Source of the DNA: a virus
Taxonomy: Duplodnaviria > Heunggongvirae > Uroviricota > Caudoviricetes
IMG/VR virus record: IMGVR_UViG_3300045988_154997
Coordinates: 1-64,000 of that record
Length of the DNA stretch: 64,000 nucleotides
Strand: one strand, 5' to 3'
How positions within the stretch are numbered: position 1 is the stretch's first letter; each line of letters begins with the position of its first letter. Position numbers and translations under genes: made by a program. The notes beneath the pieces were generated by a model. It was given only the letters and a program-made list of their open reading frames with translations. It did no database searches and was not told the origin of the DNA. Of this stretch, positions 1 to 64,000 are shown one piece after another.

Positions 1-581
1 ATCGTTCTGCCTATAACGATATTCGCGACTGGCAGCGCCGTGAGAAAGAAGCTGACAAAAAAGAAAAATCAACCACCGACTGGGATGACGTGGTTTTTGA
101 GGTCGATTTGCTGAAGTCTCAGGAAATAAACCTGGATTATATCCTTGGACTGATTTTCGAACACAACAGACAAAATAAAGGCAAGGGCGAAATGATCGAA
201 GAGGTCAAACGCTTAATTCGTTCAAGCCTGGGGAACCGGGCGAAAGAGGGCCTGGTGGTCGATTTTATTCAGCAAACGAACCTGGATGATTTACCAGACA
301 AAGCCAGTATCATTGAGGCATTCTTTACGTTTGCTAAACGCGAACAGCAACGTGAAGCAGAAGCATTGATAAAAGAAGAAAATCTCAATGAAGATGCAGC
401 AAAACGCTATATTCGCACGTCTTTAAAACGCGAATACGCCACCGAAAATGGCACAGAATTAAACGAGACATTACCAAAACTTAGTCCGTTAAACCCGCAA
501 TATAAAACGAAAAAACAGACCGTTTTCCAGAAAATCGTCACGTTTATTGAAAAGTTCAAAGGAGTAGGTGGGCAGATATAG
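1..581 (+). CDS. hsdR: Type I restriction enzyme R subunit (HsdR), C-terminal fragment; 5' partial, ORF open from window start
   Basis: Reading frame open from nt 3 to the stop at 579-581 (ORF track begins at a GTG at 90). Tail sequence ...[28 protein letters not shown]...[17 protein letters not shown]...[14 protein letters not shown] resembles the C-terminal helical domain of type I R subunits as I recall it; no search run. Confidence 0.45.
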
Positions 582-639
582 TGTATTAATCTGAACCAGA
601 TCTGGCAGATATCTGTGCAAATTGCAGATAGCTGTCAGA

Positions 640-1116
640 TCAAGCCATCGTAGGGATGTCTGTATCCACTTTGAACTCAGGTACACCAACGAACTCTTTA
701 ACCTTCATCTGATAGCCAGTTCTGTCAGTCTTGATCGTTTCCTGCTTGCCCTCGATAAACTGCTCACGCCACTCGTCGCGACGGGAATCTGGCATAATCA
801 GCAGAACGTTAGTCATGTCCGTGACCTTCCTCCAGTACTCGGCCCAAATATTCTGTTTCACCCATTCCAGATCGACTTTATCCAACCAACCTCGATTTAA
901 ACGTGAGCGATCTTCATCTGGTCGATGGTTTAGTCTCAGCAGGCGATTAATCATGTTGTGGCGTTCGTCGCCATAAACGAAGTCGTGTACCTGATACATG
1001 AAGGCGATCTCTTTCTCGCACTCGGCCACGATTTCGTGGATGACATTCATTTCCTGACGATAGTCGATAGCCGTGTTTGAGCTGGCATCGTCGATGATGG
1101 AAAGGGCTGTATTCAT
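640..1116 (-). CDS. hypothetical protein
   Basis: 158-aa ORF, no motif recognised. Confidence 0.5.
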   Translation of the reverse strand: MNTALSIIDDASSNTAIDYRQEMNVIHEIVAECEKEIAFMYQVHDFVYGDERHNMINRLLRLNHRPDEDRSRLNRGWLDKVDLEWVKQNIWAEYWRKVTDMTNVLLIMPDSRRDEWREQFIEGKQETIKTDRTGYQMKVKEFVGVPEFKVDTDIPTMA

Positions 1117-1257
1117 AATTACACCATTAAATAATTTGTTTTCTGATTGGTGTAATTATCGCAAACTTGAAAAGGCATAAAAGCTGCATTCATAGGCGTT
1201 ACAGCAGATTTAAGGCGTAAAAATGGAGGCTGTCGCCCCCTGTCGACTGGTGCTGTA

Positions 1258-1824
1258 TTAGAGTGCGTATTGCGTTTTGTGCGGCTGCTTATTCAAGTCA
1301 TGGCGATGCGTGAGCTCCCGCATCATGTCTTCAAGGCGACTCTTTGTGTCGTCGAGCTGGTCGGCCATTGCACCTAAAAGCTGGCGAACGGCCATCGGAT
1401 CGTCGCTGTTTAGTGATGGCATTTTATAACCTGCTTTAGAAGACATAAGGTTGATTGCAGACATCAACATCGTTAGAGAGGATTTAAGCCCGGCAATTTC
1501 ACGATCTTTGCTGGCAATAATCGTCTCACTTTTGTTGCCGTCATCAGTTCCTTGAGTCTCGCTCACCATATCCAAAGTCGCTTGCAACTTATCAGCTCTC
1601 TCTTTTTCAGCAAGGTAATGAACACCGAAATGGTGTGCCAAAGCTACAATCTGAGTTGGCTCTTCAAAGGTGGAATTAAAATTAAGTATTGTAAACAGTC
1701 TCTCAAATATGGAAACGTCTTCTATTCCTCGAAGAATGGCTAACATTTTGACAAGTTCATTAGCATCCATTTCTTCGAATAGGGCGTTTTGTTCATCAGC
1801 TATTGCTTTGCATTTCTCGCACAT
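1258..1824 (-). CDS. hypothetical protein
   Basis: 188-aa ORF; start preceded by the shared initiation sequence (AAGGAAAACAC-ATG on coding strand) and the upstream palindrome 'TAAGAAAACAACTTGTTTAA' (1841..1860). Confidence 0.6.
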   Translation of the reverse strand: MCEKCKAIADEQNALFEEMDANELVKMLAILRGIEDVSIFERLFTILNFNSTFEEPTQIVALAHHFGVHYLAEKERADKLQATLDMVSETQGTDDGNKSETIIASKDREIAGLKSSLTMLMSAINLMSSKAGYKMPSLNSDDPMAVRQLLGAMADQLDDTKSRLEDMMRELTHRHDLNKQPHKTQYAL

Positions 1825-2121
1825 GTGTTTTCCTTAATGCTTAAACAAGTTGTTTTCTTATTGGCTTTATTGTGATGTGGCATATAAGGGGAGCAAGCTA
1901 AACGTAAAGGTGCAAACTCTCTATTTCGGTCAACGAAACACAAGGGCCAAATGGCCCTTGTCATTAACACTTTGCTTTACGAACTAACGGATAAGCGAAG
2001 TAGATCGCCAAACCAATGAGGACGCCATCAGAAATGACAGACATCATCTTTCCCGTAAAATCCACCAACACCGCCATCACCAGAAGAGCAATGACGATCA
2101 CAAGCCGGAATCTCTCAAGCA

Positions 2122-2547
2122 TTAGAGATAAGCATCCAGTGACAACTGAAGCGCCTGGGCGATCTTTTTCAGTGCCTGCTCTTCTTGTTCACCAATGCCA
2201 TCCTGATCGGCAATATCAAGGCACAGACACAGAACATCGACCGCCTCTGGAGTGCCCGCAATATCAGCCAGCTCACGCATAGCCTGCGCATTCGCAGAAC
2301 GAGGGGACGCTTCGTAACGAGCACGGATATTGGCGCTCATTTGGGCAATTTCACCAGCAAACGGAGAAAACGCAGGCAGAGCTGCAATTGTCTTCTCAAG
2401 AATGGCAATTTCTTTTGCGTCACATGTGCCGTCGGCATAGGAGATCATGTACGCGCCCCACACGGTGGCCTCAACCGCATCACGGTTCTCCATTTTTTTG
2501 ACTTCGATAACAGCTTTACGAGTTTTCTTTTTGAAGAAACCTAACAT
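2122..2547 (-). CDS. hypothetical protein (possibly TerB-like helical fold, weak)
   Basis: 141-aa ORF with shared initiation sequence and upstream palindrome at 2570..2587; acidic helical composition only. Confidence 0.5.
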   Translation of the reverse strand: MLGFFKKKTRKAVIEVKKMENRDAVEATVWGAYMISYADGTCDAKEIAILEKTIAALPAFSPFAGEIAQMSANIRARYEASPRSANAQAMRELADIAGTPEAVDVLCLCLDIADQDGIGEQEEQALKKIAQALQLSLDAYL

Positions 2548-2640
2548 GTGTTTTCCTTTTGTTATTTGTCAAAACAAGTTGTTTTTTAGTTTCATAAATT
2601 GCTTACGCAAAGATGGTCAATGCATATGCACTAACAGCCG

Positions 2641-2829
2641 TCAGAAATAACCAAGTACCGAACCGACTGGAAAAACAAAAATCCCAACTACACGAGCCAG
2701 AGTCATGCCAGCCTGAAACTTGAGATCACCTGAGCAAACGAGTTTTATAATGTTGGATACCCAACCGGCGGCCATGAGAGCCAGAATTGCCAGCCAAATT
2801 TTCCCAAAGTGATTTGAAAGCCAGTTCAT
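2641..2829 (-). CDS. small hydrophobic membrane protein
   Basis: 62-aa ORF, two hydrophobic segments (LAILALMAAGWV, VGIFVFPVGSVLGYF). Confidence 0.4.
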   Translation of the reverse strand: MNWLSNHFGKIWLAILALMAAGWVSNIIKLVCSGDLKFQAGMTLARVVGIFVFPVGSVLGYF

Positions 2830-3077
2830 ACAACCACCTTAGTCACAACATGATCCTGAGTAACTGGATGAACTTGAGGTATCGCATCCACCGTCATCCC
2901 ATCCAGAGTGACAGGACGCTCTACTGGAGTGGTGGTAATTGTCGTCGACGGAGGTGTGGTGATGGATGAATCCGGCATCAAAAGGCTCTGGCCGGCTGGA
3001 ACGGCTACCGTCGCCAGTGAAACTATAATGAGAACGTAGGCCATTGGTTTCAGCCTCTTTCTTTGAAAATTTTCCAT
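2826..3077 (-). CDS. small signal-peptide / Thr-Pro-rich protein (overlaps the alternative-frame ORF 2839..3333)
   Basis: 83-aa ORF; AAGGA RBS before ATG at 3077 and a second RBS (GAGG) before internal ATG; hydrophobic N-terminus MAYVLIIVSLATVAVPA. Confidence 0.35.
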   Translation of the reverse strand: MENFQRKRLKPMAYVLIIVSLATVAVPAGQSLLMPDSSITTPPSTTITTTPVERPVTLDGMTVDAIPQVHPVTQDHVVTKVVV

Positions 3078-3333
3078 TCGAACTGTCCTTGTTGTTTTTC
3101 TCCTTCACTAAAGGCCGTGCATTTTTCGCTTGGTGTGAAGAACCAGAGGTAACAATCGCCCCCACGTTCGCAACAACTGACGCTTGCTTATCTAAACGTT
3201 CATTCAGCAACCGAACGGTAGTCTCCAGTTCATCAAGACGTGACAGAACACGACCGCTAAATAATTCGGCCAAAATTTGACGTAGTGAACGAGGACGTTT
3301 AGTTGCAGAAGTGAAATAGGTTTGACGTGCCAT
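2839..3333 (-). CDS. hypothetical protein (C-terminal half overlaps 2826..3077 in another frame; one of the two is probably not real over the overlap)
   Basis: 164-aa ORF with GGAG RBS 5 nt before ATG at 3333; C-terminal part is Ser/His/Cys-rich and looks like an out-of-frame read. Confidence 0.35.
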   Translation of the reverse strand: MARQTYFTSATKRPRSLRQILAELFSGRVLSRLDELETTVRLLNERLDKQASVVANVGAIVTSGSSHQAKNARPLVKEKNNKDSSNGKFSKKEAETNGLRSHYSFTGDGSRSSRPEPFDAGFIHHHTSVDDNYHHSSRASCHSGWDDGGCDTSSSSSYSGSCCD

Positions 3334-3478
3334 GTGGACTCCATCCAGTGTCAGAAAGAGTTGCGGCTGGCGATCGCCAGCCGCCTTTCTCGTTCCATCC
3401 TGGAACTGTGTCTTACCGACACATTGTCATCCTGACGCTGATAAGATACATGATTTAATATGATAGGTAAACACTTAC

Positions 3479-4072
3479 TTACCACTTGTTGTAAATAAAA
3501 CCAATGTCTTTCTTGTGAGGCGTATCGGCTGCGGAAAAAGCTGCGATCTTCGCGAGTCGATCACATATTTCATTTTCACGATGCCCGGCGTGACCTTTAA
3601 CCCACTTCCAGCGAACATTATGTCGACTTGCGTCCTCATCCAGACGTTTCCACAGATCAACATTCTTTACCGGTTTTTTATCAGAAGTCATCCATCCATT
3701 ACGTTTCCACCATTTCATCCACTGTGTCATGCCGTTTTTCAGATACTGGCTATCAGAGTGCAAAATAACGTTGCATGGATATTTCAAACGCTCCAGCCCG
3801 ATAAGTGCCCCCATCATCTCCATGCGGTTATTGGTGGTGCTATGAAAACCATCTGAGAACTCGCGTTCCTCACCACGATACTGGAGAACTATACCGTAAC
3901 CGCCCGGGCCACCCGGATTTTTAAGGCAAGAGCCATCACTGTAGATTTTTACGGTTTTAAGCTGGGGATTGAACTCTACGACAGGCGTTGTGGGATTGGT
4001 GCGGGGAGAATTTTTGTTTTTGGCTTTTTTGCGAGTTTTTGCTTGCGATCGGGATGGTGTCTTCGTCGTCAT
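3479..4072 (-). CDS. rnhA: Ribonuclease H (RnhA-like)
   Basis: Core [17 protein letters not shown]...[11 protein letters not shown]...HSDSQY...KPVKNVDLW...[17 protein letters not shown] aligns closely with E. coli RNase HI; start moved to ATG at 4072 (AGGAG RBS) rather than the ORF-track start at 4126. Confidence 0.8.
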
Positions 4073-4656
4073 ATAAACTCCTGAATCAAGCGCCGCGCCG
4101 ATTTTTTTCCTCGCGCGTGCGCACACGCGTGCGTGTTAATAATTATTAAAATAAACAAATTACTTCCCAGAACAGGTTTTTATAAACCTGAACTGAACGA
4201 ACGAAGTGAGTGAAGTTCACCTCGAACGAAGTGAGAGGTTGTCTTTTCAGGTAATACTCTCCCAGGGAGGTGAGTATAAAAATCCCTCACCAACCTGGTC
4301 CTTTCATAACCTGAAAAGTTATGGTCTAAGTCTACTGCCAGCTTAGACTTGGGAAGTTATGGATGACAGCACCCCAGAACCGAGATCTTCCCACACTTTA
4401 TGAAGGGGAGTACTGGATTCAACCTCTCGAAACACCCCAGACTCGACAATCATAAAGTGACCCTTGTCTCCGCTCACTTTGGTTCCCCCTTCCCCGACAC
4501 CTAAACGGCACCGGTTCTACGCTGGTAGTGAGCTTTTTTAAACCTGACGCCAGTGACGCTTACCTCCACCCATCAGGTCGAGTCTCCAGTCTACGACTGG
4601 AAACTATCAGATCTTAGCACTTACAATTCATCTTATGAATAGTTTGTACTTATCTA

Positions 4657-4911
4657 TCATTTCGATTGATTATTTTCTCGACCATGTAGTTGAACATTCA
4701 AGGCAAACACCTCATTGATCAACTCACCTAAAAGCTGTTCAACAAGTTCGCGATGCTCGCCAAGATGCAAGCACTTAATTGCCCATTCGTACAAGTTGAA
4801 AGCCTGCTCACGATCTTTCATCATTTCACGAGCCTGGGCCAGAAAATCGCTCTCTACGAGCGCAACGACATTAGTCGGGTATGACATGTTGGTTTCCTTA
4901 AAGTGGTTCAT
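4657..4911 (-). CDS. hypothetical protein
   Basis: 84-aa ORF. Confidence 0.45.
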   Translation of the reverse strand: MNHFKETNMSYPTNVVALVESDFLAQAREMMKDREQAFNLYEWAIKCLHLGEHRELVEQLLGELINEVFALNVQLHGRENNQSK

Positions 4912-4992
4912 AAAATCGATTTTAAAGCGTCTGGGAAGGGGTTCTAGTGGATTCTGTAGTGATGTTCAGGTCTGGAGTCTCTGATACAAAAC

Positions 4993-5051
4993 AGCCTGCT
5001 TCCGTATAATAATAATTAATATGTAGTTATTTATATATACAGAAGCAGGCT
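4993..5051 (-). terminator. long-loop hairpin element (arms CCTGCTTC[C/T]GTATA, about 27-nt AT-rich loop) followed by a T-run on the minus strand; copy 1 of 2
   Basis: 16-bp inverted arms 4993..5008 and 5036..5051 with one mismatch; lies just 3' of the methyltransferase gene stop; near-identical copy at 53798..53852. Confidence 0.45.
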
Positions 5052-5072
5052 AATTACAGACGCCAGAACAAA

Positions 5073-5666
5073 CTAAGCAGCCTTCTTTGATGGTCTTTTT
5101 TTCCTGATCACATTCGCAGGATCATACCCTCCCAGACTTTTCATGACGTCCAAAGGGATCTTGCTTATAGAGTGCCCAGCGTCCTGACAGAATCCTCGAA
5201 AAACAACGAGCATACTGCCACCTGGGTTGATGTTTACTTCTACCTGACCCAGATTGACGTCAGGCTCGACAAACGCTACGCGGCCACCAGACAGAATAAT
5301 CGTCTCATTCGCACACTCTGTTGCACGCTCATACCACTTTGTATCTAGGGATTGAGGAATTAGCATCACTGTTGTAACTCCGCGAGCCTGCTCACGTATA
5401 GCCGCATCAATCCAGGGGGAGATTTTGGAGTAGGGTGGATTGAGGAAGGCAATTGTACCTGGCTGTCCCCATTCAGATTTCAAAGCATCACGCTCAACGC
5501 CTATGAAATTAGGCAGCTTTGCATTGTCCTTGTTGCAGGCAACGTCAACATCAAATGTCACTCCAAGATAACGTTGAATGGCAGAAAACAGCCAGTCAGG
5601 TGTTCTCCAGAGGTCACGAAGAGAGTTGTCGCGCTTTCGCTGTTTGATTTTTTCGGCTGCAATCAT
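5073..5666 (-). CDS. DNA N6-adenine methyltransferase (phage Dam-like)
   Basis: FLNPPYS catalytic motif (NPPY) and DVACNKDNAKLPNF region typical of phage N6-adenine MTases. Confidence 0.8.
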   Translation of the reverse strand: MIAAEKIKQRKRDNSLRDLWRTPDWLFSAIQRYLGVTFDVDVACNKDNAKLPNFIGVERDALKSEWGQPGTIAFLNPPYSKISPWIDAAIREQARGVTTVMLIPQSLDTKWYERATECANETIILSGGRVAFVEPDVNLGQVEVNINPGGSMLVVFRGFCQDAGHSISKIPLDVMKSLGGYDPANVIRKKRPSKKAA

Positions 5667-5676
5667 CTTCTTTCTC

Positions 5677-5697
5677 GATAGGTAAGTAAATACCTAT
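5677..5697. promoter_or_regulatory. recurrent roughly 21-bp palindromic element 'GATAGGTAAGTAAATACCTAT' (representative copy, 10 nt upstream of the methyltransferase start codon)
   Basis: Same element found by eye at about 3468, 10516, 15233, 19918, 23419, 28892, 35407, 41429, 45064, 47555, 53691, 59922. Confidence 0.4.
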
Positions 5698-5724
5698 TTT
5701 TGCATTTGATTTTATGTCTGGCAA

Positions 5725-5777
5725 TCAAATAAAACGCGCCAGAAATGCAAACGAGAAGCTCTCTGGCGCGTTTTTGT
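5725..5777. terminator. hairpin terminator (arms ACGCGCCAG / CTGGCGCGT) with T-runs on both sides; bidirectional
   Basis: aaaACGCGCCAGa...tCTGGCGCGTttttg read directly; downstream of the 5850..6659 gene. Confidence 0.5.
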
Positions 5778-5849
5778 GGTGCTGGGTATGTGATTGGCTT
5801 ACCCAGCACTATAAAGCTCTCTATGGGCTTTATTTTCAGTAGGGGAACG

Positions 5850-6659
5850 TCATCCAATAGTGTACTCCGCGACAAACTTCTTAACGATCGGTGATTCTTC
5901 GTTCAATGTTAGATTTCCACCGTCTCTAACGGCAATTCCTGTCGCTGGAAATACAGCCATCATTTGCCCAGCCTGAGTTGACGCAGTGTTAAGCGGATAC
6001 GGTTTTTCTGGATTGCTCATTAAAGCAATCTTAATACTATTACTTGTAGCCTTCTTTTCTGTGAGAAGGTGTCTCATGGAAATTACCGTGTAAACACTAA
6101 TATCTGGACCTCCGCTAAACCAATTAAGAAGGTTTAATATCTTATCCTTTGCTTTGACAGGCGCGTTATCGTAAGCGTCTAAGAAAATATCTTTTTCTAA
6201 GCCCGCTTTATTGAAAAACGAATCATCTTTATCACTTAAAGTAAAACGAGGACCTCTTGCAGTACGAGCTTTTTTATTTGTATTGCTATCATTTGACTGT
6301 TGAACTTTTAATTCATCATTAACCTCAACACACTCTTCAACCTCAATAAATCCCAATTGTTCTGGCTCGTTTTCGGCAGCTTCAACACTTTCAGCGTTAA
6401 TTACGTTTATAGGCTCATGCGCTAACTCCAACTCATTTAAAGCAGAGCTGAAATCACCTGCTTTTTCTTCATTGAACAGTTCTTCGGCAACATCATCAGA
6501 ACTCATGGCTACGCCAGCATCTAGGCCGAGCAGCAGATCGTCAATATCATCAGTATTTTCAACCTGTGCAGCTTTTTTTACTGGTTCATCAAGTGATTGC
6601 AACATGGCTGTCAGCTCGTCCAGATCATCATTTGTCATTACATTTTCAACCGAACTCAT
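5850..6659 (-). CDS. hypothetical acidic protein
   Basis: 269-aa ORF, strongly acidic N-terminal half. Confidence 0.5.
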   Translation of the reverse strand: MSSVENVMTNDDLDELTAMLQSLDEPVKKAAQVENTDDIDDLLLGLDAGVAMSSDDVAEELFNEEKAGDFSSALNELELAHEPINVINAESVEAAENEPEQLGFIEVEECVEVNDELKVQQSNDSNTNKKARTARGPRFTLSDKDDSFFNKAGLEKDIFLDAYDNAPVKAKDKILNLLNWFSGGPDISVYTVISMRHLLTEKKATSNSIKIALMSNPEKPYPLNTASTQAGQMMAVFPATGIAVRDGGNLTLNEESPIVKKFVAEYTIG

Positions 6660-6780
6660 GTAAGTCTCCTTCTGTTTGGTTACATTTGCGTTTCGATGGC
6701 TACATTTTGACTAAACCTATCAGGCGGAAAAGTATTAAATACAGGCAGGAAATGATTGAAAGGCGACTGTTCTTTAAAAG

Positions 6781-6820
6781 AAAGCCTACTTTAAACTTTT
6801 TAAAGTAGGCTTTTGTTTTA
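6781..6820. terminator. hairpin terminator (AAAGCCTACTTTAAA...TAAAGTAGGCTTT + TTTTGTTTT)
   Basis: Perfect 13-15 bp stem followed by T-run on plus strand and CTTTT on minus strand; immediately 3' of the exonuclease gene. Confidence 0.5.
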
Positions 6821-7375
6821 CACAATTTCAGAGGGTAATTTAAAAAATCCGTACTTATTACGTGCCTTAAAGAAGCATTGCATCATTAAGTTTGTGTCAT
6901 ATAAGGCACTATGTGCTTTGGCATGATCGTATATAAAGCCAAGAGAGAAGGCCAACTCTTCAAGGCGGGGACGTTTACCGTCTTCTGTGGCCCACAATCC
7001 CGATAACATAGTATCTATAACAGGAACTTCTGGCAGTCTTACTCCATACCCTGAAAACTCGTGTCGAATAAATGGTATATCAAATGCTTCGCCGTTATGA
7101 GCAACCCACACACTACATGCCCCCATATAAGCGCCAATTTCGCTGGCATGATTTGACAACAAAGGTTCAGCTGCGAGCTGTTCCAATGAAATGCCATGAA
7201 CGGCTTGAGCTTTCGGATCTATGTTTCTGCGAGGGTTAAAACGCATCTCCAGACTATCAACATGTCTCTGTGTCTCCAGTTCATAGCGGGTAATTGCGAT
7301 TTCAATAATTTTATGACCAGCAAGGAAATCCAGTCCCGTAGACTCGATATCGATGCCTGCAACAATCGTTGTCAT
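6818..7375 (-). CDS. DnaQ-like (DEDDh) 3'-5' exonuclease, epsilon-subunit-like
   Basis: Exo I motif GIDIESTGLD, Exo II HNGEAFDIPF, Exo III HSALYDT. Confidence 0.75.
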   Translation of the reverse strand: MTTIVAGIDIESTGLDFLAGHKIIEIAITRYELETQRHVDSLEMRFNPRRNIDPKAQAVHGISLEQLAAEPLLSNHASEIGAYMGACSVWVAHNGEAFDIPFIRHEFSGYGVRLPEVPVIDTMLSGLWATEDGKRPRLEELAFSLGFIYDHAKAHSALYDTNLMMQCFFKARNKYGFFKLPSEIV

Positions 7376-7384
7376 CAGAACTCC

Positions 7385-7804
7385 TTACAACTTCTTAGCG
7401 CCCTTAAGTAGTGCGCTACGTACAAATTGAGCCGCTTTTTTCAAAGTTTCTTCACTGGTTTCACAGACAATCGGATCTTTCCACTTACCTGACACAGTGT
7501 TGAGAATATTGATTTGGTTGCTATCCAGACAAACAGAGATATAAAGCACCGTGCCACCAGCCAGCATCAAATGCATAGGAAACAGAGGCTTTTTACTGCC
7601 TTCACTGAACTGAGACATGGCGATGTTAATGGCTTCACCTACTTGTGCGCCAACAAGCCCCTGCGCAGTTTCGAATATGGCACGAATAGCCAGACGAGCC
7701 TCTCGATCGCTCATAAGCGACCGGGAATGTTCGTCCGCTACACGAATCAAAGCCTCTGTTGTTTTCCGATCCAGTTCATCTTCAAGCAACATTTCACTAA
7801 ACAT
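7385..7804 (-). CDS. hypothetical protein
   Basis: 139-aa ORF. Confidence 0.5.
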   Translation of the reverse strand: MFSEMLLEDELDRKTTEALIRVADEHSRSLMSDREARLAIRAIFETAQGLVGAQVGEAINIAMSQFSEGSKKPLFPMHLMLAGGTVLYISVCLDSNQINILNTVSGKWKDPIVCETSEETLKKAAQFVRSALLKGAKKL

Positions 7805-7865
7805 TTTTTATCCTTAACCCATTTTGAGAGTTTTATTGTCGCAATGTCGAAGAGGCGAACAATTT

Positions 7866-8510
7866 CTAATGAACGGTCACTCGGCCACAGAACCGGTTTT
7901 CTATCTTTTCTACAGCGTTATCTAGCATTCTCATCACTGATCTGGCTCTTGCTTCAACCGTGCGATACCGGTTGGAAACGACGAAGGTTTGCAGATCTCC
8001 CCTTTGCGGATGCAGGTGAATTTTTGTCAGTTCCCCGCACATCAACGCATCAATACGAGCGACATACAGACGGTCTAATGATGCTCGTTGTGATCGCAAG
8101 TAATCTCGCTCTGAGAGAGCGACCCCCGGGCGTAAGCCAGCAATGGCGTTAAAGTTTGAAATAGCAGTTTTGTGGCAAAACTTTTCGATATCGAGGGCTA
8201 ACTCAATACACCGATCTTCATTTGTATGGCCGACCAAATCCAACGTGTAGGCCATAACATCAGCAGGTGTGCGATCGATAACAAAGCCTTCAACACCACG
8301 CGTAAGTAGCTCTATATGCTTTGCTATTTCCATTTGAATCTGAAGCCGCTCATATAGAGGCATAGAATCACCTACTCGAACACCGAGGCGGCTCATCAAA
8401 CTTCCGACACCAGCATCCACGTAAGGGATTCCGTAATGTTTGTCTATATATTTAGCCAGGGTTGTTTTCCCACTGCCCTGAGCACCAGTGATCCCAATCC
8501 GGTAATCCAT
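7866..8510 (-). CDS. P-loop nucleotide kinase (possible dNMP kinase)
   Basis: Walker A GITGAQGSGKTTLA at N-terminus; sits in the nucleotide-metabolism block, stop overlaps DHFR start. Confidence 0.5.
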   Translation of the reverse strand: MDYRIGITGAQGSGKTTLAKYIDKHYGIPYVDAGVGSLMSRLGVRVGDSMPLYERLQIQMEIAKHIELLTRGVEGFVIDRTPADVMAYTLDLVGHTNEDRCIELALDIEKFCHKTAISNFNAIAGLRPGVALSERDYLRSQRASLDRLYVARIDALMCGELTKIHLHPQRGDLQTFVVSNRYRTVEARARSVMRMLDNAVEKIENRFCGRVTVH

Positions 8511-8986
8511 TACGACCTTCTGTATACGATCTGCGAAAAGCCAGGCTCTTCCTCGCTGGCTCGTTGGGTATAAGCTGTTTCAACAGGCACAAAGCCTAAG
8601 TTACGCATCATGCTTGCCGGGAAGAATGCATCGGCGTTTGGTACATCAACGCCGATGTGGGAGAGCCAAATCTCTTCAACATGCGGCATGAATAGCGAGT
8701 AAATTTGTTCCCCGCCAATCACCCACACAGGCTCTGGTAATCGCAACACATCATCCACACCAGCAGGGTAGAATCCATTTGGTACAAAGCCATGAGAGCG
8801 CGTCAAAACGAGGTTATGACGCTCTGGAAGAGGGCGTTTGAGACTTTCCATCGTTTTACGCCCCATAACGACAGTGGCGTTTTTGGTGAGTCTCTTAAAT
8901 AGCTTCAGATCGGTAGAACAACGCCAGGGGAGTTCATTCGCTATGCCGATCTCATAGTTACGGCCAACAGCAGCGATCATCTTCAT
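8510..8986 (-). CDS. folA: Dihydrofolate reductase
   Basis: MIAAVGRNYEIG...LPW...DLKLFKRLT...VVMGRKTMESL...PLPERHNLVLTR aligns with E. coli FolA. Confidence 0.85.
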   Translation of the reverse strand: MKMIAAVGRNYEIGIANELPWRCSTDLKLFKRLTKNATVVMGRKTMESLKRPLPERHNLVLTRSHGFVPNGFYPAGVDDVLRLPEPVWVIGGEQIYSLFMPHVEEIWLSHIGVDVPNADAFFPASMMRNLGFVPVETAYTQRASEEEPGFSQIVYRRS

Positions 8987-9396
8987 TTGCTCACCTCATA
9001 GATGACCGGTCGATGGTGAGAGTCGGCTAAAGCGGCACGGAGTCGAGGATCGTGCACCAGCGCAGCGATAAGCAGATCGCCTTTATGCTCCGCTAATGTG
9101 CGCTTAATATGCTTCTCATAACTGGTGCCATTTGGTACGAGATGAAGCCAGTCATAATCAACGCCAAAATCTTTCAGCCATCGTTTAGTTGGCGCTTCAA
9201 GAGTTTCAGAGCGGCTACTGATAAGCACCACTTCAGCCCCTGAGCGAGCAAAACCACGCAACATACGGCTGGTGGGGAAAATGAGTTCATCACCGGCAAT
9301 GAGCTGGCCTGCATCCGCGTCAGATACTGATTTACGATGGCTGGCATTTGCCAGCACACCTTCAATTTCGCATAAGACATACATACCTCTTGCCAT
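8983..9396 (-). CDS. hypothetical protein (possible hydrolase/nucleotidase; not supported by catalytic motifs)
   Basis: ORF-track start 9444 overlaps the thyA 3' end; ATG at 9396 gives stop/start overlap TGA-T-ATG with thyA. N-terminal VLCEIEGVL is HAD-motif-like but has Glu where HAD enzymes have Asp. Confidence 0.4.
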   Translation of the reverse strand: MARGMYVLCEIEGVLANASHRKSVSDADAGQLIAGDELIFPTSRMLRGFARSGAEVVLISSRSETLEAPTKRWLKDFGVDYDWLHLVPNGTSYEKHIKRTLAEHKGDLLIAALVHDPRLRAALADSHHRPVIYEVSK

Positions 9397-9397
9397 A

Positions 9398-10528
9398 TCA
9401 CACCGCCACTGGAACCTTGATCCACGGTAGAGGGTCATAGCCAAGAATTAAAACTTCGTCCCATTTGAAATCATCCAACTCTGACCATTCATGAGGGAAA
9501 ATAACGACCGGATCTGAATGCTCTGGAGCCTGTCGTTTCATTAGCTCACACACACCTTCCATGTGGTTGTTGTACAAATGCACGTCAAAGCCAAAATGCA
9601 CAAATGCACCGGCCATGTGACCCGTAATCTTCGCGAGAAAATGAGTGAGAATGCCATAGCCAGCAATATTGAATGGCATACCAACAAAAGTGTCTACGCT
9701 ACGCTGTACGAGGCAGGAGTTGAGGATGCGTTTGGGGATTCCAAGTTCATCCAGTTCAGCTTCAGTAACACTGCCGTCCATCTCCAGATCGTATAGCATC
9801 TTGGTGTAGATAGACTCGTAACCGAGGCGACTGTGTTGAAGACCAATGTCAGTTGCCATCGTTAAACGGGTTTCAAAATCCAGCTCACGACTCCACAAAG
9901 AGAAGACAAAGTGGCAAGGTGGCAGTTTCATATCCTCAAGCTCGCCTACGTTCCATGCGTTAAGCATGATGCGACGATCGGTAGGGTTCGTGCGCAGTGT
10001 ATCGACAATACGCTGTAGCTGATCGATTTCACGGGACAGCACTACGCGATCTTCACTGATACCCAGGTATCCCTCGACTTTGTACCCGCGTTCACGGAAA
10101 GTAGCGATCTTGCTCAGATATTCACTATGGCTCACGATGCGGGTATCTTCCCATCGACGCCACTGCTTACCGTAAACCGGCCCCAAATCGCCATTCTCAT
10201 CGGCCCATGCATCCCAAATCTTAACGCCGTTATCCTTGAGAAATTGGATGTTGCCCGTGCCTTTCAGATACCACTCAAGTTCGACAAGCAGTGGCTTAAG
10301 ATTTACCGCCTTTCCAGAAATAAGCGGCACAGTCCCACCAGTAAGCATGTAGTAAGAGGGAACGTAGCAGGTGCTTAAAGTACCAGTGCCTGTGCGATCA
10401 TCAGCCTGCACGCCGCTTTTAAGCACCGTCTCAATAACTTTTGCATACGATGCGTTTGTTACCTGACCGTTCGTATGCTCACGATTCAAAAGGAGTGACA
10501 CAAAAACCTCACAAAGATAAGTAATCAC
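9398..10528 (-). CDS. thyA: Thymidylate synthase (ThyA)
   Basis: DRTGTGTLS, WADENGDLGPVYGKQWRRW and C-terminal IKVPVAV match ThyA; ORF begins with GTG at 10528, true start uncertain. Confidence 0.85.
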   Translation of the reverse strand: MITYLCEVFVSLLLNREHTNGQVTNASYAKVIETVLKSGVQADDRTGTGTLSTCYVPSYYMLTGGTVPLISGKAVNLKPLLVELEWYLKGTGNIQFLKDNGVKIWDAWADENGDLGPVYGKQWRRWEDTRIVSHSEYLSKIATFRERGYKVEGYLGISEDRVVLSREIDQLQRIVDTLRTNPTDRRIMLNAWNVGELEDMKLPPCHFVFSLWSRELDFETRLTMATDIGLQHSRLGYESIYTKMLYDLEMDGSVTEAELDELGIPKRILNSCLVQRSVDTFVGMPFNIAGYGILTHFLAKITGHMAGAFVHFGFDVHLYNNHMEGVCELMKRQAPEHSDPVVIFPHEWSELDDFKWDEVLILGYDPLPWIKVPVAV

Positions 10529-10578
10529 TTATTCATTAAGTGAGTTTACATTTATTGAGGAAACAAGGCCAGATAGAT

Positions 10579-10605
10579 AAAAAAAATGGTGGCCTATGGC
10601 CACCA
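10579..10605 (-). terminator. Rho-independent terminator (TGGTGGCC-tat-GGCCACCA followed by 8 T on minus strand)
   Basis: Read directly; 3' of the 10674..11543 gene. Confidence 0.65.
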
Positions 10606-10673
10606 AAAACGAATAGTTGCTTCAGGAATTTAACGCGCCAACACAATATACATAGATAGATAACTACCTACAA

Positions 10674-11543
10674 TTATTTTTTGATCATTCCGTACATTGC
10701 TGAGGCTTTAGCTTGCTCAACAAAGGAGGATAAATCGACATCACTATAGGTTGGAGACTTCAGAATCTTTCCATCGGAAATTCGAAAACCGATCATCTTA
10801 TCGGTACCATCAGCATGGCGAAATCCCAGGTCTGAAGAGTCGTATTTGCAGTTGGCCACAGCCTGGCGACGTTCCTCGACATCAGCAGGCCATAATTTTG
10901 TCATGTTAGACCGATGAATTTCGCCAACCAGCTCGACTACATTGATGCCGAGGAAATCAGCCAGTCGATAGGTCATCATGCACGCCACATAGATTTTGTT
11001 CATGACACGGCGCAGTTCCTGAATCAGCTCAGAATCCTTAACAGTCTTGTTCTCAAGTTTATCTGCCAGCTCTTCGAGCATACATGACGCCTCACGAGCT
11101 TCCTGAAATGGCATTGCCATATCATCGAAAACAGTGTTACCAGGCACAAAAATTGTCTGCATAAAGCGATCAATGCTCTGTTCCTGCGTGTAATAGGTCA
11201 TGCCGGTAGAAATACCACCTTTGATGGCGACCATCGTACCAACACCAACGTATAAAAAGTCGGCCATTGCATCCAGCAGTTGCTCAATATCCCCATTCAT
11301 TGCGGCTGGAATACCTTCCACTACAGCTTCTTCATGAATCAGGCTTGCACGGAGACGAAGCAGCTCTGGTGTCGGCATAACGCGTCTCGGATGCTGGAAG
11401 AGTTCATGAAACTGATCGACCATCTTGTAAATACTTTCAGTGGCTACACCATGGCCTTCATGCAACTCATATGGTTCTGGCTTAAATCCAATGAGTCGAT
11501 CGGTGGCAAGTTTCAGGTGGTCAGTCAGTTTGGTAAAGTTCAT
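10674..11543 (-). CDS. hypothetical protein; possibly all-alpha NTP pyrophosphohydrolase (MazG/dimeric dUTPase-like)
   Basis: 289-aa ORF; acidic helical motifs HEEAVVEG...DIEQLLDAMADFLYV are suggestive only. Confidence 0.35.
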   Translation of the reverse strand: MNFTKLTDHLKLATDRLIGFKPEPYELHEGHGVATESIYKMVDQFHELFQHPRRVMPTPELLRLRASLIHEEAVVEGIPAAMNGDIEQLLDAMADFLYVGVGTMVAIKGGISTGMTYYTQEQSIDRFMQTIFVPGNTVFDDMAMPFQEAREASCMLEELADKLENKTVKDSELIQELRRVMNKIYVACMMTYRLADFLGINVVELVGEIHRSNMTKLWPADVEERRQAVANCKYDSSDLGFRHADGTDKMIGFRISDGKILKSPTYSDVDLSSFVEQAKASAMYGMIKK

Positions 11544-11620
11544 GCTAGTTTTGTTCCTTCTTAATTCTTGTGATCCATTGTGGCCCAGCGTTGCCAGGCC
11601 ACATAATGCTTTGTATCGGT

Positions 11621-12763
11621 TTACAGGTCTGCAAACTGGCTTAGAGAAGCCTTATCCACGGTAGAATCGATCTGACCTACCAGATATGTGCTTTGCTCTG
11701 CCTCTTGTGGTGCAATTTGCAGTGTGTCGGTTAACAACCACTTGTTCATCCAGACCAGCGGATCAGTGGTAACTTCTGGAAATAAAGCCTTCAGGCCAAG
11801 ACGATTCATAGCCAGATTGGTTCGGTATTTTACATAGGTCTTCAGAATATCCGCGTTTAAACCAATCATCGAACCGTCTTTGAAGAGATAGTCTGCCCAG
11901 TTCATTTCTTGTTCGGCGACTGATTTCATGGTGTCGTAAATGACGTTTTCTTCATCAGCAGCAATCTCTTTCCACAATAAACCTTCGCGACCGGTACGCA
12001 TGAAGCGGATCATGCGTTCAGTTCCTTCGCAATGCAGAGCTTCATCACGGGCAATAAAGCGCATAATTTTGGTGTTACCCTCAAGCAACTTCCGTTCGCC
12101 AAAGGCAAACGTACATGCAAAACTTACATAGAAACGGATCGCCTCAAGCGCATTAATGGACACCAACGTGCGGAAAAGCTGACGGTGCAAAGGGTATGGC
12201 TCCCAGCCATATTCATTTACGTACAGACGTTCAAACTCTTTCTCACCTAACGACTGGCGCTCGCAGGTCATCCCATAAAGCCTGTCATATTCAGCAGAGA
12301 TACTGATCGCTCGGTTGATGATTTCTTCATCCGTAACAATACCGTCAAAAACAATGCTCGGATCGTCCACCATGCCACGAATAATGTGGGTGTAGCTGCG
12401 GCTATGGATAGTCTCAGAGAAAGACCATGTTTCAACCCACGTTTCCAGTTCAGGAATAGAGATAAGCGGCAGCAACGTTGCATTTGGGCTACGTCCCTGA
12501 ACTGAATCGAGTAACGTTTGATAACGGAGATTGCTCAGAAAAATGTGACGTTCGTGGTCCCGCAGCTTCGTGTTGAAGTCGATACGATCGCTCGAAATAT
12601 CAACTTCTTCCGGCCGCCAGAAGAAAGACAATTGACGTTCAATCAACTTTTCAAAATCACGGTATTTTTGCTGATCGTAACGTGCCACGTTGACAGATTG
12701 TCCGAGGAACATAGGCTCTTTGGTTGCATCATTAGCACCCAAACGGAACGTTGAATATGACAT
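11621..12763 (-). CDS. nrdB: Ribonucleotide reductase class Ia beta subunit (NrdB)
   Basis: [34 protein letters not shown]... near-identical in pattern to E. coli NrdB N-terminus; start set at ATG 12763 (shared initiation sequence), not 12799. Confidence 0.9.
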
Positions 12764-12790
12764 GTGTTTTTCCTTTTGCTTTTTGATATG

Positions 12791-12826
12791 TTTAAACAAG
12801 TTGTTATCTTATTTGTTTAAACAAGG
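12791..12826. promoter_or_regulatory. recurrent palindrome 'TTTAAACAAGTTGTTATCTTA' plus adjacent partial copy, upstream of nrdB (representative of 'TAAGAAAACAAnTTGTTTAA' family)
   Basis: Same element upstream of start codons at 1824, 2547, 24214, 52895, 56907 (read by eye). Confidence 0.4.
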
Positions 12827-12829
12827 CTT

Positions 12830-12863
12830 ACAAATCAAAGAGAAGGTGGGGATATACCCCACC
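12830..12863 (-). terminator. hairpin (GGTGGGG-atata-CCCCACC) with T-rich tail between nrdA and nrdB; terminator/attenuator
   Basis: Read directly, immediately 3' of nrdA stop. Confidence 0.45.
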
Positions 12864-12868
12864 ATATG

Positions 12869-15184
12869 TCAGATTTTGCAGGCTCCGTCGCACTCATCTT
12901 CTGGCTCGACGGCAACAGCTTGCGTAAGTGGATTCTTCGGTTCGTCGTCATCACGCTTTCCTGCCCCATCTCTGGTGTTGTGGTAGTAAAGCGTTTTAAC
13001 TCCCATCTTGTAGGCGAGAAGCAAATCTGACAGTAGCGTCATCATTGGGACTTTATCGCCTTCAAAGCGAGAAGGGTCATAGTTGGTATTGGCTGAAATA
13101 GCCTGGTCAAAGAACTTCTGGATGATCGCCACCTTTGTCAGATAGCCGCGGTTGTCCGGCATATCCCACAGGTATTCATACTGTTCCTTCAGTTTTTCAA
13201 ACTCAGGCACGACCATCTTAACGATGCCGTCCTTAGAAGATTTCACCGACACCGGGCCACGAGGCGGTTCGATGCCGTTGGTGGAATTAGTGATCTGGCT
13301 GGAAGTCTCGCATGGCATTTGTGCCGTCAGTGTGGAGTTGCGAAGGCCGTATTTTGCAATACGTTCACGCAGTTCTTCCCACGGCATCTTTAACTCAAAG
13401 TTGGTTTCGCCACTTTCGTCTAATGAAGAACGGTAATGGTCGATCGGCAACTGACCAATTGCGTACTTGGTCTGCTCAAACCAGTCACACTCACCTTTTG
13501 CTTCAGCAAGTCGGCAGCTGGCATCAAGAAGGTAATACTGGATAGCTTCGAACGTTTCATGCACCAGTTTATTGCCAGCGGTATCAGAATAACGAACGCC
13601 ATTCTTTGCCAGGTAATAAGCAAAGTTGGTTACACCAATTCCCAAGCTACGACGAGCTTTGGCAGGCACTTCGGCTGCCTCCATCGGATAGTCTTGATAA
13701 TCCAGTAACGAATCCAGTGCAGCAACGGCATAGAACGCCACCTCTTTAAGAGACTCCAGTGAACGGATGGCTCCGAGGTTAAAAGCGGATAAAGTGCATA
13801 GCGCGATCTCACCGTTCGGGTCGTCGGTAAATGCCAGTGGACGAGTGGGTAGAGTGATCTCCATGCACAGGTTTGACTGGCGGACAGGTGCAAGAGCAGG
13901 AATGAAAGCGCCATGCTCATTAATATGATCGACGTTCGCAATATAAATTCGGCCCGTGGACGCTCGTTCCTGCATCAGAGATGAGAACAGCTCAATGGCA
14001 GGTACTGACTTCTTGCGAATTGAATCATCGGCTTCGTATTTATGGTACAGCTTTTCAAACAGATCCTGGTCTGTGAAGAAGGCTTCGTACATATCAGGCA
14101 CATCATGCGGGCTGAACAGAGTGATGTTCTCGCTTCTGACGAGTCGACGGTACATTAGACGGTTACTCATGACGCCGTAATCAAGATGGCGAACGCGGTT
14201 TTCATCAATACCACGGTTATTTTTCACCACCAGCAGACTTTCAACTTCAAGATGCCAGATCGGGTAAAACGCTGTTGCTGCGCCACCACGAACACCACCT
14301 TGCGAACAAGATTTAACAGCCGTCTGGAAATGCTTCAGGAATGGAATAACTCCGGTATGGGTGGCTTCACCATTGCGGATCTTGCTGCCCAGCGCACGGA
14401 TACGGCCAAAACCAATACCAATTCCAGCACGACGTGAAACGTAGTCGATAATTGCGGCTGAAGCTGCACTAATCCCTTTCAGACTATCGCCAGACTCAAT
14501 CAGCACACAACTGGAGAACTGACGGGTTGGAGTACGGACGCCGGCCATGATTGGTGTGGGCAGAGACAGTTTGAACGTACTTGTAACGTCATAGAAACCT
14601 TTGACCATCTCCATACGTGTTTTGCCAGCGCAGTCGTCTTCCCAATTCTGGAACAGACACATGCCTACCAGCATATAGATATGTTGCGGCCCCTCATGAA
14701 TCTCACCAGTAACACGGTTTTGAACGAGGTATTTGCTTTGCAACTGCACCGTAGCTGCATAGCCAAAAAGATCGTCACGTTTCGGCTTAATGTAATTGCC
14801 GAGTTCTTCGATCTCTTCAAACGAATAATGTGTCAGCAAATCCTTGTCATAAACGCCCTTGTTAACGTTCTTGACAATGTGTTGGTAGAAGTTCGGATAG
14901 TCGTAACGACCGAAGGCATCTTTGCGGATTTTAAAAATGTTCAGGAGGGCAGCCACCTGTGAGTAATTTGGTGCTTCTGGTGAGATCAAATCAGCGGCAG
15001 ATTTAACCAAAGCCTCATGCAACTGGCTGGTGGTAATCCCATCAAAAATGCTGGCCGCAGCTCCCATTGCTACAGCGGATGCGCTTACACCACGAATGCC
15101 TTCTACGCCATACATTACGACGCGGTTGTATTTTTCTTCGGATAACGGCTCTGTTTGGCCGTTACGTTTTACGATGCTTATCAT
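12869..15184 (-). CDS. nrdA: Ribonucleotide reductase class Ia alpha subunit (NrdA)
   Basis: 771-aa ORF collinear with E. coli NrdA (e.g. VTGEI..., SLPTPIMAGVRTPTRQFSSCVLIE, NLCMEI, C-terminal DGACKI). Confidence 0.9.
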   Translation of the reverse strand: MISIVKRNGQTEPLSEEKYNRVVMYGVEGIRGVSASAVAMGAAASIFDGITTSQLHEALVKSAADLISPEAPNYSQVAALLNIFKIRKDAFGRYDYPNFYQHIVKNVNKGVYDKDLLTHYSFEEIEELGNYIKPKRDDLFGYAATVQLQSKYLVQNRVTGEIHEGPQHIYMLVGMCLFQNWEDDCAGKTRMEMVKGFYDVTSTFKLSLPTPIMAGVRTPTRQFSSCVLIESGDSLKGISAASAAIIDYVSRRAGIGIGFGRIRALGSKIRNGEATHTGVIPFLKHFQTAVKSCSQGGVRGGAATAFYPIWHLEVESLLVVKNNRGIDENRVRHLDYGVMSNRLMYRRLVRSENITLFSPHDVPDMYEAFFTDQDLFEKLYHKYEADDSIRKKSVPAIELFSSLMQERASTGRIYIANVDHINEHGAFIPALAPVRQSNLCMEITLPTRPLAFTDDPNGEIALCTLSAFNLGAIRSLESLKEVAFYAVAALDSLLDYQDYPMEAAEVPAKARRSLGIGVTNFAYYLAKNGVRYSDTAGNKLVHETFEAIQYYLLDASCRLAEAKGECDWFEQTKYAIGQLPIDHYRSSLDESGETNFELKMPWEELRERIAKYGLRNSTLTAQMPCETSSQITNSTNGIEPPRGPVSVKSSKDGIVKMVVPEFEKLKEQYEYLWDMPDNRGYLTKVAIIQKFFDQAISANTNYDPSRFEGDKVPMMTLLSDLLLAYKMGVKTLYYHNTRDGAGKRDDDEPKNPLTQAVAVEPEDECDGACKI

Positions 15185-15192
15185 GTATCACC

Positions 15193-15223
15193 AAATAAAG
15201 AGGGCCACTAAATATAGTGGCCC
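15193..15223 (-). terminator. hairpin (GGGCCACTA-aata-TAGTGGCCC) with T-rich tail on minus strand
   Basis: Read directly; 3' of the RuvC-like gene, 5' of nrdA. Confidence 0.45.
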
Positions 15224-15257
15224 ATGTTAATAGATAAGCACTTACCTATCAATGAAA

Positions 15258-15827
15258 TCAAATGAGAGACTTAAGAACATCGCGCACCTGGCGGAACTGA
15301 TCTGTTTGCATACCGGTATGGATGGCAGCCACCGCATCAGCCAAATGTTCGTTTTTGTTCACGAGAACATCCTGTCCAGATTGCTTACGACGCAGCCACG
15401 GTGCTTTAGGGTGTTTTTTCGTAGCCCACTGGATAATCTCTTCTTTCGATGTAGTAAGTTTATTGCCGACAAAATGCTTGATTTCGTTTGGAGTAACCTG
15501 GATCAATGGCTTATCCACACACGCAAGTACACCGATACAAATACCGTAAGACGTCTGCGAACGAGAGTTTTGGCTCCCAACCGGTAGCTCACAAAAAACC
15601 ATATTTGCCTTATCAATGATTGGCTTCGCAACACGCCATATTTCACTGGCGCGGCGCAGATCGTCACTGTTCACACGAACGGTCTTTTTGTTACTCCCCG
15701 CTTTAGTCTCAACAAGAGTAAGGCCGTGAATCTCAAGTTCGTCCGTCTCAAGGTCTAAAGTGCCCACAGCAAGCCCAAAGTTGCTCATTGAGGGATCAAC
15801 ACCAACTACGCTGATTTTTTTACTCAT
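15258..15827 (-). CDS. RuvC-like Holliday junction resolvase
   Basis: N-terminal VVGVDPSMSNFGLAVG and C-terminal HLADAVAAIHTG resemble RuvC catalytic and ADAxDALAIA motifs. Confidence 0.6.
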   Translation of the reverse strand: MSKKISVVGVDPSMSNFGLAVGTLDLETDELEIHGLTLVETKAGSNKKTVRVNSDDLRRASEIWRVAKPIIDKANMVFCELPVGSQNSRSQTSYGICIGVLACVDKPLIQVTPNEIKHFVGNKLTTSKEEIIQWATKKHPKAPWLRRKQSGQDVLVNKNEHLADAVAAIHTGMQTDQFRQVRDVLKSLI

Positions 15828-15836
15828 ATAGTCTCC

Positions 15837-16580
15837 TTACCATGTTCCCCATATAGGGTTTTCCAATAATCTCGCCTCCAACGAATTGGCTACTATTGCC
15901 GTTTGCAACGTTGGTTGGGGATAGTTTGCAAAGTCTGAATACTCATTTTCCTGCGTGACACGTTTATCTGCGGCATGTTTAACACCACTTGCTATGAAAT
16001 GACGCATGATGCCCAACAGCCTCCGACTGTCTGCACTATCGTTTGCTAAAACATGAGGGAGCTGAAGTTCGATTTCTACCATTTCTCCATACTTACCAAC
16101 AAACTGTAGTTTGTCCGCACTGTACTTTTTATCCCTCCTTTGGATAAGGAAACCAGTAAAAGCATCACCTGGCGATGCCAAACTATCCACCCGCTTATTG
16201 GCAAGTCGAATAAGGTTCGTGAAAGCCATACAGTGATGCGCACCCATTCCCCCAAAGAACCCTTCGCTATTAATGTTAAGATCTTCAGTTTCATGGGATG
16301 CAATAAACCCAGGCCCGACGTTGGGAAGATATCCCCCCTCAACAAAAGGATTAATCAGGATCGGCGCAATACATCCAGGTGGTAGTGATTTCAAACTTTG
16401 CATCAATGGCGTCTCGGATATTAGACCAAGCAACGCGGCGAATTGTACTCCGTCAATATTGTTGCTGCCCCACAGAATACGTGGAGCCGCACCATTGGAA
16501 GTATGCCCATTGATCAGTTTTATCGACTGCATCACTGCAAATACCTGCAAAAACTGCGAGCGGCTTAATTTAAACGACAT
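15837..16580 (-). CDS. hypothetical protein
   Basis: 247-aa ORF, overlaps the 3' end of the SbcC-like gene by 11 nt. Confidence 0.5.
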   Translation of the reverse strand: MSFKLSRSQFLQVFAVMQSIKLINGHTSNGAAPRILWGSNNIDGVQFAALLGLISETPLMQSLKSLPPGCIAPILINPFVEGGYLPNVGPGFIASHETEDLNINSEGFFGGMGAHHCMAFTNLIRLANKRVDSLASPGDAFTGFLIQRRDKKYSADKLQFVGKYGEMVEIELQLPHVLANDSADSRRLLGIMRHFIASGVKHAADKRVTQENEYSDFANYPQPTLQTAIVANSLEARLLENPIWGTW

Positions 16581-18486
16581 AGCTGCGCCCCTCTTTAACT
16601 TCCAGCGTAATAGTTTCCCGGAACCATGACTTCATCTCTTTATGGGAGATAATCAGCACAGTACCTCGCTCGCGAGCTTTGGACTCCAGAATACCCATGA
16701 GGCGTTCAAGACCGGCTGTATCGAGTGCATCGTCAATTTCGTCGCCGATAAACAAATCGATGTTTTTACTCGCCCGGTTACTAACCAGATCCTGCAATGC
16801 CAAAGAACACGCAATGCGAACCTTCCGCTTCTCACCACCAGAGAGGGTCTGGAACGACTTACTTGAACCTTTCTTCTGCACACTAATGTTGAATTTGTCG
16901 CGATACTCACCTTTTTTAGTGACATCCATCGTCGACCACTCAGCAGTAATATTCCCGTCAGACAACGTATTGAGATACTCGGCAGTGCGTGTATTCAGGA
17001 AAGGCGTAACAGACGTCAAAATATGAGAACGCACCCCGGCAGGAGAGTAGACCTGACGAGCTTTTTCCAATAGCAACGTTTGTTCCTGAATAGCCTTCAA
17101 CTCATCTTTTAAGGACTTGAAGGTAGACTTACTGGATACCAAGTTATCTTCGTGTCTGGCGATAAGAGCAATAAACGGATTAATCTCTTTTGATATACGA
17201 TCGACCTCAGTACGAGCACGAGTCACAAGAGACTCAATAGCAACAACCTCCTTCTCACGATGACGCAAAGATGAGAGTTGTTTCGTAAGCTCTTCAATCC
17301 GGGCAATGATAGCCGTTACATCAGGTGTCGTTTTAACAAGGGCAGACTCAATGCTTAACGCTTTCTCAAGATTCGTTTTGTGTTTAGCCATTGCCTCTGC
17401 AAGTGTCTTTGCCTGACCAATTTCCTGACGTGCTTGTTCAATGAAATTCTCCTTCACCGTTGATAGATCTTCTTCGCAGTAGGCTTTGCCACAAGTAGGG
17501 CATGGTGATCCCACTTTAGTACCAACCTCTTCTGCTTTGGTCTTAAAATTACGCGCGCGGTTCATTGCATCAGCCTGACTATTTTCTGTAGCTTTGATGC
17601 TTGCCCGAATATCAGTTATCGCACCACGAACTTTGAGCAACTTGGCGTCATGTTCTTCTTTTGAGGCTAACTTTTTGCGCTCACTTTCGATTGCCTTCTC
17701 GGTATCACGTATCTGTTCGGGAAGAGTGCGGATCTCAAGTTCAACTTCCGTTAACTCAACTTCGGCACTGGCCAGCCCAGCCAGGGCATCGTCATAACGT
17801 TTAGAACGCTCTTGCTCCCATGATTCAGAGGAGGCTTTCGCTGACTCAATTTCTGACTGTGTTGCCTCAATGGTCGAGATTGTCGACTCCAATTTGGTTT
17901 TAACCACATCCATACGTGCGGCAGCTGCATTAGCTCGCTCACGAGCAATAGCGTAGGCGCGTGTCAGTCTGTCAACGCCAGCGGCTTCTTCTACGATGGT
18001 TTTGAGGTTTTTGTCGGACATTCCAGGTAAATCTGGCATAGCTTCTTGGCTCGCATAGATGGAAGCCATGAAAACCTCTTTAGATGCACCGATCAGACGC
18101 TCGACGAACTCCTGCGTCAGCGCATCTTTGCCTTTCGTCATATCGCCATCTTCACCACGAACGATAAGACGATTTTTGAACTCTTTGTGTTTACGGTGAC
18201 GAATGATTGCGTATCTCTTGCCTTCATCCTCGATGGTTACTGCAACACGACAGTTCTTTTCATGGTCGGTAGACAACACATCGTCACCCTTCACACCATG
18301 AGCTGTTTCGCCATAAAGACACCACATCAGGCTATTCATTAGAGTTGACTTTCCAGAGCCATTACTTGATGCGGAACTATCATCACTATTAACACCCTGA
18401 ATAAGCACTAAACCACGCTGATCTAACTCGACCTCCGCGCTGGCGATAGCCATAAAATTCTCAACCTGGAGCTTTAAAAACTTCAT
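16570..18486 (-). CDS. sbcC: SbcC/Rad50-like recombination ATPase
   Basis: N-terminal LKLQVENFMAIASAEVELD...GVNSDDSSASSNGSGKSTLMNSLMWCLYGE (Walker A), long coiled-coil middle, C-terminal signature/Walker B region (LSGGEKRKVRIACSLAL...LFIGDEIDDALD). Confidence 0.75.
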   Translation of the reverse strand: MKFLKLQVENFMAIASAEVELDQRGLVLIQGVNSDDSSASSNGSGKSTLMNSLMWCLYGETAHGVKGDDVLSTDHEKNCRVAVTIEDEGKRYAIIRHRKHKEFKNRLIVRGEDGDMTKGKDALTQEFVERLIGASKEVFMASIYASQEAMPDLPGMSDKNLKTIVEEAAGVDRLTRAYAIARERANAAAARMDVVKTKLESTISTIEATQSEIESAKASSESWEQERSKRYDDALAGLASAEVELTEVELEIRTLPEQIRDTEKAIESERKKLASKEEHDAKLLKVRGAITDIRASIKATENSQADAMNRARNFKTKAEEVGTKVGSPCPTCGKAYCEEDLSTVKENFIEQARQEIGQAKTLAEAMAKHKTNLEKALSIESALVKTTPDVTAIIARIEELTKQLSSLRHREKEVVAIESLVTRARTEVDRISKEINPFIALIARHEDNLVSSKSTFKSLKDELKAIQEQTLLLEKARQVYSPAGVRSHILTSVTPFLNTRTAEYLNTLSDGNITAEWSTMDVTKKGEYRDKFNISVQKKGSSKSFQTLSGGEKRKVRIACSLALQDLVSNRASKNIDLFIGDEIDDALDTAGLERLMGILESKARERGTVLIISHKEMKSWFRETITLEVKEGRSYVV

Positions 18487-18761
18487 ATAACACCTTTGAT
18501 ACCGTGTGTTAGCTTTTGACCTTCTTTCAATCTGAACTCCGTATGCGCCGGGAAGGATCTGCGCCTCAATACGCCTTTTCTTGTTAACCTTCCAAGATAA
18601 AACGCTACGGGATTTCCTTGTGGCGGGTAGGGCTTGTGAAACATCACCGTCTGGCCTCGTTCAAGTCTTTTCATCGTGATGGCAAAGTCTCGAAAGCTCC
18701 CATAACGACTTTGCTTCACACAGCCTCCGAACTCTCCGCTTCGGTGAGGATTTCCTGACAC
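18483..18761 (-). CDS. hypothetical small protein between SbcD-like and SbcC-like genes
   Basis: 92-aa ORF overlapping both neighbours; may be spurious. Confidence 0.3.
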   Translation of the reverse strand: MSGNPHRSGEFGGCVKQSRYGSFRDFAITMKRLERGQTVMFHKPYPPQGNPVAFYLGRLTRKGVLRRRSFPAHTEFRLKEGQKLTHGIKGVI

Positions 18762-19801
18762 AAAATATCCAATTTGCTCAGATCAAATCCGCCGTCAGTA
18801 TCGTGGACAATCTTGCAATAAGCAGATACCGACTCTCCCAGGCTATCGATTTTGCTGGTTTCAGTTGTGCTGGCTGTACCTTCCATCATTGATGACTTAC
18901 GGATGAAGTTGCACACGACACCTTTTGCACCGATTGTTTTGAGGATGTTCTGGTACTTAATGCCTTCTTCATCGTTCTCAATTACGGCGCGGAAACGCAC
19001 GTAGTTGCCGCGAATTTGGTCATCAGCAACATCATCTTCCAGGTTAATGAATTTAGGCGCACTGGTTTCGTAGTGACTGAAACTGCCGTCCGGGTTTACG
19101 ATCATGTAGCCAGCCAGAGATCCAACATCTCCCCAATTTTGATGAGTCAGTGCACCGACACTGATAACTCCAGGAATGACCTCTTTGTGGTTGTGGTAAT
19201 GCCCACTAAGCACGAGACGAAAGCCGATATCCTTTAACTCCTGCGCATCGATACCGACGTCAGGCATTGTTGGAATGGCTTTGTTAATGGATGTATGGAT
19301 AACAACGTCATGATTATCACCTTCTACGCTCTTACGTAATGCTTTCAGATCGCTGATAAGCTCCGCATGATTGTTACGCCAGCTAATCAGGTGGACAGTC
19401 ACATCACCAATTTTTATTGAGTGTGGGCGCTTGCCACATACGATTACCACGCCGATAGAACTCAGCGATGCTGCTGCGTTGGCGCTATATACTGAATCGT
19501 TGGTTTCAAGATCGTGATTACCGGCCAGCATTACTACTGTCAGATCAAGCTCGTTGATAATCCACTTGTACGTTTCAGTTACGTAATGCAAAACAGAAGG
19601 GGACACAGTTCCTCGGACGTGAAATGTATCACCGGCAACCAACATGTACTTACAACCGGCCTTCTTCATGGCGATGGCTGCTTCTTTCGTTGCTTCCAAC
19701 TGTATTTCAAGTCTGGAGTTAAGCCCCTCAGCGTTCGTCGTGGAGAACGCATCCCATTTGTGGTAGTGGCAGTCAGAAATGACGCCGTATGGCAAAGTCA
19801 T
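18716..19801 (-). CDS. sbcD: SbcD/Mre11-like nuclease
   Basis: Calcineurin-like phosphoesterase motifs DCHYH, GDTFH, AGNHD, GHYH. Confidence 0.8.
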   Translation of the reverse strand: MTLPYGVISDCHYHKWDAFSTTNAEGLNSRLEIQLEATKEAAIAMKKAGCKYMLVAGDTFHVRGTVSPSVLHYVTETYKWIINELDLTVVMLAGNHDLETNDSVYSANAAASLSSIGVVIVCGKRPHSIKIGDVTVHLISWRNNHAELISDLKALRKSVEGDNHDVVIHTSINKAIPTMPDVGIDAQELKDIGFRLVLSGHYHNHKEVIPGVISVGALTHQNWGDVGSLAGYMIVNPDGSFSHYETSAPKFINLEDDVADDQIRGNYVRFRAVIENDEEGIKYQNILKTIGAKGVVCNFIRKSSMMEGTASTTETSKIDSLGESVSAYCKIVHDTDGGFDLSKLDILCQEILTEAESSEAV

Positions 19802-20055
19802 GTGTTTTTCCTTTGTGGTTATTTTGATACAAATTCTAAGAGCAATGAGGAGGTAAACAACTATGCATAACGGTATGTTAGGAATGAAACGAGCGCCTTA
19901 ATATACAAAATTTATAAGTAAGTATATACCTATTTATCGTGGCGCAACTTTGCTTGTCTGTATGACTAAAAATAAGACAGGATCACTGTAGAACGCTATG
20001 AGAGCTATTTTGAGGGGGCGTAGATTCTATCTACGCCAATATACGATCTGGAGGG

Positions 20056-20700
20056 TTACAGCGCGTCAGTGGGCTTTTTACGCGCTGCATTTATGCTTAT
20101 GACGCCAGCTTTTGGACGTGGGTCAACAAGGTTAAGCTCTTCTTCACTGTGGTATTCGAGGTCGAACTCACGTTTTACATGTCTGATGTAGATTGCGGTG
20201 AGCAGGCTATCTTTGGTCAGAAAGTGTCCGTAGGATTTGCGGATCACTTCTTCTACCTTCTCGATTTTCTCACCACCCATACAGAGATGATTAAACCGGC
20301 TGTGTTTCCGCAACATTTCGTCTACTGGGCCTGAGTAAACCTTGTCTACTTTCCCAAAACGGATGATTTTCCCTGTGTCTGCGGATACGAGGCAAATCAG
20401 CTTGTCTGGTGATAAACGATCTCGCCACGTCACACCTGAACGGAGTGTGTTGAAGTAGGGAGCATCCAATCCGATGATCGGTTTACGAAATGCGAGCAAT
20501 GGAACGTACCTGATGCAACTGTTTAAATGAAAATTCACACCAGCCTTATCAAGTTTAATTCTGGTTTCGTAGATCGGGCACTTCGCCGCTATACCGCAGA
20601 TGTCACAAAGCAACTTCTGCTTATTCAGGTTGGAATTTGATTCAATAGTGTAGGAGCCGTCTTCAAGACGACGAACCCAGCGCGTGCGTTTTAGATCCAT
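20056..20700 (-). CDS. hypothetical protein
   Basis: 214-aa ORF adjacent to the origin region; no motif recognised. Confidence 0.5.
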   Translation of the reverse strand: MDLKRTRWVRRLEDGSYTIESNSNLNKQKLLCDICGIAAKCPIYETRIKLDKAGVNFHLNSCIRYVPLLAFRKPIIGLDAPYFNTLRSGVTWRDRLSPDKLICLVSADTGKIIRFGKVDKVYSGPVDEMLRKHSRFNHLCMGGEKIEKVEEVIRKSYGHFLTKDSLLTAIYIRHVKREFDLEYHSEEELNLVDPRPKAGVISINAARKKPTDAL

Positions 20701-20778
20701 ATGTCATTTTTCTGTGATTGTTAGCCGAGGCAACGATAACCCACCAGGTGCGCCGAAGGTAGTAAATGCCTGTTTTAA

Positions 20779-20795
20779 TTATTCACATATCCACA
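20779..20795. promoter_or_regulatory. two tandem DnaA-box-like sequences (TTATTCACA, ATATCCACA)
   Basis: Match the TTATNCACA consensus; positioned at the outer edge of the iteron/GATC origin region. Confidence 0.5.
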
Positions 20796-20800
20796 GGATA

Positions 20801-20859
20801 GATCCTAATAAAGAGATCCATAGATAGATCCTTGTATAGATCAAATAAGATCCCCGATC
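20801..20859. promoter_or_regulatory. cluster of six GATC sites in heptamer-like repeats (AGATCC/TAGATCC) - candidate Dam-methylation-sensitive origin element
   Basis: GATC at 20801, 20815, 20827, 20839, 20849, 20856, read directly. Confidence 0.6.
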
Positions 20860-20899
20860 GCTGTAAGCCGCGCCACGACTGGTCTGAAGCCATGTTCAT

Positions 20900-21001
20900 G
20901 TATGCTGCCAGCGGTAATTGATAGTCTGTCAACGGTTCGCCGTATGCTACCAACTGTTTTTGGTATGCTGCCAGCGGCAAATCAAGTATGCTGTCAGCGG
21001 T
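20900..21001. repeat. iteron cluster upstream of rep: 4 copies of 'GTATGCTG(C/T)CAGCGG(T/C)' (one degenerate)
   Basis: Copies at 20900, 20942, 20963, 20986. Confidence 0.8.
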
Positions 21002-21021
21002 TGAATGACAAAGGTGTCCAC

Positions 21022-22116
21022 ATGTCCACAAAAAATAAAAAAGGTAAAAATAACAAAGAAGTAGAAGATAATCTCGACAACTTTGAAGAAGGTTCCCTTG
21101 AATTGTACACAGGGGAACTTGTCCCTAATAGCAACAATACAGTCCAACCAATTGCGTTGATGCGACTGGGGTTGTTCGTCCCCACGCTTAAGGGAACAAA
21201 ATACAGTAAACGTAACAAGCCAAATGAGATCGATGCTTCAAAGGAGCTTGTCCAGCTCGAAGTAGCCCGTTCTGAAGGCTATTCCGATATCAAGATAACC
21301 GGTCCTCGCCTGGACATGGATCATGATTTCAAAACGTGGGTGGGCGTTGTGCGTTCGCTGGCAGAATACGGCGAACCTAACGGTCGTGTCGAGTTAAGCA
21401 TCACGAAATTTGCGAAGTTTTGTGGCTATCCATCGTCACAGATCCGCAAAACACTCCGCGACCGGCTTACAAACAGTCTTTTGAAGATCATGCGTACAAC
21501 TCTGTCTTTCCAGAGAACGTATGAAGAAAAGAACGTCGACGGCTCTAACAAGATCTCGCTTCTGATGGTGCACCTCATCAATAGCGTGGACTACAACGAG
21601 CAGAAAGATACGGTGGTGTTCTATGCAGAACCGAAGCTGGCCGAACTATATCGCTTTGACCATAAGGTTCTTTTGCAGTTAAAGGTTATCAATAAGCTAC
21701 CACGCAAAGAAACAGCACAGGCTCTGTACACCTTCATCGAAAGTCTTCCAACCAAGCCTGCGCCGGTATCGCTTGCTCGATTGCGTGCGCGACTCAATTT
21801 GAGTAGCAGGAATGTCAGCTCGCAGAATCAGACTATACGCAACGGCTTAAAAGCTCTCCAAGATTTGGGTTATCTCGAATACAGCGAGATTAAGCGAGGG
21901 CGGTCGATCTATATCCAGATTCACAGCCGCAATCCAAAACTCAAAGTCGCACCGCCAAAACCTGAAGACATCGAACCCAAAAAACTAGATGAGAAAGCCG
22001 GGGAAATTGATGCCAAACAGAACATTATCAATAAGATAACCGAACTTTCGCAGAATTTGACGCCTGAAAATATCAAGATGATTGAGATCCTTTCCAATAG
22101 TCTCAAACTACTTTGA
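21022..22116 (+). CDS. repA: Iteron-type replication initiator (RepA-like)
   Basis: ORF flanked on both sides by iteron arrays; start set at ATG 21022 (AAAGG RBS) because the ORF-track start 20902 lies inside the iterons; Lys-rich N-terminus. Confidence 0.6.
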   Translation: MSTKNKKGKNNKEVEDNLDNFEEGSLELYTGELVPNSNNTVQPIALMRLGLFVPTLKGTKYSKRNKPNEIDASKELVQLEVARSEGYSDIKITGPRLDMDHDFKTWVGVVRSLAEYGEPNGRVELSITKFAKFCGYPSSQIRKTLRDRLTNSLLKIMRTTLSFQRTYEEKNVDGSNKISLLMVHLINSVDYNEQKDTVVFYAEPKLAELYRFDHKVLLQLKVINKLPRKETAQALYTFIESLPTKPAPVSLARLRARLNLSSRNVSSQNQTIRNGLKALQDLGYLEYSEIKRGRSIYIQIHSRNPKLKVAPPKPEDIEPKKLDEKAGEIDAKQNIINKITELSQNLTPENIKMIEILSNSLKLL

Positions 22117-22233
22117 TATGCTGTCAGCGGTGAAATGTATGCTATCAGCGGCTATTTTTCTGAAAAGTATGCTGTGAACGGTTAAAGATATGCTACCAGC
22201 GGTATAGTGAGATAAACGTATGCTGTGAGCGGT
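22116..22233. repeat. iteron cluster downstream of rep, 5 copies
   Basis: Copies at 22116, 22137, 22167, 22188, 22218 (about 21-30 bp spacing). Confidence 0.8.
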
Positions 22234-22393
22234 AAATCATCTATCACCACTCAATGCTCTTTTAAACCTCCCCAGTGGTTACTAACCTCGAAGAGTGCAT
22301 TCCATATAGGTTTGCGCTCACTAACATTCTATTCCCATTGCGTTGATTACTTGTAGTGAAAGGTATTTATTGCCTGCTGCCCCCTGATAGAAC

Positions 22394-22648
22394 GTATGCT
22401 GTCAGCGGTGTTTTATTGAGGAATTTTTGTTTGGATATGCTATCAGCGGTAATTAATGGCATATGTCAGACCTTCGTATGCTGCCAGCGGTAATTTTGTT
22501 CTGGTTATACCCATACCGGTACACATTATTCATGCAATGTCTTAAGTATGCTGTCAGCGGTAAAAAATCGAGTAAAGTATGCTGTGAGCGGTGAGATAGA
22601 CTCTCGATATGCTATCAGCGGCAGTTGATTGTGTATGCTGTCAGCGGT
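22394..22648. repeat. second downstream iteron cluster, 7 copies (incA-like copy-control array?)
   Basis: Copies at 22394, 22435, 22476, 22546, 22577, 22607, 22633. Confidence 0.8.
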
Positions 22649-22906
22649 GACGACTATGAAATATGACTGCGGAACGTGCCGCAGTCAGTTTGCATTTAGT
22701 GTATTTTCTTCAACAGACCCCAAAGTGTTCCGGCTTTTGTAGTCAGTTTTCCTGTTTCTGGATCGTACATACGCCATTCACGCCGCTGGTGGACGATATA
22801 CCCATCTTCACGTTCCAGACGCTCAAGAATGCCAGGCTGCTTGAACCCTTAGCACGCCAGTAGCCGCTTGTTTTCTCGATTTCCAGACCTGCCAGTGTTA
22901 ATGCCA

Positions 22907-23242
22907 TTATCCAACCTCCTTGCAGTCATCGAAAAGGTAGCTTTGCTGAGAAGCGTGAACGCCATAGAAGCCCTTGTATTTGTTGTATACGAAGTGGTCT
23001 TCTCCGACGCCGGTTAATTTGCCATTACGATTTGTGAGATATGGGGATGACAACACTCGATCGTCACGCACAACATAGAACTGGTCGCCGCTGTCTACGA
23101 CCATCGCTCCATATGGTGCTTTTATGACGTCGGTAAGAGCGCCATTCTTAACGTCGGCTACAGACATTTCACACTGATAAACAGTGGTGTCGGCCACAAC
23201 GATCGAAGAAAGGAACAACAGCGCGAATGGGATGGCCTTCAT
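22907..23242 (-). CDS. secreted protein (signal peptide), unknown function
   Basis: 111-aa ORF with N-terminal MKAIPFALLFLSSIVVA. Confidence 0.5.
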   Translation of the reverse strand: MKAIPFALLFLSSIVVADTTVYQCEMSVADVKNGALTDVIKAPYGAMVVDSGDQFYVVRDDRVLSSPYLTNRNGKLTGVGEDHFVYNKYKGFYGVHASQQSYLFDDCKEVG

Positions 23243-23418
23243 GCTGCCACCTCTTTGATTACATCAAATGCTGAATTAAATACGAGCACGATAGCCAAAG
23301 CGTTTATGACTACGTCGTGCACCGGGGAAAAGACTTTACGAATGACACCAGTGAAAATGCAGTCGATGACAAAAGCTATTGAAACGATGAGTAACAAGTA
23401 TTCAATAAAAATCTTCAT
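23239..23418 (-). CDS. small hydrophobic protein (59 aa), uncertain
   Basis: Unlisted ORF MKIFIEYLLLIVSIAFVIDCIFTG...; stop overlaps the start of 22907..23242; no obvious RBS. Confidence 0.25.
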   Translation of the reverse strand: MKIFIEYLLLIVSIAFVIDCIFTGVIRKVFSPVHDVVINALAIVLVFNSAFDVIKEVAA

Positions 23419-23457
23419 GATAGGTAGATACTAACTTATATAAATTTTACTGTAAAC

Positions 23458-23733
23458 TCACTCAAAAGTGCTGATGCTTAAAATACGCTCAAGATGTTCG
23501 GCATCTTCATCACTGATTTGTTGAGTCTCTTCTACGTACCAACAGTTGCCGTTATGCCAACAAACACCATCATCATCAACCATCACTGAATCAGCGTCAT
23601 GACCTGTATATTCAACGAGAATACGCTGGATCAGCGCGTCAGTTTCTTCGTCGTTAAGGCCATCGGCTTTGACCATAAAAAGCGGAAACACGTCATAGAC
23701 AGTGCTGGTAACGATTCGAACTAAAACTCTCAT
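23458..23733 (-). CDS. hypothetical protein
   Basis: 91-aa ORF with the shared initiation sequence. Confidence 0.5.
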   Translation of the reverse strand: MRVLVRIVTSTVYDVFPLFMVKADGLNDEETDALIQRILVEYTGHDADSVMVDDDGVCWHNGNCWYVEETQQISDEDAEHLERILSISTFE

Positions 23734-23788
23734 GTGTTTTTCCTTTTGTGGTTAGTGTTTACTTATTTTGTTAGTTATGAATAGGCGA

Positions 23789-24214
23789 TCAATCTTCTTG
23801 TTTAGGGAAAAACTGTTCAATAACTCTGTCAACGGCTGTGTCTATATGGAGTAGATGCCACACAACCATATCTTTGCTTCCCATGCCTTGTGTGAATATC
23901 ACGTCATACTTACGCCATGCGCAGTGGAACCAATATGCTGAGTCATCAATTGGTAAATCCTCTCCCGCCTCTTTGAAGTATTTCAGCAGCATTGCCTGCT
24001 CTGCCGTTGGCGTTGGACCTATTTCCTGAGCGTACATACGGATGAATCGCTGCCAGTCTGTCTCCTCGGTGGTCGGATCTGGTGGATTCATTTCGGCGAT
24101 AGCGTTTCGTAGCTGATGCGCCCAATCAGGTTCAGGAAAGCCTTTTGATACTTCATCATCAATAACATCCAGAGCCGCGTTTGCGGCATCGTAGAGTTTC
24201 TTAATAGCTGTCAT
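23789..24214 (-). CDS. hypothetical protein
   Basis: 141-aa ORF; upstream palindrome at 24228..24249. Confidence 0.5.
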   Translation of the reverse strand: MTAIKKLYDAANAALDVIDDEVSKGFPEPDWAHQLRNAIAEMNPPDPTTEETDWQRFIRMYAQEIGPTPTAEQAMLLKYFKEAGEDLPIDDSAYWFHCAWRKYDVIFTQGMGSKDMVVWHLLHIDTAVDRVIEQFFPKQED

Positions 24215-24262
24215 ATTTTCTTAACCCTTTAAACAAATTGTTTTCTTAATAAGATAATTGCG

Positions 24263-24288
24263 ATAAAAAAGGCGTCCAACTGGACGCC
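24263..24288 (-). terminator. Rho-independent terminator (GGCGTCCA-gtt-GGACGCC + TTTTTT on minus strand)
   Basis: Read directly; 3' of the SPFH lipoprotein gene. Confidence 0.65.
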
Positions 24289-24305
24289 TGAACTTTTAAG
24301 GGGAG

Positions 24306-25136
24306 TTATTTCACTGTAATGAAAGGAGTGTTAGCCCCTTGAGTCATGTACTGCGGTAACTGGCCATTCCATTTATTGATGGCTTCCAGCTCCATAACGT
24401 TCGGGTTTTGACGCAGAGCTTCACCGCGCAGACGAATGGCGTCGGCTTCTGCTTGCGCACGAGCACGGATAGCATCAGCTTCACCATTAGCCTGTTCACG
24501 TAGCATATTCGCCTCAGCTTTACGCTGTTCAACTTCCTGCTGACGTTGCAGAGTACGCTGGTTAGCCGTTACTTTGGCGTTGATAGATTCAATGACGGTT
24601 TTTGGGTAATCAGGCTTTCCAACCCATGACAGGCTCAGTACCTCAATACCAACCGGAGACATCTCTTTCTGAATATCTTTCAGTGCGTTGTCCAGCAATT
24701 GTGCCTTACCACCGTCGATAAATGAGTCGGTGGTCATACGGCTGGCCAAACGGTTTAGAGAGTCGGCAATTTTCTGACGCAGATCTGATTCGGTGATATC
24801 GTCTACGCCTTTGCGATAGGTCTGGAACACCGTCGTTACCTTGTCACGATTAACCAGATACGCAACGCCAATTTTGTGACCAATAGCAGTACCGTCACTC
24901 ATCTGGAATGTGAACGGCTCGTCGTAGGTCTTCATTTGTTTGAAGGTCGGGAATACGTAAAGTTCGGTGTTAAGACCTGTCCATTGGCGACCAACGCCAA
25001 CCACTTCACCAATCCCTTTGTCTTCACCTAATTTGTTTACTTTGATGCCAACGTATCCAGGCTCCACGCGATCACAGCCAGTAAGACCCATTGTGCAAAT
25101 AGCCGCCAGAGCAACTGCAAGTAAACCTTTCTTCAT
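24306..25136 (-). CDS. SPFH/band-7 domain lipoprotein
   Basis: Lipobox LTGC after signal peptide; Ala/Glu/Arg-rich coiled C-terminal region typical of stomatin/prohibitin-like proteins (assignment by pattern, moderate). Confidence 0.6.
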   Translation of the reverse strand: MKKGLLAVALAAICTMGLTGCDRVEPGYVGIKVNKLGEDKGIGEVVGVGRQWTGLNTELYVFPTFKQMKTYDEPFTFQMSDGTAIGHKIGVAYLVNRDKVTTVFQTYRKGVDDITESDLRQKIADSLNRLASRMTTDSFIDGGKAQLLDNALKDIQKEMSPVGIEVLSLSWVGKPDYPKTVIESINAKVTANQRTLQRQQEVEQRKAEANMLREQANGEADAIRARAQAEADAIRLRGEALRQNPNVMELEAINKWNGQLPQYMTQGANTPFITVK

Positions 25137-25139
25137 TAC

Positions 25140-25340
25140 TTATTTCCCCTTTGCTTTGATTAATGAGTTGATAAACTTACGACCAGCAATAAGACCGATT
25201 ACAGGAGCACCAAAACCAACGATAACTCCAAACATGACGGCTAAATCACTCTTGGTAGAAATCAGCGACGGAACCAGTAAACCGTAGATGAGAGCCACTG
25301 AAAGGCCTGTGGCTACTGCCAATAGATAGATTTTGATCAT
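25140..25340 (-). CDS. small two-TM membrane protein upstream of SPFH gene (NfeD-like partner?)
   Basis: 66-aa ORF with the shared initiation sequence. Confidence 0.45.
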   Translation of the reverse strand: MIKIYLLAVATGLSVALIYGLLVPSLISTKSDLAVMFGVIVGFGAPVIGLIAGRKFINSLIKAKGK

Positions 25341-25402
25341 GTGTTTTCCTATGTGGTTGTTATGCGAAAATAATAAGTAAGTGCTTATATATTTTCAAGA
25401 GA

Positions 25403-25426
25403 TAAAAAAGGCGTCCTGTGGACGCC
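25403..25426 (-). terminator. Rho-independent terminator (GGCGTCC-tgt-GGACGCC + TTTTTT on minus strand)
   Basis: Read directly; 3' of the RecA-like gene. Confidence 0.65.
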
Positions 25427-25432
25427 TTGTGT

Positions 25433-26506
25433 TTACTCTTCTACTGACTCGGTGGGGTTGTCTTTTGCTCTTCGGTCGTCGATTGCCTGCAAAGCCGCAA
25501 TGATTTCAGCCAGTGGCTTCTCCCGATACATCTCAACGATCTGCGATTTGGTGTATTTCTTGTCACCAATTTCAACTCGCCCGCTGGCGTTCTTTGGCAG
25601 GTATCCTTCTTCCAGCATGTACTCGACGAGCGATTCGATAACGTCGAGGCCACGAGTAGGATCGAAGTAGAATTTCCAGGTGCATTTGCCATACGGTGGT
25701 GCAACTTTGTTTTTGATGCATTCTGCGCCTACGTCCTGGCCGATCTTCTCTTTACCATCCTTCATCACCGATGCACCAAGACGGATACGTACAGAAGCGT
25801 AGAACTTCGGTGAATCTCCACCTGGCGACGTAGTAGGGTCGCCAAACATTACACCGATTTTTGTGCGAACCTGATTCAAGAAGATGATGCAGGCGTTGTA
25901 TTTGCGTGCCCACAAAGCCAGAGTAGGGAAGTTCGCACTCGTCGCACGAGCCAGTGCCGTATTGTCGTTCATGTTTAGCTGATCTTTGTCTTTGGCAGTG
26001 CCTTCAGCCATCTTTTCGAACTTCTCGGCTTTGGAGTTCGGAACCATAGACGCAAGAGAGTCAGCCACGATACAGATAGGTGCTGATTCGGGGATAAGCT
26101 CTTCATCACGAACCAATTTAAGTATTGTGCCGATCAACTCTACAGAGTCTTCGAAGGTATCTGGCTGCTTGTATACCCACTGACCGTCATCCTCATCTGC
26201 GTTCAGGCCATTGGCTACAGCCAGGCCAACGTCAAAACTGTTTTCATGATCGAGGAATACCGCCAGACCATCTTGTTTCTGTGCGGAGATCATTGCTGCT
26301 GTTGCAAGGAACGTTTTCCCTGCACTTGGAGGGCCGAATACTTCGACGATACGACCACATGGGAAGCCGCCATCGTAACGACCAGAAATAGCTTTGTTTA
26401 ACGGTGGAAAGCCTGTATCAATCCAATGAGTTACTTTCTGAATTTCGTCGTTGCTACCGATTTTCTTTTTCAGAGCAAGTGCCAGTGCGGATTTTCCTTT
26501 TGCCAT
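25433..26506 (-). CDS. RecA/UvsX-like recombinase
   Basis: GRIVEVFGPPSAGKTFLA Walker A in RecA-like context (compare E. coli RecA GRIVEIYGPESSGKTTL). Confidence 0.75.
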   Translation of the reverse strand: MAKGKSALALALKKKIGSNDEIQKVTHWIDTGFPPLNKAISGRYDGGFPCGRIVEVFGPPSAGKTFLATAAMISAQKQDGLAVFLDHENSFDVGLAVANGLNADEDDGQWVYKQPDTFEDSVELIGTILKLVRDEELIPESAPICIVADSLASMVPNSKAEKFEKMAEGTAKDKDQLNMNDNTALARATSANFPTLALWARKYNACIIFLNQVRTKIGVMFGDPTTSPGGDSPKFYASVRIRLGASVMKDGKEKIGQDVGAECIKNKVAPPYGKCTWKFYFDPTRGLDVIESLVEYMLEEGYLPKNASGRVEIGDKKYTKSQIVEMYREKPLAEIIAALQAIDDRRAKDNPTESVEE

Positions 26507-26508
26507 GA

Positions 26509-26781
26509 TCAGGCTCCTTTTGTTTCGTTGATTCGTTTTAAAGCGGCGGATTCGTCGAATACAATCGCATCGTGATTAAGGAGTCTGGATACACGAGCGA
26601 GGATTTTTACGACCTGCTCGCTGACTAATCCAAACTCGCGATCTGTCGCTTTCATTCCGGCAGCGCCCAGAATTGACGGCAGTGCGATGACAGCGTACTC
26701 ACCGTGATAAAAGACAATCTCTTTTGCCAGTTGGGTGGGGGTGGTTGTAGCGCCATTAATAATCGATTTAAGCATTAGCAA
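26509..26781 (-). CDS. hypothetical protein
   Basis: 90-aa ORF. Confidence 0.45.
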   Translation of the reverse strand: MLMLKSIINGATTTPTQLAKEIVFYHGEYAVIALPSILGAAGMKATDREFGLVSEQVVKILARVSRLLNHDAIVFDESAALKRINETKGA

Positions 26782-27719
26782 TACCTTTCGAATGGAAGAA
26801 CAAACACTTCAAGGTCTTCAAGGAACGAACGGAAATTCAGCTCGTAGCACAGTTGCTCGAATGCTTTCACGTCACGATTGCCTTTGATTGTTTCGATTTC
26901 GGTAGGCGGAAACTTCGTCTCAATCAGGTTCATTAGCGTGATGTTTCTCTTGAACGCTTCGAGCATTCGACAGCCTGTTTTCTCGTTGAAGGCATTCTTC
27001 GCTAGTTTGTTGAAGGCGGTCTTATGGCGTCCTTTGTCAACCACGATTGAGCCGTCGTTGATGCCGCGTACCATCGTTGCGACACTTCCCCATTCATGCA
27101 GCAGCTCTTTCGCACCGCCAGCACCAATGCCACCAACACCGCTAATGTTGTCCGATTTATCGCCTTGTAATGCTTTTGCTTCCAAAAATGCGCGAGGAGT
27201 AGCGAATCCTGTCAGCTCCGCAAATTGCTCAAAATTAACCTGCTTGTTTTTGGCGTCTTCACGCAGGCTTACCCAGCTTACGTTTTCACGAACTAACTGA
27301 AGCCAGTCGCTATCGCCTGTTAACAGATAGATGTGTTCAACGGTTGGCTGCGGTGCCATGCGGGATACCAGCAGCCCGGCCAGATCATCCGCTTCTGCAT
27401 CTTTTGCAATGAGTTGGGTAACTCCAAGCGCGGTCATCATTTTGAGGATGTATGGCTTCTGGATAGCAAAGCCTTCCTTCATCTTTTTCATATCAGGATC
27501 GTCGTCGCGATTTGCTTTGTAGTCCGGGTAAAAGTCGCGACGCTTGTCACTAAATCCATCCCAAAGAATCATAGGTCGGGCATGGAGGATGGAGGCATAA
27601 CGACGGACGTTCTTAACAAAGCCGAAAGCAGCCTGTACTTCCATTTCGCCGTTGTGCAATTTGTCAGATTGTTGGTGGTAATAACCCAGGCTATTGCCAT
27701 CTACGAAGAGATAATTCAC
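26775..27719 (-). CDS. 5'-3' exonuclease / flap endonuclease (FEN, T5 D15-like)
   Basis: YLFVDGNSLGYY N-terminal motif plus GDKSDNISGVGGIG helix-hairpin-helix region; start moved to GTG at 27719 (GGAAGG RBS). Confidence 0.8.
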   Translation of the reverse strand: MNYLFVDGNSLGYYHQQSDKLHNGEMEVQAAFGFVKNVRRYASILHARPMILWDGFSDKRRDFYPDYKANRDDDPDMKKMKEGFAIQKPYILKMMTALGVTQLIAKDAEADDLAGLLVSRMAPQPTVEHIYLLTGDSDWLQLVRENVSWVSLREDAKNKQVNFEQFAELTGFATPRAFLEAKALQGDKSDNISGVGGIGAGGAKELLHEWGSVATMVRGINDGSIVVDKGRHKTAFNKLAKNAFNEKTGCRMLEAFKRNITLMNLIETKFPPTEIETIKGNRDVKAFEQLCYELNFRSFLEDLEVFVLPFERYC

Positions 27720-27732
27720 CGGTACATTCCTT

Positions 27733-27764
27733 CCAAAAAGTAAGGCGTCCGTAGACGCCTTACT
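27733..27764 (-). terminator. hairpin (TAAGGCGTC-cgta-GACGCCTTA + TTTTT) between SSB-like and FEN genes
   Basis: Read directly. Confidence 0.5.
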
Positions 27765-27779
27765 GGTCACGTAATGGGA

Positions 27780-28808
27780 TTACAGAGAGTCCAGCTCTCT
27801 CAGTAGCTCATCCAGACCTTCATCTTCCGTCGCAGATGCGGTTGCTACAGATGTCGCTGCGACTGCTTCAGACTCTTTGACTGATACGGCAACGGCAGCG
27901 GAACTTGCCTCTGGTTTAAATTCAGTTTCAACGGCACGGAGGATTTCTTCATCAACCAGACTGGTTGGTTCAGAAGCCGGTGTGTGCGCGGTTGCTACAG
28001 CCGTCGCTCCTTCTGTATGACCAGTGACAGAGCCAAATCCAGGTAGTGCCGCAGCCGATGTTTTCGCGGTTGAGGAAATTGCTGGTGCAGATGCTGCGGC
28101 AGTTGGTGCAGCGATGCCAATCAGACGACCCATAGTGCGAACTGTCGACAGAAGACGAGTTTCATCAGCCTGATTTGCGTATGCGATCAGATCATGCTGG
28201 GTGTTCCAGAATTTATCTTCGATATCGCCTTTGTAGACTTTACGCTTAGGCGAGACGTCATATTTGGTATCGCGACCAGAGCCAGTACGTTTAATCAGGA
28301 ATGCGTAGCCTTCCTCTTTGCTCAGTGGATTGCCGATATCATCAGCGATGTCTTCGGTGATTGCTTTGCAGATATCATCGAATACAGTAGACGGCAGCTC
28401 GATTAACTGGCATTTCTCAGCATCTGCGAAATCCTCACGAGCAGAAAGAATGCCGTTGACCAGGTAGCGAGGAGTGGCACGCATTTGACCGATGCGTTCT
28501 TCCATTGCTTTGTTACCCTTGTGACGAGCGCGACCTTCCATCACCATTTCGCATAGCTGACAAGCGCGACCGTGAGTATGTTGCTCACAAATATAAGCGT
28601 TGGTTGCTTCTTTACCTTCCTCGTTCTGATACTTAACGTAGTGCATACCGAAAGTCTGGAAGAACTTACCGTTTGGGTCGTCTTTATTCGGGAAGATGCG
28701 GATATAGTTGACGCCGTCTTTTAAGCGAGTCAGATCAACGTTGTTACCACGTTTGGCGGCAATGTCTTCACGAGTTTTGTTAAGCAAATCAAGTAATGTC
28801 TTAGACAT
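27780..28808 (-). CDS. putative ssDNA-binding protein (gp32-like?)
   Basis: Cys/His cluster CEQHTHGRACQLC, Ala/Ser/Thr-rich linker and acidic C-terminal tail DEGLDELLRELDSL; function inferred from architecture and neighbourhood. Confidence 0.4.
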   Translation of the reverse strand: MSKTLLDLLNKTREDIAAKRGNNVDLTRLKDGVNYIRIFPNKDDPNGKFFQTFGMHYVKYQNEEGKEATNAYICEQHTHGRACQLCEMVMEGRARHKGNKAMEERIGQMRATPRYLVNGILSAREDFADAEKCQLIELPSTVFDDICKAITEDIADDIGNPLSKEEGYAFLIKRTGSGRDTKYDVSPKRKVYKGDIEDKFWNTQHDLIAYANQADETRLLSTVRTMGRLIGIAAPTAAASAPAISSTAKTSAAALPGFGSVTGHTEGATAVATAHTPASEPTSLVDEEILRAVETEFKPEASSAAVAVSVKESEAVAATSVATASATEDEGLDELLRELDSL

Positions 28809-28925
28809 GTGTTTCTCCTTGTTGTGATTTGGCCGATGGCGCTATGCGCGTTGGGCTTTCGTTCATTCGTGGCTCTTTCGAGCTGTTAAATGATAGATCA
28901 GTACTTACTTATTATCTATCAAAAA

Positions 28926-29357
28926 TCAACGGGGAGTAATAAAGCGTTCAGAGCCTAATCGCTCTAATTCAACGATGGCCATCTTTGACGCCTGAACGAT
29001 CATGTCTCGGCGATGCGAAAAGGCGGCGACAGCATGTTTGTATATGTCTGCGATGTGCCGTGCTTCATCCAACTTCTGCCGTTTAGACAGATACTGTGGG
29101 TTTGTTTTAACCTTAGCGTCCAGTACAGATTCGTTGAACTTAATGCCGTTCATACTCAAGTTCTTACGCTCTGTGTCGTATAGCTTTGCTTCAACAGCTT
29201 CAAGGTTAAGTTTTGCTTCTGCGACACTTCTTTCTGCATGGGCGAGTTTTGAGCCATATTCCATCAACAGGCGGGGTTGTCTACGCCAGACTTCTTCCAG
29301 ATTGTCTCGGTCAAACTCGAGATCGGACATGATTTTTTCGTATATATTGGTGCTCAT
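28926..29357 (-). CDS. hypothetical coiled-coil protein
   Basis: 143-aa ORF. Confidence 0.5.
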   Translation of the reverse strand: MSTNIYEKIMSDLEFDRDNLEEVWRRQPRLLMEYGSKLAHAERSVAEAKLNLEAVEAKLYDTERKNLSMNGIKFNESVLDAKVKTNPQYLSKRQKLDEARHIADIYKHAVAAFSHRRDMIVQASKMAIVELERLGSERFITPR

Positions 29358-29601
29358 TTTGATAGATTCTCACTTATCATGATGTATTGATTATAGAGCT
29401 TAAATTAACGCTAATCCAAGATAGACCGTTATGCTATCTGCTCGAACAACCATTTCTTAGGGCTTGTTAATTGCAGGAGTTTCTCCTATTGTGTTCGTGG
29501 ATTTAATCGAAAGAAATATGGGTTTTGAAAAGGATAGAATCTTCATGTTTCCGCACAGCATTTATCATTAATTATTCAAATTAAAAGGAAATATTATCCT
29601 C

Positions 29602-30192
29602 ATGTTTGATATTTATAATTTATTAAAGCAAATAGCAGAGAACACGAAACCTGACCATTCTGCTATTTGGATTGCTGTAATATCTTCAATATCAGCTATT
29701 GCAGGCGCTGCTATTGGTGCATATTTGTTATATCGAGGCACAAACGAACAAATTAATTCTGCTGCTGCTATTGAAGATAAAAAATTAAAAGCAACTATAA
29801 TTACCGCAGAAAGACTTCGTTGGCTTCAAGAGCTAAGGTCAAGAAGTAGTGAGTTTTATGCGAATCTCGATATGAATTACAACTTATTAAAACGACCGAT
29901 AAATCCGCAGGCAATCCCGACATATCAACAAGCTGGGGACGAACTGGCGAAAATTGTAATGATTCAATGCAATCAGATAATTGTATTGCTTAATCCTAAA
30001 AAAACTCATCAGCAAACTATTTTTAATAAATGTAATGATGCACTTAAATTTTTCATGGAATGCGTCGAAGAAAAAAATAATGGTAATCTGAACTTTGATG
30101 ATTCCAAGTATGCGGAAATAAAAAACGATTACTTTAATGCTTTAACTGAAATAGGTATTGAAACTTGGAAGCAGATAAAAGAGTTAAGTTGA
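29602..30192 (+). CDS. AT-rich membrane-anchored protein, unknown function (accessory)
   Basis: 196-aa plus-strand ORF with N-terminal TM segment AIWIAVISSISAIAGAAIGAYLLY; visibly low GC; own terminator. Confidence 0.5.
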   Translation: MFDIYNLLKQIAENTKPDHSAIWIAVISSISAIAGAAIGAYLLYRGTNEQINSAAAIEDKKLKATIITAERLRWLQELRSRSSEFYANLDMNYNLLKRPINPQAIPTYQQAGDELAKIVMIQCNQIIVLLNPKKTHQQTIFNKCNDALKFFMECVEEKNNGNLNFDDSKYAEIKNDYFNALTEIGIETWKQIKELS

Positions 30193-30253
30193 TGTCTTAT
30201 TGGCGGAAGATAATTAATAACTATCACTACACGGAATCTGCAATTAATAAATG

Positions 30254-30280
30254 AAACCCGCGATTGGCGGGTTTTTTATT
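30254..30280 (+). terminator. Rho-independent terminator (CCCGC-gattg-GCGGG + TTTTTT)
   Basis: Read directly, 60 nt after the 29602..30192 stop. Confidence 0.7.
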
Positions 30281-30410
30281 TATGCGACTTTCTTACCCAA
30301 GATGTTGGATAGAGTGACTCTGGTCTAGCGTTTCAGCCTGTACTATCTCACATCGCCAATCTTGTTTACTTTCATAAACTCTTTGGCCTCCTTTATGGTG
30401 TTTTCTTTAT

Positions 30411-33400
30411 TCATTTGCTAATAGTCTCCGCTACCTCTGCCAGAATTGCTTCCAGCTTTTCGCCTTCCTCTGGGCGAAAGTACAAAATATTCGGGTTAAA
30501 TCCGTAGAAAACAGTCACATCCAGCTCCGGCAGATACTCTTTGCGTCCAACCAGGTCGGATGGTTTGATCTTGTTGTTGAAGAGCGACGTTGCCCGGCTG
30601 CCACACGTCAGCACATAGGTCGGACGCACCAGATTGATCTCTTCACGCATAAAGTCGGTGAACTGGCCGATCTCGTCTTTGGTGTAGTCTTTTTCTTTGT
30701 CTTTAACCTTCTTGCAAACGCCTGTGACATAGAGATCGCCCATGCGTAAATCTCCAGCCGTCAATAGCTTGGCCTTAAAATCGTCGTATCCGTTCTCCAT
30801 AAAGTAACCGGTTCGAGCATCATTGCCGTTCGCATTGTCCAGAATGATCATGATTTTCGGCTTAATACCAATGCTGGGGCGGATTAGTTCATCACCTAAG
30901 CCCATTTCAGCCGCCATCCGTGTCATGAGCACGTTAATCTCAGCCGAACGTTTGGGGTTCATCTCAAACGGACGTGAGGCTTTAACTGCATCTATGACAA
31001 GGTTTCCCATCAATTCAGCCTGGTCGCGGAGGCGCTCTGGATCAGTTGCTGGCAGACTACCTGGCTCGATGGATGCAAACGCCCCTACTTTTTGCAGCGA
31101 TTCGCGCACTCGACTATTACAGGCACGTTTCTCGACAGCTTCTTCGAATTGCGCAAGTGACTCGAATTTGCCGCCAACCTTTTCTCGCGCTCTCATGATG
31201 GCCTGGCAGCCATTCTCAGAACACCCCTTCACAGCAGAGAAGGGCGCATACAGCACCTGGCTGCCATCTTCAAGCGTGCGGATCTCGATTCGGTTAGATG
31301 ACATGTTAACGTCTGGTGGCAATACGCGAATACCATAGGTCAGCGCATCTTTAACCAGCCCCTGGTGTTTATCTTCGCCAAGAATAGTGAGAGCAGCAGC
31401 GAAAAACTCTGCGGGATAATGAGTTTTCAACCACATAGATTGATAACTGATTAAGGAGTAAGCAACAGAGTGTGATTTGTTGAACTGGTAGGCACCATTC
31501 TTTTCGAATGCGGTCCAGATCTCCTTCGCTTTCATCTCTGATAGCCCTGGATGTGACGCTGTAACGCGTACTGCGTTTATAGGTAGTTTTGCACCGAACT
31601 CAAGTGCCTCTTCGACAGTTTTCAGAGTTCCGTCTTCGCATTTAAAATGTTCCGCACGGTGAATGCGCTGTGTAGTGCCATCTTCCAGCTCAACGTCGAT
31701 CCAGCCAGCTTGAGCCTGAACGATGAACTTCTCACCCATGCTCTTCATTTTCTCCATGTCTTTTTTGCCGATCGCTTTACGAACGCCGTCAGCTTCAGCC
31801 ATTGTGAAGCCGGCAAGCAATCGAGTCGCGTTCATCGTCTGTTCCTGATAGAGAATCACGCCATTTGTTTCTGCGGTAAGTTCATCAAGAACGGGGTGTA
31901 ATGATTCCGGCGTCATAAAGCCTTTGGCGACAGAAACATAATCATCCAACATGCCTGACTGAATTGGCCCCGGCCGGAAGAGCGCAGTCGTAGCAACGAC
32001 CGTTTTAAAGCTCATTGGCTCAATTCCACCACCTAAATCTTTAAGCAGCTTGCGCATTGGGCCTGATTCAAGCTGGAAAACACCTTGAGTGTACCCAGCA
32101 GCAAAACCATCCAGCACCTTGCGATCTTCAAGAGAAATGGCATCAAGATTGATATCCTCACCTGTGTTCTCTTTAATGTAGCGTTTTGCACTATCGAGCA
32201 AATCGAGAGTCGCCAGGCCAAGTACGTCCAGCTTAATTAGGCCCATAGCCTCGCAGTAACGCTTGTCAAATGCGATACAACGCGCGTCACCACGTCGTTC
32301 AACCGGTGTTCGTTCTGTCAGAGGAACACCTGCTACGATCATCCCTGCCGCATGTCTACCATAGCCACGCATAAGGCTTTGTAACTTGCAGGCTGCATTG
32401 AATGCATCAGGATATTTTGTCGCGTATTTGTCGAGGCTTGCCAGTTGTTCGCGCAGCTCTTCCAATGGAAGGCTATCATCCTCGACGTTCTTCAGTTCTT
32501 TTGATACCGCCATATCTGCGGACTCCACACCATAAATACGAGCGGTGTCACGTAGTGCAGAGGCCGCGCCCAGGTAGGTGAAGTTCGGAATGCCTGCAAC
32601 GTAATCTTCGCCGTAGCGTTCATTCAGATACTCGATCACCTCATGGCGACGTGCCTGGCTGAAGTCCAAGTCCGCATCTGGCAAGTCGAGACGCTCAGGG
32701 TTGATGAAACGTTCAAACAGAAGACCGTGACGGATAGGGTCGACGTTGGTTATGCCTATGCACCATGCCACCAAAGAGCCAGCGGAGGAACCACGACCAG
32801 GCCCGACAGGAATGCCAGTTTCACGGCTGTGATTCATCAGATCGCGTACCATCAGGAAGTAACCACAAAATCCCAGGCGAGTAAGCGTGTCCATTTCGTA
32901 CTTAAGTCGCTCAACATAAACCCTGTTCTCAGAAGCCGGTGGTGTGTAGCCAAACTCTTTTGTGGTAAGACGTTTACGCAGCCCAGCAACGGCCAGTTTC
33001 ATCAGCGTTGCAGGCTCGTCGTCTGCCATCTTTGGCAGTGCTGGTGGCAATTCATGCCAGCGCCATGTGCAGGCATCGATAATGGTATCCTGCGTTGTTG
33101 AGGCCATTGCGGCTGTTACCGGCACATCCATGCGAACGGAGAAGGCTTTCAGCGCCTCAAGGAGATGGCGGCGACCATTGACGGCGTTATCTCGCTGGTG
33201 GGGGATACGCAGACGATGCGGCTGGTCGATTTTGATGTTGTTCGTAACCATGTGCGCAATGTCTTTAATGTCTGCATCGTCGATCGATTCGTAATAAGCG
33301 GGATAGAACGCTACTGGCTCTATTTTCAGTGCGCTGGCGACTTTCATCGCCCGGACGTTAATCTGGTCGTAGAATGGGGTAGGGTGCGGATAAACCACAC

Positions 33401-33929
33401 TATAGAAGTTGTTTTTTCCACCCGCTGTAATCAGTGAGCTTATGATTTTTGCAAAATCGTTGCGTTGGTACACGCTACCGATGTCGGCAGTGAGCAGGAT
33501 GATGTTGCCTTTGGCATATGTAGAAACCAACTGTTCGAGCGAGAGACGCGGTACAAAGTAGAACTGTTCTCGTGTGTTGGCCGCCGTCATTAGTTCGCAG
33601 ATGTCTCGATATCCCTGCTCATTTTTAATTAGAGCGGTAAAGGAGTAGTTCCGCCCACGCTCTAATGATTCCATACATCCCATAGACTCTTTAGCAAGTT
33701 TAGCCCGGTGCTCGTATGTGGGATCATCAACAATGTTTAGTTTCACACCACAAATAACCGCCATGTCGTCACCAGCGGCACGTTGTAGTGGAATAACACT
33801 CGCAATATTCATGCTATCTGCCGAAATTACAGCGGTGTAGCCAGCTTCTCTGGCAATCTTCACCGCGTTTTCTGCTTTTAGAGCCGACTCCCCAAGAGAG
33901 AAGTCAGTTCGAACCATCAGAGCCTTCAT
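30411..33929 (-). CDS. dnaE: DNA polymerase III alpha-type (DnaE-family) replicative polymerase
   Basis: 1172-aa ORF; N-terminal PHP-like region (VRTDFSLGES...), central regions GxGRGS...SLV and C-terminal regions typical of DnaE. Confidence 0.85.
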   Translation of the reverse strand: MKALMVRTDFSLGESALKAENAVKIAREAGYTAVISADSMNIASVIPLQRAAGDDMAVICGVKLNIVDDPTYEHRAKLAKESMGCMESLERGRNYSFTALIKNEQGYRDICELMTAANTREQFYFVPRLSLEQLVSTYAKGNIILLTADIGSVYQRNDFAKIISSLITAGGKNNFYSVVYPHPTPFYDQINVRAMKVASALKIEPVAFYPAYYESIDDADIKDIAHMVTNNIKIDQPHRLRIPHQRDNAVNGRRHLLEALKAFSVRMDVPVTAAMASTTQDTIIDACTWRWHELPPALPKMADDEPATLMKLAVAGLRKRLTTKEFGYTPPASENRVYVERLKYEMDTLTRLGFCGYFLMVRDLMNHSRETGIPVGPGRGSSAGSLVAWCIGITNVDPIRHGLLFERFINPERLDLPDADLDFSQARRHEVIEYLNERYGEDYVAGIPNFTYLGAASALRDTARIYGVESADMAVSKELKNVEDDSLPLEELREQLASLDKYATKYPDAFNAACKLQSLMRGYGRHAAGMIVAGVPLTERTPVERRGDARCIAFDKRYCEAMGLIKLDVLGLATLDLLDSAKRYIKENTGEDINLDAISLEDRKVLDGFAAGYTQGVFQLESGPMRKLLKDLGGGIEPMSFKTVVATTALFRPGPIQSGMLDDYVSVAKGFMTPESLHPVLDELTAETNGVILYQEQTMNATRLLAGFTMAEADGVRKAIGKKDMEKMKSMGEKFIVQAQAGWIDVELEDGTTQRIHRAEHFKCEDGTLKTVEEALEFGAKLPINAVRVTASHPGLSEMKAKEIWTAFEKNGAYQFNKSHSVAYSLISYQSMWLKTHYPAEFFAAALTILGEDKHQGLVKDALTYGIRVLPPDVNMSSNRIEIRTLEDGSQVLYAPFSAVKGCSENGCQAIMRAREKVGGKFESLAQFEEAVEKRACNSRVRESLQKVGAFASIEPGSLPATDPERLRDQAELMGNLVIDAVKASRPFEMNPKRSAEINVLMTRMAAEMGLGDELIRPSIGIKPKIMIILDNANGNDARTGYFMENGYDDFKAKLLTAGDLRMGDLYVTGVCKKVKDKEKDYTKDEIGQFTDFMREEINLVRPTYVLTCGSRATSLFNNKIKPSDLVGRKEYLPELDVTVFYGFNPNILYFRPEEGEKLEAILAEVAETISK

Positions 33930-34107
33930 GTGTTTTTACCTTTCTGGTTTTTTTGATTTTGTCATTGGGGAAGCCTACGAATTTCCCATACATCGAAATC
34001 GCAACTTCTTTTGCTGATTGGTGACAATCGGGCTTGTCTGGACACACCAGACAAGCCTTGCCAGTTTCAGAAGCAGCGATAAGAGAGCCGAAACATCCTT
34101 TACGCAC
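33904..34107 (-). CDS. small Cys-rich protein, uncertain
   Basis: 67-aa ORF with CLVCPDKPDCH; overlaps dnaE start by 26 nt. Confidence 0.3.
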   Translation of the reverse strand: MRKGCFGSLIAASETGKACLVCPDKPDCHQSAKEVAISMYGKFVGFPNDKIKKTRKVKTHEGSDGSN

Positions 34108-34109
34108 GA

Positions 34110-35345
34110 TTAACCAAATATTTTTTGAACAACTTCACGTGCCGCTTGCGCAGAAGCTGAAGGGAGTTTGTTAATGAAAGAACGCTCAATACCTGTCACA
34201 AAGTCGCCTCGCATCATTCCAATCTTGGCCGACAACAAAAGTTCACGAGGGCCAATCGGCTGACTGATCAGGTGTTCTTCGTATCCATCGCGAACGATAC
34301 CGGCAAACTTAACCATCTTTTCAGCGTATTCATCCACGATGCCAGCATTTATCAACATGTTGATCTCTGCCTCTTTGCTCATGTATTTCACATTCGAAAC
34401 GATGCCAAAACGCGAAAAGTTAGCGGCGTTCTGGATGTTTGTACCCTGGTACAAGCCGGTTTCATCACCAGATCCGTTCGTGTTGCCAGTGCCAATGAAA
34501 GCAAACCGTTCATGCGGAGTAATGCGACGCCATTCTTGAGTCGCCTCTTTGATGACCAACGCTTCACCTTCCAGCACTGGCTGATACACGCCAAGAATCT
34601 GTGGAAACGCAAAGTCGTATTCATCCGCGAGGTAAACCCAGCCATGCTTCATTGCGAGCGCAAGCAAGCCAGGCTCGAAATACGTAGAGCCATCACGCGC
34701 CAGAATTTGTCCCGTAACATGAGCCTCTTCCATTGATGCTGTATGTTGGGCACGGATTAACGGACGATTGAGCAAAGCACATAGTTGTGTAGGCAATGAA
34801 GATTTGCCTGTTCCTGCATGACCCCACAAATAGCCTGGTATGCCAAGTTCAAGCATCATGAAAATGTCTTTGATCAGTTCGAAGTCGCCATATACGTATC
34901 CCTTCTTCACTTCTGGAACGAACTCTGGAAACGGCGTATTGACGTTGACGCTAACCATGAGCGGCGTCCCACGTTTTGTTCCGAGTTCTTTCACCGTTAC
35001 ATTTAGCAGTTCGTGAGCTGCGACCAGATCTGTCTTGTACTCAACTGTGCCTGTATAGCCTGGGCTATTGGTCACGCCAGATGATTTGGCCATTTCGCTT
35101 ATTTGCTCGGCACGTTTAGCTTGAATTGCATCAAGTGCCTTTTTCGATAGCGTTGGCTCATCTGGAAACTGCGTTGTGTACATTTTCAGTACGGTGTCAG
35201 GATCGGCATCTTTTACTGACTCAGGAATGCCCTCGCAATTACCATTGGCTACATGGGACTTAAAATAGTGAAATGATTTTCCGCACCACTTGCAAACAAG
35301 GTAATCAGAAGGATTTTTTTCATTTTGCAGTGCAGTAGTAGTCAT
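34110..35345 (-). CDS. MoxR/CobS-like AAA+ ATPase
   Basis: Walker A GHAGTGKSSL, Walker B-like WVYLADEYD; N-terminal Cys/His (CKWCGKSFHYFKSH) zinc-finger-like segment. Confidence 0.75.
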   Translation of the reverse strand: MTTTALQNEKNPSDYLVCKWCGKSFHYFKSHVANGNCEGIPESVKDADPDTVLKMYTTQFPDEPTLSKKALDAIQAKRAEQISEMAKSSGVTNSPGYTGTVEYKTDLVAAHELLNVTVKELGTKRGTPLMVSVNVNTPFPEFVPEVKKGYVYGDFELIKDIFMMLELGIPGYLWGHAGTGKSSLPTQLCALLNRPLIRAQHTASMEEAHVTGQILARDGSTYFEPGLLALAMKHGWVYLADEYDFAFPQILGVYQPVLEGEALVIKEATQEWRRITPHERFAFIGTGNTNGSGDETGLYQGTNIQNAANFSRFGIVSNVKYMSKEAEINMLINAGIVDEYAEKMVKFAGIVRDGYEEHLISQPIGPRELLLSAKIGMMRGDFVTGIERSFINKLPSASAQAAREVVQKIFG

Positions 35346-35440
35346 GCGTTTTTCCTTTGTTTTCTAATGAGCTTTCAACTTCTTATATAAATATACCATC
35401 AAATATCGTAAGTGATTACTTATCATTAAGGCTATTCTAA

Positions 35441-37549
35441 TCACTTCAAAATGATACGAGATAGTTCAGTAACTACAGATGAACCAAGACTATCAACGCT
35501 CGTTACCAGGGCATGGTTTGCGTAAAATCTCTCCGGTGCGTCAGTCATGATGCCAATTGCCATCAAATCAATGTCAGTCTGCGTTTCAATTTGCTTCGCA
35601 ACCGAACGCAAATGAGCGTCAAAACCTCTCCCAACAGCCCACGGCGCGCCATCGCTTAGAACAAGCATGATCTTCTTGTCCTCCATGCGACCAGAAAATA
35701 ACGATGCAAGGCTGGCTATGCTTTCACCATCCACGTTATTAAGAAGTGGGAATGTGTAGCCTACGCACCCCATACGTGAGCGAACTTCGCGAGAATTGGC
35801 CTTTTCATTCCAATTTTTGATGATAGGTAGCATTAAAGATTCAAAGCGAGAGAACTCATACTTGATTGCCTTAAGCTCTCCTGCTGCCATATGACTACCA
35901 AATGTTGTGAAGCCGGTGATAATGTTGGGAACATTTATTCGATCAAGCGCATCGGCGATGGTATATGCACTTGCAAGAGCCAGTTTAATCGTTTCGCCGC
36001 TCATTGAACCTGATAAATCAATCACTTGTTGAACACAGGCGTTAACGGCCTTAGATTCTTCTTTTTTACGAAACACGCGATCATCATTCATTGCTAATCT
36101 GTAGATACTAGAACCATGAATGCGCCCCCGACGCTGGCCCGGTATAAACTGAACTCTGTTTCTGCTTGCAATTGCACGCTCCAGGTCTTTTGCCAGCGTC
36201 GACGAAACACCTGACGAAAGATGCTTTTCAATATATTTGTCGAAGAGTTGGTTGCCTTCAGGAACGATGCGATAACGGCTGATTGGATATCCACCTAAAT
36301 CAATATCGGAGAATGTTTTAATAAGCCGTTTGATATGGGCTTCTGCCTGATCAATCGAACCGATGAAGTCGTATGAGCGATTGTATGGCCTGTATTCGCT
36401 TTTCGAGCTTTCTGTTAACTCGCTTTTAATCGTTTCGGATAGTGCATCTTCTGTCATGCCTCCGACTTCATCTTCCATGCTATCAAGCTCCTCTAAAGCC
36501 TCTTCCAGACTCATTTTGGACGGAGTGGGAATGTCTGAAGAGCCGTCTTCTGCCGTTTTTCTTTTTTCGTGATCCGAGGTAGTTGCTTCTGTCGTCGCGC
36601 TATTGGAAGTATCAGAATCTAATACCTCTTTATCATTTTTTGTATCATCGAATATTGTTTCTGATGATTCAGAATTATCTGAATCATCACTATCGTTATT
36701 ATCATGTATGTACTTACCTTGTGACTCATCATCTATAGATATGTGGTTATCTAGCATCTCATGTGTCTTGTGATCTTCATTGTCTTCATTACTTTCTCCA
36801 GAGGAATCCGCTTGGTCAGCGTCTGAAGGATCGGGAGTTTTTCCCGGAGCTGACTCCTTACCTTTGCTTTCACTTTCAGTGTCTTTGAGGATCTTAGCTA
36901 TGGTCGCAGCCACCTTTACACAATCCTCGGTGCAGGACATGTTACGCGCGGCCACATCGATACCATGTTTTTTTAATAATGAAATTGGTTTCTCAATGAC
37001 AGGCCAGTATTCATCCATGAAATCTACGAACGGTGCTTGGCCATCCCAGGCTCTTACAACCGGACAGAGAAAGAAGTTTAGAAAAAGCGCGCGCTGATCT
37101 TTGCCACAATAAGCAATAGCCTCTGAAGCCTTTGGTTTAAAGACTTTTTCGATTATAAGGCGCTGAGTTGCCATCAGATTACGTCTTGTTCCGTTAAAGA
37201 CCTGACCCATTTTTCGCTCGATGAACACGTCTTCTAAGGCATTCCATAGCGACCAGGAAGGAACGCGTCCTTTTTCTCTCATTTTGTTGGACACACGAAT
37301 ATCGGTAAACAAAATGTGAGCAACCTCATGATCGAGAAATCCGCGCACAGCATTCATCAATGCCGGTGTTGCGTTATCCGGGATTGATGGGATGTTTACG
37401 AGAATTGGCTCTCCATCATCGTTATAGCGTACATAAGCGTCGTCCCCTCGTTCTGCAACAGGGATGTTTTTACCTGAAAGGAGAGCGACTACTCGTTTTA
37501 CACTGTCACGGAAGTCCTGAACCTCTTTGATGGAACGTTTTTTAGACAT
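35441..37549 (-). CDS. von Willebrand factor A (VWA) domain protein, CobT-like partner of the AAA+ ATPase
   Basis: MIDAS motif VIDLSGSMSG; long Asp/Glu/Ser-rich low-complexity central region. Confidence 0.7.
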   Translation of the reverse strand: MSKKRSIKEVQDFRDSVKRVVALLSGKNIPVAERGDDAYVRYNDDGEPILVNIPSIPDNATPALMNAVRGFLDHEVAHILFTDIRVSNKMREKGRVPSWSLWNALEDVFIERKMGQVFNGTRRNLMATQRLIIEKVFKPKASEAIAYCGKDQRALFLNFFLCPVVRAWDGQAPFVDFMDEYWPVIEKPISLLKKHGIDVAARNMSCTEDCVKVAATIAKILKDTESESKGKESAPGKTPDPSDADQADSSGESNEDNEDHKTHEMLDNHISIDDESQGKYIHDNNDSDDSDNSESSETIFDDTKNDKEVLDSDTSNSATTEATTSDHEKRKTAEDGSSDIPTPSKMSLEEALEELDSMEDEVGGMTEDALSETIKSELTESSKSEYRPYNRSYDFIGSIDQAEAHIKRLIKTFSDIDLGGYPISRYRIVPEGNQLFDKYIEKHLSSGVSSTLAKDLERAIASRNRVQFIPGQRRGRIHGSSIYRLAMNDDRVFRKKEESKAVNACVQQVIDLSGSMSGETIKLALASAYTIADALDRINVPNIITGFTTFGSHMAAGELKAIKYEFSRFESLMLPIIKNWNEKANSREVRSRMGCVGYTFPLLNNVDGESIASLASLFSGRMEDKKIMLVLSDGAPWAVGRGFDAHLRSVAKQIETQTDIDLMAIGIMTDAPERFYANHALVTSVDSLGSSVVTELSRIILK

Positions 37550-37647
37550 GGCTAATCCTTTGTTATGAAAACAAATTATTTACTAGTGTGTTTAATGTAG
37601 CACTGCGCGAACAGGGAACTAAGCCATTCGCGCAGGGAGAAGAGGGG

Positions 37648-37860
37648 TTAACAGATTCTGACGGCTAAAGACCCGGAGCCGGTATTGAGAAGCGTGAAGC
37701 GTTTGTTGTTAAGTTCGAATATAAAGCCAGTGGTGTCATTCACACCAACCTGAATCTGCTCATTCGGTAGATCGGTAAGGATGTCTGTTACACACTCAAC
37801 AGCTAATTTTTGTACGTGTCCGATCTCAAGAGCGATTAGGCTGGAAATAGTGGTGTTCAT
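37648..37860 (-). CDS. hypothetical small protein
   Basis: 70-aa ORF. Confidence 0.35.
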   Translation of the reverse strand: MNTTISSLIALEIGHVQKLAVECVTDILTDLPNEQIQVGVNDTTGFIFELNNKRFTLLNTGSGSLAVRIC

Positions 37861-38105
37861 TCAATCAATCCATTCTAACTTATACTATGGTAAGGAATAC
37901 TACTAAAATTTGTATCAATACTGAATACATTCATATCATATGCAAGTTACTTTTCTTACCTATTTTGGGCTAATTTTTCTCCGTGCAATGGCCTTTAACC
38001 GGTCTTTTAAGTGCCTATCGAAAAAAATGATAATAGCTTTACAACCCTAACCTTTGATGTAATATCGGTAAGCACTTACCAGAGAGAATTGAACGCGCAA
38101 AGGTT

Positions 38106-38498
38106 GTGACCATGTCTGATAACAAGATTGAATTTATAGAAAGTCGCTACGCTGCTTTTATCGCAGGGTTGATTGAATCCTCACCTATGAGCCAGGCCCA
38201 GATAGCCAAAACAATTGGGTATAAAAACGCCAACAACCTTTCTTTAATTAAAAGCGGCAAAATTCCTTTGCCTATCGATAAGGTTCGTCCGCTGGCGCTG
38301 GCACTGGGTATTGAGCCAAGTCGTCTTATGATGATGGTGCTGGAAGAACGCCAACCCGAACTCGCAGCATTTTTATACAAAGAAGGCACTGCTCCTCTTA
38401 ACGAGGACGAAAAACAGGTTCTTGCTGCATATAACGAGCGATTCGGTAAAGAGAAAGGCGCATCACAAAAGGTTGTTGAGGCCATAAAGTCTCTATGA
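38106..38498 (+). CDS. XRE/Cro-type helix-turn-helix transcriptional regulator
   Basis: MSQAQIAKTIGYKNANNLSLIKSG...ALALGIEPSRL HTH pattern. Confidence 0.6.
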   Translation: MTMSDNKIEFIESRYAAFIAGLIESSPMSQAQIAKTIGYKNANNLSLIKSGKIPLPIDKVRPLALALGIEPSRLMMMVLEERQPELAAFLYKEGTAPLNEDEKQVLAAYNERFGKEKGASQKVVEAIKSL

Positions 38499-39596
38499 AA
38501 AATTTACACGAATAAGCTCTGTTGATAGACGATCTCCCTTAAATTTGTGGTCAATTTCGTCTAAATCCGGTTGCTCTACGATTGATGCGATGTACGTCGA
38601 GAAACTTTCTAAGGCGTCTCGCATCTCGTCCATATAATCGTGCCGGTCGTAGACCCGATCTATCCCCTCAAGACTGTGGTTCATGATTTTACGTGATACC
38701 TCCTGGCTTATGCCTAATGCTGGGAAGTAACTACGCGCAGTACGGCGCAAATCTCGGGGTGTAAATGGCTCAAGCTCCATCAGTTCTGGTCGTTCCAGAA
38801 TACGACGTAATGCCTGGGCTATTGCCACTTTAGACATAGGAAGGTCTTTCCCGATTTTTTTATTCGAAGGCACGAGCCACTGGCTGTCTTTACCATATTC
38901 GAACAACTCTTCAATACATGTGCGCATTAATGAGCTTAAAGGCAGAGAATGCTCACGGGCAGATTTGTTCCTCTTGCCTTGATTCCAAACCCCACGCTTA
39001 AGATTGAACTCACTTTTTTTAGCCCGCAGTACTTCGTCAGGTCGTCTTGCGGATACAAGACATAGCCTGGCCGCCCATTTTGTACCAGCACACACATTGA
39101 AGTAGTCCCATATATTCCAGAACACCCATACCTCTGCGTCGGTCAGCTTCCGCTCGCGAGGTGTGGGCTTTGCGCCACCGGCAACTTTGTTAAGTGACAT
39201 ATCGTTTAACGGTGACACGTCGATCATCCCCTGGAAGGCGCACCAGCTGAGGAACTGCTTCATCAGAGAGAAAACGCGGCGACCCATAACAATTTTGCCA
39301 TCCAGTATTAGTGGGTTGACCAGTTGGTTCACCATGAACCTATTAATATCACTTACTTTTACATCGGCAATGTGCGGCAAAACATGTATCAAAATACAAT
39401 GAACAGCGATCTCTGGCCGACGTCTTGTTATCAGCAGAGATAAGCGAGTGAATAACATGAATGCGTCCGAGAATCTCATGTCATTGCTGACCTGGGAGAT
39501 CATAACGGCCTGCATTTGAGATGCTCTTTCGAGATACTCAATCGCCTCTTTTGAGGTGTTCTCCGCAGCGCGTGCTCTGTCAAAGCTATTTTTCAT
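38493..39596 (-). CDS. tyrosine recombinase / phage integrase family protein
   Basis: C-terminal catalytic region ...RDLRRTARSY...HSLEGIDRVYDRHDY (R, H-x-x-R, Y pattern). Confidence 0.7.
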   Translation of the reverse strand: MKNSFDRARAAENTSKEAIEYLERASQMQAVMISQVSNDMRFSDAFMLFTRLSLLITRRRPEIAVHCILIHVLPHIADVKVSDINRFMVNQLVNPLILDGKIVMGRRVFSLMKQFLSWCAFQGMIDVSPLNDMSLNKVAGGAKPTPRERKLTDAEVWVFWNIWDYFNVCAGTKWAARLCLVSARRPDEVLRAKKSEFNLKRGVWNQGKRNKSAREHSLPLSSLMRTCIEELFEYGKDSQWLVPSNKKIGKDLPMSKVAIAQALRRILERPELMELEPFTPRDLRRTARSYFPALGISQEVSRKIMNHSLEGIDRVYDRHDYMDEMRDALESFSTYIASIVEQPDLDEIDHKFKGDRLSTELIRVNFS

Positions 39597-39804
39597 ATGA
39601 CAATCACCGAGTTACGCCGATGCACTGTATAAGTAAACAGTATATTAGGCATAGATTCTTATAGGATCAAGAGTAAAAGTAACTCATTTTCAGTAATGAT
39701 TCCATACATAGTAGGTATGGAATCATTGGGGGGCGATTTTTTTGAATCTATCTTTTCGAACGGAGGGGTTGGCTTCACTTTTATCTTCATCACCTAAAAG
39801 GTAA

Positions 39805-40794
39805 TTGATTTACTTGAAAATGGCTGGTTTTATAGTATTGTCATGCGATCGCTGCAACAGGATAAGAAAAATGATAAAAGAGACACCGGAAGTCAACACG
39901 CTATCTGAGTTATTAGGGGCTACGCCTCCCAAACCTCAGCTAGTAGTGACGACTAAAGGTATTGATTTAGGTCTGGATATCTCCCTCGGAGATTGGAATA
40001 ACTCTTCATTATTATCACGACCTTCAGCTTTGTTAGCAATTGAGCATGGGGAAAATTTATTTGAACTCATGGATAAAGAGTTAGGTCTTGTTGGTATTAA
40101 TGAAGAAGGAGTGATCAAGTCAAACATCATTATCGAACTAGATCCCCATAAAACAACTATGAGAATATTAGGTAAAATTGCGGAAGCACTCATTGTTGAA
40201 GAATGTGAAAAAAACGCGAAACAAAATGAAAACTGGGCATTATTAGCAAAGAGATATACCCCTTTCACAGATAGTTTGTCTAATTATAAAGCTGTTGGGA
40301 CTGGACTCAACTATACGAAAATTAACTATCCTACTAAATATCAACCTAATGATACTCAACGGGACATTGTGTGGATAGACAAACGAGACCCACTTTCTCA
40401 ATTACTTATTTCTGCTCCAACGTCGAATTCAGGTATACAGGCTGGAATTCAAGTGAAGGTCAGTGCAAATGGTCTTAACTATCTATCACCAATGGATTTT
40501 TCTAGCAGAAGATATGAGGTCCCTATTGTTTACTTTGATTTAAATAATGATTTTTTTGAAATTCAGATGAAGATAGTGAACTCAGGAATTGATTCGGTTT
40601 ATGGAATGGATTATCACCGTGGTAGAAACATTTCTCCTGAAATACATGAAAAACTATGTGCATATTATAACCTTATATACTCCATTATCATTGGTGATAT
40701 GAAATTAGAGGCTCTGTTACTAAATGAAGAGGCACTGAAAGGGTATGTGACTGAGATTAAAGATAGACAAGGTAAAAGAATAATCGTGACGTGA
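39805..40794 (+). CDS. AT-rich hypothetical protein (accessory, unknown function)
   Basis: 329-aa plus-strand ORF immediately after the integrase; no motif recognised; true start may be an internal ATG. Confidence 0.45.
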   Translation: MIYLKMAGFIVLSCDRCNRIRKMIKETPEVNTLSELLGATPPKPQLVVTTKGIDLGLDISLGDWNNSSLLSRPSALLAIEHGENLFELMDKELGLVGINEEGVIKSNIIIELDPHKTTMRILGKIAEALIVEECEKNAKQNENWALLAKRYTPFTDSLSNYKAVGTGLNYTKINYPTKYQPNDTQRDIVWIDKRDPLSQLLISAPTSNSGIQAGIQVKVSANGLNYLSPMDFSSRRYEVPIVYFDLNNDFFEIQMKIVNSGIDSVYGMDYHRGRNISPEIHEKLCAYYNLIYSIIIGDMKLEALLLNEEALKGYVTEIKDRQGKRIIVT

Positions 40795-40986
40795 AAACCT
40801 AAACTGTAAAGGCAACAAAAGGTGAAATAATAACTCATTAAAAGCACATTGTGTGAAATTTTAATCTGATAATTCATATATCGGAAGGGATTTTAGATAT
40901 TTTTAATATTTATAACTGTCCTTTTCATAGATATAGTTGATTTGAGCGCACACTTTCATGTAAAAAGCCGCCTAAGCGGCTCTTAA

Positions 40987-41232
40987 TTATAATGTACTCA
41001 CCAGAGCGGCGAATTCCGTATAGCCACCGATAGATTCGCCATTTACGAACACCTGCGGTATGGTCTCCACCGGCTTGCCAACCAGGGCGCTCAATTTCTC
41101 TTTGTCTATCCCAGCAGACACAATATCGATGTATTCGTAATCGCCAAAACCGTGACCGTGAAGCTGCTTCGCCAGCTCGACCGCACGTTTGCAGTATGAG
41201 CAGTTATCTCGTCCATAGATAGTGATCGTCAT
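40987..41232 (-). CDS. Glutaredoxin (NrdH/Grx-like)
   Basis: 81 aa, active-site CSYC, thioredoxin-fold length. Confidence 0.75.
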   Translation of the reverse strand: MTITIYGRDNCSYCKRAVELAKQLHGHGFGDYEYIDIVSAGIDKEKLSALVGKPVETIPQVFVNGESIGGYTEFAALVSTL

Positions 41233-41521
41233 TGCTTTGCCTCGTTATGCGCTTCGCTGGGGAACGTGTAGCGGTTAGTGAAAGAGCTGAGGTGGTAGTG
41301 CTCGTGAATGTATGGATTTGACTTCTGCACCTGACGAGATGCGCGACGCGCATGTTTACATTTATTTCCCATATTGAGTCCTTTCAAGTGAGTATCCGAA
41401 AGAACTATACAGTTAACGTGCGTAAAAAGTAAGTGCTTACCTATCATTTATTGATAGAAGAATAGCCGCCTGTCGTGTGATACTATTTACAGAACTAAAC
41501 TGGCTTTCCACAAGGTGTAAA

Positions 41522-42343
41522 ATGACTATCCTTGAAAATCCTGATGCGAATGTTGAATCTGTTTATAGTCTTCATCCAACCACGTTGTTTCATTTTACAA
41601 AAAACGAAGATGCTTTCTATAGCATATTGGCTGAGAAATATTTTAAACCATTTCTTGCTCGCGAGGAAATAAGAGGAGTCGGGGGACGCAGGAGGTTTGC
41701 AGTACCAATGGTATCGTTTTGTGACATAAAACTATCACAAATCAGAGATCATAGCGGAAAATATGGAGAATTCGGTCTTGGGCTAACTAAGTCTTGGGCG
41801 GAAAAGAAAGGTCTACACCCAGTTCTATATATGAATAAGAGTAGTGAAATATTTTCTAAATACAATGCCAGAATTCGACTTATTAAAAATAAGTTGGTGC
41901 CGCTTTGGAAGGCTAGAGGAAATTTAGATACCAAAAACAGAATAGAGTTTGAGAAATTGAAAGCAGAATATTCTGATCTATATAATTTACTGCGTTATAT
42001 GAAAAATTACAGAGGCAAGCTAGAGCGAAAAGATAATAAAACAATAGAGAATTATATATATGCAGACGAGAAAGAGTGGCGTTATGTGCCAGCTCCTTTT
42101 ATTGGTGATTTATGGCCTAGTCTGAGTTTGGAGCGTGTTATCACTTCTGATGACAAAGCAAAAATTAGCTCAAAATTTTCAAAGTTTGGCATTGATTTTG
42201 AGTTCAATGATATAAAATATATACTTATACCTAAAGAACAACATATCCAAAAGCTAATTAACTTTCTCTCAGGTTTAGATGGATTTGAATCTTCAATTAT
42301 TAGCAAAATTCTGACCATGGATAAAGTAAAGCAAGATTTTTAA
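41522..42343 (+). CDS. DUF2971-like protein (candidate defence cassette, gene 1)
   Basis: RBS AAGGTG-N4-ATG at 41522; motifs LFHFTKNEDAFYSIL and HSGKYGEFGLGL resemble the LYKY.../...HKG.C.GF signatures seen in the clearer DUF2971 protein at 55116..55835; AT-rich. Confidence 0.45.
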   Translation: MTILENPDANVESVYSLHPTTLFHFTKNEDAFYSILAEKYFKPFLAREEIRGVGGRRRFAVPMVSFCDIKLSQIRDHSGKYGEFGLGLTKSWAEKKGLHPVLYMNKSSEIFSKYNARIRLIKNKLVPLWKARGNLDTKNRIEFEKLKAEYSDLYNLLRYMKNYRGKLERKDNKTIENYIYADEKEWRYVPAPFIGDLWPSLSLERVITSDDKAKISSKFSKFGIDFEFNDIKYILIPKEQHIQKLINFLSGLDGFESSIISKILTMDKVKQDF

Positions 42344-42369
42344 TTTTTGGTTTAACGGGAGCCTAATTA

Positions 42370-43581
42370 GTGTCAATATTTTTAAGCGAAAAGGAAATGC
42401 AAAATTGGATAATTGACAAATTATCTGATCAAGATGGATTATATAATTCAATCATCAATATTGATAAATTAAATGAATTTAATCCGAAAAGACCCGAAGA
42501 GAAAAAAATTAAGGAGAGTTATCAGTTTTGTTTAAAGAACATAACATTGTTACATTTAATGACAGATGATGAGAATATCTCAGCAACAAAATCTGAGATA
42601 TTAAGACCTGATGTCGTTGCTTATTCAACAGAGAATGAATCCTTAGTTCTTATTGAGTTAAAAAATTTTTCAACACCAACAAGGGAAGCTGGAACTGAGC
42701 TAGTGGCATATGCTGCGGAACTAAAAAGTTACTTGTCATACTTGTCTGATGGAGATATTACCAATGTACTTATATCACCTGACTGGCCACCTTTGGTTAG
42801 ACACTTTATTTTTAATATGATCGTGTGGCAGAAGAAAAACTTTCTATGTTTAGAACCTTGCTATGATTTACAAGGTAACGTATCACTTACTCCTTTAGAT
42901 ATTAATAAATTAGTTATTGCGGAAGAAGCACTCAAGTTCTCATTTCGTCATCTTGGCGGGTTTCATATATGTTTGTATGATGATGAAATGTATAATCAAC
43001 CGACTTCCACTTCTCGTTTACATTCGAAATTGAATGTTATTAAAGCCAGCATGGCAAAAATGTCCTCAGACGGTGAAAAGACTAATAGCCATGGGTTTGC
43101 TATTTTATGTAGAAATTTGAACGAGAGAACTTTAGCACCATATACGATTACTCTAGTTAATGTTTCTGCGTTTTCTTCCATAGAGCGATACTTTCATTCG
43201 CCACAAATATCCAATGCTTCTCAACTCCCTAGAATAGGACAAAAAATTTATGACATTTACACTCATTACCAACCATCAGGTTTTGGGGCATCAATGTCGA
43301 AAATTTACAATTCTGGGAGGGCATATTTAGAAAAAATTAATTGCAAGCCGCGGATCGAGGTTATAGACACCTGGGATGTATTGCAAGTACATACACATGC
43401 GCCTTATATGGAAATGGTTCATATTGAAACGTGGGGAGTTTTTAAAGAAAAATTGATTGAAGGTCTAAATGAATGTTATGAGGATGAATATTACACACCT
43501 GATTTTAACGATGTAGATTTTTGCATGGTGTGTATTGAATCCTTAATTGACCAGAATTATGAATTTATAAAACTTTTTTGA
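42370..43581 (+). CDS. PD-(D/E)xK nuclease-like protein (candidate defence cassette, gene 2)
   Basis: GTG start with GGGAG RBS; N-proximal RPDVVAYSTENESLVLIELK fits D...E-x-K restriction-endonuclease-like motif; rest unrecognised. Confidence 0.45.
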   Translation: MSIFLSEKEMQNWIIDKLSDQDGLYNSIINIDKLNEFNPKRPEEKKIKESYQFCLKNITLLHLMTDDENISATKSEILRPDVVAYSTENESLVLIELKNFSTPTREAGTELVAYAAELKSYLSYLSDGDITNVLISPDWPPLVRHFIFNMIVWQKKNFLCLEPCYDLQGNVSLTPLDINKLVIAEEALKFSFRHLGGFHICLYDDEMYNQPTSTSRLHSKLNVIKASMAKMSSDGEKTNSHGFAILCRNLNERTLAPYTITLVNVSAFSSIERYFHSPQISNASQLPRIGQKIYDIYTHYQPSGFGASMSKIYNSGRAYLEKINCKPRIEVIDTWDVLQVHTHAPYMEMVHIETWGVFKEKLIEGLNECYEDEYYTPDFNDVDFCMVCIESLIDQNYEFIKLF

Positions 43582-43584
43582 AGA

Positions 43585-43608
43585 AAAGGGGCCGAAGCCC
43601 CTTTGAAT
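43585..43608. terminator. bidirectional hairpin terminator (GGGGC-cgaa-GCCCC) closing both the plus-strand cassette and the minus-strand tRNA operon
   Basis: Read directly; T-run TTTTCTTCAAAAAA on minus strand, weaker T-run on plus. Confidence 0.6.
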
Positions 43609-43679
43609 ATTGCGCTGAAAAAAAGTGTTGCTAGGATGTTAGCAAGCTATGGTTAAGAACGTCTGCCGTAATTGTCAAT

Positions 43680-43757
43680 CACAGCGTTGAGCGGTCTGGT
43701 TTATGTTAGCGGAGTCTTAATCGAGTTGATTAAAAGGCCAAACCGCTCAACGCTGTG
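43680..43757. repeat. perfect 16-bp inverted repeat (CACAGCGTTGAGCGGT / ACCGCTCAACGCTGTG) with 46-nt loop, abutting the tRNA-Ser 3' end
   Basis: Read directly. Confidence 0.6.
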
Positions 43758-43759
43758 TC

Positions 43760-43846
43760 TGGCGGAGAGTAATGGAATCGAACCATCATCGTTTGCACAA
43801 TGGGACGATTTTCAAGACCGCTTGAGCACCATGCTCCCTACTCTCC
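43760..43846 (-). tRNA. tRNA-Ser (anticodon UGA), type II (long variable arm)
   Basis: Acceptor GGAGAGT/ACTCTCC, discriminator G, encoded CCA; anticodon loop CTTGAAA; T-arm GATGG-TTCGATT-CCATT; D-arm non-canonical (A8), so needs tRNAscan confirmation. Confidence 0.6.
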
Positions 43847-44070
43847 GGCCGTTGTGGTGGCCGGTACTGAATCTCCGGCATACGGTGCAGCCAATTAGGA
43901 CTACGGACGATCACCGCTCGCGAAAGGGAAGATTTGCGGCCGCATTTCCCTAACATCCAAGAAAGCTATCGCATCAGTCTGCGAATCCACCACAACGGTA
44001 AGATCACTACCTTTCGACCAGTCATTGTGCACATGAACGACGATTAACCGTAATGATCTTATCGTTGTAT

Positions 44071-44146
44071 TGGTGCCGGTTAACGGACTCGAACCGCTGA
44101 CATCCTGCTTACAAGGCAGGCGCTCTACCAACTGAGCTAAACCGGC
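44071..44146 (-). tRNA. tRNA-Thr (anticodon UGU)
   Basis: GCCGGTT-TA-GCTC-AGTTGGTA-GAGC-G-CCTGC-CTTGTAA-GCAGG-ATGTC-AGCGG-TTCGAGT-CCGTT-AACCGGC-A-CCA; canonical cloverleaf, 76 nt. Confidence 0.85.
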
Positions 44147-44150
44147 AATT

Positions 44151-44237
44151 TGGTGGGGAGTGATGGAGTCGAACCACCCGAGTCGCAATGACAGTAGATT
44201 TACAGTCTGTCCCGCTACCTCTACGGACTAACTCCCC
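44151..44237 (-). tRNA. tRNA-Tyr (anticodon GUA), type II
   Basis: Acceptor GGGGAGT/ACTCCCC, discriminator A, CCA; D-stem GTCC/GGAC; anticodon loop CTGTAAA; T-arm GGTGG-TTCGACT-CCATC; overall similar to E. coli tRNA-Tyr. Confidence 0.75.
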
Positions 44238-44242
44238 TAAAT

Positions 44243-44317
44243 TGGCGATGGTGGGTGGATTCGAACCACCGACCAGTTGGTTAACAGCCAACTGCTCTAC
44301 CGCTGAGCTACACCATC
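44243..44317 (-). tRNA. tRNA-Asn (anticodon GUU)
   Basis: GATGGTG-TA-GCTC-AGCGGTA-GAGC-A-GTTGG-CTGTTAA-CCAAC-TGGTC-GGTGG-TTCGAAT-CCACC-CACCATC-G-CCA; canonical, 75 nt. Confidence 0.85.
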
Positions 44318-44581
44318 AATTCAGCACTGCCAGTATTTATTACTCAACAGTGCCAATCGCGGCGGTGTTAGTTTCTGCCAGGAAACACACCGCTACTGGC
44401 ACTTTCCGTTAGTGCCAGACGTTTTCGACTTCGCTCAATAGAAGGCAAAATCTTTAAGTAGATGATGTTTCTGAGGACAGCACCTACTTTGTAATTTATA
44501 CAATGTGATGTATGGAATCATTTGTTGTGAAAACAGGCACTAATGGCAACAGTGGTTAAACCTATACAACAATCCTGTCTT

Positions 44582-44705
44582 CACAACGTTGAGGCCACTA
44601 CTCCGATTGAATGTTTGCCCAACATGTTACATATCAACGCTCGCCGGTATCTCTGTGAATAGAACCTTAGAATTGATAAAAATGTAATGGCCTCAACGTT
44701 GTGTG
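44582..44705. repeat. perfect 16-bp inverted repeat (CACAACGTTGAGGCCA) with about 92-nt loop, upstream of the tRNA cluster; arms similar to the repeat at 43680..43757
   Basis: Read directly. Confidence 0.6.
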
Positions 44706-44781
44706 CTGGCTAACCATACCAGCCGGGCTACGTCGCCGCTTTTTAACCCAGTATAAACGACATAATTGAACAAAATGACGT

Positions 44782-44857
44782 AACAGGATGGGCGGTCATT
44801 GGCTAAGAATCCGGGAGTCGTATATGAGTTGAAAATATACTGACCGCCCATTCTGTT
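44782..44857. repeat. 17-bp inverted repeat (AACAGGATGGGCGGTCA / TGACCGCCCATTCTGTT, 1 mismatch) with about 42-nt loop
   Basis: Read directly; followed by a 9-bp hairpin GGAGGGAAC-tctcat-GTTCCCTCC at 44866..44889. Confidence 0.55.
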
Positions 44858-45094
44858 ACTTCATCGGAGGGAACTCTCATGTTCCCTCCTGCGTTCTGCA
44901 ATCACACTCGCTCAGTGTGTCCCATTTCGGTAACGAGGCTGGAAACTGACCTCGCTGGTGTTTGGCTTATTAGGCTACTGCCAGATAGACTTCTTCGTTT
45001 GCACTTGTATTTAAGTTCAAACAGTCGCGTCTCAACGAAAACAAAGTCATCTTATACATAAAAGATAGGTAAGTAAATACTTATTATTGTATTT

Positions 45095-45385
45095 TTATTC
45101 GGTTGTGACTTTTTTGATCAAGGCCACTCTACGACTAGGTGTTCTTGTGATGGTGGCAGTGAATTGTTTCGCTTGGATAGTAATGGTTTCGTTCTCCTTA
45201 AGTTGCCCGTAGCGAGTTTCCACCAGGGTGCCAAGACGCCACAGACCATCATCGATACGTTTATGACTAGCAAATTTAATCAGCAACAGTTTTACGACTA
45301 ACTGACCTACGTAAAAGGCGAATGCGACTCCGGCCGCTAAGAAATAGGTGACCAACCACCATTCCCAAGAAGTTAACTTGCTCAT
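45095..45385 (-). CDS. small membrane protein
   Basis: 96-aa ORF, N-terminal TM WWLVTYFLAAGVAFAFYVGQLVV. Confidence 0.45.
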   Translation of the reverse strand: MSKLTSWEWWLVTYFLAAGVAFAFYVGQLVVKLLLIKFASHKRIDDGLWRLGTLVETRYGQLKENETITIQAKQFTATITRTPSRRVALIKKVTTE

Positions 45386-45530
45386 TTTTTCACCTTTGTT
45401 TCATGAACTACTCGATACACGCGCTTTCCGATGCACAGTGTTTTGGTTTTAAGTTCCTGCTTAATCAAATCATGACAGATGCCGAAGCCGATAAGGAAGC
45501 CAGCCATAAAAGCCAATGAGATGTATGGAA

Positions 45531-45746
45531 TCATTTAAAGGCTCCTGATTCTACTAATTGCTGTAGCAATAATTTCCCTTTATCAGTTAACTGGTAGTTG
45601 GCCGAGCGCCACGTTTCAGAAACGTTTGCAACCAACCCTAAACGCTCTAACTTAGCTCGCGTTTTAGGCTTCCAGTACTCAGGGAACTCCGGCCACTTAC
45701 TTATTTCATGAAGCGTTTCTTTCTCCCGTTTACTTAATACGATCAT
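45531..45746 (-). CDS. hypothetical small protein
   Basis: 71-aa ORF overlapping ligase stop (ATGA-type coupling). Confidence 0.4.
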   Translation of the reverse strand: MIVLSKREKETLHEISKWPEFPEYWKPKTRAKLERLGLVANVSETWRSANYQLTDKGKLLLQQLVESGAFK

Positions 45747-47065
45747 TCTTTATCTCCGATTCGATCTTCGGTATCGCGTAAGCAACGCGGCCATTTCAGT
45801 CGTGGGTGGCGTAAGCTGCCATCAGGTGTTTTCTCGTGACAATGAACCTCGACAATACGACCACGGTACTTCTCTTTGTTGTTCCAGATCTCGTCCAGAT
45901 ATTTATGCTTAATGCCGCTCGCACGAACGATGACGCCGTTTTCAAGACGAATAACAATTTTCCCAAGCGTGTTGGCAAAACCAGAGTCCGGGTCGCCCGG
46001 CTCAAAATCGATAATTTCACCATCTTCTGAATCTTCGTCTTTTAACTTCCACCAGCTGCGGGTACGTTTAAACTCGTAAACAGAGTTCGGATCTTTGCCC
46101 ATCTCCCCTTCTTCGTTATCGTCCAGGCGTTTCATGAAGCGTTCGATGAAGTCTTCGTGGCTATGGATGATGTAGAACGGATGCAGGTGAATGTCTTGTG
46201 CGTAGCCTTCACTGCGATCGTTTTTGAACAACGCCACGAGCATAGCCAGGCGCTCTTTCAGCTTCATACCTGTCTTTGCATACTCTTTGGATTTAGCCTG
46301 TGCTCGCCATTCCGGTAGGAAGAAGTCGAAAACATGATAAATAGCGCCAATTGCCTGCACGTTCTTTTTGCGCAATGCAGATACGGACTGGTTAAATGAA
46401 CCGGCTGTGCCTTCACCATCGAAGAAGATGTGTTTGTGGCCTGAAAGTTTGCCTAATTCGAGCATGGCTGGCTTTAGGTGATCGAGAGACGTGATTGGAT
46501 TACCAGTACGAGAAAGGAAGTTAACCTCTTCTTCGTCAACAATAACCTCGCAAATTACTCGCAAACCATCGAGCTTAAGGCTGCCAATCATCGGCCATTT
46601 TGCTTTAGGGTTTGGCTTGAAGGGGTATTTGTCGCCTTTTTCTTTATACGGTGACGCCAGCTGCACCTCGAATTTCGGAATGGGATTTTCAAAAACCTTG
46701 TTGCATAGGCTAATCCCAACGCCAGCTTTCGGATCTTTTAAGAGGAAACGACGGAAGACGTCCTGCCCATCGGCGCACATTGACGCCACGATAGACTCAA
46801 CAGCAGCTATTGCTGCGTTCCCCGTCAGCTCGCGAGAGGCCAGCTTATTCAGTACATCAATGGCTTTTTCGTCACTTGGGACGGACTCACTAAGCGGCTC
46901 TGCCACTTTGTATTTCTTTACCCCAAAACGGATGAAAGGGTTGAGCATCAATGAAACCATGCTTTGTTCAAAGTCATCCATGTTGGCCAATGCCTCTTTT
47001 TTTGCATTGGTTCCCATAGCTTTCATTTCGTCCAGCTTATGCTTAAGTGCGATCAACTTTTTCAT
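45743..47065 (-). CDS. ATP-dependent DNA ligase
   Basis: Adenylation motif I SLKLDGLRV (K-x-D-G-x-R) and downstream nucleotidyltransferase/OB pattern. Confidence 0.8.
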   Translation of the reverse strand: MKKLIALKHKLDEMKAMGTNAKKEALANMDDFEQSMVSLMLNPFIRFGVKKYKVAEPLSESVPSDEKAIDVLNKLASRELTGNAAIAAVESIVASMCADGQDVFRRFLLKDPKAGVGISLCNKVFENPIPKFEVQLASPYKEKGDKYPFKPNPKAKWPMIGSLKLDGLRVICEVIVDEEEVNFLSRTGNPITSLDHLKPAMLELGKLSGHKHIFFDGEGTAGSFNQSVSALRKKNVQAIGAIYHVFDFFLPEWRAQAKSKEYAKTGMKLKERLAMLVALFKNDRSEGYAQDIHLHPFYIIHSHEDFIERFMKRLDDNEEGEMGKDPNSVYEFKRTRSWWKLKDEDSEDGEIIDFEPGDPDSGFANTLGKIVIRLENGVIVRASGIKHKYLDEIWNNKEKYRGRIVEVHCHEKTPDGSLRHPRLKWPRCLRDTEDRIGDKE

Positions 47066-47532
47066 TGTTGTTTTGCCTCCATATGTTGATCGATTTGCTC
47101 ATGTGTTTCTTTTGTTGTTTCTTCAATCAACGCCGCATACACGTCAGTGATCGCTGTTTGTGATGTGGCGCTCTTCTTAACCATGCTATTAATCGTTACA
47201 CTGTCACGTTTTCGTTTTATAGTTCTGGCTTGTTTATTCCGTTCTTCAACCTCCTTAATGAGTGCGGTCATATCTTCGTAATACAGAGATTCTCCTTTAC
47301 GAATCTCTTCAACCATCATTTTTAACGCCTTGCATTTGCCTGCTTTAATAGCGGTTGCGCACGACTGGAAAGACGTTCGAGGAAGACGGTTTTCTTTGAA
47401 GGCAAGAATGGTGTGCTGGCAAACGGAGTAGCTGCAATATGCCGACTCACCGTTTATCTTTACTTCCTCACAACGAAGTGAATAACCGTTATTTCCTGAA
47501 ATAGAAGGGATTTTTGACAAATCAGCTTTCAC
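47062..47532 (-). CDS. hypothetical protein
   Basis: 156-aa ORF, GTG start. Confidence 0.45.
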   Translation of the reverse strand: MKADLSKIPSISGNNGYSLRCEEVKINGESAYCSYSVCQHTILAFKENRLPRTSFQSCATAIKAGKCKALKMMVEEIRKGESLYYEDMTALIKEVEERNKQARTIKRKRDSVTINSMVKKSATSQTAITDVYAALIEETTKETHEQIDQHMEAKQQ

Positions 47533-47599
47533 AATTACCGCCAGAAATAATCTTGTGCTTACCTATCATTATTTGCGTAAAAAACGACACACAGAGAGC

Positions 47600-48382
47600 T
47601 TACCAACTTCCCCAGCTAATCATCTTGCGCTGATCGCTTTCTAAGCGATAGGGGGCAAGAAGCTCTGTGACATGATTGGTGGCGTATGATTTGGCCTCTT
47701 GCTCTATCATCGGTAATTCGTTAGCAATCCTGACCATCTTCCCAGCAAATTCCGCCATTACGCCATCACACGCCTTACCCGCATCAACAATGATATGCAC
47801 AAGATCCAACTGGCTTTTGCACATGTCCCAAAGAGTCGAATATTCGCTCTCCCTGATTAGATTTACAGCATCATTAGCCCCTTTATTAATCAAAACCTCC
47901 AACAGATTTGTCGGGGTGACGAAATCGGCTTTCAGAGACAATGTTGGTTCAGCTTTTACCGACAGCAAGTAATCTTCAAAGTTTTGCTTGTCTTCCAGCA
48001 AAGCTAAACTACGCATAGCTCGAATTGATTCTCGAATAACGGCTTCAATATGTTCGTCACCTGGAGGACAGATAATGGTATCTGTATAGATGACTCTGCC
48101 ATCAAACCACGTCCCAACCTGCACTTTTAGAGTTCGTAAGTTTTCTTTGCGTACAAAAACAACTAATGCAGAACGTCGTGCATGTGCAGGTTCGCCCCAT
48201 ACGCACAACTTAACCTTCAGATAAGGTAGCCCCGGTAGCGGGATCTCGACCAAACGAGTGGCGATATGATCCATTGCCGTATTGACGGCTTTTCCAATGA
48301 TGTCTAGCCGATTGCTCTCGCTGATTTCTAAACCAGTTTTATCAATGATGTTGCAGGCTAATCTCTTAATTTCTTCTTTCAT
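47600..48382 (-). CDS. hypothetical protein
   Basis: 260-aa ORF. Confidence 0.5.
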   Translation of the reverse strand: MKEEIKRLACNIIDKTGLEISESNRLDIIGKAVNTAMDHIATRLVEIPLPGLPYLKVKLCVWGEPAHARRSALVVFVRKENLRTLKVQVGTWFDGRVIYTDTIICPPGDEHIEAVIRESIRAMRSLALLEDKQNFEDYLLSVKAEPTLSLKADFVTPTNLLEVLINKGANDAVNLIRESEYSTLWDMCKSQLDLVHIIVDAGKACDGVMAEFAGKMVRIANELPMIEQEAKSYATNHVTELLAPYRLESDQRKMISWGSW

Positions 48383-48507
48383 ACCAACTCCTAGCTAACG
48401 GATGAAAGTATTCTTACAAAAACTTAAGTATGTATATACTTATCATTTTAGGTGCAATAGTTCTTTATACTAAGATGCCGGGCGTATCCGCAGCCCAGCA
48501 TTCACCT

Positions 48508-48921
48508 TTAATGAGCTACAGCCTCACTGTTGCACATCTTTCTGTAGACCTGCTTATAACGCTGTAAATCATGAGGATCATTAGGTGCCAACGACTTCGA
48601 TAGGATTTTGTATACCACCCCTTTTGAAAACATGCCCTTTGGCTTCATTTCGAGTTCAACAACATATGAGTGATAGCCCACGTATGCACCAAAGCCATTT
48701 TTGGCGTTTAATTCACCACACACAAAGCCTGTCACACTCCCATCATCATGATCAGTCCTGACAAACTTATCTTTCCTAAACATCACCGACGTGGGATCTT
48801 TCATATCATCCGCAATTGCCTGTTGGCCCAGAGTAATAGCCTTCTCGTCTGTAGGCTTACACCCAACTAATGCAAACAAAGACAATAAAGCACCTGTTAA
48901 AATCAACTTCTTTTTGCTCAT
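48508..48921 (-). CDS. lipoprotein, unknown function
   Basis: Signal peptide + lipobox LVGC (MSKKKLILTGALLSLFALVGCKP). Confidence 0.5.
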   Translation of the reverse strand: MSKKKLILTGALLSLFALVGCKPTDEKAITLGQQAIADDMKDPTSVMFRKDKFVRTDHDDGSVTGFVCGELNAKNGFGAYVGYHSYVVELEMKPKGMFSKGVVYKILSKSLAPNDPHDLQRYKQVYRKMCNSEAVAH

Positions 48922-49154
48922 TTTGACTTCCCTTTATTTATATTTATCGTAGGTATTAGTTAACCAAAACACGAGCCGTGTCACAATAATTCCATAGCTC
49001 ATTATTTCCATCGGTGATTAATATCACATCAACTTTACAGTTCATAAATTAAATTATCAAAGCTGACAGATTAACTAAATTTAAGTACCCTTTTCGCACA
49101 CTTGACGCTTGCCGCGTCTAAACTGTTCATCCTATATCAACAGAACAAAAAAAC

Positions 49155-50300
49155 ATGAAATACATAAAATCTTCATCGTTGCTGGCATTAACTTTGCTTT
49201 TTAACTCTGGATTCGTTAACGCAGACAATAAACAAACGCTGATAGAAGCCGCTACCGCAGGGGATACCGCAGCACAAAGTGAGTTAGGTACAAATTATTT
49301 TGATGGTGTCAATGGTTTTGATAAGGATGTAGTTGAGGCCAAGAAGTGGATTGATCTAGCTGCAGAAAAGGGAGATAAAGTAGCATATTATGCACTTGGA
49401 GTTATGTACACATTTGGCGAGGGTGTAGATAAAGACCTAAATAAAGCTGTTGAGTACTACAAACTTGCGGGGGATGCTCGTGAAGGTAGAGCCTACAACA
49501 ATCTTGGTGCTATTTATCAAAAGGGGATGCTTGGTAAAGTAGATCATGCACTCGCCATTAAATACTTCAAACTAGCCTCTGATGCCGGGTATGTTAAAGC
49601 AACTTCAGTTCTTGGGGCGTATTACCAATATGGTAAAGGCGTTAAAAAGAATTATAAAAAGGCTTTTACTTATTACAAAAAGGCGGCAGACCAAGGCAGT
49701 TCAGAAGCTATGATAGGATTAGGAATACTATACGATGATGGGTTAGGCGTTAAACGCAATGATGCAGAAGCAGTTAAGTGGTATAAAAAGGCAGCGGAAC
49801 TTGGAAACGCCGACGCCATAACCAATCTTGGCATTATGTATGAGAATGGGGAAGGTGTAAAAAAGGACTATAAAAAAGCAGCCGACCTTTATCAGACTGC
49901 TTGCGATAAAGGAGAAAAAAGAGGCTGCGATTACATTGCAGAACTGAAAGAAAGCGGCAAATATCGAGCGCCGGCTTCCAAAGCCAAAACAAAATCCGCC
50001 ACCCAGCGACTTATTGCTAAATCCATTGATAAGGGCGTTAACGCTACATTTACCTGGCAGGGTGATGATGCTACCTTCACCGCTAATGATGGCAAAGTTG
50101 ACTGCACCTTCCTGAAGGATTTTTCAGAGAAAGGAGGCAATCTGGCTACCTCGTTTGTTTGCACCGACAACGTTCAAATCATCCTGAAGCAATTCAGAGA
50201 TACCAAGAATGCCTACCTCGCGGTAATGACTGACAACTTCAACACAGAAGTTAAATCATTTTCGGTCAATGTGTACGTGACTAATACTGGTTCAAACTAA
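49155..50300 (+). CDS. secreted Sel1-repeat (TPR-like) protein
   Basis: Signal peptide; at least 6 tandem Sel1-type repeats (G.GV.KD..KA..WY.KAAE.G); non-repeat C-terminal domain. Confidence 0.7.
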   Translation: MKYIKSSSLLALTLLFNSGFVNADNKQTLIEAATAGDTAAQSELGTNYFDGVNGFDKDVVEAKKWIDLAAEKGDKVAYYALGVMYTFGEGVDKDLNKAVEYYKLAGDAREGRAYNNLGAIYQKGMLGKVDHALAIKYFKLASDAGYVKATSVLGAYYQYGKGVKKNYKKAFTYYKKAADQGSSEAMIGLGILYDDGLGVKRNDAEAVKWYKKAAELGNADAITNLGIMYENGEGVKKDYKKAADLYQTACDKGEKRGCDYIAELKESGKYRAPASKAKTKSATQRLIAKSIDKGVNATFTWQGDDATFTANDGKVDCTFLKDFSEKGGNLATSFVCTDNVQIILKQFRDTKNAYLAVMTDNFNTEVKSFSVNVYVTNTGSN

Positions 50301-51473
50301 TGCTGCTATGCCTTTTACCTTGCTTAAAAGTTCAAGCTGTCGTGAGTAAGGTTTTGCGCAATAGTAGGCTTTGATAATCTGCCCCGGGGTCGCATCGCCG
50401 GGGTCGAGTCCTTCCTCGCCCAAACATGCAATTTTCACATTAAGACCGATACTGGTCAGTCGCCTGGCTGCGGCCATAGTGTTTCGTATAGCTTGCTTTT
50501 CACTATCCCACATCATGATCACATTACGTAATCCACGCGCCTTGAGCGTCAGGAACGCGCCCAACTGATCTTCTGCATCCTGAGTGGTGTTACCAGATAG
50601 ATGCATCCCGAACGTTCCTATTGGTTCCACGTAATCGCGTAATGTTTCTTCGTCAAAAATAGCTCGTTTGACCCCCATAACATCGAACGCCCCCTCACAG
50701 ACAACTACAGTCTGTTTGCCGACTGCATTGTGGCCGTTGTAGAGAAACTTACCTGAAGCTGGAAGCTGCATAGGAAAGAGGTAGCGGCGTTCTGCTGTAC
50801 CGGTAATGTCTCGTCCTTGAAATGTCTTCATTACCCCATCCAGATCGTAAACCGGTATCAGTATTCGCATATCGAAAATCTGTCCTTTAACCTGATCTGT
50901 ATACGGATCTACATAAGCGTGCTTGCCTTCGACGCAGTATCGTAGGTCAAAATACTTTGCCATTTCAGGCGATATATTTCGTTCAACCAGATAGTCTGGA
51001 AGATGGCCATCTATAGGAAGATCGTAATGACGAGGGAGTGCAACTGGTCCCTCTAACTCGACTGTGCTTGCAAGCACTATCTCTTCTTTCTTTGGTGCCC
51101 ACCCCTGGGAAAGAAGAGCGTTCTGCACATATTCCTCGAACTGTCGTCGTGATTTACCGCTGTAGTGCTTGAGGAAGACCAGCTTATTGAACTGAATCTC
51201 TTCGGGATGATCACCAGCGAAGCATTTACCGACGCCACTGGTCAGATTGAAATATACCTTCCAGTTGGAGCTGCCGCATACCGGACACTCCTTGATATTC
51301 ACTTCACGACCGCGAGTACTCACGCCTCCACGTCGATAAACGATACCTTCAGTATCCAACCATTGTTCAAAATCTAATTCGGTAATTAGCTCTTTCAGCT
51401 CGCTCACGATAATTCCACTTTTAACAGGCAATATTGTGACCAACCTAAATGTTGATATAACATAAAGGCTCAT
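50292..51473 (-). CDS. DNA primase (zinc-ribbon + TOPRIM, T7 gp4/DnaG-like)
   Basis: Zinc ribbon CPVCGSS...GKCFAGDH and TOPRIM VVVCEGAFDVMG; start set at ATG 51473 (shared initiation sequence) rather than 51545. Confidence 0.75.
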   Translation of the reverse strand: MSLYVISTFRLVTILPVKSGIIVSELKELITELDFEQWLDTEGIVYRRGGVSTRGREVNIKECPVCGSSNWKVYFNLTSGVGKCFAGDHPEEIQFNKLVFLKHYSGKSRRQFEEYVQNALLSQGWAPKKEEIVLASTVELEGPVALPRHYDLPIDGHLPDYLVERNISPEMAKYFDLRYCVEGKHAYVDPYTDQVKGQIFDMRILIPVYDLDGVMKTFQGRDITGTAERRYLFPMQLPASGKFLYNGHNAVGKQTVVVCEGAFDVMGVKRAIFDEETLRDYVEPIGTFGMHLSGNTTQDAEDQLGAFLTLKARGLRNVIMMWDSEKQAIRNTMAAARRLTSIGLNVKIACLGEEGLDPGDATPGQIIKAYYCAKPYSRQLELLSKVKGIAALV

Positions 51474-51554
51474 GTGTTTTTCTTTTGTGGTTTGGCAAAA
51501 GAAAAGTTGTTTCACCAATGAATCAAGCGTGGAGGTGTTCTCCACGCTTATTTT

Positions 51555-52895
51555 TTAGGTAACGTCTAAGATTCGCTCAATGAAGCGCATTTGTTCGAGG
51601 TTTTGTTTAACGCGAATGCTGATCCCTCCCTGCTGGTTACGCGAACCAGCAAAGTAGAGACGAGCCTCTCCTTTCGCTTCTTCTTCTTCGGTTTTGTTGA
51701 TCGTTATTACCAGGTCAGCAATACGTACTTTTTCGATGTTGTCGGCAGCGTGCATCATTGTGGCAACTTCTGACGCGCCACCTTCACGGTTTGTTTGCGA
51801 CGCCGTGATACCAGCAACGTTATGCTTGTCATAAAGAGCACGTAAATCGGTGTAGATACTACGAATGTTGGCGCGATCATCACGAAGGTCATAACTGGCA
51901 CGCATCAAATCTGCGTAGTCGACAACAACCATGTCAGGCACCATGCCGTTGGCTTTCATGCTGTTAAGCATACGGTCCAGATCTGCCGGTGACATACTTC
52001 CTGACGGACGCTCAACCACCCACAAACTACCAATCCCCTTCGTGGCTCCCAACTCTGCCAACTTACGATGAACCTCATCGCGCCGTTCCACCAGCTTGGA
52101 CATTTCTGTCTCCGACAATCTTGCATCAAAACGGTCGGATAAAATGGTGGTGTGAACCTCCAGCGAGAGATACAGAACATTGTAGCCAGCAAGCGTTGCG
52201 TTTATGGAAAACTCACCCATTGCGGTCGATTTGCCGGATTTAGCGAACCCCATGAAGAGCACCATTTCACGCTTCGCCCAGCCTTTTTGGTACAGCAACC
52301 TATCGAGCAGAGGGAGTCCAGTTGTAATGCTGTTTGGCACATACTCCTCTGAAGCCTCATATTCACGCGCTTTCAATCGCTCACTTGCGGAGGTGTAGTA
52401 GTCATAGATTCCGGTCGCTTCGTTCGAGCCTATCTGCTGAACCTTGGCCATGATTGCCATCGCCCCCTGAAAGTCGCCCTTCTCTTTCAGTTCAGCAGCT
52501 TTAATCAGAGCATCATCAAACGCTACACTTTTTGCGAATGTGGATACCTGGTCAACCATGTACGAGGTATCAGACAATTTTTCTGCAAGGATGCGCTTAA
52601 ACGCAGCAACAACATCCGGGAAGAGTTCCTCACGGATGGTCTTATCGCGTTTCGCGCGCTTAAGCATATCCAGAATCGCAGATGAAGAAGGCGCGCTCTT
52701 GTACATACGGTAATAGCCCGAAACCATATTAACCAATATGGCATTGGCCGCATTGGCAAATTGGCTAGGCACAACCAGATCTCCCGCACGAGTAAGAAAC
52801 TCGTGATCACGACAAAAATATGCCGTCAGTCTGTTCTGGAAATCTTCATCAAACTCTTCGGACAGCCCGCGTCCTGTATGGCAAAGTTCGGTCAT
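51555..52895 (-). CDS. DnaB-like replicative helicase
   Basis: Walker A GFAKSGKST, Walker B-like VVVDYADLM in RecA-fold C-terminal domain; upstream palindrome at 52911..52931. Confidence 0.8.
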   Translation of the reverse strand: MTELCHTGRGLSEEFDEDFQNRLTAYFCRDHEFLTRAGDLVVPSQFANAANAILVNMVSGYYRMYKSAPSSSAILDMLKRAKRDKTIREELFPDVVAAFKRILAEKLSDTSYMVDQVSTFAKSVAFDDALIKAAELKEKGDFQGAMAIMAKVQQIGSNEATGIYDYYTSASERLKAREYEASEEYVPNSITTGLPLLDRLLYQKGWAKREMVLFMGFAKSGKSTAMGEFSINATLAGYNVLYLSLEVHTTILSDRFDARLSETEMSKLVERRDEVHRKLAELGATKGIGSLWVVERPSGSMSPADLDRMLNSMKANGMVPDMVVVDYADLMRASYDLRDDRANIRSIYTDLRALYDKHNVAGITASQTNREGGASEVATMMHAADNIEKVRIADLVITINKTEEEEAKGEARLYFAGSRNQQGGISIRVKQNLEQMRFIERILDVT

Positions 52896-52938
52896 GTGCT
52901 TTCCTTTGTTTTTTAAACAAATTGTTTTCTAGTATTAG

Positions 52939-53679
52939 TTAATTAGATAGGGGATCAATAAACCGCCGTGCTTCTTCCAGTTCTTCTGGAAAGTGGGCGG
53001 AAATAAGGCGCTCTGGAACGATTTCCATTAGCCAGATAGCAGAGAAAATTGCGCGTATGCGCTTGCTGCGGGGGATGATGCGCAAACGCTCCAGAATCCA
53101 CTCAAAATAGCTTTCCTGAATCGGGTTGAACTGCATGTCTCCCATATGCTTAAAGCTAACCAGAGAGTCATCCAGACGGGTTGTTGCGCGTCTGGATAAT
53201 TTCTCTTCGAATATCTCAATCAGTTCTGGCTGCCATAAATGCTGTGGGCGCGGCAACTTGTCCCACAGACGCCGTGCAGCTGCGGAAAGAACCGTGGAGA
53301 TAAAGTAGTCGTATGAACAGCAATAGCGATCAGCAAACTGGCGTGCTTTCCATAGCGACGTTTTATTGGCAGTCGACAACTCCTGATAAGGCAGGCGTTT
53401 TAACCCGGTGGTGAACGGAGCTGTTTCAAAGTGTTCGCGACCGTGCGTCAGCATGATATTTGAGTACTGACGTTTGTATGCCTCCGTAAAAAGACAGGTG
53501 GCCATGAGAGGATGCATGTCGCGGTAATCAAACCACTTCGTCTCGAAGAGTTCAGCCTCGTCATTGCAGCGCGACAAACCAATGTTTTCAGCGACCCACT
53601 TGTCCATAACAGCGGTATTCCACTCTGTCATGAAGTCGTACTGGTCGTTGTCAATGGTATCAAAAAAGATTTGGCTCAT
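52939..53679 (-). CDS. hypothetical protein
   Basis: ORF-track start is GTG 53688; ATG at 53679 has AGGTGA RBS and the 21-bp palindromic element directly upstream (53691..53711). Confidence 0.5.
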   Translation of the reverse strand: MSQIFFDTIDNDQYDFMTEWNTAVMDKWVAENIGLSRCNDEAELFETKWFDYRDMHPLMATCLFTEAYKRQYSNIMLTHGREHFETAPFTTGLKRLPYQELSTANKTSLWKARQFADRYCCSYDYFISTVLSAAARRLWDKLPRPQHLWQPELIEIFEEKLSRRATTRLDDSLVSFKHMGDMQFNPIQESYFEWILERLRIIPRSKRIRAIFSAIWLMEIVPERLISAHFPEELEEARRFIDPLSN

Positions 53680-53797
53680 GTGGCTCACCTGATAGGTAGT
53701 TACTTACTTATTGCAATGAGCGGATGATAGCGACTGGTGGCAGTTTTTGGAAGTGGAAACGGAAGGGAATGTGTCTGGGAAGTTGGCATAGAAAAAG

Positions 53798-53852
53798 ACC
53801 TGCTTCCGTATAAATAATAATAAGTAACTTAGTATTTATATACAGAAGCAGG
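53798..53852 (-). terminator. long-loop hairpin element, copy 2 (arms ACCTGCTTC[C/T]GTATA) followed by CTTTTTCT on minus strand
   Basis: Near-identical arms to 4993..5051; immediately 3' of the 53877..55073 gene. Confidence 0.45.
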
Positions 53853-53876
53853 TTCCAAATTCAACCAGCAGGATGC

Positions 53877-55073
53877 TTAAACATCTTTTAGAAAGCCTGG
53901 AAACCAATGTTTCATGATATACCTAAAATGTGCTCTAGTTGGTTCAAAAACCTGTCTAGATACCAGCGCTCCATCAGGATGATTCTGAACAGACTGTTCT
54001 TTTTCCATATCGTAAAAATTATGAGTTATCTCTGGGGGGAAGAAAATATTTCTGTCCAGTGGCACTGTCGCAAAAGGATTGTAGTAAATATGAAGGCCGT
54101 CAAAGTGCGTCTCTTCATGAGCAGTGGAATGGCAAACTACAATATCCGCACCAGTGACTTCGTTATTTAAAAAATGCCGATATGTAGTGATGAAATGATC
54201 AGGACCTATCCTTTGTGTGTGCTTTCCCTCGTTTTTCATCCCTTCATTGGCGATGAAATCATTCACATCAATGGCTCGATATCGTGTTGACCTTACATAT
54301 CTACCGATACCGCTTTGAACCACGGCTTTTCCAAAAGTGCCGGTGGTGGAGAAAATAACCGCACTTATTTCTTTATATGAGTCGTTAGTAAATATACCTA
54401 ATGGAATTTCAACGTCTTCATTCTTTTTGATTGAGGTAACTTTAGTTTGGCTGCCAGTCACCAAATTTCTGGTGGTAGGTTCCTCAATGCCAAACAACAC
54501 TCGATTGATGATTGTGTTATTTTGAGACAATGATAAATCGGAGTCAAAGGGTGCAAGCGCCAGAACAAACGGCTTATTAACTACATGAGACATCGTAGAG
54601 TACGGGAATTTTTTGCCATTAACTCCTGTAAAAAGATCATGTTTGTCTTTGATTTTTCCGATTAATTTTAGCGTTGATTGATGTTTGAATTTTGATTCGC
54701 TAAAAAGAGCACCTGCAGGTGGATTATGTGGCCGATCTGATATCACAGCTTCGACGTTAAACTGGTAGCCTGACGGTGTAGTAACACAGAAATCGGGACT
54801 GTCTTTTGTGTAGTCGACAGAATAATCGAGACGAATAAACATTTCGTTCAGATACAATTCCCATAAGGCGGAATTGAAGGTTGTCTGAAACTCTTTAACG
54901 AATTTAGTCTGCTCACCGCTACGCTCCAGTAACCCACGCCCCCACGACTGTATCACTTCTCTTACTGGAGCATATGTATTATCTTGATAAATCTGTTTAA
55001 AAGATTCGTGCAGCTTGTTTTTTGCTATTTTGGTTGAGAACAAATCCATTATTAGCCTCACTAACCAGTTCAA
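53877..55073 (-). CDS. hypothetical protein, possible degenerate PD-(D/E)xK fold (partner of DUF2971 protein; candidate defence cassette)
   Basis: 398-aa AT-rich ORF directly downstream of the DUF2971 gene; SPDFCVTTPSGYQFNVEAVIS loosely fits a D...E-x-x nuclease core (weak). Confidence 0.45.
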   Translation of the reverse strand: MNWLVRLIMDLFSTKIAKNKLHESFKQIYQDNTYAPVREVIQSWGRGLLERSGEQTKFVKEFQTTFNSALWELYLNEMFIRLDYSVDYTKDSPDFCVTTPSGYQFNVEAVISDRPHNPPAGALFSESKFKHQSTLKLIGKIKDKHDLFTGVNGKKFPYSTMSHVVNKPFVLALAPFDSDLSLSQNNTIINRVLFGIEEPTTRNLVTGSQTKVTSIKKNEDVEIPLGIFTNDSYKEISAVIFSTTGTFGKAVVQSGIGRYVRSTRYRAIDVNDFIANEGMKNEGKHTQRIGPDHFITTYRHFLNNEVTGADIVVCHSTAHEETHFDGLHIYYNPFATVPLDRNIFFPPEITHNFYDMEKEQSVQNHPDGALVSRQVFEPTRAHFRYIMKHWFPGFLKDV

Positions 55074-55115
55074 TAAGAAAAGCGCCCAACATAATCATTT
55101 GAGGAAAGTCTGGAG

Positions 55116-55835
55116 CTACTTCAGCTTTTCTTTGACAAGAAGATAACCATCATCAGGTGTACTCATTTTGTAAACCTCGATGCTCGTGTCTAGCTGTGTC
55201 CGGGCATATTCTTCTACTTCAGGAGAAACGTTATACCCAAGAATGATCTCTCTAATATATTTCTTATCAAATGCCTGAGCGCCTATTTTTTTAGTAATAA
55301 CCCTTTGTTCTTCCTCATATTTCCAGCATTCGTGCTTGTAGAAAAAGAGCTTATCAAAAAGTACCTTAAACTCATCTGTAACTTCATCGAACACGGGAAC
55401 AGAAGGTATATATTTCACATTATCAAAGCTGTGATACCCCTCAATAGAGGTAACAAAATCATCATCAAAGCCTATGCAGAAACCTTTATGCGACACTGAG
55501 TAATGTGACCACATCAAGATGTTATCTTCGTTTGGTGACAAGCACACCACACCAAAAGCCCCTAATGATTCTTTCCGCAAATCCACAGCCAACGATTTTG
55601 CAGCTTCAGGAGCTACAGCATCCCAGTCTTCAAAGGAAAAATCCTTACATCCATTGTCTTCAAAGTGTTTCCGGCGCTCCACTTCTGTACCTCCCATCGT
55701 TATCGAAACTTTGAACTCTGATGGGTCGTTGAATGAAGAAGGTGCGCTAGCAGAGATAGTGCCGTCCTCTACAAACCGTTTGAGGTTACGTAACACTTTT
55801 TGCGAATCTTCACTTCCAATATATTTGTAGAGCAT
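55116..55835 (-). CDS. DUF2971 family protein
   Basis: N-terminal MLYKYIGSEDSQKVLRNL...SSFNDPSEF and central LMWSHYSVSHKGFCIGF match the DUF2971 signatures as I recall them; start may instead be the upstream TTG at 55874. Confidence 0.55.
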   Translation of the reverse strand: MLYKYIGSEDSQKVLRNLKRFVEDGTISASAPSSFNDPSEFKVSITMGGTEVERRKHFEDNGCKDFSFEDWDAVAPEAAKSLAVDLRKESLGAFGVVCLSPNEDNILMWSHYSVSHKGFCIGFDDDFVTSIEGYHSFDNVKYIPSVPVFDEVTDEFKVLFDKLFFYKHECWKYEEEQRVITKKIGAQAFDKKYIREIILGYNVSPEVEEYARTQLDTSIEVYKMSTPDDGYLLVKEKLK

Positions 55836-55879
55836 TAGGGAACCTATAGAAAGAGGTGCCAAGCAGCACCTCAATAAAA

Positions 55880-56239
55880 TTAACCTTTCTTCATCAACTC
55901 GCGTTTGATTTCATCGGTACGCATCGTGACGTCGGCAGCAGTGATCGCCTCGTTAAGTTTCACGATATCCTCGATTTCCTGCGGCGACTTCTCTGCCAGA
56001 TGGAAAATAGCAGCACGAATCACATCAGAGCGGGTGAATTTCTCGAAGCGAGGGATGAACTTCATCATCTCCAGCAGTTCGAAGTATTCGTCTTCCAGTG
56101 ACATTGTGCGGCTTTTAATTTTCTCTTTGCCACGAGTCGGGCGTCCCTGTGGTCTGACTGGTTGGCGCAAAGGAGTTGTGTTCTTAGCCGGTGCATCAGG
56201 CTCTTTGCGCTTTGCTAGGTCACCCATTTTCATGGACAT
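55880..56239 (-). CDS. ribbon-helix-helix centromere-binding protein (ParG-like partner of ParA)
   Basis: Basic/Pro-rich N-terminal tail then RHH-like SRTMSLEDEYFELLEMM...RSDVIRAAIFHLAEK; directly downstream of parA. Confidence 0.5.
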   Translation of the reverse strand: MSMKMGDLAKRKEPDAPAKNTTPLRQPVRPQGRPTRGKEKIKSRTMSLEDEYFELLEMMKFIPRFEKFTRSDVIRAAIFHLAEKSPQEIEDIVKLNEAITAADVTMRTDEIKRELMKKG

Positions 56240-56907
56240 TATTCTTCTTCCTCCAGACTCAACAGATAATCTACAAATTCTTCAAACTCGGCTTCCGCCT
56301 TTTTGTCGCGCTCGCTACCGGTCATTTCAAAGATAGAACGACCAGACTCTTCCGCATCATCGTAGACGTTGCGGTTATATAGATTGACAGGCGCAGACTC
56401 GATGCCAAACGTCTCGACAATCTCTTTAGCCGCCAGAATGCGAGACACTTGTGATGGCAAAGCCGGGCACTGGTTCATGACCGCGCGGACCTTCACTTTA
56501 TCGTTTACATTGCGAACATTGTCGATAATAGGATCGATGTCACGTAAAGATTTCAAATCACGACGCTTAGGACGCAGCGGGATAATGATAACGTCAGCCA
56601 TCAGCATCGCTTGTCGCTGAATTTCGGAGTCGAAGCCACCAGCATCTACCACTACATACTCAGCTCTACCCTGAAGCGATTTTAGGTGCTTAATGATGTC
56701 ATCCTGAACGTATGCAAAAGGAATCAGCTCAAGGTCTTCGTTCTGTCGACGGTCTTCACACCAGCTCGTTGTCGTGCGCTGAATATCTATATCGGTGATA
56801 TAAACCTTCTTCTTCTTTTTGACTTTCAGGCAAACGGCAATTTGCTGGGCAACGGTGGATTTGCCAGGCCCGCCCTTTGTGCCGCCAACCACAAAGATCT
56901 TGGTCAT
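56239..56907 (-). CDS. parA: ParA-family partition ATPase (small, type Ib-like)
   Basis: Deviant Walker A KIFVVGGTKGGPGKST; 222 aa. Confidence 0.8.
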   Translation of the reverse strand: MTKIFVVGGTKGGPGKSTVAQQIAVCLKVKKKKKVYITDIDIQRTTTSWCEDRRQNEDLELIPFAYVQDDIIKHLKSLQGRAEYVVVDAGGFDSEIQRQAMLMADVIIIPLRPKRRDLKSLRDIDPIIDNVRNVNDKVKVRAVMNQCPALPSQVSRILAAKEIVETFGIESAPVNLYNRNVYDDAEESGRSIFEMTGSERDKKAEAEFEEFVDYLLSLEEEE

Positions 56908-57041
56908 TGGAGAGTTCCCTTTGCGTATATAATTATCGTCTGAAACAACTTGTTTTCTTATATGTGATATAGCCTAAATGCCTACGGCTGTGGTGTAAAG
57001 GTTTAATGATAGGTACATAGATTTGGTAAGGACTTAATAAC

Positions 57042-57065
57042 AAAAAACCCGCCGTAGCGGGTTTA
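57042..57065 (-). terminator. Rho-independent terminator (CCCGC-tacg-GCGGG + TTTTTTG on minus strand)
   Basis: Read directly; 3' of gene 57070..57846. Confidence 0.7.
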
Positions 57066-57069
57066 GGAA

Positions 57070-57846
57070 TTAGTGGTTGGTAGACCTGGCATCAAATGTT
57101 GTAACGCCCACTTCAATGTGGCGGTCTTCTTTGGAGATGATGGTGAGAATCTGACTAGATGGGTCTATGCTGACAGCCATAGGGTTCCAGTGACGTAACT
57201 GAGCCTCGCTGTTCAATAGCAGCGCATCCCACGGTTTGACGCCATTCTGCCCAATACCACCTTCAACAAGGACATCTATAAATTCTTTATTTAAATTGTC
57301 ATAGATTTGGACACGCCCGACCAGAAGCATACCGACCGCCCAAATTCTGGCACCGTAAACCGTCTGATGGTCATCACATACCACATGGTCATGCCAATTG
57401 AGAAGGAAATTGTAAACTCTTCTAGCAAGTCCCTTTTGTTCCTTTGAAGGGGTTACAAATGCCCCTTTGATCTGGACACCAAGGTGAGAGCCTTTTTGTG
57501 AGCGAAACTGGAAACGTTTGTAGACGAACCTGGCAATCTGAATGCCGTCATCATCTTCTTGTTCATCACCAACTAACTCACGAACACTATGAACTATCTC
57601 TGCTTCTGAATACCCCTGCTCGTCAAGATCCATTGCATGTTCTTGAAGCCAATCTGCATCAGGGTCGCCTACAAATGATACTGTCAAACAGTAATCATAA
57701 TTAGATCCCGTCAAGGACCATTCTGTGAGCCGTAAAACAGAAAAATCAGAGTTAACCATGTAGCCAACTCTGATTTTCTCTCTTGCTTCACATTCAGGGA
57801 AATCAGACAGAACTTTTGAATACTCTGCTATGAATGATGGTGACAT
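57070..57846 (-). CDS. hypothetical protein
   Basis: 258-aa ORF, start adjacent to stop of 57847..58245. Confidence 0.5.
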   Translation of the reverse strand: MSPSFIAEYSKVLSDFPECEAREKIRVGYMVNSDFSVLRLTEWSLTGSNYDYCLTVSFVGDPDADWLQEHAMDLDEQGYSEAEIVHSVRELVGDEQEDDDGIQIARFVYKRFQFRSQKGSHLGVQIKGAFVTPSKEQKGLARRVYNFLLNWHDHVVCDDHQTVYGARIWAVGMLLVGRVQIYDNLNKEFIDVLVEGGIGQNGVKPWDALLLNSEAQLRHWNPMAVSIDPSSQILTIISKEDRHIEVGVTTFDARSTNH

Positions 57847-58245
57847 TTAGTTCGCAAGCCGCATATCCGTAGATGAATCCAGTTTCGCTATTTTAACATC
57901 TACGCGGTATTTATCTTTGATAAATTTAGCTATTTTGCTTTCAATCTCATAGAAAGCATCCTGTTCACAACGCACAACATCGGGAAACTGTTTTTCTGGC
58001 TTAACAAGAAAACGTAACCGATTGTTGAGCACCATCATTTCTGCAAACAATTTGATGGTAAACTTGCCTTCTTCAACGTCACTTTTAAGGTTAACGATGA
58101 AACGCTGATCCTTAAGCATACCCGGTTTGTTCATTTCACGAATTTGGAGCGAGTCATTCCAATGCCGCAACGGAACCGATGCGATCATCTTGGTACAGTC
58201 TCTTATCGTCTGAATAGAACGAGATGCGTTAAGTGCAGTATGCAT
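57847..58245 (-). CDS. hypothetical protein
   Basis: 132-aa ORF. Confidence 0.5.
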   Translation of the reverse strand: MHTALNASRSIQTIRDCTKMIASVPLRHWNDSLQIREMNKPGMLKDQRFIVNLKSDVEEGKFTIKLFAEMMVLNNRLRFLVKPEKQFPDVVRCEQDAFYEIESKIAKFIKDKYRVDVKIAKLDSSTDMRLAN

Positions 58246-58419
58246 GTTTCCACCTTAGCCGGTAATAACTTTATGTCATAGCGGCGACCTTGTCGGTTTA
58301 GAGGCTACGAGTATGCGTCGATTTATTAAAACAAGGTATGATTTACTTGACATCCATGCTTCAAATCTACCTTGTGCTCTAATAATATGCAAATTTTATG
58401 TTAGAAAATTCCGCTTTTA

Positions 58420-58650
58420 TTATGGCACTTTTCTGCCCCATCCACACAATCGCTCCCCTATCATATTGTGAAAAAGTACTTCCCTTTCAGTCTCTTCGGT
58501 CATGAGATCATCACGGCTGATGTATAGCGGTGTAGCCGCATCGCAGAAAAGCACACCAGAGGATTGAGGCTTAATCACGCAACCACTTATTGTGCAACTC
58601 ATGATGAACAGTAGAAGCATCTTTGCGCCGTAACTCATCAAGTGTTTCAT
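58420..58650 (-). CDS. o-spanin (Rz1-like outer-membrane lipoprotein), partly embedded in the i-spanin gene in another frame
   Basis: Signal peptide + lipobox MLLLFIMSCTISGC; overlaps 58571..58822 out of frame; exact start uncertain. Confidence 0.4.
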   Translation of the reverse strand: MKHLMSYGAKMLLLFIMSCTISGCVIKPQSSGVLFCDAATPLYISRDDLMTEETEREVLFHNMIGERLCGWGRKVP

Positions 58651-58822
58651 TTTTGACATCCACTGTGCTTTGAAGTCGTTTCCTGTCTTCCTGTTTTGCC
58701 TTCTCTTCCATTGCTCGTCGCGCCGCATTTCCGCCCATCGTGTAAGCGCCGACCAGAACGAAAAGAACGGCAGCCAGCGTAATCAAAGCAACTTTTAGCT
58801 TTGTCATCAGGCTGCCTAGCAT
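58571..58822 (-). CDS. i-spanin (Rz-like)
   Basis: N-terminal TM anchor LKVALITLAAVLFVLVGAY followed by charged coiled region. Confidence 0.5.
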   Translation of the reverse strand: MLGSLMTKLKVALITLAAVLFVLVGAYTMGGNAARRAMEEKAKQEDRKRLQSTVDVKNETLDELRRKDASTVHHELHNKWLRD

Positions 58823-58823
58823 A

Positions 58824-59543
58824 TTAGACCATCCCTTTCTGGTGTCTTCTTACCTGCGACCAGGCGATAAATCCAGCCACAACAATAGTGGCAATACCGA
58901 AGATGATGCGTACTGTATCCCCACTAGAGATATGACCTTGTGCTTTATCCATAGCAGCGGAAACCTGCGGCATAACATCGGCCAGCTGCGCCAGACCAAT
59001 ACCTGCTGTAACAGTTGCGCCTGCTGTTTCTTTAGTTACAGGAACAGCCTTCACGGTTTTCACCGGCTTAACGACGCCAGCTCGACGCAGACCTTCCTCA
59101 ATAACTTCTGCCGCATACCAGGTGTTCAGCGTTTTTAGCGGACCTCGCCCATTCTCATGGCGAATGATTGCCTCAACCAAAGGTCGAAGAATGTCGTAAT
59201 CATGCAGATCGATGATCATGTCTGCGGTTACACCAACGGCTTTAGACACCTCATTAATGTAGGCGTCAGTGTTGTTTTCATTCGGCGGTGCCCAACGTTC
59301 AATAACTTCACGAATGGTATCGATACTTGAGCCGTCTTTTGCGCGACGTTTGTCGTGGTAGGTAATTAGAGTCACCGCCAGCGCACGAATCCCCCAAACA
59401 GGGTCTTTAAACGTGCAAAAGCGCGGTTCGTCTGGATTCGCAACCAGACCTTGCCACGGTGATCCTTTATCAAGATTACCGGGGTTATTATTACGAATGC
59501 CTCTCGGAGTCTTCATCCTTGATCTCCTGTTATTGCAGTCCAT
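58824..59543 (-). CDS. putative endolysin / peptidoglycan hydrolase
   Basis: Position between holin-like gene and spanins; N-terminal GIRNNNPGNL motif which I associate with phage cell-wall hydrolases (unverified); C-terminal hydrophobic segment IIFGIATIVVAGFIAW. Confidence 0.4.
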   Translation of the reverse strand: MDCNNRRSRMKTPRGIRNNNPGNLDKGSPWQGLVANPDEPRFCTFKDPVWGIRALAVTLITYHDKRRAKDGSSIDTIREVIERWAPPNENNTDAYINEVSKAVGVTADMIIDLHDYDILRPLVEAIIRHENGRGPLKTLNTWYAAEVIEEGLRRAGVVKPVKTVKAVPVTKETAGATVTAGIGLAQLADVMPQVSAAMDKAQGHISSGDTVRIIFGIATIVVAGFIAWSQVRRHQKGMV

Positions 59544-59853
59544 TTTTTACGCCATACGCGGCTAACCCCAAAAGCAGTGCAGTAATAAAGAACGACGTTA
59601 TTTTAGAAACAATGCCGCCAAAGAACCCACTGGAGATGGAATCTAACCGGTTAAGGAGTTTGTCCAGATTGGAGTGTTGAATACTATGTTGCGCCGGGGT
59701 CATATCACCAAAGTAGGTTTTCAGCTGATCATTGACCTCCTGGCCAATTTCTTCACGTAGCTCTTTACCTAATTTGCCAACAACCTCCCGAGCAACGATC
59801 GCGGCAATACGCTCAACTTGCTCTGTTGTAACGCTCGCCATCTCGTTCGACAT
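59530..59853 (-). CDS. holin-like small membrane protein
   Basis: Start set at ATG 59853 (GGAGG RBS); single C-terminal hydrophobic segment; first gene of lysis cluster. Confidence 0.3.
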   Translation of the reverse strand: MSNEMASVTTEQVERIAAIVAREVVGKLGKELREEIGQEVNDQLKTYFGDMTPAQHSIQHSNLDKLLNRLDSISSGFFGGIVSKITSFFITALLLGLAAYGVKNGLQ

Positions 59854-59934
59854 GTTTTCCTCCATGAAAAGTCAAATCGGGATGGCGGATTTATATCACA
59901 TTTCACCCTTTTGTTGTAGGTGTGTACTTACCTA

Positions 59935-60168
59935 TCATTCAGCATTGCAACGAACTGATGAGAAAGCACCTACTCCTACCCATCGCCAGTTATAGATGCT
60001 ACCCGCTTTGTATAAGGTATAGTCGTTCACTTTTTTAACAGCATATATGGGTATGACTGTCTCCTGTCCACCAATGATAGCCTCACCGTAACATATAGGT
60101 GTCGGCAATTTCTGGCAGCCAGTAAGAGAGAGAACAACAGCTATTGTTAGAAATAATCTTTTCATCAT
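59935..60168 (-). CDS. small lipoprotein (candidate superinfection-exclusion/receptor-masking protein)
   Basis: 77 aa, signal peptide + lipobox LTGC; located directly downstream of tail-fibre genes. Confidence 0.5.
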   Translation of the reverse strand: MMKRLFLTIAVVLSLTGCQKLPTPICYGEAIIGGQETVIPIYAVKKVNDYTLYKAGSIYNWRWVGVGAFSSVRCNAE

Positions 60169-60175
60169 TTACTCA

Positions 60176-60784
60176 TCAGTTATACAGATTTCTATTTATT
60201 ACCGGTACTCTGCCATTTACGCTAAAACTATGGCCGCCATTAAGTTGGTTTACGAATATCGAGCTAACAGTATTTCCATATGCCGCATATCCATAAACCA
60301 TTGTCATGGCCCCGCCCGGTACTGGAACCGCGAACACATTTGCATATGTTGGGATTATCGCTGGCGGGTAATCAAAAACATGCCCTCCAGAACTGTTCCA
60401 CTCCGTATTATTAAGAAAGGTAAATGAAAGTGGGATATTTGCCGTATTATAGATCTCCTCTCCTCGCGCATTGAAAAAACTCATGCCCCAAGTTTCTTTT
60501 TTGGCTATACCTTTCGAAAATACGTATATCGTGGCACTAGAATCGCTACCCTGACCTCCGAAACTGTAAATCACCTGGTTGTTACGCACTATTCTGTTGG
60601 CTATTAATGAAACAGCTTTCGAATAGGCAACAAAAATCATCGGTGAACGATCTGGAGATATTTGGGTGTTAAACTCTGTCCCGCCAGACAAAGAAACAAC
60701 CTGCTTTCTCTGAAAAACGATAGGAGACAAAGAAGGAGACATCCAGACCTTCCCGTCAGATCGATATATCTTGCTTCCGTACAT
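60176..60784 (-). CDS. hypothetical protein, possibly tail-fibre-associated
   Basis: 202-aa Gly/Ser/Asn-rich ORF downstream of tail fibre. Confidence 0.45.
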   Translation of the reverse strand: MYGSKIYRSDGKVWMSPSLSPIVFQRKQVVSLSGGTEFNTQISPDRSPMIFVAYSKAVSLIANRIVRNNQVIYSFGGQGSDSSATIYVFSKGIAKKETWGMSFFNARGEEIYNTANIPLSFTFLNNTEWNSSGGHVFDYPPAIIPTYANVFAVPVPGGAMTMVYGYAAYGNTVSSIFVNQLNGGHSFSVNGRVPVINRNLYN

Positions 60785-61038
60785 TATTTTTGAAAAACCA
60801 ATATGTTTAAATTGCCACTAGCTCCAGACCATGAAATGGTATTTCCAGAAACCGTAAGACTTGTGTATTTCCCATTGGTTACGTCCATTATGTAATAGTC
60901 GATTCCCAATCCCGCCTCAACCTCATATGTTCTACTTCCTGAACCAGAGGGAGTAAAATAATCGAGGTAATAAACAGGGGCCAACGCATCGACCATCTCC
61001 TGTCTTGATGGCGACCAAACCTGTGCACCATAGCTCAT
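60784..61038 (-). CDS. hypothetical protein, possibly tail-fibre-associated
   Basis: 84-aa ORF, stop/start overlap with 60176..60784. Confidence 0.4.
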   Translation of the reverse strand: MSYGAQVWSPSRQEMVDALAPVYYLDYFTPSGSGSRTYEVEAGLGIDYYIMDVTNGKYTSLTVSGNTISWSGASGNLNILVFQK

Positions 61039-61098
61039 AAATATATCCTTATACTTTTAAGCAGGGGCTGGTTTAGTTCCAGCCCCGATTGAAGTTGT

Positions 61099-63909
61099 TT
61101 ATTCTTTAGGTGAATTTAACTTCGTTTCAAGCTCCTCAACCCTTTTGGTCAATTGCTGAATATGATGAATGAGTGGTACAACCAAACGCTCATACATCAC
61201 TCCTTCAGCGACCATACCATTTGAGGAAATATCTCCTGGAGAATCATTATTTGTTGGTTCACGCCAATGGACATATTGCGGGGCAATCTCACCAACCTCT
61301 TCAGCAATAAGGCCGTAATACCCCCAATCCTTTCGGTCACCTCGACAAATTGAACGATACCAAACAGGTCTTAATGACAAAAGTTCATCAGCATATCGAT
61401 CTTGTAATGTTTCAATATCCTTTTTATAGCGCCTTGAAGATGTTGAACGCCAAACTGTATTGATACCTGGGTTTGGATCAATGTACATATTGGCACCGCT
61501 AGTAGTTGTGCCAATATCCCATATAGCAAACCCTCCACTACCGCCTGATTTGACAACCAGTGTTTCAGCAATAATATCCAGGTTGCCACTATAGCCTGTC
61601 AGTGATGATCTGCTTGCATAGGAACTTAGAAGGTTTGTTACCTCTGTTTTCGTATAAGCATTAAGGTTAGCCGCAGTCAAAGTAATATCGGCAGAGCCAT
61701 CAAACGCCACACCAGCAATTTTCCTTGCTGTCTGCAATTTTGTGGCTGTTGCGGCATTACCAGTAGTATTCTGATTACCGGTTGTATTCACACCAGGGAT
61801 TGAATCCTTAGCGGTATATACCTGCGCCCACGCTGACCATGCCGCATCAGTGGTATCTCTTCTGGAGCGAATGAAAACCGGCGCATGTGCACCGCTCGTA
61901 CCACTCCAGCCAATAAGCAACTCGCCCTCACCAGCAGCACTCGCACCTTTCATGTGCAATACGTTGCCATACGTGGTCGGGTAGCTATTGTTGTACGCCT
62001 CGTACATTTGAATGCCAGCAGTACCTTGAGTAGAACCGCTTAAAGCCGTAACTCGACCACGAGAAACCAATGTATTAATATTGATATCACCTGAACCATC
62101 AAACTTAACACCATTGATGTTTCTCGCTGTTTGCAACTTCGTAGCTGTTGAAGCATTGCCATTCAAGCTACCATTTACGCCACCAGTAACATTTAGTCCA
62201 TTACCAATAGACACAACACCGCTGCTATTATTAATTATAATCGGTCGCAAACTGTTCCATGAACCTAACGTATCTCCTGATGCTGTTAGCATGAAATATG
62301 TGCTGCCGCCGTCATTACGGATAAAGAACCCGTAGTTACCGTAAGCAATGCGGAAACCATTTGCATATTTTGAAACGATCTCACCAGAAGACGTTAACCC
62401 TCCAGATAATGTGCCACCTGAAAGCGGTAATGCTCCTACATCAGAAGCTGTTGGTTTGTTTCTAGTGTTATAAGAACGACGCCAGCCTGGTGCATAATCA
62501 CTTCCATTGTACACATAAATAAATTCCGCATTGTTAACACCACCATGACCCGATGTTGTTGTCGTTGTAACACGAATAGTGTAGTGGCTTGTTGCCTTAT
62601 TACTAAACACCTCAATCACGGAACCAGATAGATCGATCCTACCGCAACCAGTGTCGTCTATATAATTATTGTTGGCGTAAGTCCATGAGCACCGTGCGAT
62701 CCAATGTTTGTTTGTAAATGCCCCCTGATTATTTAGCCAAGTTATAAATTGAGCAGTCGTAAATGCCGTTCCGTTACCACTATTTAACCATCCAGCGGCA
62801 GCGGTTGGCGCGTTTATATCAGCCGGCTGAGGCATAAATCCAGTCGTGTAAACCTGCTCCCAACCACTTTCAAAACCATAGCCATCTCTTGAGGAACGGT
62901 AGAACAGACCACCATTTTTATAGTGAGCTTTAATTTGAAGCGTACGGCAACTACCTACACCGGTATAAAAGTTGGCAAGAATATAACTGTCGCCTGTTCT
63001 AGTTACATTGTAAGCACCAGATTCAGCATTCCACGGCACGCCACCATCAGCATCCGCATATGACCCTGTTGCCCTTCTTGCGAAAGCGGCAACATGCGCA
63101 GCGGTTAAAGTGATATCAGTAGAACCATCAAATGGAACACCGGATATTTTTCTTGCAGTCTGAAGTTTTGTAGCAGTTGCAGCATTACCAGTGGTGTTCT
63201 GATTACCCGTAGTGTTTACACCTGGAAGGTTGATATTTGCAGAACCGTCGAAACCAACTCCACCGATAGATCTTGCCGTCTGCAATTTCGTTGCTGTACT
63301 TGCATTACCATTTAATGTTCCGGTGATCCCACCAGTAACAGACAACGGACCTGAAACTGTTCCTCCGGTTGTTGGCAGTGCTCCAATATCTAACGGCGTC
63401 GGTTTCTGATGTGTGCTATACATCGTATAAACAACACCATCGGTAACGCTGGAAGGCTTACTCGCTGAATATGTTGGCGATGTATAAATAGAAACTGACG
63501 CATTTGCAGTACAATCCCAATGGATATTTACACTCGTCGCATAATTGCCAATTTCAACGTAAATATCATATGTATCGCCGGATGTGTTGATCCAGGCGAA
63601 ATTCGTTAATCCGACAGCTGTACGCTTCCACAAAGCACCTGTAATCCCTTTGGGGTTTCCATTGCCTGCTCGTAGAACCAGTTCTGAAATGCCTGCCTGA
63701 TGTGGGGAGCCGACGTTGTAACCAGCGCCACCAATCAATGCGATGTAAACGATGGAACTCGCTTGTGGCATTGTAACAGTAGCCAGTTTGAACCACCCGG
63801 CCCCGCCAGAGAAAGACATCGTTATTGAATTTAAAGTACCAATATCTTTCGGCGTTAATGTGATATCCGCAGTCAGTGCTTTCCCGTTAATTTTTCGGTT
63901 AGATGGCAC
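61099..63909 (-). CDS. tail fibre protein with phage tail-fibre repeats and C-terminal intramolecular chaperone (S74-like) domain
   Basis: At least 4 copies of GNASTATKLQTAR.I.GV.FDGS.DI.L; C-terminal ...SSRRYKKDIETL... autoproteolysis-type motif; N-terminus may extend beyond the ORF-track start. Confidence 0.8.
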   Translation of the reverse strand: MPSNRKINGKALTADITLTPKDIGTLNSITMSFSGGAGWFKLATVTMPQASSIVYIALIGGAGYNVGSPHQAGISELVLRAGNGNPKGITGALWKRTAVGLTNFAWINTSGDTYDIYVEIGNYATSVNIHWDCTANASVSIYTSPTYSASKPSSVTDGVVYTMYSTHQKPTPLDIGALPTTGGTVSGPLSVTGGITGTLNGNASTATKLQTARSIGGVGFDGSANINLPGVNTTGNQNTTGNAATATKLQTARKISGVPFDGSTDITLTAAHVAAFARRATGSYADADGGVPWNAESGAYNVTRTGDSYILANFYTGVGSCRTLQIKAHYKNGGLFYRSSRDGYGFESGWEQVYTTGFMPQPADINAPTAAAGWLNSGNGTAFTTAQFITWLNNQGAFTNKHWIARCSWTYANNNYIDDTGCGRIDLSGSVIEVFSNKATSHYTIRVTTTTTSGHGGVNNAEFIYVYNGSDYAPGWRRSYNTRNKPTASDVGALPLSGGTLSGGLTSSGEIVSKYANGFRIAYGNYGFFIRNDGGSTYFMLTASGDTLGSWNSLRPIIINNSSGVVSIGNGLNVTGGVNGSLNGNASTATKLQTARNINGVKFDGSGDININTLVSRGRVTALSGSTQGTAGIQMYEAYNNSYPTTYGNVLHMKGASAAGEGELLIGWSGTSGAHAPVFIRSRRDTTDAAWSAWAQVYTAKDSIPGVNTTGNQNTTGNAATATKLQTARKIAGVAFDGSADITLTAANLNAYTKTEVTNLLSSYASRSSLTGYSGNLDIIAETLVVKSGGSGGFAIWDIGTTTSGANMYIDPNPGINTVWRSTSSRRYKKDIETLQDRYADELLSLRPVWYRSICRGDRKDWGYYGLIAEEVGEIAPQYVHWREPTNNDSPGDISSNGMVAEGVMYERLVVPLIHHIQQLTKRVEELETKLNSPKE

Positions 63910-64000
63910 CCTGCTGTTCGCATTGTCATTGACTACTTTAACTGCTTTTGGCGTTGCGGCCAGCGATTCACTGGTGCTGTCGACAGCACTGCTAAGTTTC

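Follow-up and report, generated by a model that had tools for sequence, protein, structure and literature searches.

Positions 61099 to 64000 come from an SSU5-like Escherichia coli phage-plasmid and make up the distal two-thirds of its gene for a side (lateral) tail fibre. Very probably, its product is a mosaic SSU5-like fibre built of linker-joined modules, ends in a self-cleaving Peptidase_S74 (S74) chaperone, and carries in its linkers the joints at which modules are exchanged between phages. The fibre is an uncharacterised member of well-known kinds, the mosaic side tail fibre and the S74 chaperone.

The fibre gene and its host element

The gene lies on the minus strand of the 64,000-nucleotide window (the whole stretch of DNA analysed), where a single long open reading frame (ORF) with its 3' end at 61099 supplies the last 966 codons and the stop of a 1432-codon ORF. 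Its 5' end is outside the window. The first-pass annotation had placed a GTG start at 63909; this start arises only from the cut at the edge of the window, because the frame stays open up to 63999, where it reads ...KLSSAVDSTSESLAATPKAVKVVNDNANSRVPSNRK, and because the ORF spans 1432 codons, from an ATG after AGGAG, in the 112.6-kb plasmid pEc2-51408 (NZ_CP104116; 100% identical). The plasmid copy (L001:5604-9902) is free of internal stops, and its RefSeq annotation gives the fibre as 1304, versus the 1432-codon ORF. The window as a whole is nearly identical to pEc2-51408, and phage-plasmids of 112-156 kb match its DNA at 100%.

The identification of the gene as a tail-fibre gene was borne out by matches to PHROG tail-fibre families at E = 0, by its place downstream of the TipJ gene (which ends at 5511 in L001, the fibre ORF beginning at 5604) and by synteny with the fibre locus of Salmonella phage SSU5. 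A scan of the whole fibre against NCBIfam gave no match. DNA matching part of the gene was present in 1219 of 5426 complete genomes, on plasmids and in chromosomal prophages, and was near full length in 22.

Modular organization

At its N-terminus the 1432-residue chain, presumably trimeric, has an anchor followed by an Ala/Ser-rich rod, both beyond the window; a string of modules then leads to a 75-residue tip and a 113-residue chaperone. The modules have relatives among parts of lambdoid Stf, Mu S/S' and T4 gp34/gp37, and four linker repeats lie between them. All features below are on the minus strand and are given from the proximal end.

A conserved fibre motif, LSSAVDSTSESLAATPKAVKVVNDNANSR (63910..63996), aligns to Mu S residues 122-156 (8ju3, 5yvq) and connects the proximal Ala/Ser-rich rod to the distal modules. 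It is followed by the globular module M1 (63352..63909; phrog_21552, 1e-183), which ends in the linker KPTPLDIGALPTTGGTVS and has about 93% DNA identity with the stf genes of chromosomal lambdoid prophages. Linker repeats R1 (GNASTATKLQTARSIGGVGFDGSANI; 63233..63310) and R2 (GNAATATKLQTARKISGVPFDGSTDI; 63113..63190) separate M1 from module B (62794..63087), a gp37_C-type module homologous to Mu S' residues 324-421 and to domain 3 of PDB 8ju3, which scored 24.3 bits against Pfam gp37_C (PF12604; cut-off 22.5). Module A (62440..62820) is homologous to Mu S' residues 201-326 (8ju3 domain 2, i-Evalue 3.7e-35). Next comes a domain of the Gp34_trimer type, known from T4 gp34 and Mu S (62233..62532; Pfam PF21446, 1e-29), with PDB matches 5yvq, 4uxe, 5nxf, 5nxh and 9x3r. 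Repeats R3 (GNASTATKLQTARNINGVKFDGSGDI; 62084..62161) and R4 (GNAATATKLQTARKIAGVAFDGSADI; 61685..61762) flank the 88-residue module M4 (61801..62064). No match was found when the isolated repeats, M1 and M4 were scanned against Pfam.

Module exchange among relatives

Relatives of the fibre vary both in repeat number and by recombination, as the first-pass annotation had anticipated: they carry 2 to 5 repeat copies, whole modules are exchanged among them, and their junctions are enriched at the repeats. The common alleles of 1383-1385 aa lack module B and have a third tandem repeat in its place. In the CMS-2020a fibre, a diverged second copy of M1 lies in the distal half, and in the Cyrano and L003 fibres an A-like domain forms the extreme C-terminus. 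Alleles P0003-P0008 have a different N-terminus, which carries PF08400. Phage phi458, which has M1 to R2 in common with the fibre, encodes a Pin invertase. At the distal end, the alternative tip cassettes found at the locus are S74 alone, S74 with a Gp38 adhesin, a Tfa-dependent tip, and a tip with no S74 match. The Gp38 adhesin (PF05268, 1.9e-70) belongs to the CMS-2020a cassette; at the same position, L009 has a gene annotated as "receptor-recognizing protein".

The points at which homology to relatives ends indicate that the repeats are preferred in-register joints for module exchange across different phages and prophages. Eight of 20 distinct end points fell within the four 78-nt repeat cores, which make up 10.8% of the sequence (P = 7e-4), and 13 of 20 fell within broader linker motifs (P = 1e-5), a broad set chosen after the data had been seen. 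Low-identity BLAST alignments tend to begin and end at conserved islands, which inflates such counts; when only matches of at least 90% identity were used, 3-4 of 13 junctions lay in repeat cores, a weak enrichment (P = 0.16-0.04). Homology to CMS-2020a stops inside R3, and several end points lie inside R4. Three junctions inspected base by base were in register and directly followed the KLQTAR codons; in R2, the junctions with L002/Cyrano and with phi458 both fall immediately past these codons.

A somewhat unlikely alternative is that the repeats have no mechanistic role in exchange. Illegitimate or microhomology joints would then arise anywhere, only chimeras joined at neutral linkers would survive, and the enrichment would reflect selection together with alignments that end at conserved islands. 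The weakness of the enrichment among high-identity junctions fits this explanation, as do the sharp junctions outside the repeats (62870/62846, 62591, 61875 and 61617), of which that at 61617 passes from about 98% identity to none within a few bases, and others at domain boundaries such as ...WEQVYTTG. Against it, the three inspected repeat junctions are in register and the rest of each unit remains alignable at the usual between-copy level, as is typical when a crossover falls within a unit that can be aligned. Further, between alleles the R2 copies have identical stretches as long as 32 nt, and experiments have demonstrated relaxed homologous recombination mediated by phages in stf/tfa for lambda and defective prophages (PMC3945230). 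We favour the repeats as joints for exchange between phages.

An invertible-segment switch of the Gin/Cin/Min/Pin kind was also considered and rejected: the inverted repeats at positions 57000-64000 were short, weak and unconvincing (16-22 nt, 73-84% complementary), and the annotation shows no invertase beside the fibre locus.

DNA similarity of the linker repeats

A regular-expression search and a DNA repeat tool served to locate the repeats; a BLASTP comparison of the fibre with itself gave no off-diagonal hits after filtering. Each consists of the 13-residue motif GNA(S/A)TATKLQTAR followed by I-GV-FDGS-(N/D)I; at least four copies had been noted on first reading, and the fibre holds exactly four. 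The linker repeat (26-40 residues) resembles the Pfam "phage tail fibre repeat 2" (PF03406). The precomputed Pfam list for partial proteins 97-100% identical to the fibre includes PF03406.19; our own hmmscan did not report PF03406 for the whole ORF or for the isolated repeats, the latter even at E ≤ 10. A literature search for the motif string KLQTAR returned nothing relevant.

At the DNA level, the four cores are 72-79% identical to a reference copy. The two DNA-similar segments that had been reported near 61690..61800 and 63090..63230 correspond to extended units of R4 (61670-61797) and R2 (63098-63225), which are 79% identical across 128 nt. This similarity had been read as a substrate for recombinational shuffling of the receptor-binding region, a reading that did not withstand comparison with codon degeneracy. 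When the repeat peptides were back-translated with the element's own codon usage, the expected DNA identity between copies was 0.61-0.74, versus an observed 0.63-0.78 (p = 0.06-0.35). Even the best pair used the same codon at only 19 of 40 identical residues, and the longest exact in-register match between copies was at most 12 nt. The repeats are thus conserved as protein, whereas at the DNA level they have diverged as far as codon degeneracy permits.

Ongoing homologous recombination between the repeats within the gene, giving deletions, duplications and shuffling of the receptor-binding region, is therefore improbable. The 128-nt pair, the range of copy number in relatives and the element's own RecA-family recombinase, gp32-type single-stranded DNA-binding protein and 5'-3' exonuclease all speak for it. 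However, Redβ is reported to need a pairing segment of at least 23-27 bp and RecA one of at least 31-34 bp (PMC3945230), and with similarity at the codon-degeneracy level and exact matches this short, the copies are poor substrates for intragenic recombination. Moreover, every full-length allele with 94% or more identity to the window fibre has four copies. In the five-copy alleles, the extra tandem copy is only 57-76% identical in DNA to its neighbours and is therefore old; a recent tandem duplication as the origin of the fifth repeat was rejected on the same grounds. Since repeat DNA has drifted this far, the repeats do not drive present-day rearrangement within the gene.

C-terminal chaperone and predicted cleavage

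Assignment of the C-terminal 113 residues (61102..61440, minus strand) to the Peptidase_S74 intramolecular chaperones is supported by Pfam score, conserved Ser and Lys residues, a profile match and fold. The domain matched PF13884 with 27.8 bits in the whole ORF and 30.3 bits in a C-terminal fragment (cut-off 22). The SSRRYKKDIE motif (61411-61440), from which a chaperone-type domain had been proposed at the outset, is the opening of this match.

The predicted scissile bond is Thr-Ser (61438..61443, minus strand), T1319-S1320 when counted along the 1432-aa protein and T823-S824 in the 936-aa numbering of the first-pass annotation, with S1320 the first residue of the Pfam match. In the sequence T-S-S-R-R-Y-K, encoded at 61423-61443, the Lys at +5 from the nucleophile Ser (61423..61425, minus strand; invariant K86 of alignment A1) is the predicted general base. 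Across 27 homologues, the T, Y, K and E of RSTSS-RYK--E are invariant and its serines are conserved in at least 90%. In T5 pb1 the scissile bond is Thr1263-Ser1264 and the Lys is Lys1269 (PMC4690869), and the T|S…K spacing in the fibre is identical.

A profile of the 27 homologues matched 8hqz_d, the L-shaped (T5-type) tail fibre, at E = 3.1e-5, and phmmer with the C-terminal 233 residues gave only a weak PDB match (E = 0.024). In an AlphaFold monomer model of a 193-aa fragment, the domain begins at residue 81, and block-mean pLDDT was 75-90 over residues 91-190. The best Foldseek matches of the model were 7dc3 (MyRF ICA; E = 1e-4, TMt 0.56), 3gud and 3gw6, all of them solved IMC/ICA domains, and no unrelated fold was matched at E < 1. 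These matches are moderate (TM 0.41-0.56), and the monomer model thus suggests the IMC fold with moderate support.

By its sequence, the chaperone is predicted to cleave itself. It would nucleate folding of the trimer from the C-terminus and then, after trimerisation, release itself by cutting between Thr and Ser (61441/61440), with Ser as nucleophile and the Lys at +5 as base. It is very improbable that the S74-like domain is instead kept on the mature fibre, or that the fibre is non-functional in the element, as the modest margin of the Pfam score over its threshold and the IS-disrupted fibre genes of some plasmids (H99) might suggest, given that the catalytic Ser, the Lys and the surrounding motif are (nearly) invariant, that the ORF is intact over 1432 codons and conserved (95-100% identity) in 21 complete genomes of E. 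coli, and that the domain is cleaved in every cited characterised member, namely T5 pb1, K1F endosialidase, the phi29/GA-1 appendage and MyRF (PMC4690869; PMC8326128).

Distal tip and downstream genes

Self-cleavage would leave a mature distal tip of 75 residues, predicted to run from LNAYTKTEV to VWRST (61441..61665, minus strand), which is probably the receptor-contacting end after processing. The tip is 48-69% identical to the tips of tip-plus-chaperone proteins of about 231 aa from Escherichia phage contigs of about 50 kb, and its confidence in the monomer model is low. L003/Cyrano-type alleles diverge sharply from 61617 onward. The mature fibre would mediate primary, reversible adsorption, with a surface glycan as the probable target.

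The counterparts of modules A and B form the distal part of Mu S', and an A-type domain is the terminal tip in Cyrano-type alleles; here both modules lie inside the shaft, upstream of a further tip, and could still be binding sites. In that case the fibre would be multivalent, a "beads-on-a-string" adhesin for more than one surface structure, its tips added successively at the linker repeats; we regard this as a long shot.

A self-cleaving chaperone would account for the lack of a separate tail-fibre assembly gene after the fibre gene, and none of the five downstream ORFs matched the tail-fibre assembly (Tfa) family in PHROGs. Downstream ORFs matched phrog_557, phrog_425 and Cor, and the two directly after the fibre had no significant match in Pfam. 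The Gp38 adhesin gene is absent from the window. The downstream proteins of 84 and 202 aa were considered as Gp38-like tip-specific adhesins or chaperones and rejected, the same trio with Cor being present in SSU5 beside a fibre that has a separate adhesin. The 202-aa protein, without significant match in Pfam or NCBIfam, also occurs at low identity in Escherichia phages of about 50 kb and in Stx phages.

Significance of the module map

SSU5-like phage-plasmids are common in E. coli, and the fibre locus is an obvious determinant of host range. According to published work, little is understood of the host range of these elements, some of which bear resistance genes (PMC9600943). The analysis of the fibre reveals no new mechanism; its useful product is a module map that gives the exact joints, the predicted maturation site and the alternative tip cassettes at one locus. 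The fibre shares modules with lambdoid prophages, with Mu, with fibres of the T4 type and with the tip-plus-chaperone proteins of the roughly 50-kb Escherichia phages, and the map could guide fibre engineering or host-range prediction.

Comparison with known systems

A close parallel for the C-terminus is T5 pb1 (4UW7/4UW8, 8hqz), likewise a long lateral siphovirus fibre with a C-terminal chaperone (about 113-133 residues) and without a separate chaperone gene. Both have a scissile Thr|Ser with a Lys five residues on, and the T5-type fibre was the sole solved structure found by sequence profile. However, the receptor-binding "bullet" of T5 has about 290 residues, whereas about 75 residues lie between the last repeat and the cleavage site here, and the shaft modules are unrelated, sequence similarity being confined to the chaperone (E = 3e-5). 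K1F endosialidase, the GA-1/phi29 appendage and MyRF ICA (3gw6, 3gud, 7dc3) belong to the same C-terminal fold family, Pfam Peptidase_S74, but their domains follow a tailspike, triple-beta-helix bodies or a eukaryotic transcription factor, at 10-21% identity.

With lambdoid stf genes (lambda Stf, Rac StfR, prophage stf-tfa), the fibre shares M1-R1-R2-B at about 93% DNA identity, the linker repeat and a position after a J-type tip protein, stf following gpJ-lom. Two lambdoid features are missing from this allele, the PF08400 N-terminus and a tip that depends on a Tfa encoded directly downstream. Chromosomal relatives carry tfa. The plasmid copy, translated over 1427 aa (from L001:5619, five codons inside the 1432-codon ORF), gave no match to PF08400. 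As in Mu S/S' (5yvq, 8ju3), an N-terminal SE-LAAT-KAVK motif is present, A and B match the distal domains of S' (whole-chain E = 1e-60), and the Gp34_trimer-type module matches S. Unlike in Mu, the order of A and B is reversed, both are internal rather than terminal, and there is no invertible segment, invertase or U/U' chaperone. Matches to Gp34_trimer (PF21446) and gp37_C (PF12604) link the fibre to T4 gp34 and gp37. Unlike T2/S16-type phages, the window has no Gp38 adhesin gene after the S74-bearing fibre.

SSU5 (SSU5_020-025), Cyrano and CMS-2020a have the same gene order, in which a J-type protein and the fibre are followed by the proteins of 84 aa and about 200 aa and Cor, and then by lysis genes. 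They differ at the tip: in SSU5 the fibre is followed by a separate 178-aa gene of the adhesin/chaperone type, CMS-2020a combines another S74 tip with a Gp38 adhesin, and Cyrano ends in an A-type domain without a Pfam S74 match. The fibre follows an evolutionary principle reportedly described earlier (Sandmeier in 1994, Haggård-Ljungquist in 1992), by which unrelated phages exchange modules at short conserved motifs within their fibre genes. In T-even phages, the exchange motifs are His boxes or glycine islands. The fibre described here differs from those examples both in its joint motif and in its host element, a phage-plasmid.

Extent and genomic setting of the fibre gene

The ORF listing of the window contains a minus-strand ORF of 936 codons with a GTG start (61099-63909). 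Upstream of this GTG, the frame continues without a stop to the window edge (translation ...KLSSAVDSTSESLAATPKAVKVVNDNANSRVPSNRK...), indicating that the fibre gene is truncated by the window. Thus, the long ORF reported in the first-pass annotation was correct, but its start at 63909 is an artefact of the window edge. Several E. coli plasmids, 112-156 kb in size, carry these 2902 nt of the gene at 100% identity. In the corresponding locus of plasmid pEc2-51408 (NZ_CP104116; L001), the frame is open from L001:5577, and an ATG at 5604, preceded by AGGAG, begins an ORF of 1432 codons with zero internal stops, of which the window carries the last 966. The RefSeq start in NZ_CP104116 is internal, yielding 1304 aa, and is probably placed 128 codons too far downstream (region L001:5577-5988). 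Bearing on the true start, a 1427-aa homologue with 99% identity (P0001) has the N-terminus MWYREGTITF.

The plasmid gene order, a TipJ-family gene followed by the fibre, an 84-aa ORF, a 202-aa ORF, cor and lysis genes, was the same as that around the fibre of Salmonella phage SSU5. The remainder of the window also matched pEc2-51408, including RepB, a RecA-family recombinase, a gp32-type SSB, DNA ligase and a tRNA cluster. The element is an SSU5-like phage-plasmid, with this gene encoding its side (lateral) tail fibre. The tail-fibre identity proposed earlier was supported by the position after the TipJ-family gene, the SSU5 gene order and matches to PHROG tail-fibre families.

Downstream of the fibre, all on the minus strand, lie the 84-aa ORF (60784-61038; phrog_557), the 202-aa ORF (60176-60784; phrog_425) and the Cor exclusion lipoprotein gene (59935-60168). 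This trio (59935-61038) is conserved and also follows the fibre of SSU5 and its separate adhesin-type gene. It is absent from the related loci Cyrano and L003, and in another (L009) it is replaced by a gene annotated 'receptor-recognizing protein'. Distant homologues of the 202-aa protein (24-32% identity) were found in ~50-kb Escherichia phages and Stx phages. Downstream of cor, a lysis cassette (58420-59865, minus strand) comprises a holin-like ORF of 111 aa (59530-59865), an endolysin-like ORF of 239 aa (58824-59543) that carries the annotation 'membrane protein' and, laid out like an Rz/Rz1 spanin pair, two small ORFs that overlap each other (58571-58822 and 58420-58728). Elsewhere in the window, a low-GC stretch (40001-44317; GC 0.365-0.376 versus about 0.45 elsewhere), flanked by four tRNA genes (Asn, Tyr, Thr and Ser; 43760-44317), holds an AbiGi-family gene (41522-42343) and an adjoining hypothetical gene, and may be an acquired defence island.

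Modules and linker repeats of the fibre

Pfam searches of the fibre detected Gp34_trimer (1e-29), gp37_C (24.3 bits; cut-off, 22.5) and Peptidase_S74 (S74; 27.8 bits; cut-off, 22). A PDB sequence search matched the Mu S/S' fusion 8ju3 (whole-chain E-value, 1e-60), as well as Mu S (5yvq) and T4 gp34 (4uxe, 5nxf, 5nxh and 9x3r). In N- to C-terminal order, the modules, all on the minus strand, are an N-terminal joint motif (63910-63996), M1 (63352-63909), the R1-R2 segment (63094-63351), B (62794-63087), A (62440-62820), Gp34_trimer (62233-62532), the R3 segment (62065-62196), M4 (61801-62064), the R4 segment (61666-61800), the tip, or predicted mature distal end (61441-61665), and the chaperone (61102-61440). 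Residues 305-402 of the 966-aa translation match 8ju3 chain residues 324-421, and residues 394-520 match 201-326. These two Mu S' domains (62440-63087, minus strand) are therefore in reverse order relative to Mu, a sign of module shuffling, and are internal rather than terminal. It is very doubtful that they are still active binding sites that would make the fibre multivalent.

The linker motif GNA(S/A)TATKLQTAR followed by I-GV-FDGS-(N/D)I occurs in exactly four copies, with 78-nt cores on the minus strand at 63233-63310 (R1), 63113-63190 (R2), 62084-62161 (R3) and 61685-61762 (R4), corresponding to residues 569, 609, 952 and 1085 in the 1304-aa numbering; no further copies were found in the part of the fibre beyond the window. 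R2 and R4 have an extended unit in common, IPGVNTTGNQNTTGNAATATKLQTARKI-GV-FDGS-DITLTAA, whose DNA forms a 128-nt pair (63098-63225 and 61670-61797) with 79% identity. The first-pass annotation had noted at least four copies and two DNA-similar segments, as found here, and had proposed these segments as a substrate for recombinational shuffling of the receptor-binding region. When the repeat peptides were back-translated 5000 times with the element's own codon usage, the expected DNA identity was 0.61-0.74, versus 0.63-0.78 observed (one-sided p, 0.06-0.35). The best repeat pair was identical at 40 of 43 residues, only 19 of which used the same codon, and the longest in-register exact match between any pair was 12 nt. 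Minimal efficient pairing segments are 31-34 bp for RecA and 23-27 bp for Redβ (PMC3945230). Thus, the DNA-level similarity adds no information beyond the protein repeat, and with identity at the level of codon degeneracy and such short exact matches, the copies are old, are kept by protein-level selection and are poor substrates for homologous recombination inside the gene, contrary to that proposal.

Allelic variation and probable exchange joints

The 120 best homologues of the fibre carried 2, 3, 4 or 5 motif copies, with lengths of 1237-1668 aa, and their identity profiles fell into a few recurrent architectures. In a common allele of 1383-1385 aa, module B is replaced by a third tandem repeat and the A module is divergent; in another group, all sequence past about residue 1060 is replaced. 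The CMS-2020a fibre is about 95% identical as far as mid-R3, beyond which come an additional M1-like domain and an S74 domain different from the one here, and a Gp38-type adhesin gene (PF05268, 1.9e-70) occupies the position of the 84-aa/202-aa/cor trio. In Cyrano and L003, similarity breaks off abruptly at 61617, and the fibre terminates in an A-type domain for which Pfam gives no S74 match. M1-R1-R2-B is shared, at about 93% DNA identity, with chromosomal lambdoid prophages in classical gpJ-lom-stf-tfa loci, and the tip and chaperone also occur as separate ~231-aa proteins on ~50-kb Escherichia phage contigs (48-57% identity). Repeat-number variation and swapped modules among relatives were thus present. 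A related plasmid, NZ_CP025894, has its fibre gene interrupted by IS2. Phage phi458 carries M1-R2 at 95% identity in a fibre locus with a Pin-type DNA invertase and IS1, indicating that the same proximal modules are also used in an apparent invertible fibre-switch locus.

Searches of phages, plasmids and E. coli genomes yielded 20 distinct internal homology end points, a count inflated by the tendency of low-identity alignments to stop at conserved islands. The 78-nt cores of the four repeats cover 10.8% of the 2902 nt and contained eight of these end points (binomial P = 7e-4). A wider linker set, drawn up once the data had been seen and comprising DVGALPLSGGTLSGGL and the repeats with their flanking sequence, covers 19.8% and contained 13 (P = 1e-5). 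With matches of at least 90% identity only, 3-4 of 13 end points fell in repeat cores (P = 0.16-0.04). The enrichment of joints in repeats is real but modest, and the earlier expectation that relatives vary at the repeats agrees with both these joints and the copy numbers.

Three junctions were read base by base, those of L002 (a related fibre locus) and phi458 in R2 and that of CMS-2020a in R3. In each, high identity extended through the KLQTAR codons, and the rest of the unit continued in register at the usual between-copy identity, as expected after a crossover within an alignable repeat unit. A less probable, though not negligible, explanation for part of the joint pattern is that selection retained foldable chimeras with their joints in linkers; in its favour, sharp junctions also exist outside the repeats, for example those at 61617, after AYTKTEVTNLLSSY and where module B ends. 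The element encodes a RecA-family recombinase (25433-26506), a 5'-3' exonuclease (26775-27719) and a T4 gp32-family ssDNA-binding protein (27780-28808) on the minus strand (25433-28808), and this toolkit could take part in fibre-module exchange.

The C-terminal chaperone domain

The Pfam S74 match begins exactly at the first serine of SSRRYKKDIE, with a threonine immediately before it. In an alignment of 27 homologues of the last 193 residues, the R, T, Y, K and E of RSTSS-RYK--E were invariant and the serines were present in at least 90%. The lysine lies five residues after the serine, the same spacing as in T5 pb1, which is cleaved between Thr1263 and Ser1264, with Lys1269 activating the serine (PMC4690869). 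A profile of this alignment matched one solved structure, 8hqz_d, a T5-type L-shaped tail fibre (E = 3.1e-5). For most of the chaperone domain (residues 91-190), the block-mean pLDDT of the AlphaFold monomer was 75-90, and the tip was poorly modelled. The best Foldseek matches of the chaperone model were the MyRF ICA domain (7dc3, E = 1e-4) and the GA-1 (3gud) and endosialidase (3gw6) chaperones, with no unrelated fold at E < 1. These findings bear out the chaperone-like domain recognised in the first-pass annotation. By analogy with the family, the last 113 residues would fold the trimer and then self-cleave at 61441/61440, leaving a mature chain ending ...VWRST. No tail-fibre assembly gene was found by PHROG and Pfam among the ORFs downstream of the fibre.

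Comparison with known systems

In P2, P1/p15B and T-even phages, fibre genes were reported in the 1990s to swap modules at short conserved motifs (Haggård-Ljungquist, 1992; Sandmeier, 1992, 1994; Tétart, 1998; as cited in PMC3945230 and PMC12032242). Relaxed homologous recombination has been demonstrated experimentally for stf/tfa (PMC3945230). Lateral-fibre loci of E. coli siphoviruses are highly variable and may encode the fibre as a single polypeptide or as several. Unlike lambda Stf, this fibre has neither a PF08400 N-terminal domain nor a tfa gene, ruling out a canonical lambda Stf; the Gp38 adhesin carried by some alleles is also absent. The gene is not part of an invertible switch: the inverted repeats in 57000-64000 are short and weak, and no invertase is annotated beside the locus. 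T5 pb1, K1F endosialidase, phi29/GA-1 appendages and MyRF are textbook cases of a self-cleaving chaperone (PMC4690869; PMC8326128). Since the chaperone and module exchange are both known from other phages, the fibre gene is an uncharacterised member of kinds already known.
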